Source: Selaginella moellendorffii (lineage: Eukaryota > Plantae > Lycopodiophyta). From it: a DNA stretch of 64,000 nucleotides. The notes under the pieces were generated by a model. It did no database searches, was not told the origin of the DNA, and saw only the letters and a list, made by a program, of their open reading frames with translations. The translations under genes were made by a program, and so were the position numbers. This document shows positions 1 through 64,000 of the stretch, in pieces. Every line of letters starts with the position of its first letter. The first letter of the stretch is position 1. The stretch covers positions 157,864 through 221,863 of the forward strand of contig NW_003314324.1 of assembly GCF_000143415.4 (NCBI RefSeq), given 5' to 3'.

Positions 1-310
1 GGCGGGGTCGGGGTTCATGTTTAGCAAAGGGGCCAAACCAAGGGAAACGTATAGTAGAGGGAAATTCAAGAAGAGTTTCTCTAAGAATGAGTCCTTGGGG
101 TTCCGGAAAGGCAAATCTGGTGGCCAGCGAGCGAGTACGTGGGGGAGTCAAGCAAAAAGAGACAAACCCACGGATAAGAAGGTCAAGTCATATAGCAGCA
201 TGGGAAATAACGTATGCTACAACTGCGGCAAAGCATGACACTTTTTGAGGGAATGTCCCTACCCGAAGAAAGCCAGAGCCAATATGGCCATCAAGTTGGG
301 TGAAGTCTAA
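1..310 (+). pseudogene. gag: gag C-terminus with CCHC zinc knuckle
   Basis: CYNCGKA*HFLRECP at about 216-260; internal stop at the conserved Gly. Confidence 0.85.
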
Positions 311-363
311 ATGAGGTATGTGATCTAGTCCCTAACCCAAAGTTACTCATTACACGAGCAACT

Positions 364-3268
364 TTGGTAGAGAGTCATTCGCGACATCTACTAGCCCTCC
401 GAGGGAAGCTCGGAGGTAGCTTTGTTAAGATCTTTATTGACATGGGTGCTTCAGACAATTTTGTGGCTGCAGACATAGTCCGGCAAGCTGGACTAATGGT
501 GCAGCGGCTAGGCGAACCAACGACTATAGAGTTTGTTCAAGGTAGCCAAAGCACCGATGAGGTATTTCGATAAGCGAGAGTCGAAGTAAGGACATAGAAA
601 GTAGACATGGATTTCACAGTGTTGGACATAGTGGGATTTGACGTGATCTTCAGAATGAATTGGTTCAATCGGTTCGTGGTAGCCCTACATGGACAAGGTT
701 CTTAAGAACCTTGTGGTACTGGCGAATGCCCAGGGAAGAAGATTTAGGGTGGAGGCCCAGGATCTAAAGGTAGGGCAAAGCAAGGCCAAAGATTCTTGCT
801 TAAACCTGGTGTCCACGAGAGGACAACTCACTAAAGAAACTAAGGCAGCATTTTTGTGCTTACTCTCGGTGAAGAGTGACAAAAAGACAAGAACGGAAGA
901 AGTACCTTTAGTGATCTAGTGGGTGTTGGACCAATTCCAGGATACCATGCTAGAGGAGTTACCAACGGGGTTGCCCCCCGCACGACCGATAGAACATAAG
1001 ATTGAACTGGTCGAGGGTGCTAAAGCGGTGGTTTGTCCCCCCTATCATTTGAACAAAAAAAACTCAAGGAGCTCAAGTGCCAACTAAAGGAGTTGGTGGA
1101 CAAAGGGTATGTTAGGTTGAGCAAGTCACCATATGGGGTGCCAGTGTTATTTGTGATAAAGAAAGATGGATCTATGCACATGTGCATAGACTACCAATTG
1201 CTCATCAAGTATACAAAAAGAACAAGTACCCTTTGCCAAGGATTGAGGACCTGTTCAATAGGTTAGGAAAGGCAAAATACTTCTTGAGGATTGACCTAAA
1301 CTCAAGATACTACCAGATTAGGGTAGCAGAGAAAGATGTTAAGAAGACAATCTGTCGAATCAGGTATGGGAGCTTTGAGTTTCTGGTGATGCCCTTTGGG
1401 CTGTGCAATGCGCCAGCAACGTTTTCGGCGTTGATGAACGATATCTTTGTACCCTATCTAGATCACTTCGTGGTTGTCTATATCGATGACATCCTGATCT
1501 ATAGCGAGACACTAGAGGAGCATGTCGAACACTTGGCAAAGGTGTTTGAGAAACTAAGAGAACACAAACTGTATGCTAAAGAGAGCAAATGTTACTTTGC
1601 TCAATAAGAGGTAAAGTTTCTCGGGCATGTGGTGGGCCAGGACGGGCTCAAGGTGGACCCGGAGAAGGTCCAAGCGATCCAAGAATGGGAGCGACCATTG
1701 AATGTACATGAGCTAAGGGCATTCTTGGGGCTATGCAATTACTACCGAAAGTTTATCAGACATTATTTGAGAGTAGCCCTACCTTTAACGGACCAAACGG
1801 GAAAAGGGAAGATGGTATGGACAGTGGAATGCGAGGCGGCATTCGTCCACCTCAAAGGGAAGTTGAGGAAGGCTCCCGTGTTGGCATTACCAGACTTTGG
1901 TAAGGACTTTGAGGTAGAAACGGATGCTTCGGACGTTGCATTGGGTGCAGTTTTGAAGCAAGATAACCATCTAGTAGCATTCTTCTTGAAGAAGTTAGAC
2001 AAGGCTCAATAGAAGTGGCCTGCCCACGAGAAGGAATTGTTTGTGGTGGTCAAGGCACTCAAGGAATGGCGACACTACCATGGGAGACACTTCAAGGTTT
2101 ACACGGACAATGTGGCAACGAAACACTTCTTGTCACAGCCCGACCTGAGAGGGAAACAGGGTCGGTGGGCCAATGCCTTGGCCGAGTTTGATTGCGAGAT
2201 TTTGTACAAGCCTGGGAAGAGCAATATCGTGGCGGATGCGCTAAGTTGAAAAGCGAGCTTGAGGTTGGCGATATCCAGGGCGACAGCAACCTTTTGGGAC
2301 GATGTGCGGACAGCATATGAAAACGATGGTTTAGCACAAGAAGTGTTGCTGAGGAATCTAGAGGCACGGGAAGCTCACCAGAGAAGTGAGCTGCCAACGG
2401 AAGAGAAAACGGGCTATGCAGAACGCAACGGACTCATCTATTACAAACAAATGAAGGTGTATGTTCCAGAAGGGGAACTAAGGAAGGTAGCTTTAGAAGA
2501 GTGTTATGATGGACCTCTTGTGGGACACGACGGAGTGCTCAAGACGATGGGCTTACTCAAGAGGAAGTATCACTGGCTAGATATGGCTAAGGACGTCCAA
2601 GACTATGTAAAGACATGTCTAACATGTCAGCAGGTAAAAGCTGTGATTAAGGCTAGTGGGGGCTTGTTGCAAAGCATCCCAATTCCGGATCGTCTGTGGA
2701 AATGTCTTATGATGGACTTTATTATGGGACCCCCCCCCCCCCCCCCCCAAGCGAGGGGTTCGATGCGATATTCGTGGTGGTGGACCAATTTTCGAAGATG
2801 GCACATTTCATACCCACCACAACGGAAGTGGATGTGGAAGGTGTGGCAAAGCTGTTCTTTGAACAAGTGGTTTGAGTGCGGGGAAGGCCAGAAGAGATTA
2901 TTTCAGATCGAGATAAGATCTTCACTAGTAGATTCTGGAGAACTCTCCTAGAATAGTATCGCACCAAGTTGAAATTCAGCACCACCTATCACCCACAGAC
3001 AGGTATTGGGTATTAAGTCAAGTTTGATGGCACTAACACTTCTTGACAGATGGATAAATAGAAAGGGTGAATAGGTAGCTGGAGGATTATTTGCGATGCT
3101 ATGTCTCGGGAGACTAGACCGATTGGGTAAGTCATTTGGGACTTGCGGAAATGTGTTATAACAACTCACCACATTCGAGTATCGGGGTGAGTCCATGGGA
3201 AGTCATCAATGGGCGAGCTATTGAAGGTCCTGTAGAACTCGGCGTGGCCGAGTATCACGGAGAGTTAC
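364..3268 (+). pseudogene. pol: gypsy pol part 1: protease, RT, RNase H, integrase core
   Basis: IFIDMGASDNFV (PR); MPFGLCNAPATF and VVVYIDDILIYS (RT); VETDASD and VYTDN (RNase H); GH...CLTCQ (IN Zn finger); SDRD and STTYHPQT/DG (IN). Many stops; poly-C frameshift near 2730-2748. Confidence 0.95.
3003..3049 (+). other. 47-nt GT-AG intron-like insertion in the integrase catalytic core
   Basis: CAG|GTATTG...CTAAC...TTGACAG|AT. Removal restores HPQT-D-G*IERVNR*LEDYLRCY and the reading frame. Confidence 0.8.
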
Positions 3269-5130
3269 TGTGAGACACAAAATCCCTAGGCCCCAAAGTG
3301 GAGCCGGAAAGGGTGCCACGTGGTAGTGGCTGAAGCGAGAGCCAAACGAGCGTAACACGTTTGGACCAAAAGCTCAGACTTGAAAAGTCAAGAGCGGGAG
3401 TGGAACTCCAAAAGAAGTGCTCAAGGAACGAGCACGAAGCGAGCAAAAAGCGAGGCTCCAAAAAGGGACCCAAAAGGACCAACACATGACACGTGGAAGT
3501 GTCCGAGATGGACTCAAGTTGGAGTCCGAAGTGGAGTCCGAGATGGACTCGAGTTGGAGTCCAAAGTGGAGTCCGAGATGGACTCGAGTTGGAGTCCGAA
3601 GTGGAGTCCGAGATGGACTCGAGTTGGAGTCCGAAGTGGAGTCCGAGATGGACCCGAGTTGGAGTCCGAAGTGGAGTCCGAGATGGACCCGAGATGGAGT
3701 CCGAGGTGGACCCAAGATGGACCCGAAATGGAGTCCGAGATGGAGTCCGAGGTGGACCCGAGATGGACCCGAAATGGAGTCCAAGATGGAGTCCGAGATG
3801 GACCCGAGATGGAGTCCGAGATGGACCCGAAATGGAGTCCGAGGTGGACCCGAGATGGACCCGAAATGGAGTCCGAGATGGAGTCCGAGATGGACCCGAG
3901 ATGGACCCGAAATGGACCCGAAATGGAGTCCAAGATGGACCCGAGATGGAGTCCGAGATGGACCCGAGATGGAGTCCGAGATGGAGTCCGAAGTCGAGAC
4001 CGAGACCGGGACCGAGACCGAGACCGAGACCGAGATCGGGACCGAGAACGAGACCGAGGCCAAGGCCGAGACCGAGCCCGAGCCCGAGTCCGAGTCCGAG
4101 TCCGAGTCCGAGTCCGAGTTCGAGTCTGAGAGGGTGAAAGCCCAAAGCGTTCATCTCCCAGACCCTGGGGGGTTTGGTGAGCTCCAAAAGTATAGTAGGG
4201 GGGAGGACTGCAGTGGAGCCAGTTTGGCCAGGAAAGGCCAGTTTGGCCCAGGAAGGCCAGACCCAGTGTTGGGTGATGAGCTGCCCACTGGGAAGTCCAA
4301 GACTAGAGTGAACACAGACTGACAAGTGGGGTAGCTTGGTGAAGTGTTCAAGAGCCGGCTCTAGTTCCCCCGGGAGATCGACTGGCCGATGCTCCCAGTC
4401 NNNNNNNNNNNNNNNNNNNNNNNNNNNNNNNNNNNNNNNNNNNNNNNNNNNNNNNNNNNNNNNNNNNNNNNNNNNNNNNNNNNNNNNNNNNNNNNNNNNN
4501 GAGAGTACCCAGGTGGCTCGCGTAAGGCCACGGTGTTCCGAAAGGTTGTCCCAAAGGCCCAGACTGTGGAAAGGAAGAGGAGCAGTCCTCTGGGGTAGTG
4601 ACCAAGGACACAGTCGTGTGGTGAGGAAGTCCCAGAGGACCATGGGACTTAGTGGTCGGGCCTGTGGGTCTCGATCCAGTGGCAGTGTTGGCAAACACGG
4701 CCAGGGGCAGAAAGGGACTTAGTGGGGACTGACAGAGGGATATTGGGGAAGGCTATTCCCCTTGTCGGTGGGCATCCTAAGGATGCTAAGGAGTGGATCT
4801 GAGATGACCACTCACGGATGGTTTGCCTAGTCTTGGAGGGCCAAGACGGTGATGCAAGTGGTGTTGGACCACCAGTGTGACTAAGGTAAATGGGCATGGC
4901 CTTAGCGTAACGGGCCGGTACGTTGGTGATACCTTGGGGTGTCGATCATGGGATCGGACACGTGGAGCACTTGGACCAAGTGCTAAGGTTGAGTGGCATG
5001 GATGCCATTCTCGGGGCTAGCAAGCCCCAAGTCCTGAGTTGGACTTATGGAGGTTGTCAATGAGACTCCTCCAAGTGGTCAGAGGTGTGGTTAAGTGACT
5101 AAAGTAAAATGCAAAATTTAGTCGCTTACA
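3269..5130 (+). repeat. 5' LTR of A copy 1 (contains an N gap)
   Basis: TGTGAGAC...GCTTACA. Confidence 0.93.
3500..4128 (+). repeat. LTR-internal minisatellite: GAGATGGAGTCC / GAGATGGACCC units, then CCGAG(A/G/T) hexamers
   Basis: Directly visible. Also at about 9470-10088, 15080-15495, 55680-56260, 61580-62080. Source of the SISD/MESE/RPRP ORFs. Confidence 0.95.
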
Positions 5131-5133
5131 ACT

Positions 5134-5145
5134 TGGTATCGGAGC
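5134..5145 (+). promoter_or_regulatory. Primer-binding site, tRNA-iMet type
   Basis: TGGTATCGGAGC, 3 nt after the LTR end. Confidence 0.9.
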
Positions 5146-7614
5146 TGTTCCTTAGTCCGACTTTTATTGGTGCTCAAGTATATCACCACTAGTGTTGGCA
5201 TCGGAAGGTCCGAGGAGTGGGCCTATCCTTGAGGAGTAGCAAGTCGGGAAGACATGGCTCTCCATTACAGTTCATGTGTGAACTTGTAGACGAGGTGGTG
5301 GATAGAAAAGGGCCAATAATGGAACGACTTTGGGATCTTGGGAACAGTGCAAGGTTTTCCTCATTGAGTTGAGGATGTGATCCGGATGAGCATTTGTCTC
5401 AGCAAATTGGCTAAGGTTGTTGTGGTAAACAACTAAAGTTGGGATCATGGGAAAGATAGAGACTCCAAAACAATAAAGGAGTCACAAGATTATCCTCATA
5501 TAGTTGAGGTTGGTGCTCATGAATGTGAGACCAAAGGTAATGACTGTGGGAGGTCAAATACGGAAGAGGACTCAAGTCCTTGAAATGGTAGCCGGGGCTA
5601 CCTTTAATAAATGCTGGAAAAACCCAAGGAATTGGGGGGTGTACTTAGAGATGAGTTGGTATTCTCATCACATGGACAAGTAGTCCTAAGGGGCAAAGGT
5701 TGCCTAGAGAACAAAATCAAGTGTCGGAGTAACACTTGTGAAAATAGTCCTTTTGAGTAGGACAGGAATGCAAGAAGTGTATTCCAGTGAGCTAGTGCCT
5801 CACAAGTAGGACCTTACATGTCTGTGGATTAACCAAGTCCAAAACTGCTGGATGACTCAAGTAGAGTCAAGGGATGGTCCTAAAAGGACTGATGGAAGCA
5901 TTTGGACTAATGTGTGTTGTACCCCACAAAGGATTGGGGGGGATCATAGGATCCAAGGATGAGAACAGAGGGTATTTCATTGATGGCAAAATGTGCTATG
6001 CTAAAGTTATGGGAAAGGTGTTCCCAGAAGAAAACAACTTTGACATAAAGTTGTGTGTGACCTCTATAGGGCAGTGCTAATGGATGGTTGGCATGAGAAA
6101 GAGCGGTGTTGGTCTTGGCAAAGACTTAGACACGAAGGGGAAATGTCATAGAGGTAGGCTCGTGGAGCCGATGGTGTGGAGACACCAAATGTGCCAAGGT
6201 GTGATACCTTAAGGCTATGTTGGTGGGTTCATGAGAACCCCTTGCCAAAGGAATCCCAATGGAAATGGGAATGGCATAGCCTAAGCTGCAGAGCATGCAA
6301 TTGGAGTGTGGTGACCCAGATAATGATGGAGGTGTGAAAGCACCAAGCAATGAGTTGTAGGACTTGACAACTATGAGGCAACTAAGCCAGAGGTGCAAAA
6401 TAACTGGTTAAACGGGTAGAAGGTAGCTACCTAAGACTTCTTAATAGCATAAGGAAGTTGGATATACCCTTACGGGGGATAAGTTGCTTGTGTTGCGATA
6501 TAGTAAGTCAATGTCATAAAAGGAAATACTCGTTGTCAAGAAAGCCATCATTGGGACACCCGGACACTCTAGAACACTAGAAGGTGGTGTTTGATGTCGC
6601 GAGGGCAATGGATAAAGCCCAAGGGACTAAGTCCCTAGTGAATGATGGATAGAAGGTGCTATCCAAATGTCCAAGGTTGCGGAGACAGGAGAGGACTGTC
6701 TACCCGAGTTGGACAAAGCCAAAAATGGAATTTTGGCAAGGCTAGTGATGGGCATGTAAAGGCCCATAAGCAACAATGTAATCCCAGTGTGTGAGATTAT
6801 AAGGTGAGCATACCCGGATTGAGGAACCACTCCCTAGGCTACTGGGTAGGTTCATCCCTAAGAATACTTGCTAAAGCGTGATAGAAAGTGCAAAGCTATT
6901 CTCCTGGTCTGGAGGAGAATGACCAAAGGAAAGGTGTGAAGCCAAAAAGCAAGGAGTAAGGGGATAGAACCGAACCATAGGAATCAAAGGGCATAACCAA
7001 GGTTGGTTATGCCAGCTGAGAGTGGAGAATTAAGTGGGGGCTCAAGGGTGTTGCCGCTAGCAACCGTGATGCCATGGAGAGTCTAAAATATGGAATTGTC
7101 CATGTTAGACTATGTGGCATTTTGAAAGCTTGCAAAAAGGGAGGCCTTAGCAAGCTGAGGGACAGAGTTCCTTCAAGGTTCCCAAAGACGATTCCAGGTA
7201 GCTTAGTACCTAGAAAGGCCAAGTGTAAATGGTTCATGGAACGCGCGAAATCAGAGTGGCGCAGCAGAAGCGTGGTCTTGAAGCTTGCCATGAGGCAAGG
7301 CTATCAAGGTTAGGGAAGTAGTTCCCGAGTGTTCAAAGAGAGGGCTTTGAACGAAAGTCGATGGTCAAGGACTTTCACGCTTATGCAGGAACCATGTTAC
7401 CGTGGTCGGAGGACTTGCCAAGCGAGATTGGCACGTCGGGGGAACAAATACCCTAGTTGAAGGTGATAACTTCAAAAAGGGTGGGCCATGGGGCCAAGCA
7501 TGGAGGAGTCCATGCATGATCACAGACATGTCAAGTGAGAGGACTTGGCAGTGTGGAGGAACTAGGTTCTTAAACTGTGATCTGTAGCGCGCTTTAAAAA
7601 TAAGTTGGTGCACC

Positions 7615-8021
7615 GGCGTGGGGAGTCACGCCAGGCATCTTGTGTGATGCCGTCCGTAGATGCATATACGGAGGTTGGGTTCGAGTCCCGACCCTCTAGT
7701 GCTTGGGTTCGAGTCCCAAATCACTAGGGCGTGGTGATGGTTTGGAATATGAGGACACTCCTATTTCGGTGGTCATGGACTCTCAGTGGGGAAACTGGTT
7801 TGGGCACACCGCCAAGCGAGGGATGCCTCGGAGTCGTGATGCACGGTTAGATTGCTTAGTGTGAAAGCTCGGCATATCTAACTTGAACGCTTTGGTGCAA
7901 GTGGCACCAAGGACGTGGTGAGTGAGATGGGGACACCTAATCTCAGTTGCTATGGACCCTTGGCCGGAAGGGCTGGCTTGGGCACACCGCCAAGTGTGGG
8001 GGATGCCCCCGGGGTCGTAGT
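7615..8021 (+). ncRNA. Putative cis-acting structured RNA in A internal region (hairpin array, two T-loop hairpins, two GACA-hairpin/3-way-junction units)
   Basis: Stems readable by eye, with covariation against the homologous segment in the gypsy B 3' UTR (11868-12046). Confidence 0.6.
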
Positions 8022-9226
8022 TAACAAGTTAAAGGTCTGGAAGACCTAGTACTTATTGGCAAACCTGTTAAGGTGTCGAGGTGAGATCACTAGGTGATCT
8101 TGTGGCTAAATAGGGACAAGGTCCTTGTTTGGGTTAAGGAATAAGGTTCCTAGTTCAAAGTGTTGATTTGAACTATTGATGATGGTGTGGCTTGGTCAAG
8201 GTGACCAAGTGGGAAAAGCACCTTAGGGAAATGAGCTATGTCATTGCGATGGCATAGTGTGTCCAAGGAAAGTAGTCTCTAAAGAGACCCATGAGAGGGT
8301 CACAAAGTTGGGCCGAGGATAGAGCCCACAGCAAAAGATGCTAAAAGAGACTTACTAGGGGTGAACACCCTAGTCTTGGCAAAGCAGAGCCTTTGCTATG
8401 GAATCAAAAGAATACCTCAAGGAGGGAGGTAGAGATTCGATGTTGCTTGGTGGACCAATCAACGGATAGGAGCAAAAGATGAGTGGCCAAGATAGGGCCG
8501 TGGAATCCCTGGGAAGGAATCCAAGTGACAAAGTTAGGCAAGGAACACTAATGTGTTGGACGCTAACAAATTGCGGGAAAGGAAGTGTGTTTCCAAGGAT
8601 GGATTCTGAATTGCTCCGATTTGGCGAAAGTGGAAGCTCCAAGGGAGGGAGCGGTAAGGTAGCCAAATGATAGGGCGATGGACAACCCTAGCACAAAGTG
8701 TGATAAATGGAACTTAGTGCCCAAGGTGGCACGAAATAGAAGAGAGGATGATGGTGCCCTCAAGTAATGAACTTCCTAGGATAGGGAAGTGGAGTCGCAC
8801 AATCTGTGCAATGCAAGGTGTTGGAGACACCTAGGAAATTGACTTCCAAAAGTCAAAAGAGTAAAAGTTCCAAGGTGCAAACATTCACTAGAAGGAAATT
8901 GAGACTACTCAAGAAGGAGTAGTGGGATTGACTTAGAGAAGGGTCTTTAAGAGGTTTAGCGAGAATTAAACCAATAAAAGGAGAGAACCACTACATGTGG
9001 TCCAATCAGTCTCTAAGTTGGGGAGACTACCCTCCTTAGAGGATAGGCAAGGCATGGTGAGCCTTTGGTGTCAAACCATTGAGGCATATGTAAAAGGCAT
9101 GGTGAGCCTTCAATGTCAAACCATTGACAAATATTGGCTAGGTGCCAAGGATGGAAATGGTAACACATGTGAGTGTTACTTTACAAAATGGTTTACCGTT
9201 CGATGAGGACATCGAACTTCGTCTAT

Positions 9227-9238
9227 GGGTGGTGGAGT
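9227..9238 (+). promoter_or_regulatory. Polypurine tract of A
   Basis: GGGTGGTGGAGT directly before the 3' LTR. Confidence 0.85.
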
Positions 9239-11084
9239 TGTGAGACACAAAATCCCTAGGCCCCAAAGTGGAGCCGGAAAGGGTGCCACGTGGTAGTGGC
9301 TGAAGCGAGAGCCAAACGAGCGTAACACGTTTGGACCAAAAGCTCCGACTTGAAAAGTCAAGAGCGGGAGTGGAACTCCCAAAGAAGTGCTCAAGGAACG
9401 AGCACGAAGCGAGCAAAAAGCAAGGCTCCAAAAAGGGACCCAAAAGGACCAACACATGACACGTGGAAGTGTCCGAGATGGACTCGAGTTGGAGTCCGAA
9501 GTGGAGTCCGAGATGGACTCGAGTTGGAGTCCAAATTGGAGTCCGAGATGGACTCGAGTTGGAGTCCGAAGTGGAGTCCGAGATGGACTCGAGTTGGAGT
9601 CCGAAGTGGAGTCCGAGATGGACCCGAGTTGGAGTCCGAAGTGGAGTCCGAGATGGACCCGAGATGGAGTCCGAGGTGGACCCGAGATGGACCCGAAATG
9701 GAGTCTGAGATGGAGTCCGAGGTGGACCCGAGATGGACCCGAAATGGAGTCCAAGATGGAGTCCGAGATGGACCCGAGATGGAGTCCGAGATGGACCCGA
9801 AATGGAGTCCGAGGTGGACCCGAGATGGACCCGAAATGGAGTCCGAGATGGACCCGAGATGGACCCGAAATGGAGTCCGAGATGGACCCAAGATGGAGTC
9901 CGAGATGGACCCGAGATGGAGTCCGAGATGGAGTCTGAGATGGAGTCCAAAGTCGAGACCGAGACCGGGACCGAGACCGAGACTGAGACCGAGATCGGGA
10001 CCGAGAACGAGACCGAGGCCGAGGCCGAGACCGAGGCCGAGCCCGAGTCCGAGTCTGAGTCCGAGTCCGAGTCCGAGTTTGAGTCTGAGAGGGTGAAAGC
10101 CCAAAGCGTTCGTCTCCCAGACCCTGGGGGGTTTGGTGAGCTCCAAAAGTATAGTAGGGGGGAGGACTGCTGTTGAGCCAGTTTGGCCAGGAAAGGCCAG
10201 TTTGGCCCAGGAAGGCCAGACCCAGTGTTGGGTGATGAGCTGCCCACTGGGAAGTCCAAGACTAGAGTGAACACAGACCGACAAGTGGGGTAGCTTGGTG
10301 AAGTGTTCAAGAGCCGGCTCTAGTTCCCCCGGGAGATCGACTGGCCGATGCTCCCAGTCCAAGTGTGGGTGGCACTACCTACTTGGATACCTGGTGTGGC
10401 TCAACGGAACCCGCTCTAAGCCCATGGCTAGAGCACCCAAGGGCAGAAGGCGAGGAGAGTACCCAGGTGGCTCGCGTAAGGCCACGGTGTTCCGAAATGT
10501 TGTCCCAAAGGCCCAGACTGTGGAAAGGAAGAGGAGCAGTCCTCTGGGGTAGTGACCAAGGACATAGTCGTGTGGTGAGGAAGTCCCAGAGGACCATGGG
10601 ACTTAGTGGTCGGGCCTGTGGGTCTCGATCCAGTGGCAGTGTTGGCAAACACGGCCAGGGGCAGAAAGGGACTTAGTGGGGACTGACAGAGGGATATTGG
10701 GGAAGGCTATTCCCCTTGTCGGTGGGCATCCTAAGGATGCTAAGGAGTGGATCTGAGATGACCACTCAGGGATGGTTTGCCTAGTCTTGGAGGGCCAAGA
10801 CGGAGATGCAAGTGGTGTTGGACCACCAGTGTGACCAAGGTAAATGGGCATGGCCTTAGCGTAACGGGCCGGTACGTCGGTGATACCTTGGGGTGTCGAT
10901 CATGGGATCGGACACGTGGAGCACTTGGACCAAGTGCTAAGGTTGAGTGGCATGGATGCCATTCTCGGGGCTAGCAAGCCCCAAGTCCTGAGTTGGACTT
11001 ATGGAGGTTGTCAATGAGACTCCTCCAAGTGGTCAGAGGTGTGGTTAAGTGACTAAAGTAAAATGCAAAATTTAGTCGCTTACA
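9239..11084 (+). repeat. 3' LTR of A copy 1
   Basis: Direct repeat of 3269-5130. Confidence 0.95.
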
Positions 11085-11089
11085 GTTAC

Positions 11090-11712
11090 CCGCAGTGGAG
11101 GCATTCATGGCGGAAAGACTCAACATTTGGAATCTAGTGAGGGATTCCTTGGAACGGGCTCAACAAAGGCAAACCAAGTACGCGAACCAAAAGCACCGAG
11201 ATGTAGAGTTCCAAGTTGGGGAGAAGGTGACCAAGAACCTCAGGCTACCAAGTGGGATCAGCCGGAAGTTGACCCAAAGGTAAAATGCATGTATTCCTGT
11301 AAATGAATTGATCTTGAGTTCCTTAAGAAGGTTCGCGGGGCCTTACGAGATTGAGGCACGAATCGGTAAAGTGGCTTACCGTCTCCGACTTCCTCGAGAG
11401 ATGGGGAAGATGCACCCAGTGTTCCACGTGAACTTACTCAATCCGTACATTGAGGATCCGCTTCGCAAGAACCAAGTAAGACCTTCACCTGAGGTTATCC
11501 AAGGGGAAGAGGAATATGAAGTCGAGGCCATCTTCAATGCGCGCAAGAGCAAGTGACAAAGACGCGAGGTGAGAGAGTTCCATGTGAAGTGGAAAGGATT
11601 TCCACACTATGAAGCAACATGGGAACCAGAGGAAAACCTAGCGAATGCATGAGATCTAGTGGAGGAATTTCTGCAAGGCAGAACTCTATGTACTTATGCA
11701 AAGTTCAATTAA
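11090..11712 (+). pseudogene. pol: gypsy pol part 2: integrase C-terminus (GPY/F) and chromodomain
   Basis: Joins part 1 in frame (YHGEL/PAVEAF) after removing A plus one TSD copy. FAGPYEI, HPVFHV, EYEVEAIF...FHVKWKGF...ATWEPEENL. Confidence 0.93.
11280..11330 (+). other. 51-nt GT-AG intron-like insertion in integrase GPY region
   Basis: CAA AG|GTAAAA...TAAGAAG|G TTC. Removal gives KLTQRFAGPYE; the insert carries an in-frame TAA. Confidence 0.75.
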
Positions 11713-12113
11713 AGTATCAATTTGCGAAGTTGAGTAGTGACATATGTTGGGACCTGAAGGCACGTCGAAGGTAAGCTAATTAGCATGGGTTAGCTAGGTC
11801 GACCAAGTGTAGGGCACTACACCCAACTCCCCGTGGGGATGTCGAATCCATAGACGTATTCTACGGAGGTTGGGTTCGAGTCCCAACCCCCTAGTAAAGC
11901 AAGGCTGGGTTCAAGTCTCGACCTCATACTAGGGCGTGGTGAGGTGAGGGGTATAGGGACACCTATATTCCGTTGTCATGGGCTCTTGGCCGGGGAGGCT
12001 AACTTAGGCACACCGCTAAGTGGGGGGATGCCCCCGGAGACATGGTCAACAACTCGTATGATAAAAAGAGACGTTCGATGTGGGCATTGAACTTCTTCCA
12101 TAGGTGGTGGAGT

Positions 12114-13236
12114 TGTAAGGAACTGACTCCCCGAGGTGTCGTAGGCTAAAGGATCCCCGAAAGCATAACCAAAATGACAAAGAGTTCATCGGATGGGACC
12201 GAGTTGAAGATTGAGTCCAAGACCGACTCTGAGACCGAGTTCGAGATAGGTCCGGGATCGAGTCCGAGGCCGAATCGGAGACTGAGTTCGAGACAAAGTT
12301 TGAGATCCGAATCGGGTCCAAGACCAAGTCCGAGGTCAAGTTCGAAGTCGAGTCCAAGATCGGGTCTGAGATCAAGTCCAAGATTGAGTCCGAGACCGAG
12401 TCCAAAGTCGGATCCGAGATCAAGTTCGAGACCGAGTCCGAATACTAATACGGGTCAAGGGGTGAAAGCCCAAAGCGTGCGTCTCCTAGGGCGGGGGGGG
12501 GGCTGCAGGGGGTTCCAAAAGTATAGTAGGGATAGTGAGGTCCAGGAACCAGTCTTGAAGGAACTCTCCAGTGGTGCTTCCAAATTGACTTGAGGTTGAG
12601 ACTGGGGCCAAAGGGCCTTGGGTGGGAGTGAGCATGGGCTTGGATGGTGCGGAGGGGCCACCTAGGGAAGTGCTCAAGAGTAACTCCCACTCCTGAAAGG
12701 GAAACCGACTATGGTGCTCCCGGCTCATGTGGAGTGGTGCCCCACTTGAGTACCTTGTGGCTTATTGGTCCTTGCCCTTCCTAGGGGCTTGGGCCCTCCC
12801 TTCGGGATGGAAGTGGGGGGGTAGAGGTACCCATACCGGGCCGTTAGGCCACGGTGTTTCGCCCCGATGTCCCGAAGCAAATGTTGCACCCAAGGCTTGG
12901 GATTTAGAGGGTCCTATGATCAAGTCTTGTTGTACCAAGAGGTGTTAGGAACATGGAGGCTTGGTGTGCTTGGTTGCTTGTGCCTGCAGGGAGTGTAGCC
13001 GAACCTTAAGTCTAGTCCAACCCGGGGAGGGGGATTGGGAGAGATTTGGGAATTCATGGATGGGTGGTTAACACTCCGTTGTTTGTGTAGTGAGTAGCTA
13101 AAACCAAATAGGACCAAGTAGGAGCTGGTACAATAAGTAGGAACCTTGGCGAGGGAACTTAGCACAAGCTAAGGCAGTGTTGGTCAGATAGACGAGGTAA
13201 GCTAGCAAATTGGAAAGGAAAAATTTGTGACTTACA
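12114..13236 (+). repeat. 3' LTR of gypsy family B (about 1.12 kb)
   Basis: TG...CA termini after the PPT; matches the inverted solo copy at 51357-52501. Confidence 0.92.
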
Positions 13237-14062
13237 ACACCCTCACTATCATATCCTTTGTGTTAGTCTCAATTTGGTCCCAAATGTTATTTATAAAAAG
13301 TGTCTAGATTTGCTCATTTAGCATATCTCTGGAATGTAGAGATTGTCTTGAACACAATGGTGTTCGTGTCGTGTCCAAAACATGTGTTCCTCAGGGGGGG
13401 GGGGGGGAACGGGATGTGGGGTATTCCAAATGTATAGTAGGGATAGTGGGTAGATTGAGCATGGGTGACAAACTTAAGGCATAGTTTAGCTCCCCCTTGT
13501 GTGTCTGTTTCTTTGTTCTGCATCCAGCTTAGGTCTAAGCCCAAGTTCCACACCATACTAGCTGGTGGAGTACTCATATCCTTGCATTAGGCCACTAGTA
13601 TGCTGAAATAGTGTCAAACTCCATTTAACTCTGTTTTGCGTGGTAGTCTTGGCATTAGGATGCTAGATGCTCTAAGACTGTTCCAAGTTGCTCCACACTC
13701 CTGTTCTTTTGCTCCTTAGGCTGTATGCTCAAGAGTCATTCTGTGCTCTAGTGGCATTACTCCTTGGCTCCATACTTGGGAGTTTGGCATTGTTCTTTCA
13801 TTCAGTGGCCCAAGGCCCTAAAACTTGCGTTCTGCACCACTATCCTTTGGACACGTGGTATGTGGCATGTGGGATATGACACGTGGCATGTAGAGAGTTT
13901 AGGTTTCTCTTCATGGTTATCCTAAGGTAAATCACCATAGGATAAAGGGTAAAAATCACATGCACTACATTTGGTATCAAAGGATACGTCTCACGAGTAC
14001 TATCCGATGAGATTGGGCAACTAGTTTCGTTACATACACAAAGATGAAAACGATGATTCGAG

Positions 14063-15707
14063 TGTAAGTGACTAATTTTTCCATTCTAGTTTAGTCACTT
14101 AACCACACCTCCGACCACTTGGAAGAGTCTTACTCACAACCTCCATAAGTTCTATTCCGGACTTGGGCATACTAGCCCCGAGAATGGCATCCCCGCCACT
14201 CAACCTTTGCACTTGGCCCAAGTGCTCCACATGTCCGATCCCAAGACCGACACCCAAAGGTACTACTAACATATCAGCTTGTTAGCTAAGGCCATGCCCA
14301 TTCACTTTTGCTACACTGGTGGTCCAATACCACTTGCATCACAGTCTTGCCTCTCCAAAACTGGGCCATCCATCCATGAGTGGTCATCCCAGATCCACTC
14401 TTTAGCATCCTTAGGATGCCTACAGACATAGGGAATAGCCTTCCCCAATATCCCTTTGTCAATTCCTACCAAGTCCCTTTTCTATCCATGGCTATGTTCG
14501 CCAACACTGCCACTAGATCAAGGCCCGCAAGCTCGGCCACTAAGTCCCATTGTCCTCTGGAACTTCTTCACCACATGGCCATATCCTTAGTCACTACACT
14601 AGAGGACTGTTCCTCCTCCTTTCCTTAATTTGGGACTTCGGGATAACATTTCAAAACACTATGGCCCTACGCAAGCCCCGTGGGTACTCTCCCCACCTTC
14701 TGCATTTAGGTGCTCTAGCCATGGGCTTAGAGCGAGGTTCCATTGAGCCATGCCAGGTATCCAAGTAGCTAGTGCCACCCACACTTGGACTAGGAGCATC
14801 GGCCATTTGATCTCCCAGGGGAACTAGAGCTGGCTCTTGAATACTTCACCAAGTTACCCCACTTGTCAGTTCGTATTCACTCTAGCCTTGGACGTCCCAG
14901 TGGCTATCCCATCACCCAACATCTGGGTACAGCCTTCTTGGGCCAAACTAGCCTTTCCGGGCCAAACTGGCCTTTCCTAGCCAAACTGGCTCCACTGGAG
15001 TCCTCCCCTACTATACTTTTGGAGCTCACCAAACCTCCCAGGGTTTGGGAGATGAATGCTTTGAGCTTTCACCCTCTTAGACTCGAACTCGGACTCGGAC
15101 TTGGACTCAGACTCGGACTCGGATTCGGACTTGGGCTCGGTCTTGGCCTCGCCCTTGGTCTTGGCCTCACCCTTGGTCTTGGCCTTGGCCTCGGTCTCGG
15201 TCTCAGTCCCAGTCTCGATCTTGGTCTCAGTCCCGGTCTCGGTCTCGGTCTCGACTTCGGACTCCATCTCGGGTCCTTCTCGGATTCCATCTCGGGTCCA
15301 TTTCGGACTCCATCTCGGGTCCATCTCAGTCCATCTCGGACTCCATCTCAGTCCATCTCGGACTCCATCTCGGGTCCATCTCGGACTCCATCTCAGTCCA
15401 TCTCGGACTCCATCTCGGGTCCATCTCGGACTCCATCTCGGGTCCATCTCAAGCTCCATCTCGGGTCCATCTCGGACTCCATCTCGGGTCCATCTTGGTC
15501 CTCTTGTGTCTCTTTTCTAGAGACTCACTTATTGCTCATTTCATGCTTGTTCCTCGAACACTTCATTGGGAGTTCCACTCCCGCTTTCGACTTTTCAAAT
15601 TGGAGCTTTTAATCCAAATGTGTTATGTTTGTTTGGCTTTCGCTTTGGCCACTACCACATGGCACCCTTTTGGCTCCACTTTGGGGCTTAGGGATTTGTG
15701 TCTCACT
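14063..15707 (-). mobile_element. Solo LTR of family A
   Basis: Reverse complement of the A LTR; TSD TCGAG/CCGAG; the empty site is visible in inner C near 18450. Confidence 0.9.
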
Positions 15708-17218
15708 CCGAGTGGGTACACATTTGGGTGTAAAGGTTTCACATTTGTTCCTTAGGTATGGATTTTGGTTACCTTTTTGTACCATATTGAGTGAGCTTGC
15801 TCTTGGGCTCATAAGATGGACTGAGATGTTCCGTTTGCACAAGAAAACGAGCGCTTAGACATGAGCGCTTGGGCTCGTGAGTGAGGTGCATTAGCAACTC
15901 AAGGTTTCACTTTGAGTTGGCAGGATTAATATTAGCCTATCAGTGGTTCCATGAGTTATTCCATGTACCGTGGGTGAAAGTAAACCTTTTTTGGGTTTGC
16001 TATGAGTGGCAAATAGGCTAATCTATATCTGTTTAACATTGCACTAGTAGATCCTTCCTAAACATGATTACAAGTGGACCAATCAAGATTGTAGGGATTA
16101 GTCTATTAGTTCAAGTAGTCATTACTGTGCTCTCTCATAAACTTTTCTTGGATGGGACTAAAGGCAATGCAAATGCAAGCTTGAGGTTTGGTCAAAGATG
16201 AAATTGAAAAGAGAGTTGTTAGAGATGAAGGATCAAACATAAAATCATTTTCTCTTCTTGGAAAGATGATTTGCAATGAGGTGTTAACTCATTGCTCATG
16301 TTCATCTTATGCAATCAAGAGTCCCTATCTTGAATTAGGTATGATGGTTTTATTAATGATGAGTTATGGGATGGATAATGGTGAAGTGCTAAACCATTTT
16401 GTTTAGGCTTGCTATTGAAGACTTGGCTTATAATGCTCAATTCTTTTTGGGGAACCTTACTATTATTCCTTAAGTAGTTTGGTGTTGGATTAGTTTTGAG
16501 TTTGGTCGGAAAGAGAGTGGCATGAGCTTGTCAGTGTTGTGAACAAAAGTTAGTAGTGTTGGGTGTTGTAAATCTTTATTGGTGAAGTGTAACATTTATG
16601 TTGCATTTTGTCAAATTAAGTTAGCACTTGATACTCACATAAAATTTTAAAGTAATAATGTGGGCTTGCTCATTGTGTTGTTCAATTAATGATTAAGTCA
16701 TTGTGAACTTATATCATGTCCATGTGATAATGAGCAATAAGTTTACGAAGTTGCTTGGTTATTCGATGATTAACCCCAAAGTGGTTGATGGTGAGATTAA
16801 TCTACTTACATGTAGTAGCATTGTAGTAATTTTGACTAGATTCTCAATGATGATCCATTATGCTAAACTTAAGTTAGTACTTTGTTTCTTTGAGGGTTGC
16901 TTATTGAGGTGTTAGAAAAGGGTTGTAACATTCATTTGCTATAACTCGTCAGTTGATCCGTTGGCACTTGAAGTAGATTGTTGGATGGAAAAAATATGTA
17001 GCTAAAGCATTAATTTTGCTAGCACCTGTGCTAGTGGAGATGATATAGTTATGTCGAGTGATGAGGAATTTTCCTTAGATCTTGATTTTCTATGTCATTT
17101 TTTCTTATTGGATCTTGAAAGTGGTTGAAGAAGAGTGTTAGTGCAATGTGGATATCCAAAGAAATAGTTTTCGTGATCAAGCTTTAGATGTTCATTTTCC
17201 ATTTTGCGGATGTCAATG

Positions 17219-20200
17219 TGTCGCGAATGTGACTTCAGGTATCGAAAGTTACCTGTCGGCTAGTCCTTTCGGATATTCTTACCTTACTGCCACGACGGCA
17301 GGAGGTCGGTATTGCTGGACCCTTTATCAGTCCCTCTTGTGCTAGTGGAGTTAACTGGGCATTTCGAGTGTACTTAGACCGAACGAGCATAAGGACGGAA
17401 TTCCTGTGTTATTAGCTAAGCATACTTAGCCCGGTAAGGAGTTCCCGTCTCGTTTTGTCTTGCACTTGCTAGTGACAAGAACCCTCGCGACATTGAGCTT
17501 GGTCCCTCAATATCGCTAAATGATAGCTTACCGTGTCTGCCAAACACCCTCGCTATCATGCCCTTTGTGTTAGTCTCATTTCGGTCCCAAATGCTATTTA
17601 TGGAAAGTGTCCAGATTTGTTCATTTGGCATATCTACGGAATGTAGAGATCGGCCTGAACACAATGGTGTTCGTCCCGTGTCCAAATTCGCAATCTAAGG
17701 ACATTCCATATTTAGTAAGTTTCGAGCTTGTCCTAGAGACTAACTCCTGATACTAAGGGAGGCTTGGGGTGAAAGCCCAAAGCGTGTGTTCCTCAAGGGG
17801 GGGGGGGCTATGGGGGGTTCCAAATGTATAGTAGGGATAGTGGGTAGGTCGGGCATGGCCGACCAACCTGAGGCATAGTCTAGCTCCCGCTTGCGTGCCT
17901 GTCCTTGTTCTGCGTCCGGCTTGGGTCTAAGCCCAAGTTCCATTCCATGCTAGCTGGTGGAGTACCCATATTCTCACGTTAGGCCACCGGTATGCCGAAA
18001 TAGCGCCAGACTCCGTTTGGCTCCATTTTGCGTGCTGGTCCTGGCATTGGGATGCTGGTTGCTCTAGGACTGTTCCAAGTTGCTCCGGGCCCCTGTCCCT
18101 TCGCTCCTTGGGCTATATGCTCGGGAGTTGCTCTGTGGTCCGGTTCCATCACTCCTTGGCATCACGCTTGGGAGTTTGGCACCGTTCCTTCGTTCAGTGG
18201 CCCAAGGCCCTGAACCTCAGGTTCCTGTGGACACGTGGCATGGACACGTGGCATGTGACACGTGGCATCTGTCACGTGGCACAAAGAGGGTTTAGGTTCC
18301 GCTTCGTGGTGTTATCCTATGGTAAATCACCATAGGATAAAGGGTCAAAACCACGTGCGCTACATTTGGTATCAGAGAATGAGTCTCAGCGAGTACTATT
18401 CAATGAGATTGGGCAACTAGTCTCGTTGCATACGCAGAGATGAAAACGATGATCCGAGTGGGTACACGTTTGGGTGCTAAGACTTCGCATTCGTTCCTTG
18501 GGATAGGTTTTAGTTACCTTTTTGTTCCATATTATGTGAGCTTGCTCTTGGGCTCATAGGGTGGACTGAGTTGTTCCGGTTGCACGAGTTTGCGCTTGGG
18601 CTCGTGAGTGAGGCACATTAGCAACTCAAGGTTACACTTTGAGTTGGCAGGATTAATGTTAGCCTATCGGTGGATCCATGAGTTGTTCCATGTACCATGG
18701 GTGAACGCAAACCTCCCTGGGTTTGCTAAGAGTGGCAAATAGGCTGGTCCGTAGCTGTTTAGCACGGCACTAGTGGATCCTTCCTAGGCATGATTATAAG
18801 TGGATCAATCAAGACTATAGGGATTAGTCTATTGGTTCAAGTAATCATTGCCGTGCTCTCTCAGAAACTTTTCTTCGATTGAACTGAAGGCAGTGTGAAA
18901 GCAAGCTTGAGGTTTAGTCAAGATGAGGCCGGAAAGAGAGTCGTCAGGGACGAAGGATCAAATACGTAAATCATTTTCTCTTCTTGGAGAGATGATCTGC
19001 AACAAGGTGTTAACTCATTGCTTGTGTTCACATCGTGCAATCAAGAGTCCCTATCTTGATGCATGTTGGAGATGGTGGTCTTACAATGGTGAGTTATGGG
19101 ATGGATAGTGGTGAAACACTAAACCATTTTGTCTAGGCTCGCTATTGGAAGACTTGAGTTGCAATGCTCAATTCTTTTCCGGGGAACCTTGCTATTGCTC
19201 CTTGAGTAGCTTGGTGTTGGATTAGTGTTGAGTTTGGTCGGAAAGAGAGTGGCATGAGCTTGTCCGTGTTGTGAACAAAAGTTAGTGGTGTTGGGTGTCG
19301 TAAACCTCTATTGGTGGAGTGTGGCATTTATGTTGCATTTTGTCGAATCGAGTTGGCATTTGATATTCACATGAACGTTTGAAGTAATGACATAAGCCTT
19401 GCTCATTGCATTACTCAATTGATGATCAAGTCATTGTGATTTATATCATATCCATGTGATAATGAGCAATGTTTTTACGAAGTTGCTTGGATAAATGATG
19501 ATCAACCCCAAAGTGGTTGATGGAGAAGCTAGTCTACTTGCACGAAGTAGCATTGTAGTAGCTTTGACTGGATTCTCAATGGTGGTCCATTATGCTAAGT
19601 TTAAGTTGGTACCTTGTTTCCTTGAGGGTTTGCCCATAAGGTGTTAGGAATGGGTTGTAGCATTCATTTGCTATAGCTCATCTGTTGATCTGTTAGCACT
19701 TGGAGTAGATTATTAGATGGAGAAGGTGTGAGGTTGATGCATTGACATCGCTAGCATTTGTGTTAGTGGAAGTGGCATTGTTGATTCGAGTGATGAGGAA
19801 TTTTCCTTAGAGCTTGATTTTCCATGTCATTTTTCTTGTTAGTGTTTTGGCTTCACATTGGATCTTGAAGGTGGTTGAAGAAGAGTGTTAGTGCAATGTG
19901 GATATCCGATGATGTGGTCTTTGTGATCAAGCCTTGGATGCTCATTTTGCACTTTGCGGATGTCAGTGTTGGATATTGGAACAATGGGCAAAGATGTTCA
20001 ATGCTTAAGCATATTATGGGTCATGAGAATTTGTGTTGAGGTGAATCTATGTGAAGTTGTTTGTAGGAAGAAGTTGTTTGAGTCGTGAAAGTTTGCATTC
20101 CTGGACTGAGAGTCATTCTTTCTCTAGGATGGAAAGTTTTCCACAAATTTTCTTAGGCTTTTTCAATGGCTGATCTATCGGTCACTTTGCTCGAAAACCA

Positions 20201-23200
20201 TTCCGTTTTCGTAAGCCAGTACAAACTAGTGAAGGGGTTGAGTTGACTTCAGTTAACTTAGACCTTGATAGGTAGTTTGTATAATGCGGCCCGAAAGGGA
20301 TGCTGACTTTTGAGGCTAAAACAATTGAGTTGGATAGAGTCTAGAGTTGATATCGAAAAGTGGCCGTTGCACTTTTCTCAGAAGGGTGACTCTTGTGCCT
20401 TTCTTTTGTAGCATTATGCTCGGTGGCAGGTTGCACCTTGCATTTTGTTTAGACTCTATGAGAGTAGTGAGCTCTCACTGATCTTGACTTGGTCTTGGTG
20501 GCTGCACCTTGGCTGAGGATGGTGATGTCCAACTTAGTTGTTTGAGGTTGAGATGTTGGTACCCGTACTATAGCTTTGTCTATGAGGAGGTTGTGTACCG
20601 ATATGAGTCCATCTCATGGTCTTCACTTTAGTTTTGACTGAGTGTTGATCACATAGCTAGCCTCTTCAAGGCATGCTCAGAGCTATTGACTAAATGCATT
20701 AGTGAGCTTATTGCGGTTGAATTGGATTCGAGTGGTCATTTAGTTTGTACTTATCTATGAACTTTTATCTCGTACATGGGGTATTATGTTCATGTTGGAC
20801 AAGTATGTAACTCGATGACATGAGTTGGTGTTTGGGTCTTGTGAAGGCAAGTTGAGGAGTGATTGTTAGTTGCTTTGTGACTAGTGATTACTTGTAGACT
20901 TCATCAAGGACCGTTGACACTTGCTTTGCTCAATGATGATTTAGCAGTGATGGGCTTGCTTTACCGGATGGTGTTGCGGAGGATCGTGTCGTTAGACTTG
21001 CATAGGTTTTCTATGTTAGTATATCGATTCTATCTCTGTCGATATCATTTGGTTACGTTTAGTCCGTGGTGTTGGATTTCATTGAGTCTTGGATGTGGTG
21101 ATTCACTCTTTGATGAAATGTTATCTGTAACTGAGTATTGTTGAAGGATTGGTCTCGGATACTAAGTATAGTATCTTCGACTTTGGTTAGCTTGGTTGCT
21201 GGAAAGCTCCGAGTGGTGATTCACTCGTGCTTTCTTCTAGCTTTGTCCTGATGTTGATGGCATTGAAGTGATGCCTTGTCATTGATATTGTTGATATTGA
21301 GATCTGAGTGAAATGAGATATCCTTCCAAGGATTGATATGGAGTTTCATTAATCTTAATGAAGATAGTGTTGATGATTTGGATATGGCTTTATGTTGTTG
21401 GCATTTGTGCATTTTGCTAGTTAACAACTCTGTTGACGTTCAAATGAACTGAGTGGCAAGTTGAGTTAGTTGTGCTTTAGACGAGATTATTTAGTAGGGG
21501 TTGAGCTTTGAGCTTTTCCTTGAAAAGTGATTTAGTCATGGACTATGCTAACTCTACAAGTGGGAGAGTTAGTGATCGATGTTGGAATATTTTGAATCCT
21601 TATGGGATTTTAGTTGAAATATATCAATCATTGATGATTCTTCTTGTGCTTGCTATGAAGTGAGTTACGTCTTGCTATAGATGGATTCATGGAAGATCAT
21701 TTAGTGATCACTTGTTGAGCATAGCTCCATTGTGCTTAGCTTTTGGATTGATGCAGAAATGCTCTTCATTAGCTTTAGCATTATGAAGTTTGGCTTATGG
21801 ATGTGTTGAGGAAGATATTATGAGTTGCATCACGATTTCTTCTTTCACATTGAAGTTAGCTTTTATGAGACTTGTGATCATTATTAGGCAAGACTTGGCT
21901 ATAGGCTTCTTCGAGCTTTGGTTCTTTGAGTTTTATGCTCATTGTTCCATTTGTTAGAAGTTGTTGGGGAAGGCATTTTGGCTCATTAGCTTCGATGTTG
22001 AAGTTTGCTTTTGCATCTAGCAATCATTGGTGATAATTGACTATCATCTAAGATAGTTGATTATCCTTGTCAAGGGTTTTGCTTGATTATTGTTGGTATA
22101 GAATGATTTGCTGTTCTTCGGGATAGTCGATTCTTTCTTCGATGATGATTATGCATTTCTCTATTGATAGGATGATTGATGATCTTTTATGGTGGTTAGT
22201 TGTTCTCTTTGATGGCTTGTGGCTTTTCGCAATATCACATGTTCTTTGTGATTTGCTCTGGATTGGTCTCTTGGGTTTGAGACATCAGTAGGATGTTGCT
22301 AACACTTGCTTAGGCAACTTGAGTTCCTTGGTATTGTTGGCTGGGATCTATTCAGATTGGCTTTTGTGATAGTTAGCAGGCATGAGTGTTTGTTGGTCTT
22401 CCCACATTCATTCTCTTCTGTTGATTATTGCTCGAGTTAGTTTTGATAGATTTGGATGTTATTTCCTTTGGGTGATACATTCGTGAGCATTATGCTTGTT
22501 AGTCAATGATACTTTGAGTTCTCTCTAGTAAGTTGTTGGCTTACTGTCTGCTATCTTCGGTAGTTCAGTTTTATCATTGCATTTACTTGATGATATACTT
22601 GCTATTGAATTTTGTTGGATGGTGCATCCTATGTTTTCTAATGATAGTGATCTTGGTGGTTCCTATACTGTAATACTAGTTTATCGGATGATAACTTACT
22701 TGGAATACTTTTGTGTTCTAATCTAAGCTTTATTCCCTGATAATTAAATCTCTAAACTATCATTGTCTATGACTTTGATATTGTCCATCTATTGATCTTT
22801 GAGTTTGGGCCAGTAATGGGCAGACTGGCTTCGGCACTTCGTGTGCATGGTGAAATCTCTAGTCATGGGGTAGCTCGTGTCGANNNNNNNNNNNNNNNNN
22901 NNNNNNNNNNNNNNNNNNNNNNNNNNNNNNNNNNNNNNNNNNNNNNNNNNNNNNNNNNNNNNNNNNNNNNNNNNNNNNNNNNNTGACTGTGCTAGTGGAG
23001 ATGATATAGTTATGTCGAGTGATGAGGAATTTTCCTTAGATCTTGATTTTCTATGTCATTTTTTCTTATTGGATCTTGAAAGTGGTTGAAGAAGAGTGTT
23101 AGTGCAATGTGGATATCCAAAGAAATAGTTTTCGTGATCAAGCTTTAGATGTTCATTTTCCATTTTGCGGATGTCAATGTGTCGCGAATGTGACTTCAGG

Positions 23201-24326
23201 TATCGAAAGTTACCTGTCGGCTAGTCCTTTCGGATATTCTTACCTTACTGCCACGACGGCAGGAGGTCGGTATTGCTGGACCCTTTATCAGTCCCTCTTG
23301 TGCTAGTGGAGTTAACTGGGCATTTCGAGTGTACTTAGACCGGACGAGCATAAGGACGGAATTCCTACGTGTTATTAGCTAAGCATACTTAGCCCGGTAA
23401 GGAGTTCCCGTCTCGTTTTGTCTTGCACTTGCTAGTGACAAGAACCCTCGCGACATTGAGCTTGGTCCCTCAATATCGCTAAATGATAGCTTACCGTGTC
23501 TGCCAAACACCCTCGCTATCATGCCCTTTGTGTTAGTCTCATTTCGGTCCCAAATGCTATTTATGGAAAGTGTCCAGATTTGTTCATTTGGCATATCTAC
23601 GGAATGTAGAGATCGGCCTGAACACAATGGTGTTCGTCCCGTGTCCAAATTCGCAATCTAAGGACATTCCATATTTAGTAAGTTTCGAGCTTGTCCTAGA
23701 GACTAACTCCTGATACTAAGGGAGGCTTGGGGTGAAAGCCCAAAGCGTGTGTTCCTCAAGGGGGGGGGGCTATGGGGGGTTCCAAATGTATAGTAGGGAT
23801 AGTGGGTAGGTCGGGCATGGCCGACCAACCTGAGGCATAGTCTAGCTCCCGCTTGCGTGCCTGTCCTTGTTCTGCGTCCGGCTTGGGTCTAAGCCCAAGT
23901 TCCATTCCATGCTAGCTGGTGGAGTACCCATATTCTCACGTTAGGCCACCGGTATGCCGAAATAGCGCCAGACTCCGTTTGGCTCCATTTTGCGTGCTGG
24001 TCCTGGCATTGGGATGCTGGTTGCTCTAGGACTGTTCCAAGTCGCTCCGGGCCCCTGTCCCTTCGCTCCTTGGGCTATATGCTCGGGAGTTGCTCCGTGG
24101 TCCGGTTCCATCACTCCTTGGCATCACGCTTGGGAGTTTGGCACCGTTCCTTCGTTCAGTGGCCCAAGGCCCTGAACCTCGGGTTCCTGTGGACACGTGG
24201 CATGGACACGTGGCATGTGACACGTGGCATCTGTCACGTGGCACAAAGAGGGTTTAGGTTCCGCTTCGTGGTGTTATCCTATGGTAAATCACCATAGGAT
24301 AAAGGGTCAAAACCACGTGCGCTACA
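17219..24326 (+). mobile_element. Younger family C element nested in outer C (spans an assembly gap)
   Basis: LTRs 17219-18364 and 23180-24326 (TGTCGCG...GCTACA); PBS TGGTATCAGAG at 18367; TSD CAATG; internal region non-coding. Confidence 0.8.
18230..18281 (+). promoter_or_regulatory. Tandem G-box/ABRE array (4x CACGTGGC) in C LTR
   Basis: Also at 24192-24243; degenerate near 13850 and 29235. Confidence 0.6.
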
Positions 24327-24794
24327 CAATGTTAGATGTCAAAAATATAGGCAAAGATGTTTGATGCTTAAGCATGTTATTGAGTCATGAGAATTTGTGT
24401 TGAGGTGAATCTATGTAAAGTTGATGGTAAGAGGAAGTTGATTGAGTCTTGAAAGTTTGCATTCCTAGACTAAGAGTCATTCTTTCTCTAGGATAGAAAA
24501 TTTTCCACAAATTTTTTTAGACTTTTCCAATGGTTGATTTGTTGATCATTTTGCTCAAAAACCATTCCATTTTCGTAAGTTAGTACAAACTAATGAAGGG
24601 GTTAGAGTTTATTTCAGTTAGTTTAGACATTAGTAAGTAATTTGTATGATGCACCCAAAAGGGATGATAACTTTTGGGGCTAAGGCCATTGAATTGGATA
24701 AAGTCTAGAGTTAATGTAGAAAAGTGGTTGTTGTGCTTTTTTTAGAAAGGTGACCCTTATACATTTCTTCTGTAGTATTGTGCTTGGTGGTAGG

Positions 24795-25641
24795 TGTAAG
24801 CAACTAAAGAGAACAACTTGATAGACGATCCATGGGGTTCAAATATAAAGGGAAAGGGCCCATAAATAAGAGTGCACCCCTTTTTCCAATCGGTTAAGGG
24901 TCTTAGGATATTTGGGGTTAAGTATCCTTAGGTTGGAATAGTACGACCTCCTAGGAAGTCCAAATTCAGGAGCTTACATTTGGTATCGAAGCAGGTCTCA
25001 GATTTAACTCTGTTGGTTGGCTAGGGGAATTACACCACATATTGATTGACATTTGGCTGGTCCAGTGGGCTCCCACTGGGCTCGACCCAAGGAGTCCGGT
25101 GCGAGAAAATAAGACGAGAAGTGAAATTTGGCTAGTCTAGTGGGCTCCCACTGGGCTCGACCCAAGGAGTCTGGCGCGAGCAAATAAGACGAGAAGTGAA
25201 ATGAATTCCTCTACTCCACCGTTGCTCAGGGTTCCTCCAACAGCTAAGCAAGATCAACATTCCCATGCACTGCATCCCTGCGAGTTGGTCTCATGATCTT
25301 ATCATTGGAGGACTTCCAAGCCTGTCGGGTATGTATCACTGTTTTTGTTTTAGCTTTGTAAATGTCCAATTTGCTCCCACTGGGCTCGACTTGAGGGGTA
25401 GGGTGTCAAGAGAGTGGGGTTCTTAGGAGGGCGTGAACTTGCAAAGAAGCGTGGTGGATTGTAAGCAACTAAAGAGAACGACTTGAAAGATGGTCCATAG
25501 GGTTTAAATATAGAGGGAAAGGGCTTATGAATAAGAGTGCACCCCCTTTTTCAATCGGTTAAAGGTCTTGGGATATTTGGGGTTAAGTGTCCTTGGGTTT
25601 GAATAGTACTGGGCCGAGAAGTCCAAACTTAGGAGCTTATA
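24795..25641 (+). mobile_element. Cassandra-type TRIM with 5S rRNA-derived segment in the LTRs
   Basis: TSD GTAGG; LTRs 24795-24978 and 25460-25641; PBS TGGTATCGAAGC at 24981. LTR carries GTTAAG..CTTGGG..AGTAC..GACCTCCT.GGAAGTCC, similar to the 3' half of plant 5S. Confidence 0.88.
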
Positions 25642-28205
25642 GTAGGTTGCACCTTGCATTTTGTTAAACTCTATAAGAGTAGTGAGCTCTCATTGATCTT
25701 AATTTGGCCTTGGTGGACCTGTGCCTTGGCTGAAGATAGTGATGTCCAACTTAATTGTTTGCAGTTGAAATGTTGGTACCTATATTATAGCTTTGTTTAT
25801 AAGGAGGTTGTGTACCAATATAAGTCTATCTCATGGTGTTCACTTTAATTTCGGCTAAGTGTTGATCATGTATAACTAGCCTCTTCAAGGCATGCTTAGA
25901 GCTATTCGTTAAACGCATTAGTAAGCTTATTGTGGTTGATGGATTCAAGTGGTCATTTAGTTTATACTTGTCCATGAACCTTTATCTTGTACCTGGGGTA
26001 TTACGTTCATGTTGGCCAAGTAAATGACTCGATGGGGTCTTGTGAAGGCAAGTTGAGAAGTGATTGTTAGTTGCTTTGCAACTAATAATTACTTGTAGAT
26101 TTTTTTAGAAACTATTGACACTTGCTTCGCTCAATGATGATTTAGTAGTCATAAGCTTGTTTTACCAGATGGTGTTGCAAAGGATTGTATTGTTAGACTT
26201 ACATGGTTTTTCCATGTTGGCATGTCGATTCCATCTTTATTGATATCATTCGTTACATTTAGTCCATAGTGTTGGATTACATTGAGTCTTGGACGTGGTG
26301 AATCACACATTGATGATGTGTTATTTGTAACTGAGTGTTGCTAGAGGATTAGTCTCGGATACTAAATATAATATTTTCGACTTTGGTTAGCTTGGTTGCT
26401 AAAGAGTTTTGAGTAGTGATTCACTCTCATTTTCTTTTAGCTTTGTTCTGGTGTTGATGGCATTGAAGTGATACTCTGTTGTTGACATTGTTGATATTGA
26501 GACTCAAGTGAAATGAGATGTCCTTCTATAGGATTGATATTGAATTTCATTAGCCTTGACGAAGATAGTGTTAATGATTTGGCTATGACTTTGTGTTATT
26601 GGCATTCATACATTTGCTAGCTAACAATTGTATTGACGCTCAAATAAACTGAGTGGCAAGTTAAGTGAATTGTGTTTTAGATGAGATTGTTTAGTAAGGG
26701 TTGAGCTTTGGCTTGTCCTTGAAAAGTGATTTAATCATGGACTATGCTAACTTTATGAGAGGAGAAGTTAATGATTAATATTGAAATATTTGAGTCCTTG
26801 TTGGATTTGAGTTGAAATATATTAATCATTAATAATTCTTCTTGTGCTTGTTATGAAGTGAGTTATGTCTTACTATAAAAAATGGATTCATGGAGGATCA
26901 TTTGGTGATCACTTGTTGAGCTTAGCTTCAAAATTCTTGGTTTTTAAATTGATGTAGACATGTTCTTCATTAGTTTTCGGATTATAAAGTTTGGTTTATA
27001 GATGTGTTGAGAAGGATATTATGAGTTATACCATGATTTCTCTTTAATCATTTTTAGGCAAGACTTGGCTATAGGCTTCTTTAAGCTTGAGTTTTTGTGC
27101 TCATTGTTCCATTTGTTAAAAATTGTTAGGAAAAGTTAGGTTTGAAATACTGGTAGGATGTTACTAACGCTTGCTTAAGCAACTCTGGTTCCTTAGTATT
27201 ATTGACTAAGATCTATTCAAATTGATTAATATGATAGTTGGCATAAATGAGTGTTTGTTAGTCTTACCATATTCATTCTATTCTGTTGATTGTTGCTTGA
27301 GTTAGATTTGTTAGATTCGGATGTTATTTCTTTTTGGTAATACATTCACAAGCATTTTGCCTGCCAGTTGATGATAATTTATGTTCTTTGAGTTATCTTT
27401 GGTAAGTTGTTTGGCATACTATCTATAATTTTTGGTAATTAATCTTTATCATTATATTTTCTCGATGGTACACTTGCTATTGAATATTGTTCGATGGTGA
27501 ATCCTATGTTTTCCAACTATAGTGATCTTGGTGGATCCTATATACTATAATTCTAGTTTATCGGATGATAACTTATTTGGAATACTTTTATGTTCTAATC
27601 TAAGAATTATTCATTGATAATTAAGTCTCTAAGATATCATTTTGTATGACTTTGATATTGTCCATCTATTGATCTTTGAGTTTGGGCCAGTATAGGCAAA
27701 TTGGCTTTGGCACTTCATGTGCATGGTGAAATCTTTAGTTATGGGGTAGCTACTGTCGACTGGTCACATCACCTACCTTTTTGTCGATGTTCCTTATTCT
27801 GTTAAAAGAGCGTAACTATGTAAACAACTCTAACTGCCTATTTATAGTAGTCTATCTAAACCTTATTGATAGGTTTGGTTTCTTTGCTTATGAGGGTTAG
27901 GGCCTCTAGCTTCTCTCTCTATGTCCCTACATGTAGGGGGTATCACACTTTTGTAAGTTAGGTGACACCCATAGTAGAAAGGGTGGTTAACTCCATTGGT
28001 CATTTCCTTGTTGACGACGGTCGGAAGGTGTTTGAGTTGATAGTACATCCACATTAAATAAAGAGGTTCCCCTAACTCATTTAAGTTAGTATATTTCTTA
28101 TATAGTGTGATTATTGTGAACTTTTTCTAAAGTTATTTCCTTGCCGGTGGTCTAGACTCGAGTATGCATTGACAAAGATGTCGATCTTCCCTAAAGGGGG
28201 GAGAG

Positions 28206-29351
28206 TGTCGTGAATATGACTTCGGGTATCAAAAGTTACCTGTCAATTGTCCTTTTAAATATTTTTTCCTTACTACCACGACGGCAGGAGGTCAGTATTG
28301 CTAGACTTTTTATTAGTCTCCATCTAAGCTAGTTGAGAAACTAGTCATCATATGTGCACTTAGATTGGAAGGGCACTAAGGAAAGAAATCTTAAATTATC
28401 ATTTGTTAAGCAAACTTAACATAGTGATGAGAAATTTATGATGTTGATTTGCACTTGCTAGTGTTGGGAACCCTTATGATATTAAGTTTAGTCCCTCAAT
28501 ATTGCTATATGATAGCTTACCGTGTCTATCACTATCATATCCTTTGTGTTAGTCTCAATTCGATCCCAAATGTTATTTATAGAAAATGTCTAAATTTGCT
28601 TATTTGGCATATCTATGGAATGTAGAGATTGTCTTGAATACAATGGTGTTCGTCTCGTGTCCAAATTCACAATCTAAGGATATTCCATATTTAGTAAGTT
28701 TAAAACTTGTTCCAAAGGCTAACTCCTGATATTAAGGGAGGGTTGGGGTGAAAGCCCAAAACATATGTTCCTCAAGAAGGGGGGGAGGGGGGGGCACGGG
28801 ATGTGGGGGATTCCAAATGTATAATAAGGATATTGAGTAGGTCGGGTATGGGTGACAAACCTGAGGCATAATTTAGCTCCTGCTTGCGTGTCTATCTCTT
28901 TGTTCTGCGTCTAGCTTGGGTCTAAGCCCAAGTTCCACCATGCTAGCTGATGGAGTACCTATATCCTTGCATTAAGCCACCAATATGCTTAAATAGTGCC
29001 AAACTCTTAACTCCATTTTGTGTGCTAGTTTTGGCATTAAGATGTTAGATGCTCTAAAACTATTCTAAGTTTCTCCACACTCTTGTTCCTTTGCTCCTTG
29101 GGGCTGTACATTCAAGAGTCATTCCATGCTCCAATACTATTCCTCCTTAGCTCTATACTTGGGAGTTTGGCATTATTCCTTCATTTAGTGGCCCAAGACC
29201 CTGAAATTCAAGTTCCGCACCACTATCCTTTGGACACGTGGCATGTGGCATGTGGCATGTGACACGTGGCATATGGAGGTTTAATATCTATTTCATGGTT
29301 ATCCTATGGTAAATCATTATAGGATAAAGGGTAAAAACTACATGCACTATA
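28206..29351 (+). repeat. 3' LTR of outer family C
   Basis: Diverged copy of 17219-18364, preceded by a PPT. Confidence 0.88.
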
Positions 29352-30630
29352 ATATCTCTTAAGGCTACAAATGTTACTTTATTGTCTTTATTCTGTAATG
29401 TCATGAACTTTTATAATTTTTTCCAGACTCTTTGAAGTAGAAGTTAGAATGGACAGGGATGACTCAAGGATTTAAATAATACTAACATGATCAACACTAA
29501 AAACTGAATTAATATGTGACACAATAGTAAAAATTAGCTGTGACAATGTTGTGTATGTAGAATTGGAGGAAAGTTACCTTACCTTCTTTCTTCATGGTAA
29601 ATCCTTAGTGCATTGTTTCTTGTTTTTAGTGTTTTGATATTTCCTGATGATTGTCATTATGATATTAATTGGAAAGTTATAGATGATGTAATTTTATTTC
29701 TAGAGGATTTTGAGGATTGAGTTTTTGGGAAGATGATGTTTACGAGTTTAAATGGGTTTCTAATGAAAAATTCATAAAATATCTTTGGAAAAAAGTTGGA
29801 AATTTCACACAGTAGGTATCAATTCTTTAATTTACTATATAATTTTTTCTCTTTGCCTTTTATTCTTTCTCAACATTTTCTTTTTCTCAGCCTTCTTCTA
29901 ACACATTAATCATTTATGATTTTTTTATTTTAGTGGTGAGTTAAATATTTTCTATTCTTTTCATATTAATCTAAATGTTAAATGTGTGTATAAAGTTAAA
30001 AATCTTGCTTTTATTTCATTAATGGAGTCTTTCCTTTGTTCTTAAGGTTGCTAAAATTTTAGGTTAGGTGTTTTTTCTTGATATAAGTGTGATTGAGTGT
30101 CTTTGTTTTAAGGAATTTTTCTACTCTCATAATAAAGTACACTTTTCTATTAATTTTTTTCTTGAGCAATTTTTCCATTTTCTTTTAAAATATAGACTTT
30201 TCTAGTAATTTTCTTATCTCAAATGCTGACTTAGATGTAAAGAAGGCTAAGTGGTATAAAGTTTTTATTTATGTTTTAGTAGGTAAAGTATTTTATAATA
30301 AGATATCTTTTATTATCCAGCTTTTTTACTTATATGGAGTTTATTATAAAAAGAGATTCTTTGTTATCTAAATTTTGAGTACATTTCTTTTCTTTTTTTA
30401 TTTCTCCATTTCCACTTTAACAGCTATTGAAAGTTTTTCTTTCAATACTTTTTTATCCATTTCTTCTTCTTCTATAATATTTCTTCTTTAATTTTTCTTA
30501 CTTTCTTTGACATTTTTTTCTTGAGAAAAGAAGGTAAAAGGAATGGATAGCCCCTAATGGTGGAATGAGGATATAATAGTGGAGCAATGACAAATGACAT
30601 GAATTGTTGGCAAGAACATTTGGCCCCAAT
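29352..30630 (-). pseudogene. Possible heavily decayed LINE ORF2 remnant
   Basis: AT-rich. Minus-strand SSLSILTSTSKSLEKII (about 29410-29463) resembles the LINE RT RPISLL..SK.LEKII motif. Weak. Confidence 0.3.
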
Positions 30631-30634
30631 GCCC

Positions 30635-33550
30635 TTGAGATTGAAGAGTGTTGATCTGCTTTGCTATATCCTTCAAACTACTTGCATAATCTTGAATGGA
30701 CTCGTCCTTCTTCTTGCAAAGTGGACAACAGGTGTTTCTCAAGGGCATTCCAACAGCGTTTCAACTTGCTGCCGCTGGACATGTGGCCACCAAATATTTG
30801 ATGAGGTCGTTAACGAGATGTTAGCACTAGGAGGATCTCAGTTTCTCGAAGAAATCCCTCGCAATTTGGCTATGTTTGCTGGTTCTAAGGCCAAAGTCTC
30901 GATCTGGGACAGGCTAGGGCCACGCCAGGAGGATGCTGCCAAAGAACGCAAACAAGAAGGTCAAAACGAGCGAAAGAGAAAGAAGAAGCGCAAAAATAAC
31001 GGTCTCTGTAATATCTGTAAAAAGCCAGGACACTTCGCCCGGGAGTGTACAGATGAAGCGGCCAAGATCCGGAAGGAAATCAGGAACAGGAAGCAAGTCG
31101 CCAATTACGCACGAGCAGAGCAAGATGCTGTCACTGATGGTAGCTTGTTCATGGCTCAAGCTGTAGCAGAGTCAAATTCCCTTGCCAAGAACAGAGGTGA
31201 TCTGGATTGACAGTGGAGCCAATCAGCATATCTCCAAAGCCTTTTCTCGCATTTAGAAGACGTTCCAGACAGGAAGTGAATTTACCTCGGCAATGACTAC
31301 TCGGTACAATCAAGGTTCGATTTGCCACAACTCGCGAGTTCAGGCATGGTTGACGGTCTTCACATCACTTCTCAGAAGCTGAGGTTTTGTGAGCCGTGCA
31401 TTCTTGCCAAGCAGCACAGATTTCCTTTCAAGGCTGGTGCTGCTACAAGAGCTACCGAGAATTTAGAGCTAGTCCACTCTGACGTGTGTACGATGCCGGT
31501 ACTTTCTCAAGAGAAGAGGCTCTATTTTGTGACCTTTGTAGACGACTATTCCAGGATGATCGCAGTGAAGTTTCTAGCTCGCAAATCTGAGGTGCTCAAC
31601 GAGTTCCAGCTTTTTAGAACTCGAGCAGAGTTGCAGACTGGCAAGAAACTCAGGAAATTTCGAAGTGATGGTGGTGGAGAATATGTCTCTAAAGATTTTA
31701 TCAAATATTGTGACGAAGCTTGGGTTGAGAGGCAGTATTTAGTTCCAGATACACAGCAACACAATGGCACAGCTGAGCAAGCCAACCGAACGCTCGAAGC
31801 AGCTCGCTCCTTATTATGAGATTCTGGTTTGCCCAAGTCCTTTTGGTGTGAAGCCGTTGCTGTTGCAGCTGATCTGCAAAACCGTCAGATCACATCAGCA
31901 GTGAGCGACGAGGCACCATTTGAGCGTTGGTATGGCAGAATTTTTGGATGCATAGCGTATGCATTTGTGCCAAGGAAGCATTGCACCAAGCTTGAAGATT
32001 GCAGCGTGAAGGCAGTTCTAGTCGGCTACAGTGATCACATGAAGGCTTACAAGCTCTTCAGTTTGTCCTCATAGAAGATCTTCCACAGTCGTGATGTGAT
32101 CTTCAATGAAACACGGACGTATGCAACCAGAAATCTTCCGTGATCTGTGGTTTCCCCAGATCAATACCCTTTCCATACGAGCCTGCGCTCTTGATCCCCA
32201 AGTCAACCGTCAACGGTTTATGATTCTCGAAGAAGACCCTAGCGCACCAGCAGTAGGTACGAATACGATACGAATATGTTGGAATAGCATATTCTCCAGA
32301 GCTCTCTAGAGGCGCGGTAGGCAGTTAGAGGATACCAGAGAGAAGGGGCTTTGTAGCCTCTTGTGATGAACGATTTTGATGGCAGAGATTTCCATGGATG
32401 GCGAACTCAGATGCAGTTTTTCTTCATGGAGAAGAACCTTTGGGATATAGTCTCTGGGACAGAGGCATGTCCAGCAACGACAGAGGTTGCAGCCGAGAAA
32501 GCGAGCTCTTGGAATCCTTGGACGCGCAGTGGGGAAGATTTATTGGTGTCACCTTGACACATCCCTGACAGCCGAGAATTGGGAAGCACTAAAGACAGTG
32601 CTTGGCAGAACCAACAAGACCAATATAATTGAGATGAAAACCAAGTTCAACAGCATGGTCAAGAAGAAGGATGAGTCCATTCAAGATTATGCAAGTCGTT
32701 TGAAGGATACAGCGAAGCAGATCGACACTCTTCAATCTCAAGGGCATGATTTCCTTCCGGATCTTGGCCGCTTCATCTGGGCGAAGTGTCCTGGCTTTTT
32801 ACAGATACCGTTATTTTTGCGCTTCTTCTTTCTCTTTCGCTCTTTTTGACCTTCTTGTTTGCGTTCTTTGGCAGCATCCTCCTGGCGCGGCCCTAGTCTA
32901 TCCCAGATTGCGACCTTGGCCTTAGAAGCAGCAAACATAGACAAATCGAGAGGGATTTCTTCGAGAAACTGAGATCCTCCTAGCAAAGTTTCCAGTGCTA
33001 ACATCTCGTTAACGACCTCATCAAATGTCCAGCGGCAGCAAGTTGAAACGCTGTTGGAATGCCCTTGAGAAACACTGTGACAAGGTCACTGTCGTCCACT
33101 TTGGTGGGAGATTGAAGAGTGTCTATCTGCTTCGCTGTATCCTTCAAAAGACTTGCATAATCTTGAATGGACTCATCCTTCTTGACCATGCTGCTGAACT
33201 TGGTTTTCATCTCAATTAGATTGGTCTTGTTGGTTCTGCCATTAGTGCTTCCCAATTCTCGTTAGCTGTCAGGGATGTGTCAAGGTGACACCAATAAATC
33301 TTCCCCACTGCGCGTCCAAGGATTCCAAGCGAGTGTTTTGTCTGTTCCACTCTTTCTCGGCGGACATGCCTCTGTCCCAGAGACTATATCCCAAAGGTTC
33401 TTCTCCATGAAGAAAAACAGCCATCCCAGAAAAACTAGTGCTCCGATACCATGATAAGGATGAACACTGTCTCGTGCATCACAAGAGGCTACAAAGGCCC
33501 CTTCTCTCTGGTATCCCGGAGAATATGCTATGCCAGCATATTCGTATCAA
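30635..33550. mobile_element. Rearranged Ty1/copia fragments (gag, PR, GAG-pre-integrase, integrase) with inverted gag duplication
   Basis: CNICKKPGHFAREC; WIDSGANQH at about 31204; FCEPCILAKQHR, LELVHSDVC, YFVTFVDDYSR, FRSDGGGEY. gag N-terminus FHGWRTQMQFFF..KNLWDIV on + at 32363; gag on - at 32750-33420. Confidence 0.9.
31322..32110 (+). pseudogene. copia integrase fragment
   Basis: rve motifs; FWCEAV; GCIAY; VGYS..KAYK. Frameshifted and truncated before RT. Confidence 0.9.
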
Positions 33551-35761
33551 CTTCTTCCACGCACATGTTGCCGCAGGTTGGTGGCATGGAAGACCTTCGG
33601 TGGCATGAAGCACAGGAACGTGATAAGCAATGGTGGCTGTTTACCAAGCTGCCCAGGACATGCCTGTGGATCTCTTCTAAATTTCAAACAAAGTTTAAGT
33701 TGCTGGCAAACGTGAATGCATCATACATGTAGAGAATGAAGAAGCTACCGCCTGATGGTTGTTTCCGTCCGTCTGTTGGGCTGATTGATATTTTGTATTA
33801 GGTTTGTCGGTTGTTTCTTGCGTTGAGCTGAAGCTCTCAAACACGATCTATGCATCTCCGAGAGTGCTGTGCAATCCACTGTCCACGTTGCTACGTCTTT
33901 CAACGCGATCTGTCGAAAATTTTCCTGGAGTCTCTAGTCTGTTGCACCTCCCATGTGCAGTGCCAATGCCAATGCCAATGCCAGTGTTGTTCACATCCAT
34001 TCCAAGTTTGCCCAAGACCAAAGCAATGTCTACAGCTCTGGAGTGGTGGGAACTCTTAACAGGTGTGGAAGCAACAAGCGTCTCCGAGTAAAGAGCCAAA
34101 CTCCACATGAGTGGATTCTAGATGAAGGAAGAGAGGATCTCTGCCAGGTGTTTGATCTAGCATTGCCTCTCGCTGATGTTGATGGATTCCTGAGTGCTAG
34201 GGCAGCTTAACCAAAGGTAATACCTCTTTAATAGACCATTTACTTCAGTGTTTGAGAGCACTAAAGCTCTCCACATTAAGGTATTTCTATTTTCCCTTAA
34301 CTGCTTTAAGGCTCAAGGCTTAACCATACTAAGTTTATGTTCAAGTGTCAACATACGTGGAGTCGTGCTCTCTATGCTGACAGATATTAACTCGTACGTC
34401 TCTACTCTCCGATCCACGGTAGGAAATAACACAAAAGCAAAGAGGAGTCGATTCCAAACTTGAGCTTAAACTTGTCTCTAGACAAATTGCAAACCATGAA
34501 CTACCAGGAAATGGCTGGCAGAAAAGCTCGTCGACATCTTTCGCTGGAATCAACAAACTCGATTGGTAAGCATAGCATAGAGGCATTACACCACGTACAA
34601 GATCATGAGATGAGACGAGAAAACTCTAGATTGATCCATCCCGCATTTGAAAGAAATCCCACGTTCTCAGCTACTTTTTCGAGGTTTTTTTTGCTATAAC
34701 TATAGATCGGGTATGCAGCTCAAATGGTAAATGTCGTGCCATAGCTAACATCTACGTGCCAACCATTATCAAGAACTTGGGGATGCCAGCTATCGCTCCC
34801 CAGTGCCCAAGAGCGCTCCTCTCAGATTGATCCTACAATGATCGCCCAAGCTGGAGATTGTTATTTGGCTGCCGCAGGGGAGCGCATCTGCCCATGCTCA
34901 CGGCCTAGCTCAAGAATAGGAGCATGAGCTTTCCTCGTGATATTGGTTATGCCACTGCTTTTTCCACTTTCCTGCTTGCAGGCCTCCACAAAACTAATTG
35001 CTGCCTATCTTCAAGCTCTCACTGGGCTTAGCTACAGCAGGAACCTGGCAATCCTGATGGGAGCCAAAAAAACGAGCTTTTTCGCTTGTTCCATCATAGC
35101 AGCCTCCTTGCAGTGATGGGCTGCTTGTGGAGGTTCCCCTGGCAGGCCCCGAGGATCGTGATGCATTCGAAATTTAAATGTTAGGAAAATAAATAATAAG
35201 CATAACACATTAAGGTTACCTTGAGTGTTTTACACTAGAGAAAAGTTTAGCACGTGAGGAGCGGTATGCTTATATTTTCACATGGTTTGCTTCTTCGCAA
35301 AGAGCCAGAATTAGTTGTGAAACCATTTTGAGCTTGAGTTTACCTCTTTTGTAACCCTGTGACAAAACGAGTGTTGAACATTGCTTATTTGATTCGTGTG
35401 TAAAACGATAAAGGGAATCTGTCTCGCTGGCGAATAGTTTCCACAAACGTTTTGAAGAGCCTGCATCATTGAACGAGGAGTTTTCCAAGAATCTTCAAGA
35501 ATTTTACGCCTACTCTCAGCAGACTAATGACCGTAACCACAACAAGAATCCTCCTTGACGAGCTGGTGTTAGCACAGAACAACCATGATTAGAAGTCAGA
35601 TGCGAGAGCGCCATAGAGGTAAGCACTTAAACAAAGAGGAAAGAAAAACTCTTCTGATCCTGTGATGAGACAGTTTCTCTCGATTGAATTTAATTATCGC
35701 CACAAGCCATTGACGCTCCATCCCAACGATCCCAGCGAAGCCAGACTTGATCAATGTAAAT

Positions 35762-35825
35762 GGGGATGTAGCTCAGATGGTAGAGCGCTTGCGAGAGGCA
35801 CCGTGATCGATCCCCGGCATCTCTA
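35762..35825 (+). pseudogene. tRNA-Ala pseudogene lacking the anticodon loop
   Basis: GGGGATGTAGCTCAGATGGTAGAGCGCT-TGCGAGAGGCAC...GATCGAT...GCATCTCTA matches plant tRNA-Ala (recalled consensus) with about 9 nt of the anticodon arm deleted. Confidence 0.8.
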
Positions 35826-36854
35826 AGTTCTTGGTAATGTTTGAAATGTTTTTGGCGCGTAGATGTTATCTAGGATTCATAATGGGGAACGGCTCGATCC
35901 TCTCAGGCACGAGATCCCAATGGAAGAGATTGTTGAGAGTATGATTCTGAAAATGAGATTGAGGTTTGTATTCTCTCCATTTTTCAATCTTAATTTAGTT
36001 GCAGAACCAGCGAAGCCAGACTTCCACATCCGTTTGGGAGGAAATCTGAAGAGAGGAACCGGGAAAGGCTCACAAAAGAGTTCTTTCAGATAATCCCTTT
36101 GCCCTGGCTCAATTGAGAAAGTTGCAGCTATGAATAACACTTTAACTCTTCCAAATTATAAACTTGGGAATCCTTATTACTGGGACTAGAGGAAGTAATC
36201 CTTGCGCATAGAGCATGGAGTTCTTCGTAAGCTCGAAGCCTCTGAACGAGGTATGGTGATGGCATATACTGTGAGGTTTGCCTTTTATATTGATGCTGCT
36301 CAACGATCATCATCCTTCAGCAACAATGATCAGATTGTTGATGGTTGAGATTTAAATTCCACTCAAAACTTCTACTTTTTTCAACATTAAACACAAACTG
36401 CGAGCAGACTTTTTTTCATTTGCTTTGCCATTGGTGAATTCTAATTTTTAATTTTAATCTACAATACTGGTGGGAGTCGAACCGCTTCCATTGGGCCACA
36501 GGACAGTTACGGCACCCACACGCTTGCTCCGGAGATAGTTTGGTGGAGACACGAAAAAAATATCGCGCAGCACAATGTGCTGTGCGGCTGTGCCTACTCA
36601 TTCCTTCTGTCAAGTGGCCAGTTTCCAGAAGAGAAAGAACGTTCTTTCTTAAACAAAGAAAAAAAACAAAGCTTTTCTCTCCTTGGTGTTTAGCTTTTAT
36701 CAAATCTCTGTTTCTTTGCGAGGATCTTTACACAAAAAAAGCCAGCCTTGGTCGAAAACCAAGCAACCGATGGAGTGACGAGCCGAGCCGAGCCGAGCAA
36801 ACTCTTGTGAAGTTTCCCCTCCATCGAAAGAAGAGGAGCATTTCGATCGATCTA

Positions 36855-38342
36855 CTACCCCTGTGCGACGAATGATGCCAGCATGCCAATCCTCTGAGCA
36901 ACCTGTGGAGACACCTTCTTTGCTCGGGCTCGCCGCTCGCCCGAGGCTCCAAAGTCGAAGCAAAGCGTCTCGGCTACGTCGTGAACGCTCCACCCGGCCT
37001 TTCGCAGCGAGCACGAGAGATAGTCGAGATGGAAAGCCAGTCCCTCGAGGACCGTCTGCCGGTCCGGCATCCCCCTCTTGTGATCCGAGCACGAAGACGC
37101 CGCCCCGACAATCTCGGCTATGTCTTCCTCCTTCCACCCTCCTTGCCTCAGCTTGCTCGACATGTCCTCCACGGTTTCCTTCATCAGGCTCTCGGCACCG
37201 TTCTCCCACTCTCCATCGAATTCGAAGTAGTCGTCGCAGTCCGTGGCTGCCTGCTCGTCGTCTTCCAGATCGGACGTGGAAGCCACCGAGTTCATACTCT
37301 GCCCCTTCTCGGAGAGATCGCTCCAGAGCTCAATTCTGCGAACTCTGGAAGCTCTCGCTCGGCCCTGTGCGTCCCTCACGGACGGCGAGTCCTCGCAGCT
37401 CCCGTCGCAGCTGCTCCCGGACGAGCTCCTCGGACTTAAGACGCTCCTCGACGAGTCATTGGACTTCCTCCGGCAGGCCAGTGCGTCCAAGCTTCTGCTC
37501 CACGTCTCGGTCGAGCAGCTCGCCGAGAACTTTGTCACCAGTGGCGTCGCTCGGCAGCTGCTAGTAGCGCTGAACGACTCCATGTCCATATCTTCCTCCT
37601 CGTACAGACTTAGAAACTCTTCACACTTGTCTTCACTCTTGGTTACCGGTCTCCCCGCGCTCTTGCCGCTGAAGTCACCCAAGAAAACTGGCTCTGGGAC
37701 GTACGCACTGCTCCTTACGAGGGACCGAGACGCGAATGAATCTCTGTGGAAGAAGTCCGACACGTCCAGGCCGCAGCAGTAGACATCTCGTCCCTGTACG
37801 AAGAAGACTGGATTTCCTGCCCGGACTGGTGCCGCAGCGACGTAGCAGTGACCATAAACAGGGAGGAGCACTGGGGCCTTCTTAAGTTGTCCGCGAGCGA
37901 TCTGGACGGCCTTGTGGAGCTCGGCTGGCCTTGGCCCCCACTGCTTCAACCAGAAAACTCCTCTCTCGACGTCGGCTAGGAGGCCAGCTCTCGGCTTGTT
38001 TATCCACATCTTGAGCTGCTGCGGACCGCCAGACCTCCAGTTGGGAAAGCCATCGCCGAGTGGAAGGCCCTCTCTGAGAATTCCTCTGAGATCTGGTGGG
38101 AAAGTGAACTGAAAGAGGGCCTCGATCCTCTCGAACTCCTCCTCACTCAGACCCTTGTCGATGTGAACCCGGCATTTTCTCAAGCGCTCGATCACGTTGA
38201 TGCCGTATCCGGAGAAGGAGAAGGACACCTTCCGGCTCCCGGGAGAAGCCGGCAATGCAGGCCCGGCATTCGCCCTTGCCGACAGCCTCTTGAGGCCGGC
38301 GACATGAGCGTGCATATTGATCTTGTAGTCCGCTTCTACCAT
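36855..38342 (-). CDS. Conserved plant protein with SMI1/KNR4 (SUKH)-like domain, At3g50340/At5g67020-like; 495 aa, single exon
   Basis: MVEAD...HVAGLKRLSARA, GLSEEEFERIE..F.F.FPPDLR.IL..GLP.G.GFPNWR, AP.L.P.YGHCY, GNPVF, RRIELWS, LR.GGW. Start chosen by family resemblance. Confidence 0.85.
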   Translation of the reverse strand: MVEADYKINMHAHVAGLKRLSARANAGPALPASPGSRKVSFSFSGYGINVIERLRKCRVHIDKGLSEEEFERIEALFQFTFPPDLRGILREGLPLGDGFPNWRSGGPQQLKMWINKPRAGLLADVERGVFWLKQWGPRPAELHKAVQIARGQLKKAPVLLPVYGHCYVAAAPVRAGNPVFFVQGRDVYCCGLDVSDFFHRDSFASRSLVRSSAYVPEPVFLGDFSGKSAGRPVTKSEDKCEEFLSLYEEEDMDMESFSATSSCRATPLVTKFSASCSTETWSRSLDALACRRKSNDSSRSVLSPRSSSGSSCDGSCEDSPSVRDAQGRARASRVRRIELWSDLSEKGQSMNSVASTSDLEDDEQAATDCDDYFEFDGEWENGAESLMKETVEDMSSKLRQGGWKEEDIAEIVGAASSCSDHKRGMPDRQTVLEGLAFHLDYLSCSLRKAGWSVHDVAETLCFDFGASGERRARAKKVSPQVAQRIGMLASFVAQG

Positions 38343-39211
38343 CTTGTGTCTGTGCGCAATAGCTACTCCAAACCTCTGGAAACCACAAAACCAAAGGTAG
38401 TGAATGGAAGAAAACAAGCGCACACGGATGCAACTTCTGTGAACACTGATATGGAAAAACCCCACGCAAGCAACTTCCCTTATAAAGCCTGGAATGGACC
38501 CAAAGATCTTGATGCCATGCAAACAAAAAAAACACAGCCTCCAAACTTGTCGGGGTGACCCACTCTAGTACTTTCTACCGTCTTATCCCCTGTGCAAGAG
38601 AGTCTAGCTCGAATTTACTCCCTCTTGATGCTAGAGTTAAAACTTAGCAATGATCACCACACCACATAGCTATAAACTCGTGAAAGCATCTCTCACTCAG
38701 ACAAACCAACGCGCACTGCAGCCGACGGCGACTAAACAATGTCACAAGTCAAAAAGAAACACAGGAAAGAAAAAAAGATGAAGCTTGACAGGCAGCCAGA
38801 TGAAAAACCGAGATGGCAGGAAGAGAAAACGAAAGAAAAAAAAAAAGAAGAAAAAGATGAAACGAGCAAAAACTAAAAAATGGAGAGACCTGGTTGGTGT
38901 CCTGTAGCTCACTGCGCGATTGACTACTGCATACCTGAATACGCAACAGGAGCAGCTTCTTTTGAACTCATCTCTCAGCCACCATTAAATGAGCGTGACA
39001 GTGTCGTTGCCGGCTCTGGATCGAGCCAACAGACGTGGGAAATTCTGCCAAATTGCCGGAAGCAAAGTACAAAGACGAAGAAAACACCGCGCACGAAGAA
39101 GAAAAAACAAAGGGAAAGGCAAATGCCGAAGACAATCACAACACAAAATGCCAAGCCCATTACTAACAAAAACCCATGCAACGCATGCAAGGTGTAGAAA
39201 AGGAAAGCCCC

Positions 39212-39213
<2 letters not shown>

Positions 39214-39244
<31 letters not shown>

Positions 39245-39245
39245 A
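39214..39245. repeat. (CT)n/(GA)n microsatellite upstream of the SMI1-like gene
   Basis: Directly visible. Confidence 0.8.
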
Positions 39246-40615
39246 CATTTTGAGACTTGGCCACTGCCGAGCAAGGCGACGCCATTAGTGGTCCTTTCTG
39301 CCTCCGCTCCAGCCCTAAATGCATTGAAAGTGGAGCGTTCCTTACCACAAATTTCTCGCCGCTGCTGCGCCCGGTTGCATGAATCTATGGAGTCGCGATC
39401 GCTATCAGCTGCTGGTAGGATCGTGAGACTGCCGCTCCACCTCCGCTGGTCATGGCAGCAGGGCGCAAGCCGCCCCACTTGTGCCATAAACCCTAACCCT
39501 TGATCACCGCTTTCCCGCCCAAAGGGGTTTTGAAAACTGCCGCGCAAAATTTTAAATCTGGGCTTTGCGGTTTTGAATTTTGATGCGATGGGTGGTTTTA
39601 TTTACGAGCTATCAAGCTGTACCACTTCCTGGACAGGGCGATCGATCCACTCATGTTCTCGTCTTAGAATTTATCTTGAAATCTCTGCAACCAGGGAAAA
39701 AAAAACCGAGGAATGGAATGAAATTTGCTCGCTGGCCTGGGTGGGATCGAATTCAATCGCGCTCCCCATGCCACGCCAATCCAACGAGGCAACACCCCAC
39801 ATCCAACTCATAAACCCTAAAATAACGAGCTCTCAATCATTCCAATCGTCAAAGAAAAAGGAGGAGAGGCGCCACCACCCGTGGCCATGGATGGAGTGGA
39901 GGATCCACACCTCGTACATAATGGTCATAAATGTGGCCCATAACACGTCAACTCCATGGGACCATATCAGTGCGCACACAGGCATGGGCGCATGGGTCCG
40001 ATTGGTCCGCCGCGATTGGTCGGGCCGTACCATCCCAGGCGTGACCACAATCTCGGCCTATGGGTGGTCGACAGGTGGAGCCCAGGGCGCATCCTCACCC
40101 GACAGCGCATGGCCCACGGCAGCACGACCAGATCTTCCAGATTCTAAACACGATCTGGTGTGCCTGCCACGTCTGCCCCCGCCCATGTCATACGGCTGCC
40201 CGCCCCGTGACGTGTCCATGTCATAGCCCGTCCGGCGCTGACGTGGAGCACATCATAGCGCCAGCCACCAAACGTCTGGGAGAATCTAAGGTAGATGGGA
40301 GATTTTTTTGTGGATGGATGGACAGCTGCGTGATTGATTGATGCGCTGCGTTGTTCTTGAGTCTCTTCACCAAACGCTTCCTAGGGGATAATTCCTTTTC
40401 TTTCTTTTCTTCCAGCACTGGGAATGCTTGTGATTGACGCGACGCGACTAGTTCGATCGAGGGCCCTGTGAGCTGCCCTTGAGATTTATCCAAAGTTTTG
40501 AGAGAACGATAGGAAAAAAAAGAAGAGGGAACGAAGAAGCCGGGGCTTGTAACGATAGAAAATGTAAGAAGTTTCTTACTTTTGCAGTACATTTTCGCTA
40601 TGGCGGATTCCTTGG

Positions 40616-41786
40616 TCACAGCCATCGAGAGTACCCGGAGCCTTTGCAATCCTTGCACAGTACCAGGCCTGCGAGACAAGGAACAAACCGACGAGAATTT
40701 TCTTTTTGCGTTTGCCAAAGTTTGCAAGTTGCGAGAAAGGAAAGGAGTGTACCTGAGCCTTTACACACTCGGCACTCACTGTTGCGCCCATCGGATCGCA
40801 TCTTTCCATCACTACAAAACACGCACCGAGTTCCCCCTGTGAAGTGAAACGAAGTACAAGAAAAAGAAGGCGGCCGCAAGGAATCAGAAAAACCAACCAA
40901 AGGAGAAACTCAAGAACAATACCATTTCCTCCACATTTTTTGCACGAAACTGGGTCCCCCTAAGTAGAACAAAACGCACTTGGTTAGTTTTCTGTGTAGC
41001 ACACTATGCTTGATCATCAATCGCACACAAATCCATCTAGTGCTCAGTGCTGTAATGGGGCGGACAAAAGAATCCAATCGATACATTAACAATACTTTTT
41101 TCGCAGCGAATCATTTAGAAACAATCATAGGAGCTCAGCAATCTGGAACATTCAATGTCTAACGCACAAGGTTTGAAAGAGAAACTAGAAAATCATTCTT
41201 TTTCACGTAGAAAACACTAGAAACTGGAGCCAAAATGGTGAACGAGAAACGCTTCCTTCTTTTCCATGTAGAAAACACTAGAAGCTCGAGCTAAAATGGC
41301 GGAACTGGTCTAACGAGAAATGCTAGAAATCATTCTTTTCCACGTAGAAACTCGGGCTAAAATGGCGAACTGTTCTAACGAGAAATCATTCTTTTTCACG
41401 TCGAAAACACTAGAAACTCGAGCAAATATGGGACTGTTCTAACGAGAAATATGCCATAGAAATTTACGTGGGAAACCACTAGAAACCACTCAAAGCTACG
41501 AGTATGGACCAAAACAAATGGATGGAAAACACACCATACAAATCCAAAAAGGATAAAATCACAGACTCACCTTGAATCCCCAGTAGAGCGAGGCGCCAGT
41601 AGCAGCGACAACGCTGGCGCCAAGGATGAGCGCTTGCAAATCCGGCGCCGCGAAATCGGAGCTAGCTTCCAATGCCCTGGCACGTTGTGAAGAATGCTGC
41701 CGCCTATTCCAGCGCTGGGCGGGAGAAGAGCGAAAAAGATTGGACTGCCCAAACCCTAGCACTACCTCCCTACACAAGGTTTCCAT
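40616..41786 (-). CDS. DnaJ-type CxxCxGxG zinc-finger protein, probably plastid-targeted (129 aa); exons 41786-41571, 40959-40923, 40836-40753, 40668-40616
   Basis: GT-AG, phase-consistent splicing gives ...[29 protein letters not shown]...[24 protein letters not shown], with a transit-like N-terminus and a TM segment. Confidence 0.88.
41175..41490. repeat. About 55-70 bp tandem repeat (about 5 copies) in intron 1 of the DnaJ-ZF gene
   Basis: Recurrent AACGAGAAA..AATCATTCTTTTTCACGTAGAAAACACTAGAAACTCGAGC.AAAATGG. Confidence 0.8.
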
Positions 41787-41869
41787 TCTTTCCAAAATCA
41801 AAACCAAAGAATGTGTATCGAAAAACTTTAAATGGCAGTCGATTGCGACTGGAAAAATTTTCCGTTTCT

Positions 41870-43125
<1,256 letters not shown>

Positions 43126-43590
43126 GTCGATCCCACTTAGGGTTCTACCAAAACTTTAAAACCCTAAACCTGTCCGAGAATAAAAACGGTCAAGAGCCCG
43201 ATCTCTGACACGTGTTGACATCCCAGCCGTCGCCGGATTCTGAAATGTGGCCAGGCTGTTAGCCATAGCTCCTCGCTAAGAAGAACTCTTCCTTGTTTCA
43301 TTCGTGTGCTTAAAAACCATTACTTAGGTTCTTGAGATGCCGCCATGGCGATGGCGATGACGAGCTTAGAATCGCCGGCACGGGAAGATCAGGCTCTCGA
43401 TCGGCGTATTTCTGGCAGATCTTCGGCAAGGAGAGGTATTTCCCAGGTGTAATCTGGATCCATAGCTTAGATGCCGCTGCCATAGGTCGAAATATCGCCA
43501 GCATTGAGAAATCCATGCCCTGGCGAGCGAGGGAGAGCCAGCATTCTTGGCAAGGCACAAGATTTCGATAGATTTTGGAACAGGGCAGCA

Positions 43591-45105
43591 ATGGCATCGC
43601 GCTCCAGCGATGGAGCTCTCATCGCGGCTCTTCTTCTAGCGTTCCTGGCAATGGCGATCTCACAGTCAGTGCCCGCTCCAGTTAAGGCTCCCAAGGCAAA
43701 TCCACCAAAAGGAAGTACTGCTCCAGTGGCTCCAGCTCCAAAAGCCGCTGCTACAGCTCCGACAAAGGCCCCAGCTCCGACTGCTACGAACGCCAGCGCT
43801 CCTCCGCCACTAATGGCCACTCCACCAAAAGGAGCACCGGTTCCATCCGCTGGTCCAGCTCCAGTCTCTTCTCCCGCGATGGCTCCAAAACCATCGACCG
43901 GCCTCAGCAATGGCACGCTGGATCCATCGCAGGTCGCGGCTTTGCAAACTCTCAAGGTGCCAGTGCCATCCAATCCATGCGCCGGCTCACACTCGACGAT
44001 GATCTGCGACGAAGGATCCCCGGTCAGGCGCTTGATCTTTCTCCAGCTCCAGTACTGCCCAGTGGACGCGGTGCTCAGCGAAGAAGCTCTCAAGAACCTC
44101 ACGGGCTTGCAAGCGCTCTCCTTCTTCGACTGCCCGATGAAGCCGTCGGCGTCCCTCCCTCCCGACATGGCGAATTCCCTTACGTCCTTTAGCTGCGTGT
44201 CGAGCCTGGGAAGAACTTCTGGATTCGAGGAGATGGCGGGGCTCTCGGGGGTCTGGCTCGGCAAGCTACACAAGGTGGAGGATCTCACCGTCATGGACGT
44301 GCTCGTAAACGCTTCCAGCTTGTCCGTGATCGTCGCCAACATGACGCGGCTCCGCGAGCTCAAGATATCCAATTCCAGCTTGAAGGGCGAGCTCCCAAAG
44401 ACATGGCCAGCGAAGAACCTCACGTCCATCGACCTCTCCCTCAACGCCATCCAGGGTCCGCTCCCGTCGCTCCTGGGCGAGCTCGAGCAGCTCCAGAGCT
44501 TGGAGCTCACAGGCAACAACTTAACCGGGCACTTGCCGGATTCACTCGGGAAGCTCCGGAGCTTGCAGAGACTGTCGCTCAGCTCCAATGCGCTAACCGG
44601 TCCCATCCCCGGCGCCGCCATCGAGAACATGACGACGCTCACGTACCTGGATCTCAGCAACAACGCTCTCAACGGCAGCGTCCCGGCTTCCATCACCAAG
44701 CTGCGAGACCTCCGCTACCTCGACCTCCGCAACAACAAGCTGCGAGGTATCCTCCCTTTCAATTCCTCGTTTCTAAGCCGGCTCAACAGCTTCAAGGCCA
44801 GCGGGAATCCATCGCTGTGCTACAACAGCTCCATAGTCACGTCCACCCGGCTGGTGGTGGGCGTCCCGGCTTGCGACGATGCGGGCAAGCCGATCACGTC
44901 GGGTGGCGAGGGCCCGGCACTGTCGCCAGGCGAAGAACTGGCGCCCACGGCCGAGCCGGATGCGCAAAACTCGCAGAGCCGGCGGGGCAAGCGCCATGGT
45001 CCCAAGACGATCGTGTGGGCCGTCGCGACTGCGCTGGGGGCAATCTTCCTCTTCATCGCGCTCATCGTCGTCTTCTCCAAATGGTGCCGCTGGAAAGATG
45101 CTTGA
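43591..45105 (+). CDS. LRR receptor-like protein, RLP51/SNC2-RLP55-like, with Pro/Ala-rich AGP-like N-terminus (504 aa)
   Basis: Signal peptide, LDP.Q..AL..L.VP...PC, plant LRRs, GNP.LCYN, single TM, short KWC tail, no kinase. Confidence 0.9.
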   Translation: MASRSSDGALIAALLLAFLAMAISQSVPAPVKAPKANPPKGSTAPVAPAPKAAATAPTKAPAPTATNASAPPPLMATPPKGAPVPSAGPAPVSSPAMAPKPSTGLSNGTLDPSQVAALQTLKVPVPSNPCAGSHSTMICDEGSPVRRLIFLQLQYCPVDAVLSEEALKNLTGLQALSFFDCPMKPSASLPPDMANSLTSFSCVSSLGRTSGFEEMAGLSGVWLGKLHKVEDLTVMDVLVNASSLSVIVANMTRLRELKISNSSLKGELPKTWPAKNLTSIDLSLNAIQGPLPSLLGELEQLQSLELTGNNLTGHLPDSLGKLRSLQRLSLSSNALTGPIPGAAIENMTTLTYLDLSNNALNGSVPASITKLRDLRYLDLRNNKLRGILPFNSSFLSRLNSFKASGNPSLCYNSSIVTSTRLVVGVPACDDAGKPITSGGEGPALSPGEELAPTAEPDAQNSQSRRGKRHGPKTIVWAVATALGAIFLFIALIVVFSKWCRWKDA

Positions 45106-45489
45106 TGGCCGAGATTTTTCATCCGGGCCGTTGGTACGTGGATAGCCAACGGCCGACATTGATGCATGATAGTAGGGTTTTGGGAAAAGGTTGGCAATTT
45201 GTAATATGACCTAGCACCAATAAAGTATGCCGTTTATTCCTTATTGGATGACGTGGCGTCAACGCTGTGCTGACGTGGCATTGACTTGACACGTAGAATA
45301 ATGTCTGTCAGTCAACATTTGATTAATCTGAGCCGTTCTAGCAGCTCGCTGCCAAAATGCTGCTCGAGTAAAGAACCGAAGTGGGAGAGGAAGAGAGAGA
45401 GAGAGGGAGAGAGAGCTCTGGCCTGGCCTCTTTGGAGCTCTTCTTTAGGTCATAGACTCTCTTCCTCTCTATCGAGCTCGAGCTCGAGC

Positions 45490-47049
45490 ATGGATGTAAC
45501 AGCAATGCAGGTAAGCTCCATCCTCCTCGCCCTCCTCTCGATCGCGGCCTCCACTCGAGCCGCCTCGCCGTCTCACCACCACAATGCCGCCGCTGCCCCA
45601 GCGCCAGAGGTAAGCTCTAGCATTCCCCCGCTCGCGTCCCCGCGCAAATCTCCAATCCCAATCCTCGGATCCCCAGCTCCAGCGCTTCCAGCCACTCCAT
45701 CGCCCGTCTCTCCGGTCCCCAGCTCCTCGCCAGCGGCAGCGCGAAAGCCCACATCGCCATCTCCAGCCCCGGAAGAAGAACCTCTGCCACCATCGCCACT
45801 GCTAGCTCCCTCCAGTCCTCCACCTTCAAACGCCACAGCTCTGGATCCCGACCAGCTCAAAGCTCTCAGATCTCTCAAGGTTCCCATTCGCGACCCGGAT
45901 AACATCTGCGCTCCATATCCAGACACCCCGTTCCAGTGCGACCAGGGGTACCCGACCCGCCACCTCGTCTCCCTCGCGCTTAGCTACTGCCCGGAGGAGT
46001 CCGTGCTCTCCAAGGAAGCGCTCGACGCCCTCGCCACCACCTTGAAGTCCCTCTCCTTCCTCCACTGCCCAATGCCGGCGATTGCCTTCCCCGCCCAGAT
46101 GACGAGCTCGCTCGAGTCGCTCAGCATCGTCTCCAGCCTCGGCCGCGAGACAACCTCGGACGATCTTACCACCACCAATTCAGCAATCACCGGCGTGTGG
46201 CTCGCCAGGTTCCACAGGCTCTCGCGGCTGGAGGTCCGGGACATCGTCGTCAATGCATCGGGCCTGGCGATCATCCTCTCTAACATGACGGGCTTGCGCG
46301 AGCTGTCGATCTCCAACACCACCCTCGGCGGTCACCTCGTGCGCTCCTGGCCGGCCAACCTCACCTTGCTCGATCTCTCCAACAATCGCATCCAGGGAGG
46401 CCTTCCCAGCCTCTTCGGCCAGCTCCTGCGCTTGGAGACCATGGATCTGGGTGGCAACAACATCTCCGGCCACCTCCCGGAGTCTCTCGGCCACCTCCGC
46501 AGCGTCCGGAAGCTTGTTCTTAGCAGCAACGCACTCTGGGGGCCGATCCCAAAGTCGTTCGCCAACCTGACGTCCCTGGCGTACCTCGACATGAGGGGCA
46601 ACAAGATCAACGGGAGCATCCCCGAGGCTCTGGCCGATCTCCCCAGCATCCGCTACGTGGATCTGCGCAACAACGATCTGGATGGGATGCTGCCGCTAAA
46701 CAGCTCCTCGATCCAGCGCATGAACAGCTTCCGGGTGGCCGGGAATCCATCCCTTTGCTACAACTCCTCCGCCACCTCGTCCAAGCTCGTTCTTGGGCTT
46801 GCGAAATGCGACGAGGATGGGAATCCTATTGTGCCATCTTCGTCGCCCTCGTCTTCCTCGGGCTCTTCATCTTCCACTTCGCCGTGGGGCGATTCTTCTT
46901 CCGGAGAGCACCATAGCTCCTCCTCGAGCGTGCACAAGAGCAGTGGCGTGAAGAAGACGGTGTGGGCGATTGCAACTGCGCTGGGAGCGATTTTCTTGTT
47001 TATCGTTATTGTTGTAGCATTGTCGAGATGGTGCAAGAACAAGGGCTGA
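45490..47049 (+). CDS. LRR receptor-like protein, RLP51/SNC2-RLP55-like tandem paralog (519 aa)
   Basis: Same architecture: LDPDQLKALRSL, GNPSLCYN, TM VWAIATALGAIFLF. Confidence 0.9.
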   Translation: MDVTAMQVSSILLALLSIAASTRAASPSHHHNAAAAPAPEVSSSIPPLASPRKSPIPILGSPAPALPATPSPVSPVPSSSPAAARKPTSPSPAPEEEPLPPSPLLAPSSPPPSNATALDPDQLKALRSLKVPIRDPDNICAPYPDTPFQCDQGYPTRHLVSLALSYCPEESVLSKEALDALATTLKSLSFLHCPMPAIAFPAQMTSSLESLSIVSSLGRETTSDDLTTTNSAITGVWLARFHRLSRLEVRDIVVNASGLAIILSNMTGLRELSISNTTLGGHLVRSWPANLTLLDLSNNRIQGGLPSLFGQLLRLETMDLGGNNISGHLPESLGHLRSVRKLVLSSNALWGPIPKSFANLTSLAYLDMRGNKINGSIPEALADLPSIRYVDLRNNDLDGMLPLNSSSIQRMNSFRVAGNPSLCYNSSATSSKLVLGLAKCDEDGNPIVPSSSPSSSSGSSSSTSPWGDSSSGEHHSSSSSVHKSSGVKKTVWAIATALGAIFLFIVIVVALSRWCKNKG

Positions 47050-48879
47050 TCTGCGAGTATGCCATATAAGAATGATTATTGATACAAACAAAATTGATTT
47101 TCACATTGCCATGCGATTGCTAATTGTCATGAACTTGAAATAGTGTCCAAGAGTTTCTCTTTTTTCATTATGGCATCTTCACTCTTCTCGTCCGTTGCAT
47201 CAGAGCAGGCTACTACGATGGAACTCTATTCAATAATATCCAATTTGAGACCGGGTAGCTCTCGGGAATCCATCGTGACAATATGCATTAGAAGACAGAC
47301 AGCCGCACCCCTTCATGTTAGTGTTAGCATGCATTGTGCTCTAAATAGCAGTATATTATAAATATTGCCACCTTTATTGATAAGTGCAATGTTTATGGAA
47401 GGTCTTGGTATTTCAAATTACCTACTGATTTTAATCACTCCCTAGCACTCTTGAAGCTCTCAAATCCTTGGCAGGAGTTGCTCTTGAATCTCTTCCATCC
47501 TCAAGAGATACCTTGCAAGGTTGGCCATGATGTCAATGTTGGGTGAGATCTCTATCCTGCCAAGGAACTGTAGTCAGAAGGTGGTTGTATATATGCAATC
47601 ATAGAGAACATGGAATATATATAGCAGTAACATATTAATGTTCCAAAGGTGATAGATTTGCACATTGCTTAGCTATATGGTTTTAATTCTAGTAATAAAT
47701 TATAATCTATGAAATTATTTAAAATTATAAATGTTTAATATAATATATTAATATAAATTTTTATTTAATTTTAATAAAATTAGGTCCCATTATAATGTAA
47801 CTTTTGATCATTTGGAATAGGAACATTAAATAAAACTAAACTCTACTTCCAGATCAAAAAAATGTGAGTATCTTTAAACTTTGTCAAATGTAAAATAGTT
47901 ATAATCAAACAAAGTCTTATTCCAAAATAAATCTCTGAAGTTCTTACAAAATTCCATCTATGTGGATTGGATCCAAAGATTTCAGGATGAGAAGCTTGAT
48001 TTTTATCCTTTGCAACACTAATACACTTATATAATGGCCAAGGAAAAGAATTGCTAAGTCCTAGTCTAGTAATTTGCATCTTATGCAGCAATAACAATTG
48101 TATCCATCCTTTATACCCACCTTAGCAATTCTTAAGACTTAAACCACTTGATTCATATGTTTGTTCTCCACTTAAAAGCTTTAAAGTCACTTGCATAACC
48201 TTTGTAAAGCTCTTCTAAAATCCACTTAAGAGTTTCAAAGTCACTTGCATAACCTTTGCAAAACTCTTTTAAAATCCACTAGTGAACTTTGAGTCTTGAC
48301 TATTGATATTGTTTAATAAATTAAAATTAGAAAAAACCTTCTCTAAGTAAATTACAGCCAAGTTTGAGATAGTGATAGTCTTCTAAGAGGCCAATGACCA
48401 CACATATTTCAACAATAAATCCATTATGTTATATATTTATTTTTTTTGCCTCTATTTTTGTGGTAAACAAGTAATGAAGTTTATAAACATACTACATTAA
48501 TAACTTTGAGGACTAAAAAAAGTTTGTAAAAGTTCCTTTGGCACCTTTATCTACTAATAAATCTTATATGACTTATAATACTTAAGGATATCAACTTTTA
48601 TATTCTTTCAATAAAACATTACACTTAATCAACTTATACATTTTCTTCCCACCAAAATGACTAGCCTCAAAACAATCATGATAGTGGACTAGAATCTAAT
48701 TAATTAATATATTCACTCATGGTAAATATACTTGATCATTAAATAAAGAATCCCATCTACAATGAGAAAAGTGCTTCTATTTAGGCTCATAAAGAGACCA
48801 CTTCAACATTTTAAGCCTAACTAATTGCCTAAACTCACTAACTATCTTACTCAAATAATAATAAAATCATGTTCATAAA

Positions 48880-51190
48880 TGTCGTGAATGTGATTGTGGG
48901 TATCAAAACTATTTATCGGTGAGTCCTTTCAAATATTCTTTCTTTACTGCCACAATGGCAAAAAATCAATATTGCTAAACCCTTTATTAATTTCTGCCCA
49001 AATTAGTTTTGAAAGTGTTAATTTCAAAAGGGGGTGGCCCATGAGGCCAATTATGGAGGAGTCCATGCATGATCATAGGTTGATCAATTAATTTGTCAAG
49101 TGAGAGAACTTGGAAGCTCAAAAGAACTATGTTCTTAAGCTATGATTTGTATAAAAACATTTATTTTTTGGTGGTCATGAACTCTCAGTAAGGAGGTTGA
49201 TTTAGGCACACTATAAAGCAAGAGATGCCTTGAACTTATGATGCATGGTTAGAGTGTTTAGTGTGAAAAGTTAGCATATTTAATTTGAACACTCTAGTGT
49301 AAATGGCATTAAGGATGTGATAAATGAGATGGGGATTCCCAATCTCAATTGCTATAAACCTTTGGCCGGAAGGGTTAGTTTAGGTGCACTGCCAAGAGTG
49401 GGGAATACCCCTGGGGTTATGGTTAATAACTTAAAGGTTTAATAGACTTAATACTTATTGGTATATATGTTAATGTGTCAATATTAGATCACTAAGTGAT
49501 CTTATAGCTAAACAAGGATAAACTCTTTATTAGGTTAAGGAATAAATTTTTTAGTTCAAATTATATATTTGAACTATTGATAAAGGTGACTAAAAGGGAA
49601 AGACACCTAGGTGAAATAAGCTATGAAATACAATGGTATTGTGAGTCCAAGAAAAGTTGTCTTTAAGGAAGGACCCAGAGAAGGGTCATAAGATTGGGCC
49701 AAGGATAGATCCTATAATAAAAAATGCTAAAGAGATTGAACTTGACAAAATAAAGCCTTTTCTATGGAACTAAAATAATACATTAAGGATAGAGGTAGTG
49801 ATCCTTTATTGCTTAGTGCAATAATCAAATGATAGAAGCAAAAGACTAGTGTCCAATAATGGGTCTTAAAAATTATTAGAAGGAATCTAAATTATAAATT
49901 AGGCAAGGAACCACCATATAGTTAGGAAAGAAAATATATTTCCAAGGATGGATTTCCCAAATATTCCAATATGGCAAAGGTGAAAGCTTCGAGAGATGGA
50001 GCGATAAAGTAGCCAAATAATAAAGCTATGGACAGCTTTAATATAAATTATGAATAAGTGGAACTTAGTGTTTAGGGTGGCATAGAATAAAAAAGAAGAT
50101 GATAATGTCCTCAAGTGAAGAACTTCCTAGGATGGGAAAGTGAAATTTGCATAATATATGTAATACAAGATGTCAAAGACACCAAGGAAATTGACTTTAG
50201 AAATCAAAATCAAAATTCTAAAGTATGATGGTTCTATTGATAGAGGCCAAAACTTCTCCAAAATGAGTAGTGAAATTGAGATAGTCTCTAACAAGTTTAA
50301 CGAGAGCTAAACAAATAAAGAAAGAAAACCACCACAAGTGATATTATGAGTTTCTAACCTAAAGAGACTATACTCTTTAGAGGATGGGCAAGACATGGTG
50401 AACCTTCGGTGGTGAACCCTTGATAAATATTGGCTTAGTGCCAAGGAATCCATGGTGGGGTTATATTATAAAATGGTTTATTGTTCGATGATATTAAACT
50501 TCATTTATGTGTGGTGGAGTTGTGAGACATAAATCCTTAAGCCCTAAATTGGAGCTGAAAGTAAGCCATATGCTAATGGTTAAAGCAGAAGTTTAACAAG
50601 CATAACACATTTGGACCAAAAACTCTAACTAGGAAAGTTAAGAGTAGGAGTGGAACTCCAAATAAAGTGCTCAAGAATGACCATGAAGCAAATGAATCTT
50701 TAGAAAGGGACACAAGAAGGCCTAACACATTGCAAGTGTCAAACATATGGAAGTGTCAGGACCAAGTTTGAGATGGAGTCCAAAAAGGAGTTTAAGAAGG
50801 AGTCTGAAATGGAATCCAAAAAGGAGTTTGAGATGGAGTCCAAGCAGTAATCTAAAATGGAGTCCGAGAAGGAGTCTAAGATGGAGTTTGAGCAAGAATC
50901 CAAGATGAAGTTTGAGAAGGAGTCCGAGATGGAGTCCAAGATAGAGTCTGAGATGGAGTCTAAGAAGGAGTTTGAGATGGAATCCAAAAAAAGACAGACT
51001 TGGACCCAGACTCAAATTGGTCTTAATCTTGGTCTCGGTCCCAATCTCGGTCTTAATCTTAGTTTTGGTCTCAACTTGGACTCCATCTCGGACGAGTCTG
51101 AATCCAAGTTTAAAGGTGAAAGCCCAAAATGATTGTCTTCTAGACCTTGAGGGGTTTAGTGAGTTCCAAAAGGATAGTAGAGGGAGGACT
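48880..51190 (+). mobile_element. Decayed chimeric remnant: C-LTR start (48880 to about 49010), then A internal 3' part and A LTR (from 50521)
   Basis: TGTCGTGAATGTGA matches the C LTR start; 49020-50520 aligns to 7470-9238; PPT plus TGTGAGAC at 50521. Confidence 0.8.
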
Positions 51191-51356
51191 TTAGTAAAGG
51201 AAACAACTTGAGAGATGATTTATAAGGGTTTAAATATAAACGGAAAAAGCTTATAAATAAGAGTGCATCCTTTTTTCTAATTGGTTAAGGGTCTTGGGAT
51301 ATTTAGTGTTAAGTGTCTTTGGGTTTGAGTAGTACTAAGTTGGGTAACCTCTCAGG

Positions 51357-52501
51357 TGTAAGCCACAAATTTTTTCTTTCCAATTTGCTAGTTTACCTCG
51401 CCTATCCGACCAGCACTGCTTTGGCTTTTGTTAAATTCCCTCGCCAAGGTTCCCGCCTATTGTACCAGCTCCTACTTGGTCCTACTTGGTTTCAGCTACT
51501 CACTGCACAAGCAATGGAGTGTTAGCCATCCATCCACGGATTCCCAAATCTCTCCCAATCCCCCTCTCCGGGTTAGACTAGACATAAGGTTCGGCTACAC
51601 TCCCCGCATGCACAAGCAGCCAAGCACACCAAGCCTCCATGTTCTTAACATCCCTTGGTACAACAAAACTTGATCATAGGACCCTCTAAATCCCAAGCCT
51701 TGGGTGCAACACTTGCTTCGGGACACCAGGGCGAAACACCGTGGCCTAACAGCTCGGTATGGGTACCTCTACCCCCCCACTTCTATCCCGAAGGGAAGGC
51801 CCAAGCCCCTAGGAAGGGCGAGGACCAATGAGCCACAAAGTACTCAAGTGGGGCACCACTCCACATAAGCTAGGAACACCACAGTCGGTTTCCCTTTCGA
51901 GAGTGGGAGCTGCTCTTGAGCACTTCCTTGGGTGGCCCCTCCGGCACCACCCGAGTCCATGCTCACTCCCACCCAAGGCCCCTCGGCCCCAGTCTCAACC
52001 TCAAGTCAGTTTGAAAGCACCACTGAAGAGTTCCTTCAAGACTGGTTTCTGGACCTCACTATCCCTACTATACTTTTGGAACCCCCTGCAGCCCCCCCAC
52101 CCCCCTGGGAGACACATGCTTTGGGCTTTCACCCCTTGACCCGTATTAGTACTTGGACTCGGTCTCGGACTCGATCTCGGACCCGACTTCGAACTCGGTC
52201 TCGGACTCGATCTCGGACCCGATCTCAGACTCGACTTCGGACTTGACCTCAGACTCGGTCTTGGACCCGATCTCGGATCTCGGACACGGTCTCAGATCTC
52301 AGACTCGGTCTCGAACTTGGTTTTAAACTCGGTCTCCGATTTGGCCTTGGACTCGATCCTAGACTCTATCTCAAACTCGGTCTTAGAGTCGGTCTTGGAC
52401 TCGATCTCAGACTCGGTCCCATCCGATGAACTCTTTGTCATTTTGGTCATGCTTTTGGGGATTCTTTAGCCTACGACACCTCGGGGAGTTGGTTCCTTAC
52501 A
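51357..52501 (-). mobile_element. Solo LTR of gypsy family B
   Basis: Reverse complement of 12114-13236; TSD TCAGG/TTAGG. Confidence 0.9.
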
Positions 52502-52589
52502 TTAGGAAGTCCAAATTCAAGAGTTTATATTTGGTATTAGAGAGGGTTTGGGTTCGACTTTATTGATTGGCTAGGGGAATCAATCACAT

Positions 52590-54252
52590 TGTGAGACACA
52601 AATCCCTAAGCCCAAATTGGAGTTGAAAGGGTGCCACGTGGTAGTAGCCAAAGCGAAAGCCAAACAAGCATAACTCATTTGGAATAAAAGCTCTAACTTG
52701 AAAAGTCGAGAGTGAGAGTGGAACTCTCAATGAAGTGCTCAAGGAATGAGCACAAATCAAGCAATAAGTGAGTCTATAAAAAAGGGATATGAGATAGACC
52801 CGAGATGGAGTCCGAGATGGACCCGAGATGGAGTCCAAAATAGAGTTCAAGATGGAATCCGAGATGAACCCGAGATGGAGTCCGAGATGGACCTGAGATG
52901 GAGTCCGAGATGGAGTTTGAGATGGAGCCAAGCCCGACATGGACTCTGAGATGGAGTCTGAGTGGGGACCGAGACTGAGACCGAGACCGAGACTAAGACC
53001 GAGACCGAATACTAATACAAGTTGTTGGGTGAAAGCCCAAAGTGATCATCCCCCGAGGGGGAGAGGGTTGCAAGGGGTTCCAAAAGCATAGTAAAGAGAG
53101 TGTAGTGGTTGGACCTGAGATGGACCCAAGATGGAGCTTGAGATGGAGTCCAAGATGGAGCCGAGCCCAACATGGAGTCCAAGTGGGGACCGAGACCAAA
53201 ACCAAGACCGAAACTGAGATCAAATACTAATACAAGCTGTTGGGTGAAAGCTCAAAGAGATCGTCCCCCGGGGGGGGGGGGGGGTGGGTTACAAGAGGTT
53301 CCAAAAGTATAGTAGGGAGAGTGTGGGGGTTAGACCCCAATCGAGCTAATTTAGCCAGGAAAGGCCAATATGACCCAAGAAGGCTATGCCCATATGTTGG
53401 GTGATGATATATCCACTAAGGAATCCAAGACTAAAGTGAATACGGACTAACAAGCGGGGTAACTTGGTGAAGTGTTCAAGAGCTAGCTCTAGTTCCCCTA
53501 AGAAATCAAATGGTCGATGCTCCCAATCCAAGCATGAGTGGCACTACCTACTTGGCCACCTAGTGTGGCTCAACGGAACCTCGCTCTAGCCTCATGGCTA
53601 GAGCACCTAAAAGCAAAAGCTGGGAGAGTACCCATGAGGCTCATGTAGGGTTACAGTGTTCCAAAATGCTGTCCCAAAGTCTCAGACTGTGAAAAGGAAG
53701 AAAAACAATCCTTTAGTGTAATGACCAAGGATACAGTCACATGGTGAGGAAGTCCTAGAGGACAATGGGACTTAATGATTGAGCCTGTGGGCCTTGACCC
53801 AATAACAGTGTTGGCAAACACAGCCATGGACAAAAAGAAACTTGGTGGGGACCGAAAAAAGGATATTAGGGAAGGCTATTCCCCATGTCTGTAAGCATCC
53901 TAAGGATGCTAAAGAGTGGATCTGGGATGATCACTCATGGATGGATGACCTAGTTTTTTAAAGACGGGACTATGATGTAGGTGGTGTTGGATCACTACTG
54001 TGACAAAAGTAAATAGGCATGGCCTTAGCATAATGGGTTGATATGTCGGTGGTACTTTTGGGTGTCAATTATAGGACCAGACACATGGAGTATGTGGACC
54101 AAGTGCAAAAGTTGAGTGGCATGGATGTCATTCTCAAGGCTAAAGTCCCCAAGTCTGGAATAGAACTTATGGAGGTTGTAAGTGAAACTCTTCCAAGTGG
54201 TTGAAGGTGGGGTTAAGTGACTAAAGTAAAATGGAAAAAATAGTTATTTACA
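52590..54252 (+). mobile_element. Solo LTR of family A (variant with duplicated B-type core)
   Basis: TGTGAGAC...TTTACA; TSD CACAT/TACAT. Confidence 0.88.
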
Positions 54253-54544
54253 TACATGTTGAAATTAACATTTGGTAGGTCGAATTTGCCTCCAGTTGGG
54301 CTCAACACAAGGAATAGGGTGTCAATAAAGCAACTTGAGGGAAATATAGTGAATTATAAGCAACCAAAGGCAATAATTTGAAAAATGATCTATAAAGGTT
54401 CAAATATAGAGGGAAAATCCTCATGAACAAGAATGCACCCTCTTTTTTAATCGGTTAAATTTAGGATTGAGTTTGTTTGGGTTTGAGTAGTACTGGGTTG
54501 GGTGACCTCCTGAGAAATTCAAATTAAGGAATTTAGCCCCAAAC

Positions 54545-57500
54545 TGTCAATATTCCATTAATGGCAAGTTGCATTTTGTATTTCATTAGACTCTATGAGA
54601 ATAGTGAGCTCTCACTAATCTTAATTTAGTTTTGGCAGCCTTGGTTAAGTTAGTGATGTCCAACTTAGTTATTTGTAGTTGAGGTGTTGATATTTATTGT
54701 AAGCGACTAATTTTTCCATTCTACTTTAGTCACTTAACCACACCTCCGACCACTTGGAGGAGTCTCATTCACAACCTCCATCAGTCCAATTCAGGACTTG
54801 GGACTTGCTAGCCCCAAGAATGGCATCCATGCCACTCAACACTTGCACCTGGTCCAAGTGCTCCTCGTGTCTGGTCCCAAGACCGACACCCAAAGGTATC
54901 ACTGACATCTCAGCCCATTACGCTAAGGCCATGCCCATTCACCTTTGCTACACTAGTGGTCCAATACCACTTGCATGACTGGGCCATCTGTCCACGAGTG
55001 GTCATCCTAGATCCACTCCTTAGCATCCTTAGGATGCCCACAGACCTGGGGAATTGCCTTCCCCAAAGTCCCTTTGTCAGTTCCTACCAAGTCCCTTTCT
55101 GCCCCTGGCCGTGTTTGCCAACACTGCCACTGGATCGAGGTCCACAGGCCCGACCCCTAAGTCCCATAGTCCTCTGGGACTTCCTCACCACACAACTGTG
55201 TCCTTGGTCACTACCCCAGAGGACTGCTCCTCTTCCTTTCCACAGTCTAGGCCTTTGGGACAACATTTCAGAACACCGTGGCCTTACGCGAGCCACCTGG
55301 GTACTCTCCCCGCCTTTCGCCTTTAGGTGCTCTAGCCATGGGCTTAGAGCGAGGTTACGTTGAGCCATGCCTGGTATCCAAGTAGGTAGTGCCACCCACA
55401 CTTGGACTGGGAGCATCAGCCAGTCGATCTCCCGGGGGAATTAGAGCCGGCTCTTGAACACTTCACCAAGCTACCCCGCTTGTCGGTCCGTATTCACTCT
55501 AGTCTTGGACTTCCCAGTGGTCAGTTCATCACCCAACACTGGGTCCGGCCTTCCTGGGCCAAACTGGCCTTTCCTGGCTAAACTGGCTCCACTGCAGTCC
55601 TCCCGCTTACTATACTTTTGGAGCTCACCAAACCCCCCAGGGTCTGGGAGATGAACACTTTGGGCTTTCACCCTCTCAGACTCGAACTCGGACTTGGACT
55701 CGGACTCGGACTCGGACTCGGACTCGGACTCGGACTCGGGCTCGGGCTCGGTCTCAGCCTTGGCCTCGGGCTCGGTCTCGGTCCCGGTCTTGGTCCCGGT
55801 CTCGGTCTCGGTCCCGGTCTCGGTCTCGACCTCGGACTCCATCTTGGGTCCTTCTCAGACTCCATCTCGGACTCCATCTCGGTCCATCTCGGACTCCATC
55901 TCGGACTTCGTCTCAGTCCATCTCGGACTCCATCTCGGGTCCATCTCGGACTCCGTCTCGGTCCACCTCGGACTCCACCTGGGACTCCATCTCGGGTCCA
56001 TCTCGGACTCCATCTCGGACTCCATCTCGGACTCCATCTCGGGTCCATCTCGGACTCCGTCTCGGTCCACCTCGGACTCCATCTCGGACTCCATCTCGGG
56101 TCCATCTCAGACTCCGTCTTTGTCCACATTGGACTCCACTTCGGGTCCATCTCGGGCTCCATATCGGGCTCCATCTCGGACTCCACTTCGGACTCCATAT
56201 CGGACTCCACTTCAGGTCCATCTCGGACTCCAACTAGGGTCCGTCTCGGACTCCATCTCAGACACTTCCACGTGTCATGTGTTGGTCCTTTTTGTGTCCC
56301 TTTTTGGAGCCTTGCTCATTGCTTGCTTTGTGCTCGCTCCTTGAGCACTTTGTTGGGAGTTCCACTCCCGCTCTCGACCTTTCAAGTCGGAGCTTTTAGT
56401 CCAAACGTGTTACGCTCGTTTGGCTTTCACTTCGGCCACTACCACGTGGCACCCTTTTCAGCTCCACTTTGGGGCCTAGGGATTTTGTGTCTCACAACTC
56501 CACCACCCATAGACGAAGTTCGATGTCCTCATCGAATGGTAAACCATTTTATAAAGTAACACCCGCATGTGTTACCATTCCCATCTTTGGCACCTAGCCA
56601 ATATTTGTCAATGGTTTGACATTGAAGGCTCACCATGCCTTCTCCATATTCGTCAATGGTTCGATGCTAAAGGCTCACCATGCCTTGCCCATCCTCTAAG
56701 GAGGATAGTCTCTCCAACTTAGAGACTCACTTGACCACCTGGGGTGGTTTGCTCCTTTTTATTGGTTTAGTTCTCGCTAAACCCGTTAGAGACACCCTCT
56801 CTAACTCAATTCCACTACTCATTCTTGAGTAGTCACAGATTCCATTGATCTACCTTTGCACTTTAGAACATTTACTTTTGACTTTTTGGAGTCAATTTCC
56901 TAAATGTCTCCTACACCTTGCCTTGCACATTTTGTGCAACTCCACTTCCCCTCCTAGGAAGTTCTCTACTCGAGGGCACCCTCATTCTCTTTTCTATTTT
57001 TGTGCCACCATTGGCATTACGTTCCATTTATCATTATTTGTGCTAGGGCTGTCCACGGCCCTATCTTTTGGCTACTTAGTTGCTCCCTCACTTGGAGCCT
57101 TTCCTTTGCCAAACTGGAGCATTTGGGAATCCATCCTGGGAAGTCCACTTCTTTTTCCGCAATCCGTTAGCATCAAACACATTAGTGTTCCTTGGCTAAC
57201 TTTGCCACTTTGATTCTTTCCAATGGATTCCATGGCCCTATCTTGGGCACTTGTCTTTTGCTCCTATCCTTGGATTGTTGCACCAAGCAACATAGGATCA
57301 TTACCTCCCTCCTTGAGGTATTCTTTTGGTTCCATAGCAAAGGATTTGCTTTGTCTAGACTAGGGTGTTCACCCCTAGTAAGTCTCCCCACTGTTCTAGG
57401 CTCTCTTCCTAGCCCAACCTTGTGACCCACCCATGGGCCTGTCTCTGGAGATTAATTTCTTGAACTCATAATACCATTGTATTGTAGTAGCTCATTTCCC

Positions 57501-60500
57501 TTAGGTGTCCTTCCCACTTAGTCACCTTGACCAAGCCACACCTTTATCAATAGTTCAAATCAACACTTTGAACTGGGAATCATATTCCTTAATCCAAACA
57601 AAGACCTTATCCTTGTTTAGCCATAAGATCACCTAGTGATCTTATCTTGACCCCTTAATAGGTCTATCAATAGGGACTAGGTCTTCCAGACCCTTCTAAG
57701 GTCTTGACTATGACCCCGGGGGCATCCCCCACACTTGGCGGTGCGCCCAAGCCAGCCCTTCCGGCCAAGGATCCATAGCAACTGAGATTGGGTGTCCCCA
57801 TCTCATTCACCACGTCCTTGGTGCTTTTTGCACCAAAGTGTTCAAGTTAGATATGCCAAGCTTTCACTCTAAGCAATTTAACCGTGCATCACGACTCCGA
57901 AGCATCCCTCGCTTGGCGGTGTGCCCAAACCAGTCTCCTCACTGAGAGTCCATGACCACCGAAATATGAGTGTCCTCATATTCCAAACCATCACCACGCC
58001 CTAGTGATTTGGGACTCGAACCCAAGCACTAGAGGGTCGGGACTCGAACCCAACCTCCGTATATGCATCTACGGACGGCATCACCCAGGATGCCTGGCGT
58101 GACTCCCCACGCCAGTGCACCAACTTATACTCAAAGCGCACTATAGATCACAGCTTAGGAACCTAGTTCCTCCACATTGCCAAGTCCTCTCACTTGACAA
58201 GTCTGTGATCATGCATGGACTCCTCCATGCTTGGCCCCATGGCCCACCCTTTTTGAAGTTATCACCTTCAACTAGAGTATTTGTTCCTCTGACTTGCTAA
58301 TCTCGCTTTGGCAAGTCCTCCGACCACTGTAACATGGTTCCTACACAAGCGTGAAAGCCCTTGATCATCGACTTTCGTTCAAAGCCCTCTCTTTGAACAC
58401 TCGGGAACTACTTCCCTAACATTGATAGCCTTGCCTCATGGCAAGCTTCAAGACCACGCTTCTGCTGCGCCACTCTGATTTTGCGCGTGCTTTGAACCAT
58501 TTACACTTAGCCTTTCTAGGTACTAAGCTACCTAGAATCATCTTTGGGAACCTTGAAGGAACCCTGTTCCTTAGCTTGCTAAGGCCTCCCTTTTTGCAAG
58601 CTTTCCAATTACCATATAGTCTAACATGGACAATTCCATATTTTAGACTCTCCATGGCATCACGGTTGCTAGCGGCAACACCCTCGAGCCCCCACTTGAT
58701 TCTCCACTCCCAGCTGGCATAACCAACCTTGGTTATGCCCTTCGATTCCTATGGTTCGGTTCTACCCCTTACTTCTTGCTTTTGGCTTCACACCTTTCCT
58801 TTGGTCATTCTCCTCCAGACTAGGAGGACAGTTTTGCACTTTCTATCATGCCTTAGCAAGTATTTTTAGGGATGAACCTACCCGATAGCCTAGGGAGTGG
58901 TTCCTCAATCCATGTATGCTCACCCTATAATCCCACACACCGAGATTACGTTGTTGCTTATGGGCCTTTACATGCCCATCGCTAGCCTTGCTAAAATTCC
59001 ATTTTTGGCTTTGTCCATTTCGAGTAGACAGTCTTCTCCTGTCTCCGCCACCTTGGACATTTGGATAGCACCTTCTATCCATCATTCGCTAGGGACTTAG
59101 TCCCTTGGGCCTTATCTATTGCCCTCACAACATCAAATACCACCTCCTGGTGTTCTAGAGCGTTCCGGTGTCCCAATGACGGCTTCCTTGACAATGAGTA
59201 TTTCCTTTCATGACATTGACTTACCATATCGCAACATAAGCAACTTATCCCCCATAAGGGTATATCCAACTTCCTTATGTCATTAAGAAGGCTTGGGTAG
59301 CTACCTTCTACCCGTTTAACCAATTATTTTGCACCTCTTGCTTAGTTGCCTCATAGTTATCAAGTCTTACAACTCATTGCTGGTGCTTCCACACCTCCAT
59401 CATTATCTGGGTCACCACACTCCAACTGCATGCTCTGCAACTTAGGCTATGCCATTCCCATTTCCATTGAGATTCCTTTGGCAAAGGGGTTCTCATGAAC
59501 CCACCAACATAGCCTCAAGGTACCACACCTTGGCACATTTGGTGTCTCCACACCATCAGCTCCACGAGCCTACCTCTATGACACTTCTTCTTTGTGTCTA
59601 AGTCTTTGCCAAGACCAATACCACTCTTTCTCATGCCAACCATCCGTTAGCACTGCACCATAGAGGTCACACACAACTTTGTTTCAAAGTTGTTTTCTTT
59701 TGGGAACACCTTTCCCACGACTTTAGTATGGCACATTTTGCCATCGATGAGATACCCTCTGTTCTTATCCTTGGATCCTATGATCCCCCCCATCCTTCAT
59801 GGGGTACCACTTAGTCCAAATGCTTCCATCGGTCTTTTAGGATTATTCCTTGACTCTATTGGAGTCATCCAGCTTTTTGGACTTTGTCATCCGACGACCC
59901 ATGAGGTCCTACCTTTGAGGTGCCAGCTCACTGGAATACAACTTCTTGTATTCAGGTCCTACTCACAAGGACCATCTTTGCAAGTGTTACTCCGACACTT
60001 GATTTGTTCTCTTGGGGCAACCTTTTGCCTCTTAGGACCACTTGTCCATGTGATGAGAATACCAACTCATCCTCTAAGTACATCCCCAACTCCTTGGGTT
60101 GTTCCAGCATTTATCAAGGGTAACCCCAGCTACCATTTCGAGGACTTGTGTCCTCTCCTATATTTGACCTCCCATGGTCATCAATTCCGGTCTCAAAGTT
60201 ATGAGCACTGGCCTCAACTATATGAGGGTAATCTTGTGACTCCTTTATTATTTTGGAGTCTACATCTTTCCCGTGATCCCAATTATAGTTGTTTACCACA
60301 ACTACGTTAGCCCGTTTGCTGCGTCAAACGCTCATCTGGATCACATCCTCAGCTCTCTGAGGAAACCTTATACTGTTCCCAAGATCCCAAAGTCATTCTA
60401 TTATTGGCCCTTTTCTATCCACCACATCGTGCCCAAGTTCACGCATGAACTTGAGTGGAGAGCCATGTCCACTCGACATGCTACTCCTCAAGGATAGGCC

Positions 60501-63500
60501 CCTTCCTAGGACCTTCCAATGCCAACATCAATGGTGATATACTTGAGCACCAATAAAAGTCAGACTAAGGAATAGCTCCGATACCAAGTTGTAAGCGACT
60601 AATTTTTCCATTCTACTTTAGTCACTTAACCACACCTCTGACCATTCTCATTCACAACCTCCATCAGTCCAATTCAGGACTTGGGACTTGTTAGCCCCAA
60701 GAATGGCATCCATGCCACTCAACACTTGCACCTGGTCCAAGTGCTCCTCGTGTCTGGTCCCAAGACTGACACCCAAAGGTACCACTGACATCTCAGCCCG
60801 TTACGCTAAGGCCATGCCCATTCACCTTTGCTGCACTAGTGGTCCAATACCACTTGCATCACAATCCCGTCTCTCCAAGACTGGGCCATCTGTCCACGAG
60901 TGGTCATCCTAGATCCACTCCTTAGCATCCTTAGGATGCCCACAGACCTGGGGAATTGCCTTCCCCAAAGTCCCTTTGTCAGTTCCTACCAAGTCCCTTT
61001 CTGCCCCTGGCCGTGTTTGCCAACACTGCCACTGGATCGAGGTCCACAGGCCCGACCCCTAAGTCCCATAGTCCTCTGGGACTTCCTCACCACACGACTG
61101 TGTCCTTGGTCACTACCCCAGAGGACTGCTCCTCTTCCTTTCCACAGTCTAGACCTTTGGGACAACATTTCGGAACACCATGGCCTTATGCGAGCCACCT
61201 GGGTACTCTCCCCGCCTTTCGCCTTTAGGTGCTTTAGCCATGGGCTTAGAGCGAGGTTCTGTTGAGCCACGCCTGGTATCCAAGTAGGTAGTGCCACCCA
61301 CACTTGGACTGGGAGCATCGGCCAGTCGATCTCCCGGGGGAACTAGAGCCGGCTCTTGAACACTTCACCAAGCTACCCCGCTTGTCGGTCCATATTCACT
61401 CTAGTCTTGGACTTCCCAGTGGTCAGTTCATCACCCAACACTGGGTCCGGCCTTCCTGGGCCAAACTGGCTTTTCCTGGCTAAACTGGCTCCACTGCAGT
61501 CCTCCCCCTTACTATACTTTTGGAGCTCACCAAACCCCCCAGGGTCTGGGAGACGAACGCTTTGGGCTTTCACCCTCTTAGACTCGAACTCGGACTCGGA
61601 CTCGGACTCGGACTCGGACTCGGACTCGGACTCGGACTCGAGCTCGGGCTCGGTCTCAGCCTTGGCCTCGGGCTCAGTCTCGGTCCCGGTCTTGGTCCCG
61701 GTCTCGGTCTCGGTCCCGATCTCGGTCTCGACCTCGGACTCCATCTCGGGTCCTTCTCGGACTCCATCTCGGACTCCATCTCGGTCCATCTCGGACTCCA
61801 TCTCGGTCCATCTCGGACTCCATCTCGGGTCCATCTCGGACTCCATCTCGGACTCCATCTCGGGTCCATCTTGGACTCCGTCTCGGTCCACCTCGGACTC
61901 CATCTCGGACTCCATCTCGGGTCCATCTCGGACTCCGTCTTTGTCCACATCGGACTCCACTTCGGGTCCATCTCGGGCTCCATATTGGGCTCCATCTCGG
62001 ACTCCACTTCGGACTCCATATCGGACTCCACTTCAGGTCCATCTCGGACTTCAACTAGGGTCCGTCTCGGACTCCATCTCGGACACTTCCACGTGTCATG
62101 TGTTGGTCCTTTTTGTGTCCCTTTTTGGAGCCTTGCTCATTGCTCGCTTTGTGCTCGCTCCTTGAGCACTTTGTTGGGAGTTCCACTCCCGCTCTCGACC
62201 TTTCAAGTCGGAGCTTTTAGTCCAAACGTGTTACGCTCGTTTGGCTTTCACTTCGGCCACTACCACGTGGCACCCTTTTCAGCTCCACTTTGGGGCCTAG
62301 GGATTTTGTGTCTCACATTTATATTATAACCTTCTCTATTAAAAGGTTGTATACCATATAAATCCATCTTATAGTCTTCACTTTAGTTTTGGTGATCATG
62401 TATAGCTAGCCTCTTCAAGGTATGCTCAGAACTGTTAGTTATACATATTAATGAATTTATTATTGTCCAATTGGATTTGAGTACTTATTTAGTTTGTACT
62501 TGTCCATGTTCCTATATCTTGTATCTAGGGTGTTATTTTTTCTTGAACAAGTATATGACTCAATGACATGAGTTTAGTATTTAGGTTTTGTGAAGTCAAA
62601 TTAAGGAGTGGTTGTTGGTTACTTTACAACTAGTGATTGCTGATAGATTTCATTGAAAACTTTTGACACTTGTTTTGCTCAATGATGATTTAATAATGAT
62701 GGGCTTACTTTATTGGATGATATTGCAAAAGATTGTATTATTATCTTTATATGATTTTGTCATGTTAGCATGTCAATTTTTCCTCTGTCAATATAATTTG
62801 GTTGTGTTTATTCTTTGGCATTGGATTTCATTGAGTCTTGGATGTGTTGATTCACTCCTTGATGAAATGTTATTTGTAACTAAGGTTTGTTGAAGGTTTA
62901 GTCTCAAATACTAAGTAATGTATTTTCAACTTTGGTTATATTGGTTGTTAGACAACTTTGAGTGGTGATTCACTCTTGCTTTTTTTTAACTTTATTCTAG
63001 TGTTAATGACATTGAAGTGATGTTGATATTATTGGTTTTGGGATTGGAGTGAGATTAAATATCTCTCCATAAGATGGCTATTGAGTTTCATAAATCTCAA
63101 TGTGGATAATGTTGATGATTTGGTTATAGTCTTTTGTTATTTTGCATTCGTGCATTTGCTAGTTAACAACTATATTAGAGTTCAAACGAGTTGAGTGGAA
63201 AGTTAAGTTGTGTTATAAATGAGATTGTTTAGTAAGGGTTGAACATTAGTTTTTCCTTGAAAAATGATTTAGTTGTGAACTATGCTAGCTTTATGAGAGG
63301 GAAAGTTAGTGATCAATATTAGAATTTTTTATTTTTTATTGAATTTAAATTGAGAATATATCAATCATTAATGAATTTTTATTGTGGTTGTTATAAAATT
63401 AGTTATATTTTGTTGTAAAAGATAGATTCATAAACAATTATTTGGTGATCACTTATTTAATATAGCTTTGTTGTGTTTGGATTTTGGATTGATACAGACA

Positions 63501-64000
63501 TACTTTTTATTAACTTTAGCATTATAAAATTTAGCTTTTGGATGTGTTAAGAAGAATATTATGGGCTATACCATGATTTTTTCTTTATCATTGACATTAA
63601 TTCATGCAAGACTCGTAATCATTATTAGATTAGACTAGATATAAGCTTTTTCAAGTTTTTAGTTCTTTGAGTTTTCATACTCATTATTCCATTTATTAGG
63701 AGTTGTTAGGAAATGCATTTTAGCTCCTTAACTTTGATGTTGAAATTAATTTCTACATCTGGCAATTATTAGTGCTGGTTGACTATCATCTAAGATAGTT
63801 GATAATTTTTGCTAAAGGTTTTGCTTGATTATTATTGATATTGAATAATTTACCATTCTTTAGAATAGTGGATTATCTATTCAATAATGATTATGCATTT
63901 CTTTATTACTGAGATGATTAATGATCTTTCATAATAGTTAATTGTTCTTTTCGATGACTTATAGTTTTCATATTACTACATATTCTTTGTAGTTTACTCT
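54545..64000 (+). mobile_element. Decayed family C internal region (host of A copy 2)
   Basis: 54560-54697 plus 62318-64000 align to about 20420-22260, with many C>T and G>A changes. Confidence 0.85.
54698..62317 (-). mobile_element. Full-length family A LARD, copy 2
   Basis: TSD TTTAT; LTRs 54698-56496 and 60590-62317; PBS 60575-60586; PPT 56497-56508. Confidence 0.95.

Follow-up and report, generated by a model that had tools for sequence, protein, structure and literature searches.

Evidence for two short spliceosomal introns, kept in DNA and removed from RNA, inside the integrase of a Selaginella moellendorffii chromovirus

Introduction

How can a retrotransposon that has multiplied through a genome carry introns inside its own integrase? 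To our knowledge, plant LTR elements are generally described as being without introns, with Ogre and EVADE as exceptions. In PMC12786077, the loss of an intron from the sense strand is given as the classical proof of retrotransposition. The question is raised here by a stretch of 64,000 nt of Selaginella moellendorffii DNA (the window), in which a short insert divides the catalytic core of the integrase of a Ty3/gypsy chromovirus. The original prediction, made from the letters of this DNA, took the insert to be a spliceosomal-type intron and proposed that Pol is translated from spliced mRNA while unspliced RNA is packaged.

Results

Anatomy of the element

The features of the element are collected in Table 1. 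Protease (PR), reverse transcriptase (RT), RNase H, and integrase follow one another in the order of a Ty3/gypsy chromovirus, and a polypurine tract (PPT) and an LTR with TG..CA ends lie at the 3' side; the 5' LTR is outside the window. The RT matches other proteins at 57-73% identity. No Pfam match was found for positions 2-238, at the end of gag, where the label of CCHC knuckle is one that we take from established knowledge. The chromodomain at the C-terminus of the integrase was recognized by PF00385 with an E value of 2.4e-15 and can be reached only with intron 2 removed. The window copy is dead, with several stops and frameshifts in addition to the nested insertion at 3269. This nested element is not part of the family structure since an RNA-labelled contig crosses the empty site: a 734-nt contig of run X15, recognized in the two parts by its equal length and depth, links 3068-3268 to 11120-11490 across 30 nt, as expected where the nested element is absent.

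The frame between the introns measures 318 bp, counting nine bases that are present in other copies, and the frame after intron 2 measures 309 bp from the first ATG. The total length of the element is about 7.4 kb plus the leader. When the visible body of the element was scanned for the motifs, only variants of intron 1 were returned; intron 2 was missed, and the scan is, therefore, insensitive. A solo LTR of the intron-bearing family was found on the minus strand at 51357-52501 (1145 bp, 87% like the 3' LTR).

Ginger-type DNA transposons have introns in a gypsy-like integrase and contain neither RT nor LTRs. This identity was ruled out for the window element, where RT, RNase H, and an LTR are present.

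Table 1. Features of the intron-bearing element and of the insertion nested in it (window coordinates).
Feature	Position	Strand	Basis or details
gag 3' end with presumed CCHC knuckle; start upstream of window	1..300	+	translation
Aspartic protease, decayed	304..570	+	weak Pfam RVP_2/gag-asp_proteas, under curated cut-off
Reverse transcriptase	1116..1604	+	PF00078, E 3.6e-27
RT connection and RNase H	1608..2249	+	PF17919/PF17917 on 1608-2009; remainder by translation
Integrase exon 1: H2C2 zinc finger, core to HPQT, both catalytic D	2250..3002	+	PF17921, PF00665, Ty3 integrase 7Q5B E 2e-10
Intron 1	3003..3049	+	47 nt, GT-AG, branch 3033-3037, in-frame stop 3014-3016, GACAG flanks
Integrase exon 2, first part, with catalytic E	3050..3268	+	cut-register reading, homologues, D(35)E spacing
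Nested LTR element interrupting exon 2, pol undetected	3269..11084	+	LTRs 3269-5130 and 9239-11084, TSD GTTAC; self-BLAST
Integrase exon 2, second part, to KLTQ-R	11085..11279	+	homologue alignment
Intron 2	11280..11330	+	51 nt (one extra base in 38% of DNA depth), GT-AG, inside GPY/F motif
Exon 3: rest of GPY/F (SH3_Tf2-1) domain and chromodomain, stop 11710-11712	11331..11712	+	PF24626, PF00385
Polypurine tract	12100..12113	+	sequence
3' LTR, 1123 bp, TG..CA, poly-G run 10 nt	12114..13236	+	sequence comparison

Intron 1 divides the catalytic core

The insert between exons 1 and 2 was found to be as predicted, with a donor (GTATTG), a branch motif (CTAAC), and an acceptor (TTGACAG), a length of 47 nt that is not a multiple of three (3n+2), and a 5-bp direct repeat at its boundaries (GACAG at 2998-3002 and 3045-3049). 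Seven cut registers were tried, and 3003-3049 alone gave GT..AG ends. Read without splicing, the frame continues as HPQT-GIGY and reaches a stop four codons into the insert. When the insert is skipped, the catalytic triad has exactly 35 residues between its second D and its E, giving the D(35)E spacing. The insert is T-rich and GC-poor (T 0.34, GC 0.38) compared to its flanks (T 0.23-0.25, GC 0.46-0.47).

Homologous proteins agree with the claim that GT-AG removal restores both frame and motif. In an alignment of 16 of 36 matches, the 12 homologues that cover the site all read HP[QE][TS]DGQ with no gap. A motif count in 186 proteins gave 89 matches, 78 of which have D/N-G directly after the motif; inspection by eye assigned eight of the remaining 11 to other sites and three to this site, with a substitution and no insert. 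At locus L030, which contains a gypsy element, the two pieces flanking this site are one codon apart. The GT donor, branch motif, and YAG acceptor are those of a putative U2-type spliceosomal intron. The predicted match in size to the host introns was only approximate. The five introns of a host adenylate kinase gene are 52, 68, 73, 119, and 218 nt long, placing the insert close to the shortest of them and just under it, with no exact match.

The origin of intron 1 was also considered. Introners are mobile introns, one sequence of which recurs at many unrelated sites. The first 20 nt of intron 1 (≤3 mismatches allowed) occur once in the 64-kb window, where the chance expectation is 0, and no second copy was found there. 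Intron 1 is identical at 20 of 47 positions to the 47 nt that directly precede it (window 2956-3049), and both have the form GTAT..GACAG. With these shared ends fixed, however, the tandem-duplication score was reached by 95/3000 and 215/3000 shuffles (p 0.03-0.07) in the course of four comparisons, and no such upstream likeness was found for intron 2. A tandem-duplication origin is, therefore, not established. The boundary repeats of both introns are 5 bp, compared to 2-3 bp in the five host introns, with the fifth base at intron 2 being private to the window copy. The GACAG repeat may be a weak hint to the origin of intron 1.

A second intron lies beyond the nested insertion

The original prediction pictured a single intron and missed a second one, which lies beyond the nested 7.8-kb insertion and separates KLTQR from FAGPY in the GPY/F motif. 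It begins with GT, ends with AG, and contains an in-frame stop immediately at its start. Exactly these 17 codons are absent from 16 of 16 aligned homologues, and the three-residue spacing of the skipped form is present in 51 of 61 motif matches. A GT donor and a YAG acceptor, again suggestive of a U2-type intron, can be assigned to intron 2; the acceptor is AAG in the window copy and CAG in 96% of DNA depth.

An in-frame coding insertion of 17 residues was weighed as another reading of this insert. It was ruled out by three findings: a variant of the stop codon never accounts for 8% or more, many copies differ by the one-base indel, and the insert is skipped by RNA-labelled contigs.

Both introns are present in genomic DNA copies

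From DNA run X1, 31,829 contig records were placed on positions 1-3268. Summed depth, which is not equal to copy number, was 849k in the bin of intron 1 compared to 749k and 833k in the neighboring bins. Indels that are private to the window copy appear as troughs in DNA depth (places 311, 700, and 1054), and there is no trough at intron 1. Three long DNA contigs, 81-83% alike, span intron 1 with 0-1 gap letters. The intron-1 joint was not seen among the 15 of 94 DNA joints listed. For intron 2, the depth within the intron was 77% of that in six flanking bins, with deeper dips in exon 2 where the window copy departs from the family. The exact intron-2 joint had a depth of 0 among 3,991 DNA contigs, where all five joints were listed, including one of depth 2.4; such a count could miss intronless DNA copies that are rare, given that contigs lose low-frequency variants.

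These data answer whether the insert at intron 1 is private to one copy. The many private stops and indels of the window copy lend themselves to a reading of the insert as a private mutation or assembly artefact of a dead element. Unlike the private indels, however, the insert has a DNA depth equal to that of its flanks, and diverged copies carry it. This reading is refuted, and we give it practically no weight.

Both introns are skipped in RNA-labelled data

The RNA status of runs X15-X20 is a guess, and X15 and X19 come from separate studies with samples that differ from that of the DNA run. One contig of X15, with a depth of 3.1, connects 2888-2997 with 3045-3126, a 47-nt skip of intron 1 with sides of 110 and 82 nt, in a shifted register that the GACAG repeat allows. 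The raw RNA-seq runs X21 and X22, about 1.4 Gb each, yielded three reads and one read on the element, respectively, showing very low expression; the X22 read ends before intron 1. One X21 read covers both 2983 and 3115 and has 49 nt in a bin where contiguity requires at least 70. From this depth, rather than from a listed joint, we infer that the read skips intron 1.

At intron 2, contigs from X15 and X19 skip exactly 51 nt with GT..AG ends, the shorter side being 163 nt. Two contigs of X18 enter intron 2 unspliced, and only unspliced starts are found there in that run. Removal from RNA with presence in DNA, as in a U2-type intron, is thus seen at intron 2 as a joint in two of three RNA-labelled runs and none in the DNA run, and at intron 1 in one RNA-labelled contig and, presumably, one raw read. 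Spliced RNA forms had been sought as a check on the original prediction, and they were found at both introns in thin numbers (X15, X19, and probably X21).

The spliced contigs could also come from a few intronless master copies that supply the integrase, while the intron-bearing majority is defective and mobilized in trans. The X15 and X19 spliced contigs have in common a variant at 11244 that makes up 0.1% in DNA, which would suit a small sub-lineage, and reverse transcription of any spliced RNA would make such copies, whose absence cannot be shown from contigs. However, no DNA contig has the intron-2 joint even though one joint as shallow as 2.4 in depth was listed, and a 2012 study found no intact copy and a consensus with a split layout (PMC3350952). 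In addition, the synonymous bias at variants of 8-70% DNA depth, given below, indicates selection on the intron-bearing majority itself. We consider intronless masters improbable.

The exons downstream of the introns show coding constraint

All 26 listed DNA differences in the downstream exons and intron 2 were classified, and three of them fall in the intron. Of the exonic differences, 12 segregate among copies, at 8-70% of DNA depth, and 11 of these 12 are synonymous third positions (6/7 in exon 2 and 5/5 in exon 3). Compared to the 34% expected for transitions, this excess has a p of about 6e-5, with the 12 sites representing related lineages that are not independent. The synonymous share is 1/5 for differences nearly private to the window copy and 2/6 for rare ones. 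The contrast between segregating and private sites is the pattern of purifying selection on an amplifying family. Because 11 of the 12 segregating exonic sites are synonymous, exons 2 and 3 appear to have been translated during amplification. In unspliced RNA, in-frame stops precede both exons and, given this selection, splicing would therefore have taken place during amplification.

Another explanation is that the family is integrase-defective and borrows the integrase of a relative (e.g. SM2-Galahad), with the host spliceosome removing AU-rich inserts incidentally and with no relevance to transposition. SM2-Galahad is intact and present in hundreds of copies (PMC3350952) and could supply integrase in trans. 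A pol-less LTR element is abundant in the window, which makes trans-mobilization likely in this genome, and the expression of the intron-bearing element is very low (three and one reads in about 1.4 Gb each). A borrowed integrase does not account, however, for the excision of two separate inserts to the base with restoration of conserved spacing, for the coding constraint on exons behind both stops, or for the retention of the CAG acceptor in 96% of DNA depth. This explanation is very improbable.

The element is likely SM1-Galahad

SM1-Galahad was described in S. moellendorffii as a family of hundreds of copies, none of them intact, with a consensus of split layout (Novikov et al. 2012, PMC3350952). 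The published element is about 7.5 kb long, with LTRs of 1076/1146 bp that contain a poly-G of 11-25. Its 1295-aa Gag-Pol ends in a core integrase without a chromodomain and is followed by two short ORFs, one of 316 bp and a last one of 309 bp that contains the chromodomain (PMC3350952). The window element shares the host, the total length, the LTR size (1123/1145 bp), and the split-ORF layout, having an ORF that ends in the core integrase and short ORFs of 318 and 309 bp. It differs in the poly-G, which is 10 nt here, and in the 309-bp ORF, which was published as 113 aa and is counted here as 103. The window element is, therefore, likely SM1-Galahad, an assignment made on anatomy and not on sequence identity. 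With the identity drawn in this way, the two introns can explain the short ORFs of SM1-Galahad. Neither "intron" nor "splic" appears anywhere in PMC3350952, where the ORF split is left unexplained.

The sister family SM2-Galahad has one uninterrupted Gag-Pol of 1577 aa (PMC3350952) and, unlike the window family, no such introns. For comparison, splicing in the window family is expected to give about 1557 aa, provided that ORF1 has the published 1295 aa. The intronless SM2-Galahad would point to intron gain in the SM1 line. Sequence searches found no close relatives of the family, with best identities of 48%, 54%, and 73%, and no longer protein relatives were present among 387 candidates. A 20-nt junction pattern matched 29 metagenome loci, none of which (0/29) is related to the element, and viral contigs contained one distant gypsy locus, which is intronless.

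Other features of the window

The LTR element of 7.8 kb that is nested in exon 2, in which no pol was detected, has a second copy on the minus strand at 54697-62317 and related LTR copies at 14063-15706 and 52589-54252. Its LTRs are about 1.85 kb with a long tandem repeat, a PBS-like site lies at 5133, and its PPT is identical to that of the pol element. The two elements also share 3' untranslated pieces (7653-8027 with 11835-12052). The LTRs of the pol-less element show 25 differences over about 1120 aligned bases and 6 over 630. It may be a large non-autonomous partner that depends on Galahad enzymes. The TATAGTAGGG motif is present in the LTRs of three different families (4190-4200, 12519-12532, and 13432-13445) and is a candidate common promoter element.

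Copia-type remnants at 30569-33516 include a gag knuckle, gag-pre-integrase, rve (31280-31819), and inverted duplicated pieces. Host genes at 41.9-43.1 kb (-), 43591-47049 (+), and 36855-38342 (-) comprise the adenylate kinase (five introns, 52-218 nt), two tandem receptor-like protein 51 LRR genes, and an uncharacterized 495-aa ORF. Three host proteins encoded in the window group with S. moellendorffii proteins. Two 1.3-kb copies, 17026-18364 and 22987-24326, are 99.5% identical and lie beside an assembly gap (22884-22983); they are either a young LTR pair or an assembly duplication.

Discussion

We read the window element as a dead copy of a high-copy S. moellendorffii chromovirus, likely SM1-Galahad, whose integrase gene contains two short spliceosomal introns that are kept in DNA and removed from RNA. 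Active integrase would likely be made only from spliced mRNA, with copying from unspliced RNA. We place the probability of this reading at about 0.78. As read from the sequence, unspliced RNA encodes Gag, PR, RT, RNase H, and a truncated integrase, which terminates 35 residues past the second D and short of the catalytic E. If only intron 1 is removed, the product is a catalytic core that lacks the chromodomain and the remainder of the GPY/F region; with both introns removed, the full protein results. Splicing is needed for the integrase alone, with its catalytic E, GPY/F region, and chromodomain, since the sequences for PR, RT, and RNase H precede intron 1. The proposal of a Pol translated from spliced mRNA is thus supported for the integrase and does not extend to the three upstream enzymes. 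As for the packaging of unspliced RNA, we infer it because the DNA copies keep both introns.

Ogre, a Ty3/gypsy element of the Tat clade, retains an intron in genomic copies that is spliced from a subset of transcripts and is needed for the downstream Pol domains (PMC6317226, PMC12786077). The window family resembles Ogre in genomic intron retention and splice-dependent Pol domains; the Ogre-type intron, however, lies between the GAG-PROT and RT ORFs, whereas both introns here are inside the integrase. BARE1, EVADE, and Drosophila copia produce spliced Gag RNAs, where splicing sets protein ratios and unspliced RNA is replicated (PMC3735527, PMC5580714), and CRR splices out rt (PMC3735527). In those elements splicing removes or disables Pol (rt in CRR), while here the full protein arises by splicing and the truncated one comes from unspliced RNA. 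Foamy virus likewise makes its enzyme from a spliced pol mRNA and uses full-length RNA as its genome, but its large splice removes gag, its Pol is a separate protein, and it has no small introns within a domain (PMC7828637). Penelope-like elements also retain introns through retrotransposition, although they use a non-LTR mechanism and have no integrase, unlike the window family (PMC8557442).

No report of an intron inside an LTR-retrotransposon integrase was found in the excerpts of full-text literature searched, including PMC2864245, PMC6317226, PMC3350952, PMC10886601, PMC12440569, PMC7175516, and PMC6839031; subscription papers, Repbase annotations, and most supplements may mention one. 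Splice-dependent Pol is already known from Ogre and foamy virus, and introns inside the integrase would be the new part in the literature searched.

In the preferred reading, unspliced RNA would be the template that is packaged and reverse-transcribed, and spliced mRNA would donate full Gag-Pol to the same particles. An excess of Gag over integrase must be achieved by single-ORF LTR elements (PMC5580714), and incomplete splicing could keep the integrase scarce relative to Gag in such an element. Spliced RNA would be excluded from replication, most simply via a separate RNA pool as in BARE, where an uncapped pool with a separate promoter is the sole holder of the R region and keeps spliced RNA out (PMC3735527). 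By this analogy, a BARE-like two-pool exclusion is the most likely model, and the alternative would be selection against intronless daughters.

In that alternative, the introns are real and needed and spliced RNA is not selectively excluded; intronless daughters arise and are lost by worse replication, for example through an overdose of integrase in each particle, the loss of a cis signal, or quicker silencing. Two points speak for it: the spliced RNA would retain the PBS, PPT, and leader, leaving no sequence bar to its packaging, and LTR elements require an excess of Gag (PMC5580714). SM2-Galahad and other single-ORF relatives nevertheless replicate without such introns (PMC3350952), and BARE demonstrates that exclusion of spliced RNA does occur in plants (PMC3735527). 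We regard the loss of poor daughters as rather unlikely, and it is a variant of the best explanation that is compatible with it.

A further scenario can be offered tentatively as one possibility. SM1-Galahad may have gained two host-type introns after the split from SM2-Galahad and thereby a three-way splice switch, in which unspliced RNA is the genome and the source of Gag-RT, singly spliced RNA gives an active core without the chromodomain, doubly spliced RNA gives a chromodomain-targeted integrase, and spliced RNA is barred from reverse transcription. If this is true, splicing would set both the dose of integrase and the choice of target.

A family that has amplified to hundreds of copies with two 50-nt integrase introns must separate the RNA that is translated from the RNA that is copied. 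The integrase introns would be a natural, sequence-readable marker for how an LTR element chooses its genomic RNA, and, with an intronless sister family, they offer a datable case of intron gain. Screens based on ORFs would score all copies of such a family as dead or chromodomain-less.

What the first reader, a model, noticed from the sequence alone, without database searches (positions are those of the whole stretch)
7731..8021. Covarying GACA-hairpin plus three-way-junction RNA motif, duplicated in A and single in B
Seen: the unit GTGGTGA - stem/GACA loop - P1 - P2 - P3 occurs at about 7731-7840, 7915-8021 and 11936-12046. The GACA stem differs in each but still pairs: GAATATGAG/CTC.TATTT, TGAGAT.GG/CCT.ATCTCA, GGTATAGG/CCTATATT. 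P1 covaries (TCATGGACTC/GAGTCGTGA vs CTATGGACCC/GGGTCGTAG), as does P2 (TCAGT/ACTGG, TTGGCC/GGCTGG, TTGGCC/GGCTAA). P3 is GGGCA..CCGC/TGCCY. It sits in about 400 nt of back-to-back hairpins. Inference: a cis-acting RNA I do not recognise (packaging/dimerisation, CTE-like export of unspliced RNA, or ribozyme) kept by the non-coding element.
Basis: partly seen in the sequence, partly recalled or inferred. Interest (0 to 1): 0.75.

Follow-up and report, generated by a model that had tools for sequence, protein, structure and literature searches.

The report
tRNA-like RNA signal in spikemoss retrotransposon
A spikemoss retrotransposon and a gene-less partner element share a short stretch predicted to fold into two tRNA-arm-like hairpins and a four-way RNA junction, whose base pairs survive sequence change, and it likely marks the RNA for packaging by the retrotransposon's proteins, a signal we found no description of in plants.

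Summary
The motif is real but was mis-drawn. The window is Selaginella moellendorffii. B is a broken chromovirus that fits SM1-Galahad. A is a 7.8-kb non-coding LTR element nested in B's integrase. Apart from 42 nt before the 3' LTR, this module is all that A's 4.1-kb interior shares with B.

Each unit is a GTGGTG leader, a GACA hairpin and a FOUR-way junction with no unpaired linker bases, not a three-way junction. The window holds 6 clear units. On their alignment 93% of pair cells are kept and 12 of 39 pairs change on both sides. The fold is specific to the sense strand.

Rfam has no match, and 80 distant chromoviruses lack the module. Transcripts are nearly absent, so function is untested. 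Best reading (0.5): a genome-selection signal for packaging or dimerisation, read by the helper's Gag. Main rival: a host-factor export or localisation element. A ribozyme is unlikely, and a strict CTE is unlikely because plants are reported to lack NXF1 export. Caveats: only three independent lineages, and methylation decay mimics some covariation.

The parts
3269..11084 (+). Element A: non-coding LTR element (LARD-like), LTRs 3269-5130 and 9239-11084, flanked by a 5-bp target duplication GTTAC; nested in the integrase region of B
   Evidence: LTRs differ at 31 of 1750 aligned sites; longest stop-free frame in the interior is 105 aa, no blastn/tblastn match to B's coding part
5134..5145 (+). 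Primer-binding site of A (starts TGGTATC; Met-tRNA type as described for SM1-Galahad)
   Evidence: PMC3350952 section 2.1
7653..7672 (+). Hairpin just upstream of T1; start of the region shared with B
7673..7693 (+). T1: 7-bp stem with loop TTCGAGT, shaped like a tRNA T-arm (box B); loop TTCGAG is self-complementary
7696..7727 (+). T2 (7703-7719, loop TTCGAGT) on an outer 6-bp stem whose inner pair is G-C in A and A-U in B
7731..7737 (+). Leader GTGGTGA of unit 1; complementary to CACCGC in the P3 loop and stem (possible pseudoknot, no covariation to test)
7744..7767 (+). GACA hairpin of unit 1; the T.C mismatch at 7761 is private to this copy
7773..7839 (+). Four-way junction of unit 1: P1 with bulged G, P2 7783-7798, P3 7799-7816 (loop GCACACCG), P4 7817-7830 (loop GATG)
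7915..8020 (+). Unit 2 of A: leader 7915-7921, GACA hairpin 7923-7945, four-way junction 7950-8020; the family mostly reads GYGCACCG in the P3 loop
9197..9238 (+). 42 nt before A's 3' LTR (polypurine-tract region), the only other interior stretch shared with B (12072-12113)
1..3268 (+). B, 5' part: broken gag/pol (zinc-knuckle-like motif read by eye, RT, integrase zinc finger)
11085..11712 (+). B, 3' part of pol: integrase tail, SH3 domain and chromodomain, with stop codons
11847..11932 (+). B: upstream hairpin, T1 (11868-11888, loop TTCGAGT) and T2 (11903-11923, loop TTCAAGT, one C.A mismatch) on its outer stem
11936..12045 (+). B's single unit in the 3' untranslated region: leader, 10-bp GACA hairpin 11948-11971, four-way junction 11976-12045
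12114..13236 (+). 3' LTR of B, 1123 nt, with a poly-G tract
57704..58070 (-). Same module (T1, T2, unit 1, unit 2) in C, a second full copy of family A at 54697-62317
49139..49426 (+). Decayed units 1 and 2 in fragment D of family A; used as a neutral-decay control

Best explanation
The shared stretch in the 3' region of a spikemoss chromovirus and its gene-less partner is predicted to fold, on the sense RNA, into two T-arm-like hairpins, a GACA hairpin and a four-way junction, and it likely serves as the signal by which the helper's Gag selects, and possibly dimerises, the genomic RNA for packaging. SHOWN: the position; that this is the only interior island shared by A and B besides the polypurine-tract region; that base pairs are kept across diverged copies; that it is duplicated in A. 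INFERRED: the fold exists in vivo; the leader pairs with the P3 loop as a pseudoknot; exposed G-rich loops bind the nucleocapsid zinc knuckle; the self-complementary T-loops start dimer formation; A is mobilised by B's family and doubled the unit to compete for Gag.
For: (1) A's 4.1-kb interior has no match to B's coding part. It matches B's 3' UTR only at the module (73.5% over 189 columns; 77.2% over 123) and at 42 nt before the LTR. The LTRs share only patches of about 68-80%.
(2) Pairs are kept. Among A1, A2 and B, 13-18 stem substitutions break 0-1 of 27 pairs; a random model expects 4.4-8.7 (P 0.003-0.04 if all changes are transitions, <=0.0007 with 70% transitions). On 6 aligned units, 93% of cells pair and 12 of 39 pairs change on both sides; slid controls give 35-52% and 1-3 pairs.
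(3) Family-wide variants in DNA contigs: of 28 sites at >=8% in run X1, 12 fall in stems and 11 keep or restore the pair.
(4) Sense-strand specific: z -1.3/-2.8/-2.9 on +, -0.7/-0.5/-1.3 on -, with 4-6 G.U pairs per unit.
(5) The distance to the 3' LTR differs (about 70 nt in B, 1.2 kb in A), which fits a binding signal better than a priming signal.
(6) T1 and T2 of A and T1 of B gain 10.5 kcal/mol as homoduplexes, against 1.5-1.8 for the GACA and P3 hairpins tested alongside.
(7) Non-autonomous elements are expected to keep a structure-conserved packaging signal (PMC4558846, passages). Ty3 packaging depends on UTRs or POL (PMC4974528, passages).
Against: No functional data. RNA reads are nearly absent: 12 reads on 4.1 kb among 3 x 9.2 million records. 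Only three independent lineages were available, and the helices were defined from those same sequences. Methylation-type decay alone gave 4 double-sided changes, and only 7 breaks, among 32 stem substitutions in the dead D copies, so part of the covariation could be neutral. One common variant (7763, 28% in X1) breaks a pair of the unit-1 GACA stem. The mapped Ty1 packaging region and the Ty3 dimerisation site are 5', whereas this module is 3'. GACA is not the GACG loop of alpha/gamma-retroviral signals. B's T2 loop is no longer self-complementary. A third non-coding LTR family in the window (E) shares an LTR motif with A and B but has no module; its helper is unknown and it has an N gap. A's whole interior is hairpin-rich. 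Between A and C the module is no better conserved than the 1.5 kb upstream of it.
Confidence: 0.5

Rival explanations
1. A host-factor element for nuclear export, localisation or stability of the unspliced RNA. The T-arm mimics would recruit tRNA-handling or export proteins, so it would work like the RTE/MTE of mouse retrotransposons or the box B recruitment element of brome mosaic virus, not like a Gag site.
For: It lies between pol and the 3' LTR, where mammalian export elements lie (position recalled; RTE and MTE described in PMC12786077 section 2.2). Tandem T-loop hairpins resemble box B, which is conserved with the tRNA T-loop and needed for RNA recruitment (PMC4083346 one passage; PMC5869524 passages). 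B's T2 keeps the T-loop pattern but loses the palindrome. A non-coding RNA also has to leave the nucleus.
Against: Plants are reported to lack the NXF1 route used by CTE, RTE and MTE. No Rfam export element matches. Family E has no such module. No host partner was tested.
Confidence: 0.25
2. A reverse-transcription helper that docks the primer tRNA, circularises the genome or aids strand transfer, like the 3' part of the bipartite primer site of Ty3.
For: Ty3 has primer-binding segments in its 3' UTR (PMC4974528 and PMC11381356, passages). The leader shares 6-7 nt with a stretch at 7250-7276 that looks like the 5' end of the initiator tRNA (identity recalled, not confirmed by any search).
Against: The units pair with that stretch no better than background (-15.0 to -17.3 kcal/mol against a mean of -15.5, sd 2.9). 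Only the 5' part of the presumed tRNA could be tested. The distance to the polypurine tract differs by more than 1 kb between A and B.
Confidence: 0.08
3. No specific function: a remnant of common descent or a recent swap between A and B, inside an RNA that is hairpin-rich throughout; or the two box B motifs act only as DNA sites for TFIIIC or Pol III.
For: A's interior folds better than shuffles on both strands. Decay creates apparent compensation. Single-copy deletions across the module exist in DNA contigs (table 5). The T-loop hairpins contain a box B sequence.
Against: Copies differ at about a quarter of sites yet keep a junction with no unpaired linker and nearly all pairs. Everything around the module has lost similarity between A and B. 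G.U pairs make the fold strand-specific. Stems extend beyond the box B letters.
Confidence: 0.13
4. A self-cleaving ribozyme, as in retrozymes or in tandem 184-nt units that would release a small circle.
For: Selaginella carries tandem hammerhead repeats (PMC5680766, passages). A perfect four-way junction is the natural scaffold of the hairpin ribozyme (recalled). A possible pseudoknot gives a compact fold.
Against: No Rfam family matches at the gathering threshold or at E up to 10. There are no paired internal loops like those of the hairpin ribozyme. Retrozyme ribozymes sit in the LTRs, while these units are internal, where a cut would sever the template.
Confidence: 0.04

Closest known systems
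Retroviral and retrotransposon packaging/dimerisation signals (Psi/DIS; GACG-tetraloop hairpins of alpha- and gammaretroviruses; Ty1/Ty3 palindromes)
   Same: A cluster of conserved hairpins on the genomic RNA, purine-rich exposed loops, self-complementary loop sequence in T1/T2, retention by a non-autonomous element (PMC516450 passages).
   Different: Located 3' of pol, not in the 5' leader. Tetraloop is GACA, not GACG. Includes tRNA T-arm mimics and a four-way junction. No binding or dimer data.
Mammalian RNA export elements CTE, RTE (IAP) and MTE (MusD)
   Same: Structured cis element of an LTR element's unspliced RNA; a possible pseudoknot as in MTE; 3' position (recalled).
   Different: No Rfam match. 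Plants are reported to lack the NXF1 pathway they use. No symmetric internal loops of the CTE type (feature recalled).
Box B / T-loop recruitment element of brome mosaic virus
   Same: T-loop sequence presented at the tip of a stem-loop in a non-coding part of a plant genomic RNA.
   Different: Two tandem hairpins joined to a junction, in a retroelement; the partner would be Gag or a host protein, not replicase 1a.
SM1-Galahad (Galadriel clade chromovirus of Selaginella moellendorffii) and LARD-type partners such as Dasheng/RIRE2
   Same: B has an LTR of 1123 nt with poly-G, a chromodomain and the host described for SM1-Galahad. A is a >4 kb non-coding element sharing cis parts with an autonomous one.
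   Different: The section describing SM1-Galahad mentions neither a non-coding partner nor a 3' RNA structure. No sequence comparison with the published element was possible.
Plant retrozymes and Cassandra elements
   Same: Non-autonomous plant LTR elements carrying a structured RNA.
   Different: Their hammerhead or 5S sequence lies in the LTR (Cassandra seen only as a reference title, position recalled). Here the motif is internal, also present in the autonomous element, and matches neither family.

Membership tests
Any Rfam 15 family | Covariance-model match at the family's gathering score | tested here: not met
   Whole window: one weak tRNA hit at 35762 only. 7300-8500 at E<=10: one chance lncRNA hit, 4.8 bits.
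Retroviral Psi/DIS | Located in the 5' leader near the primer site | tested here: not met
   Lies 3' of pol in B and 2.5 kb after the primer site in A.
Retroviral Psi/DIS | GACG tetraloop hairpins (alpha/gamma type) | tested here: not met
   Loop is GACA in A1, A2, B, C1 and C2; no variant at >=8% at these loop positions in the DNA contigs.
Retroviral Psi/DIS | Hairpin with self-complementary loop able to form an extended duplex | tested here: inconclusive
   Predicted for T1 and T2 of A and T1 of B (gain 10.5 kcal/mol); lost in T2 of B; any TTCGAG T-loop would score so.
Retroviral Psi/DIS | Selective Gag/NC binding and need for packaging | not testable with these tools
   Needs binding and particle assays.
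CTE/RTE/MTE export elements | Acts through TAP/NXF1 | not testable with these tools
   A review states that plants use TREX instead; not tested on this genome.
tRNA or tRNA-derived gene | Cloverleaf with acceptor, D, anticodon and T arms in order | tested here: not met
   ARAGORN finds 0 genes in the window. The T-loop hairpins lie outside the four-way junction, whose fourth arm has a GATG loop.
Small self-cleaving ribozymes / retrozymes | Known catalytic core | tested here: not met
   No Rfam match.
Small self-cleaving ribozymes / retrozymes | Ribozyme embedded in the LTRs | tested here: not met
   The units are internal; LTR positions score at most 10.6 bits with the model.
Small self-cleaving ribozymes / retrozymes | Site-specific cleavage | not testable with these tools
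   RNA reads too few to show ends.
LARD (element A) | LTRs, primer site, target duplication, >4 kb, no coding capacity | tested here: met
   size definition from PMC4558846 passage
SM1-Galahad (element B) | Host, LTR of about 1.1 kb with poly-G tract, chromodomain after integrase | tested here: met
SM1-Galahad (element B) | >80% nucleotide identity to the published element, or placement in its clade on an RT tree | not tested

The most novel reading that the evidence does not exclude
This is the first structurally defined packaging signal of a plant LTR retrotransposon: a 3' module in which tandem tRNA T-arm mimics dimerise the genome and a pseudoknotted four-way junction binds Gag, and which a gene-less parasite has duplicated to out-compete its helper.
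Probability: 0.25. Interest if true: 0.8.

Novelty: new variant of a known kind. Interest (0 to 1): 0.52.

Why it matters
How plant LTR retrotransposons choose, export and package their own RNA is largely open. A 2025 review says export has not been studied directly in plants, and packaging signals are described as hard to identify because only structure is conserved. Here a helper and its gene-less partner narrow the candidate to about 200 nt with a definite, testable fold. That makes the question directly testable with short transcripts. It also ties a large non-coding element to its probable helper by something other than LTR similarity. If it proves confined to one Selaginella family pair, as the searches so far suggest, its reach is limited.

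Tried and rejected
Genome-wide copies: no assembly is held for this window, so the family-level view rests on contig tables only.

Motif elsewhere: the full junction pattern found 0 stretches in metagenome contigs. The 17-nt P3 pattern found 13 viral-contig matches and the double T-arm pattern 9; none scores with the model. Of the 9, eight are a tRNA followed by a repeat of its 3' end and one (L021) has no Rfam match. 80 distant chromovirus loci (37-47% protein identity; 60 with >=500 nt downstream) gave 0 model hits at E<=5 with default filters. These are too distant for the blank to say much. Their first 150 nt downstream are not generally structured (median z -0.2; 8 of 71 below -2). The closest RT relative (71%) could not be fetched as DNA.

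Expression: no RNA holder is listed. 12 raw reads were laid, with no pile-up of ends and no joints; this says nothing on cleavage. One contig of a run only guessed to be RNA joins an LTR end directly to 7429 and keeps the module. It may be a dead deletion at a primer-site look-alike, so I give it little weight.

Rows dropped: 4 of the 32 variant rows reach 8% only in run X2 (7785, 7794, 7830, 7945). Two share one sequence context, so I took them as run artefacts. Three would keep the pair and one (7830) would break it.

tRNA identity of 7250-7276: not confirmed.

Sigma-70 scan: not relevant to a plant.

Earlier scan notes: nothing nearby; three unrelated tRNA notes share only T-loop words.

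Print: ten full-text searches listed no paper describing this motif. Subscription papers, Repbase entries and the supplement of PMC3350952 were not seen.

Full report
SETTING. A gene at 36858-38348(-) is 100% identical to a named Selaginella moellendorffii protein. It has 1.85-kb LTRs that differ at 31 of 1750 sites, a 5-bp target duplication, and a TGGTATC primer site. Its 4.1-kb interior has no stop-free frame over 105 aa and no DNA or protein match to B's coding part. A is inserted in the integrase region of B. B has RT, integrase zinc finger, SH3 and chromo domains, stop codons and frameshifts, and a 1123-nt 3' LTR with a poly-G tract. These features fit SM1-Galahad (PMC3350952, passages and section 2.1 read; clade background in PMC6317226, passages); the assignment is by description, not by sequence. 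A second full copy of A (C, 54697-62317, minus strand) and a decayed fragment (D, about 49030-50980) are in the window. 10,345 contigs of one DNA run lie on 7640-8030, so A is a many-copy family; the table gives no copy number.

OBSERVATION. A covariance model from three copies finds 6 units at E<=1e-12, among them three not used to build it, plus a decayed seventh at 18.7 bits. The best hit outside these elements is 10.3 bits. After the leader GTGGTGA and the GACA hairpin comes P1 with a bulged G, enclosing three hairpins: P2 (purine loop), P3 (loop GYRCACCG) and P4 (loop GATG). In A1, A2 and B there are no unpaired bases at the four joints; RNAalifold shifts the junction by one pair but keeps four arms. 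The four-way fold is 4-6 kcal/mol better in A1, C1 and B and 0.6-1.7 worse in A2, C2 and D2. Two hairpins with 7-nt TTCRAGT loops, shaped like the tRNA T-arm, precede unit 1 in A and the unit in B. All 6 such hairpins in the window lie in these modules.

IS IT SELECTED? For: B's 400-nt 3' UTR matches A's interior only at the module and at 42 nt before the LTR. With helices registered by hand and ambiguous columns dropped, 13-18 stem substitutions between lineages break 0-1 of 27 pairs, with 3-5 double-sided changes. Random placement expects 4.4-8.7 breaks. The tool count on 6 model-aligned units gives 93% of 230 cells paired, 12 of 39 pairs changed on both sides, 0-1 of 500 shuffles as high on four of five measures (451 of 500 on the fifth), and slid controls far lower. 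That alignment was fitted to the structure. Of 28 family variants at >=8% in run X1, 16 are unpaired and 12 paired, and 11 of the 12 keep or restore pairing (four rows seen only in X2 were dropped). The two mismatch or loop oddities of the window's own copy (7761, 7984) are private. The fold is better on the sense strand and relies on G.U pairs.

Against: there are only three independent lineages, and the helices were defined on them. Many family variants are C-to-T changes that keep a pair by wobble automatically. The dead D copies show 4 double-sided changes and 7 breaks in 32 substitutions, so decay imitates compensation. Site 7763 (28%) breaks a stem pair. All of A's interior is hairpin-rich on both strands, and the module is not a peak of A-versus-C identity. 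I put the chance that this is a selected RNA structure at about 0.85.

WHAT IS KNOWN. Rfam has no match and ARAGORN finds no tRNA. Pattern scans and 80 distant chromovirus loci gave no model hit, so the module is so far confined to this family pair; no close relative from another plant could be fetched. Ten literature searches listed no description of it. Passages read give the analogies: GACG loops and palindromic kissing loops in retroviral dimerisation (PMC516450); 5' packaging and dimer sites in Ty1/Ty3, with a role for the UTRs and a 3' primer segment in Ty3 (PMC4974528, PMC11381356); box B T-loops in brome mosaic virus RNA recruitment (PMC4083346, PMC5869524); RTE/MTE and the absence of NXF1 export in plants (PMC12786077, passages and section 2.2); LTR-borne hammerheads in retrozymes (PMC5680766); structure-only packaging signals in non-autonomous elements (PMC4558846). 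PMC4272539 was searched for a motif without result.

MECHANISM. A gene-less element must keep whatever the helper's proteins and the host need on its RNA. A kept the LTR ends, a primer site, the polypurine-tract region and this module, and doubled the junction unit. The module's distance to the 3' LTR differs by over 1 kb between A and B, which argues against a role fixed to plus-strand priming. Its invariant single-stranded parts, the leader GTGGTG and the loop end CACCG(C), are complementary, and the loop positions that vary lie just outside that pairing. This suggests a pseudoknot that closes the junction, but invariance means it cannot be shown. T1 and T2 could start dimer formation through their self-complementary loops. 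I therefore favour genome selection by Gag (0.5) over a host export or localisation signal (0.25), no specific or DNA-only function (0.13), a primer or strand-transfer helper (0.08) and a ribozyme (0.04). None of these is tested. Public RNA runs show the element almost silent (12 reads). Family E, a third non-coding LTR family in the window, lacks the module, so it is not universal.

VERDICT. A real, probably selected, apparently undescribed structured RNA module of a plant chromovirus and its non-coding partner. It works most likely like a packaging signal but is not a member of any catalogued family. New variant of a known kind; interest 0.52.

Noticed in passing
window 7250-7276 (+) and 58454-58479 (-): A 27-nt stretch inside element A that, from recall, looks like the 5' end of the plant initiator Met-tRNA in sense orientation, about 400 nt upstream of the two box B hairpins. 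Its first seven letters also occur in family E's primer site. No call confirmed the identity.
   Followed up: partly
window 7488-7584 (+); 58144-58240 (-): A hairpin with a GGAG loop followed by a three-arm fold, just upstream of the module. It scores 14 bits (E 0.44) with the model in copy C and may be a third, older unit-like structure.
   Followed up: partly
L064 about 1631; L099 about 2711, L102 and L103 (same family); L100 about 1364: Single T-arm-like hairpins (5-bp stem), all on the sense strand, in 5 of 80 distant chromovirus loci (three families). In the four loci inspected they appear to lie about 100-340 nt inside the 3' LTR; they are not tRNA genes.
   Followed up: partly
window about 17218-18364, 23179-24326, 28205-29349, 13375-14064: A third non-coding LTR family (E) with a TGGTATC primer site and a T-rich interior. 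Its LTR shares a motif with the LTRs of A and B (GGGTGAAAGCCCAAAGCG, poly-G, then GTATAGTAGGG), probably a promoter. It has no obvious polypurine tract and no module.
   Followed up: partly
run X16 contig laid on window 7429-8958: A 2580-nt contig that appears to join an LTR end straight to 7429, deleting 2.3 kb of A's interior at a primer-site look-alike while keeping the module.
   Followed up: partly
window 3500-4130, 9470-10095, 12200-12440 and other LTR copies: The LTRs of A and B carry long tandem arrays of 11-12-nt units that give spurious long ORFs on both strands.
   Followed up: no
window 43486-45105 and 45274-47049 (+): Two adjacent paralogous intron-less genes for leucine-rich-repeat receptor-like proteins with a proline-rich N-terminus (read from translations).
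   Followed up: no
window about 30500-33500: A decayed copia-type element fragment (integrase core) with nested inverted repeats around 30732-33516.
   Followed up: no
window 7785 and 7945, run X2: A-to-G differences at 62-71% in one DNA run but under 0.2% in two runs of the same sample, both in the context TCTCAG; likely a run artefact.
   Followed up: no
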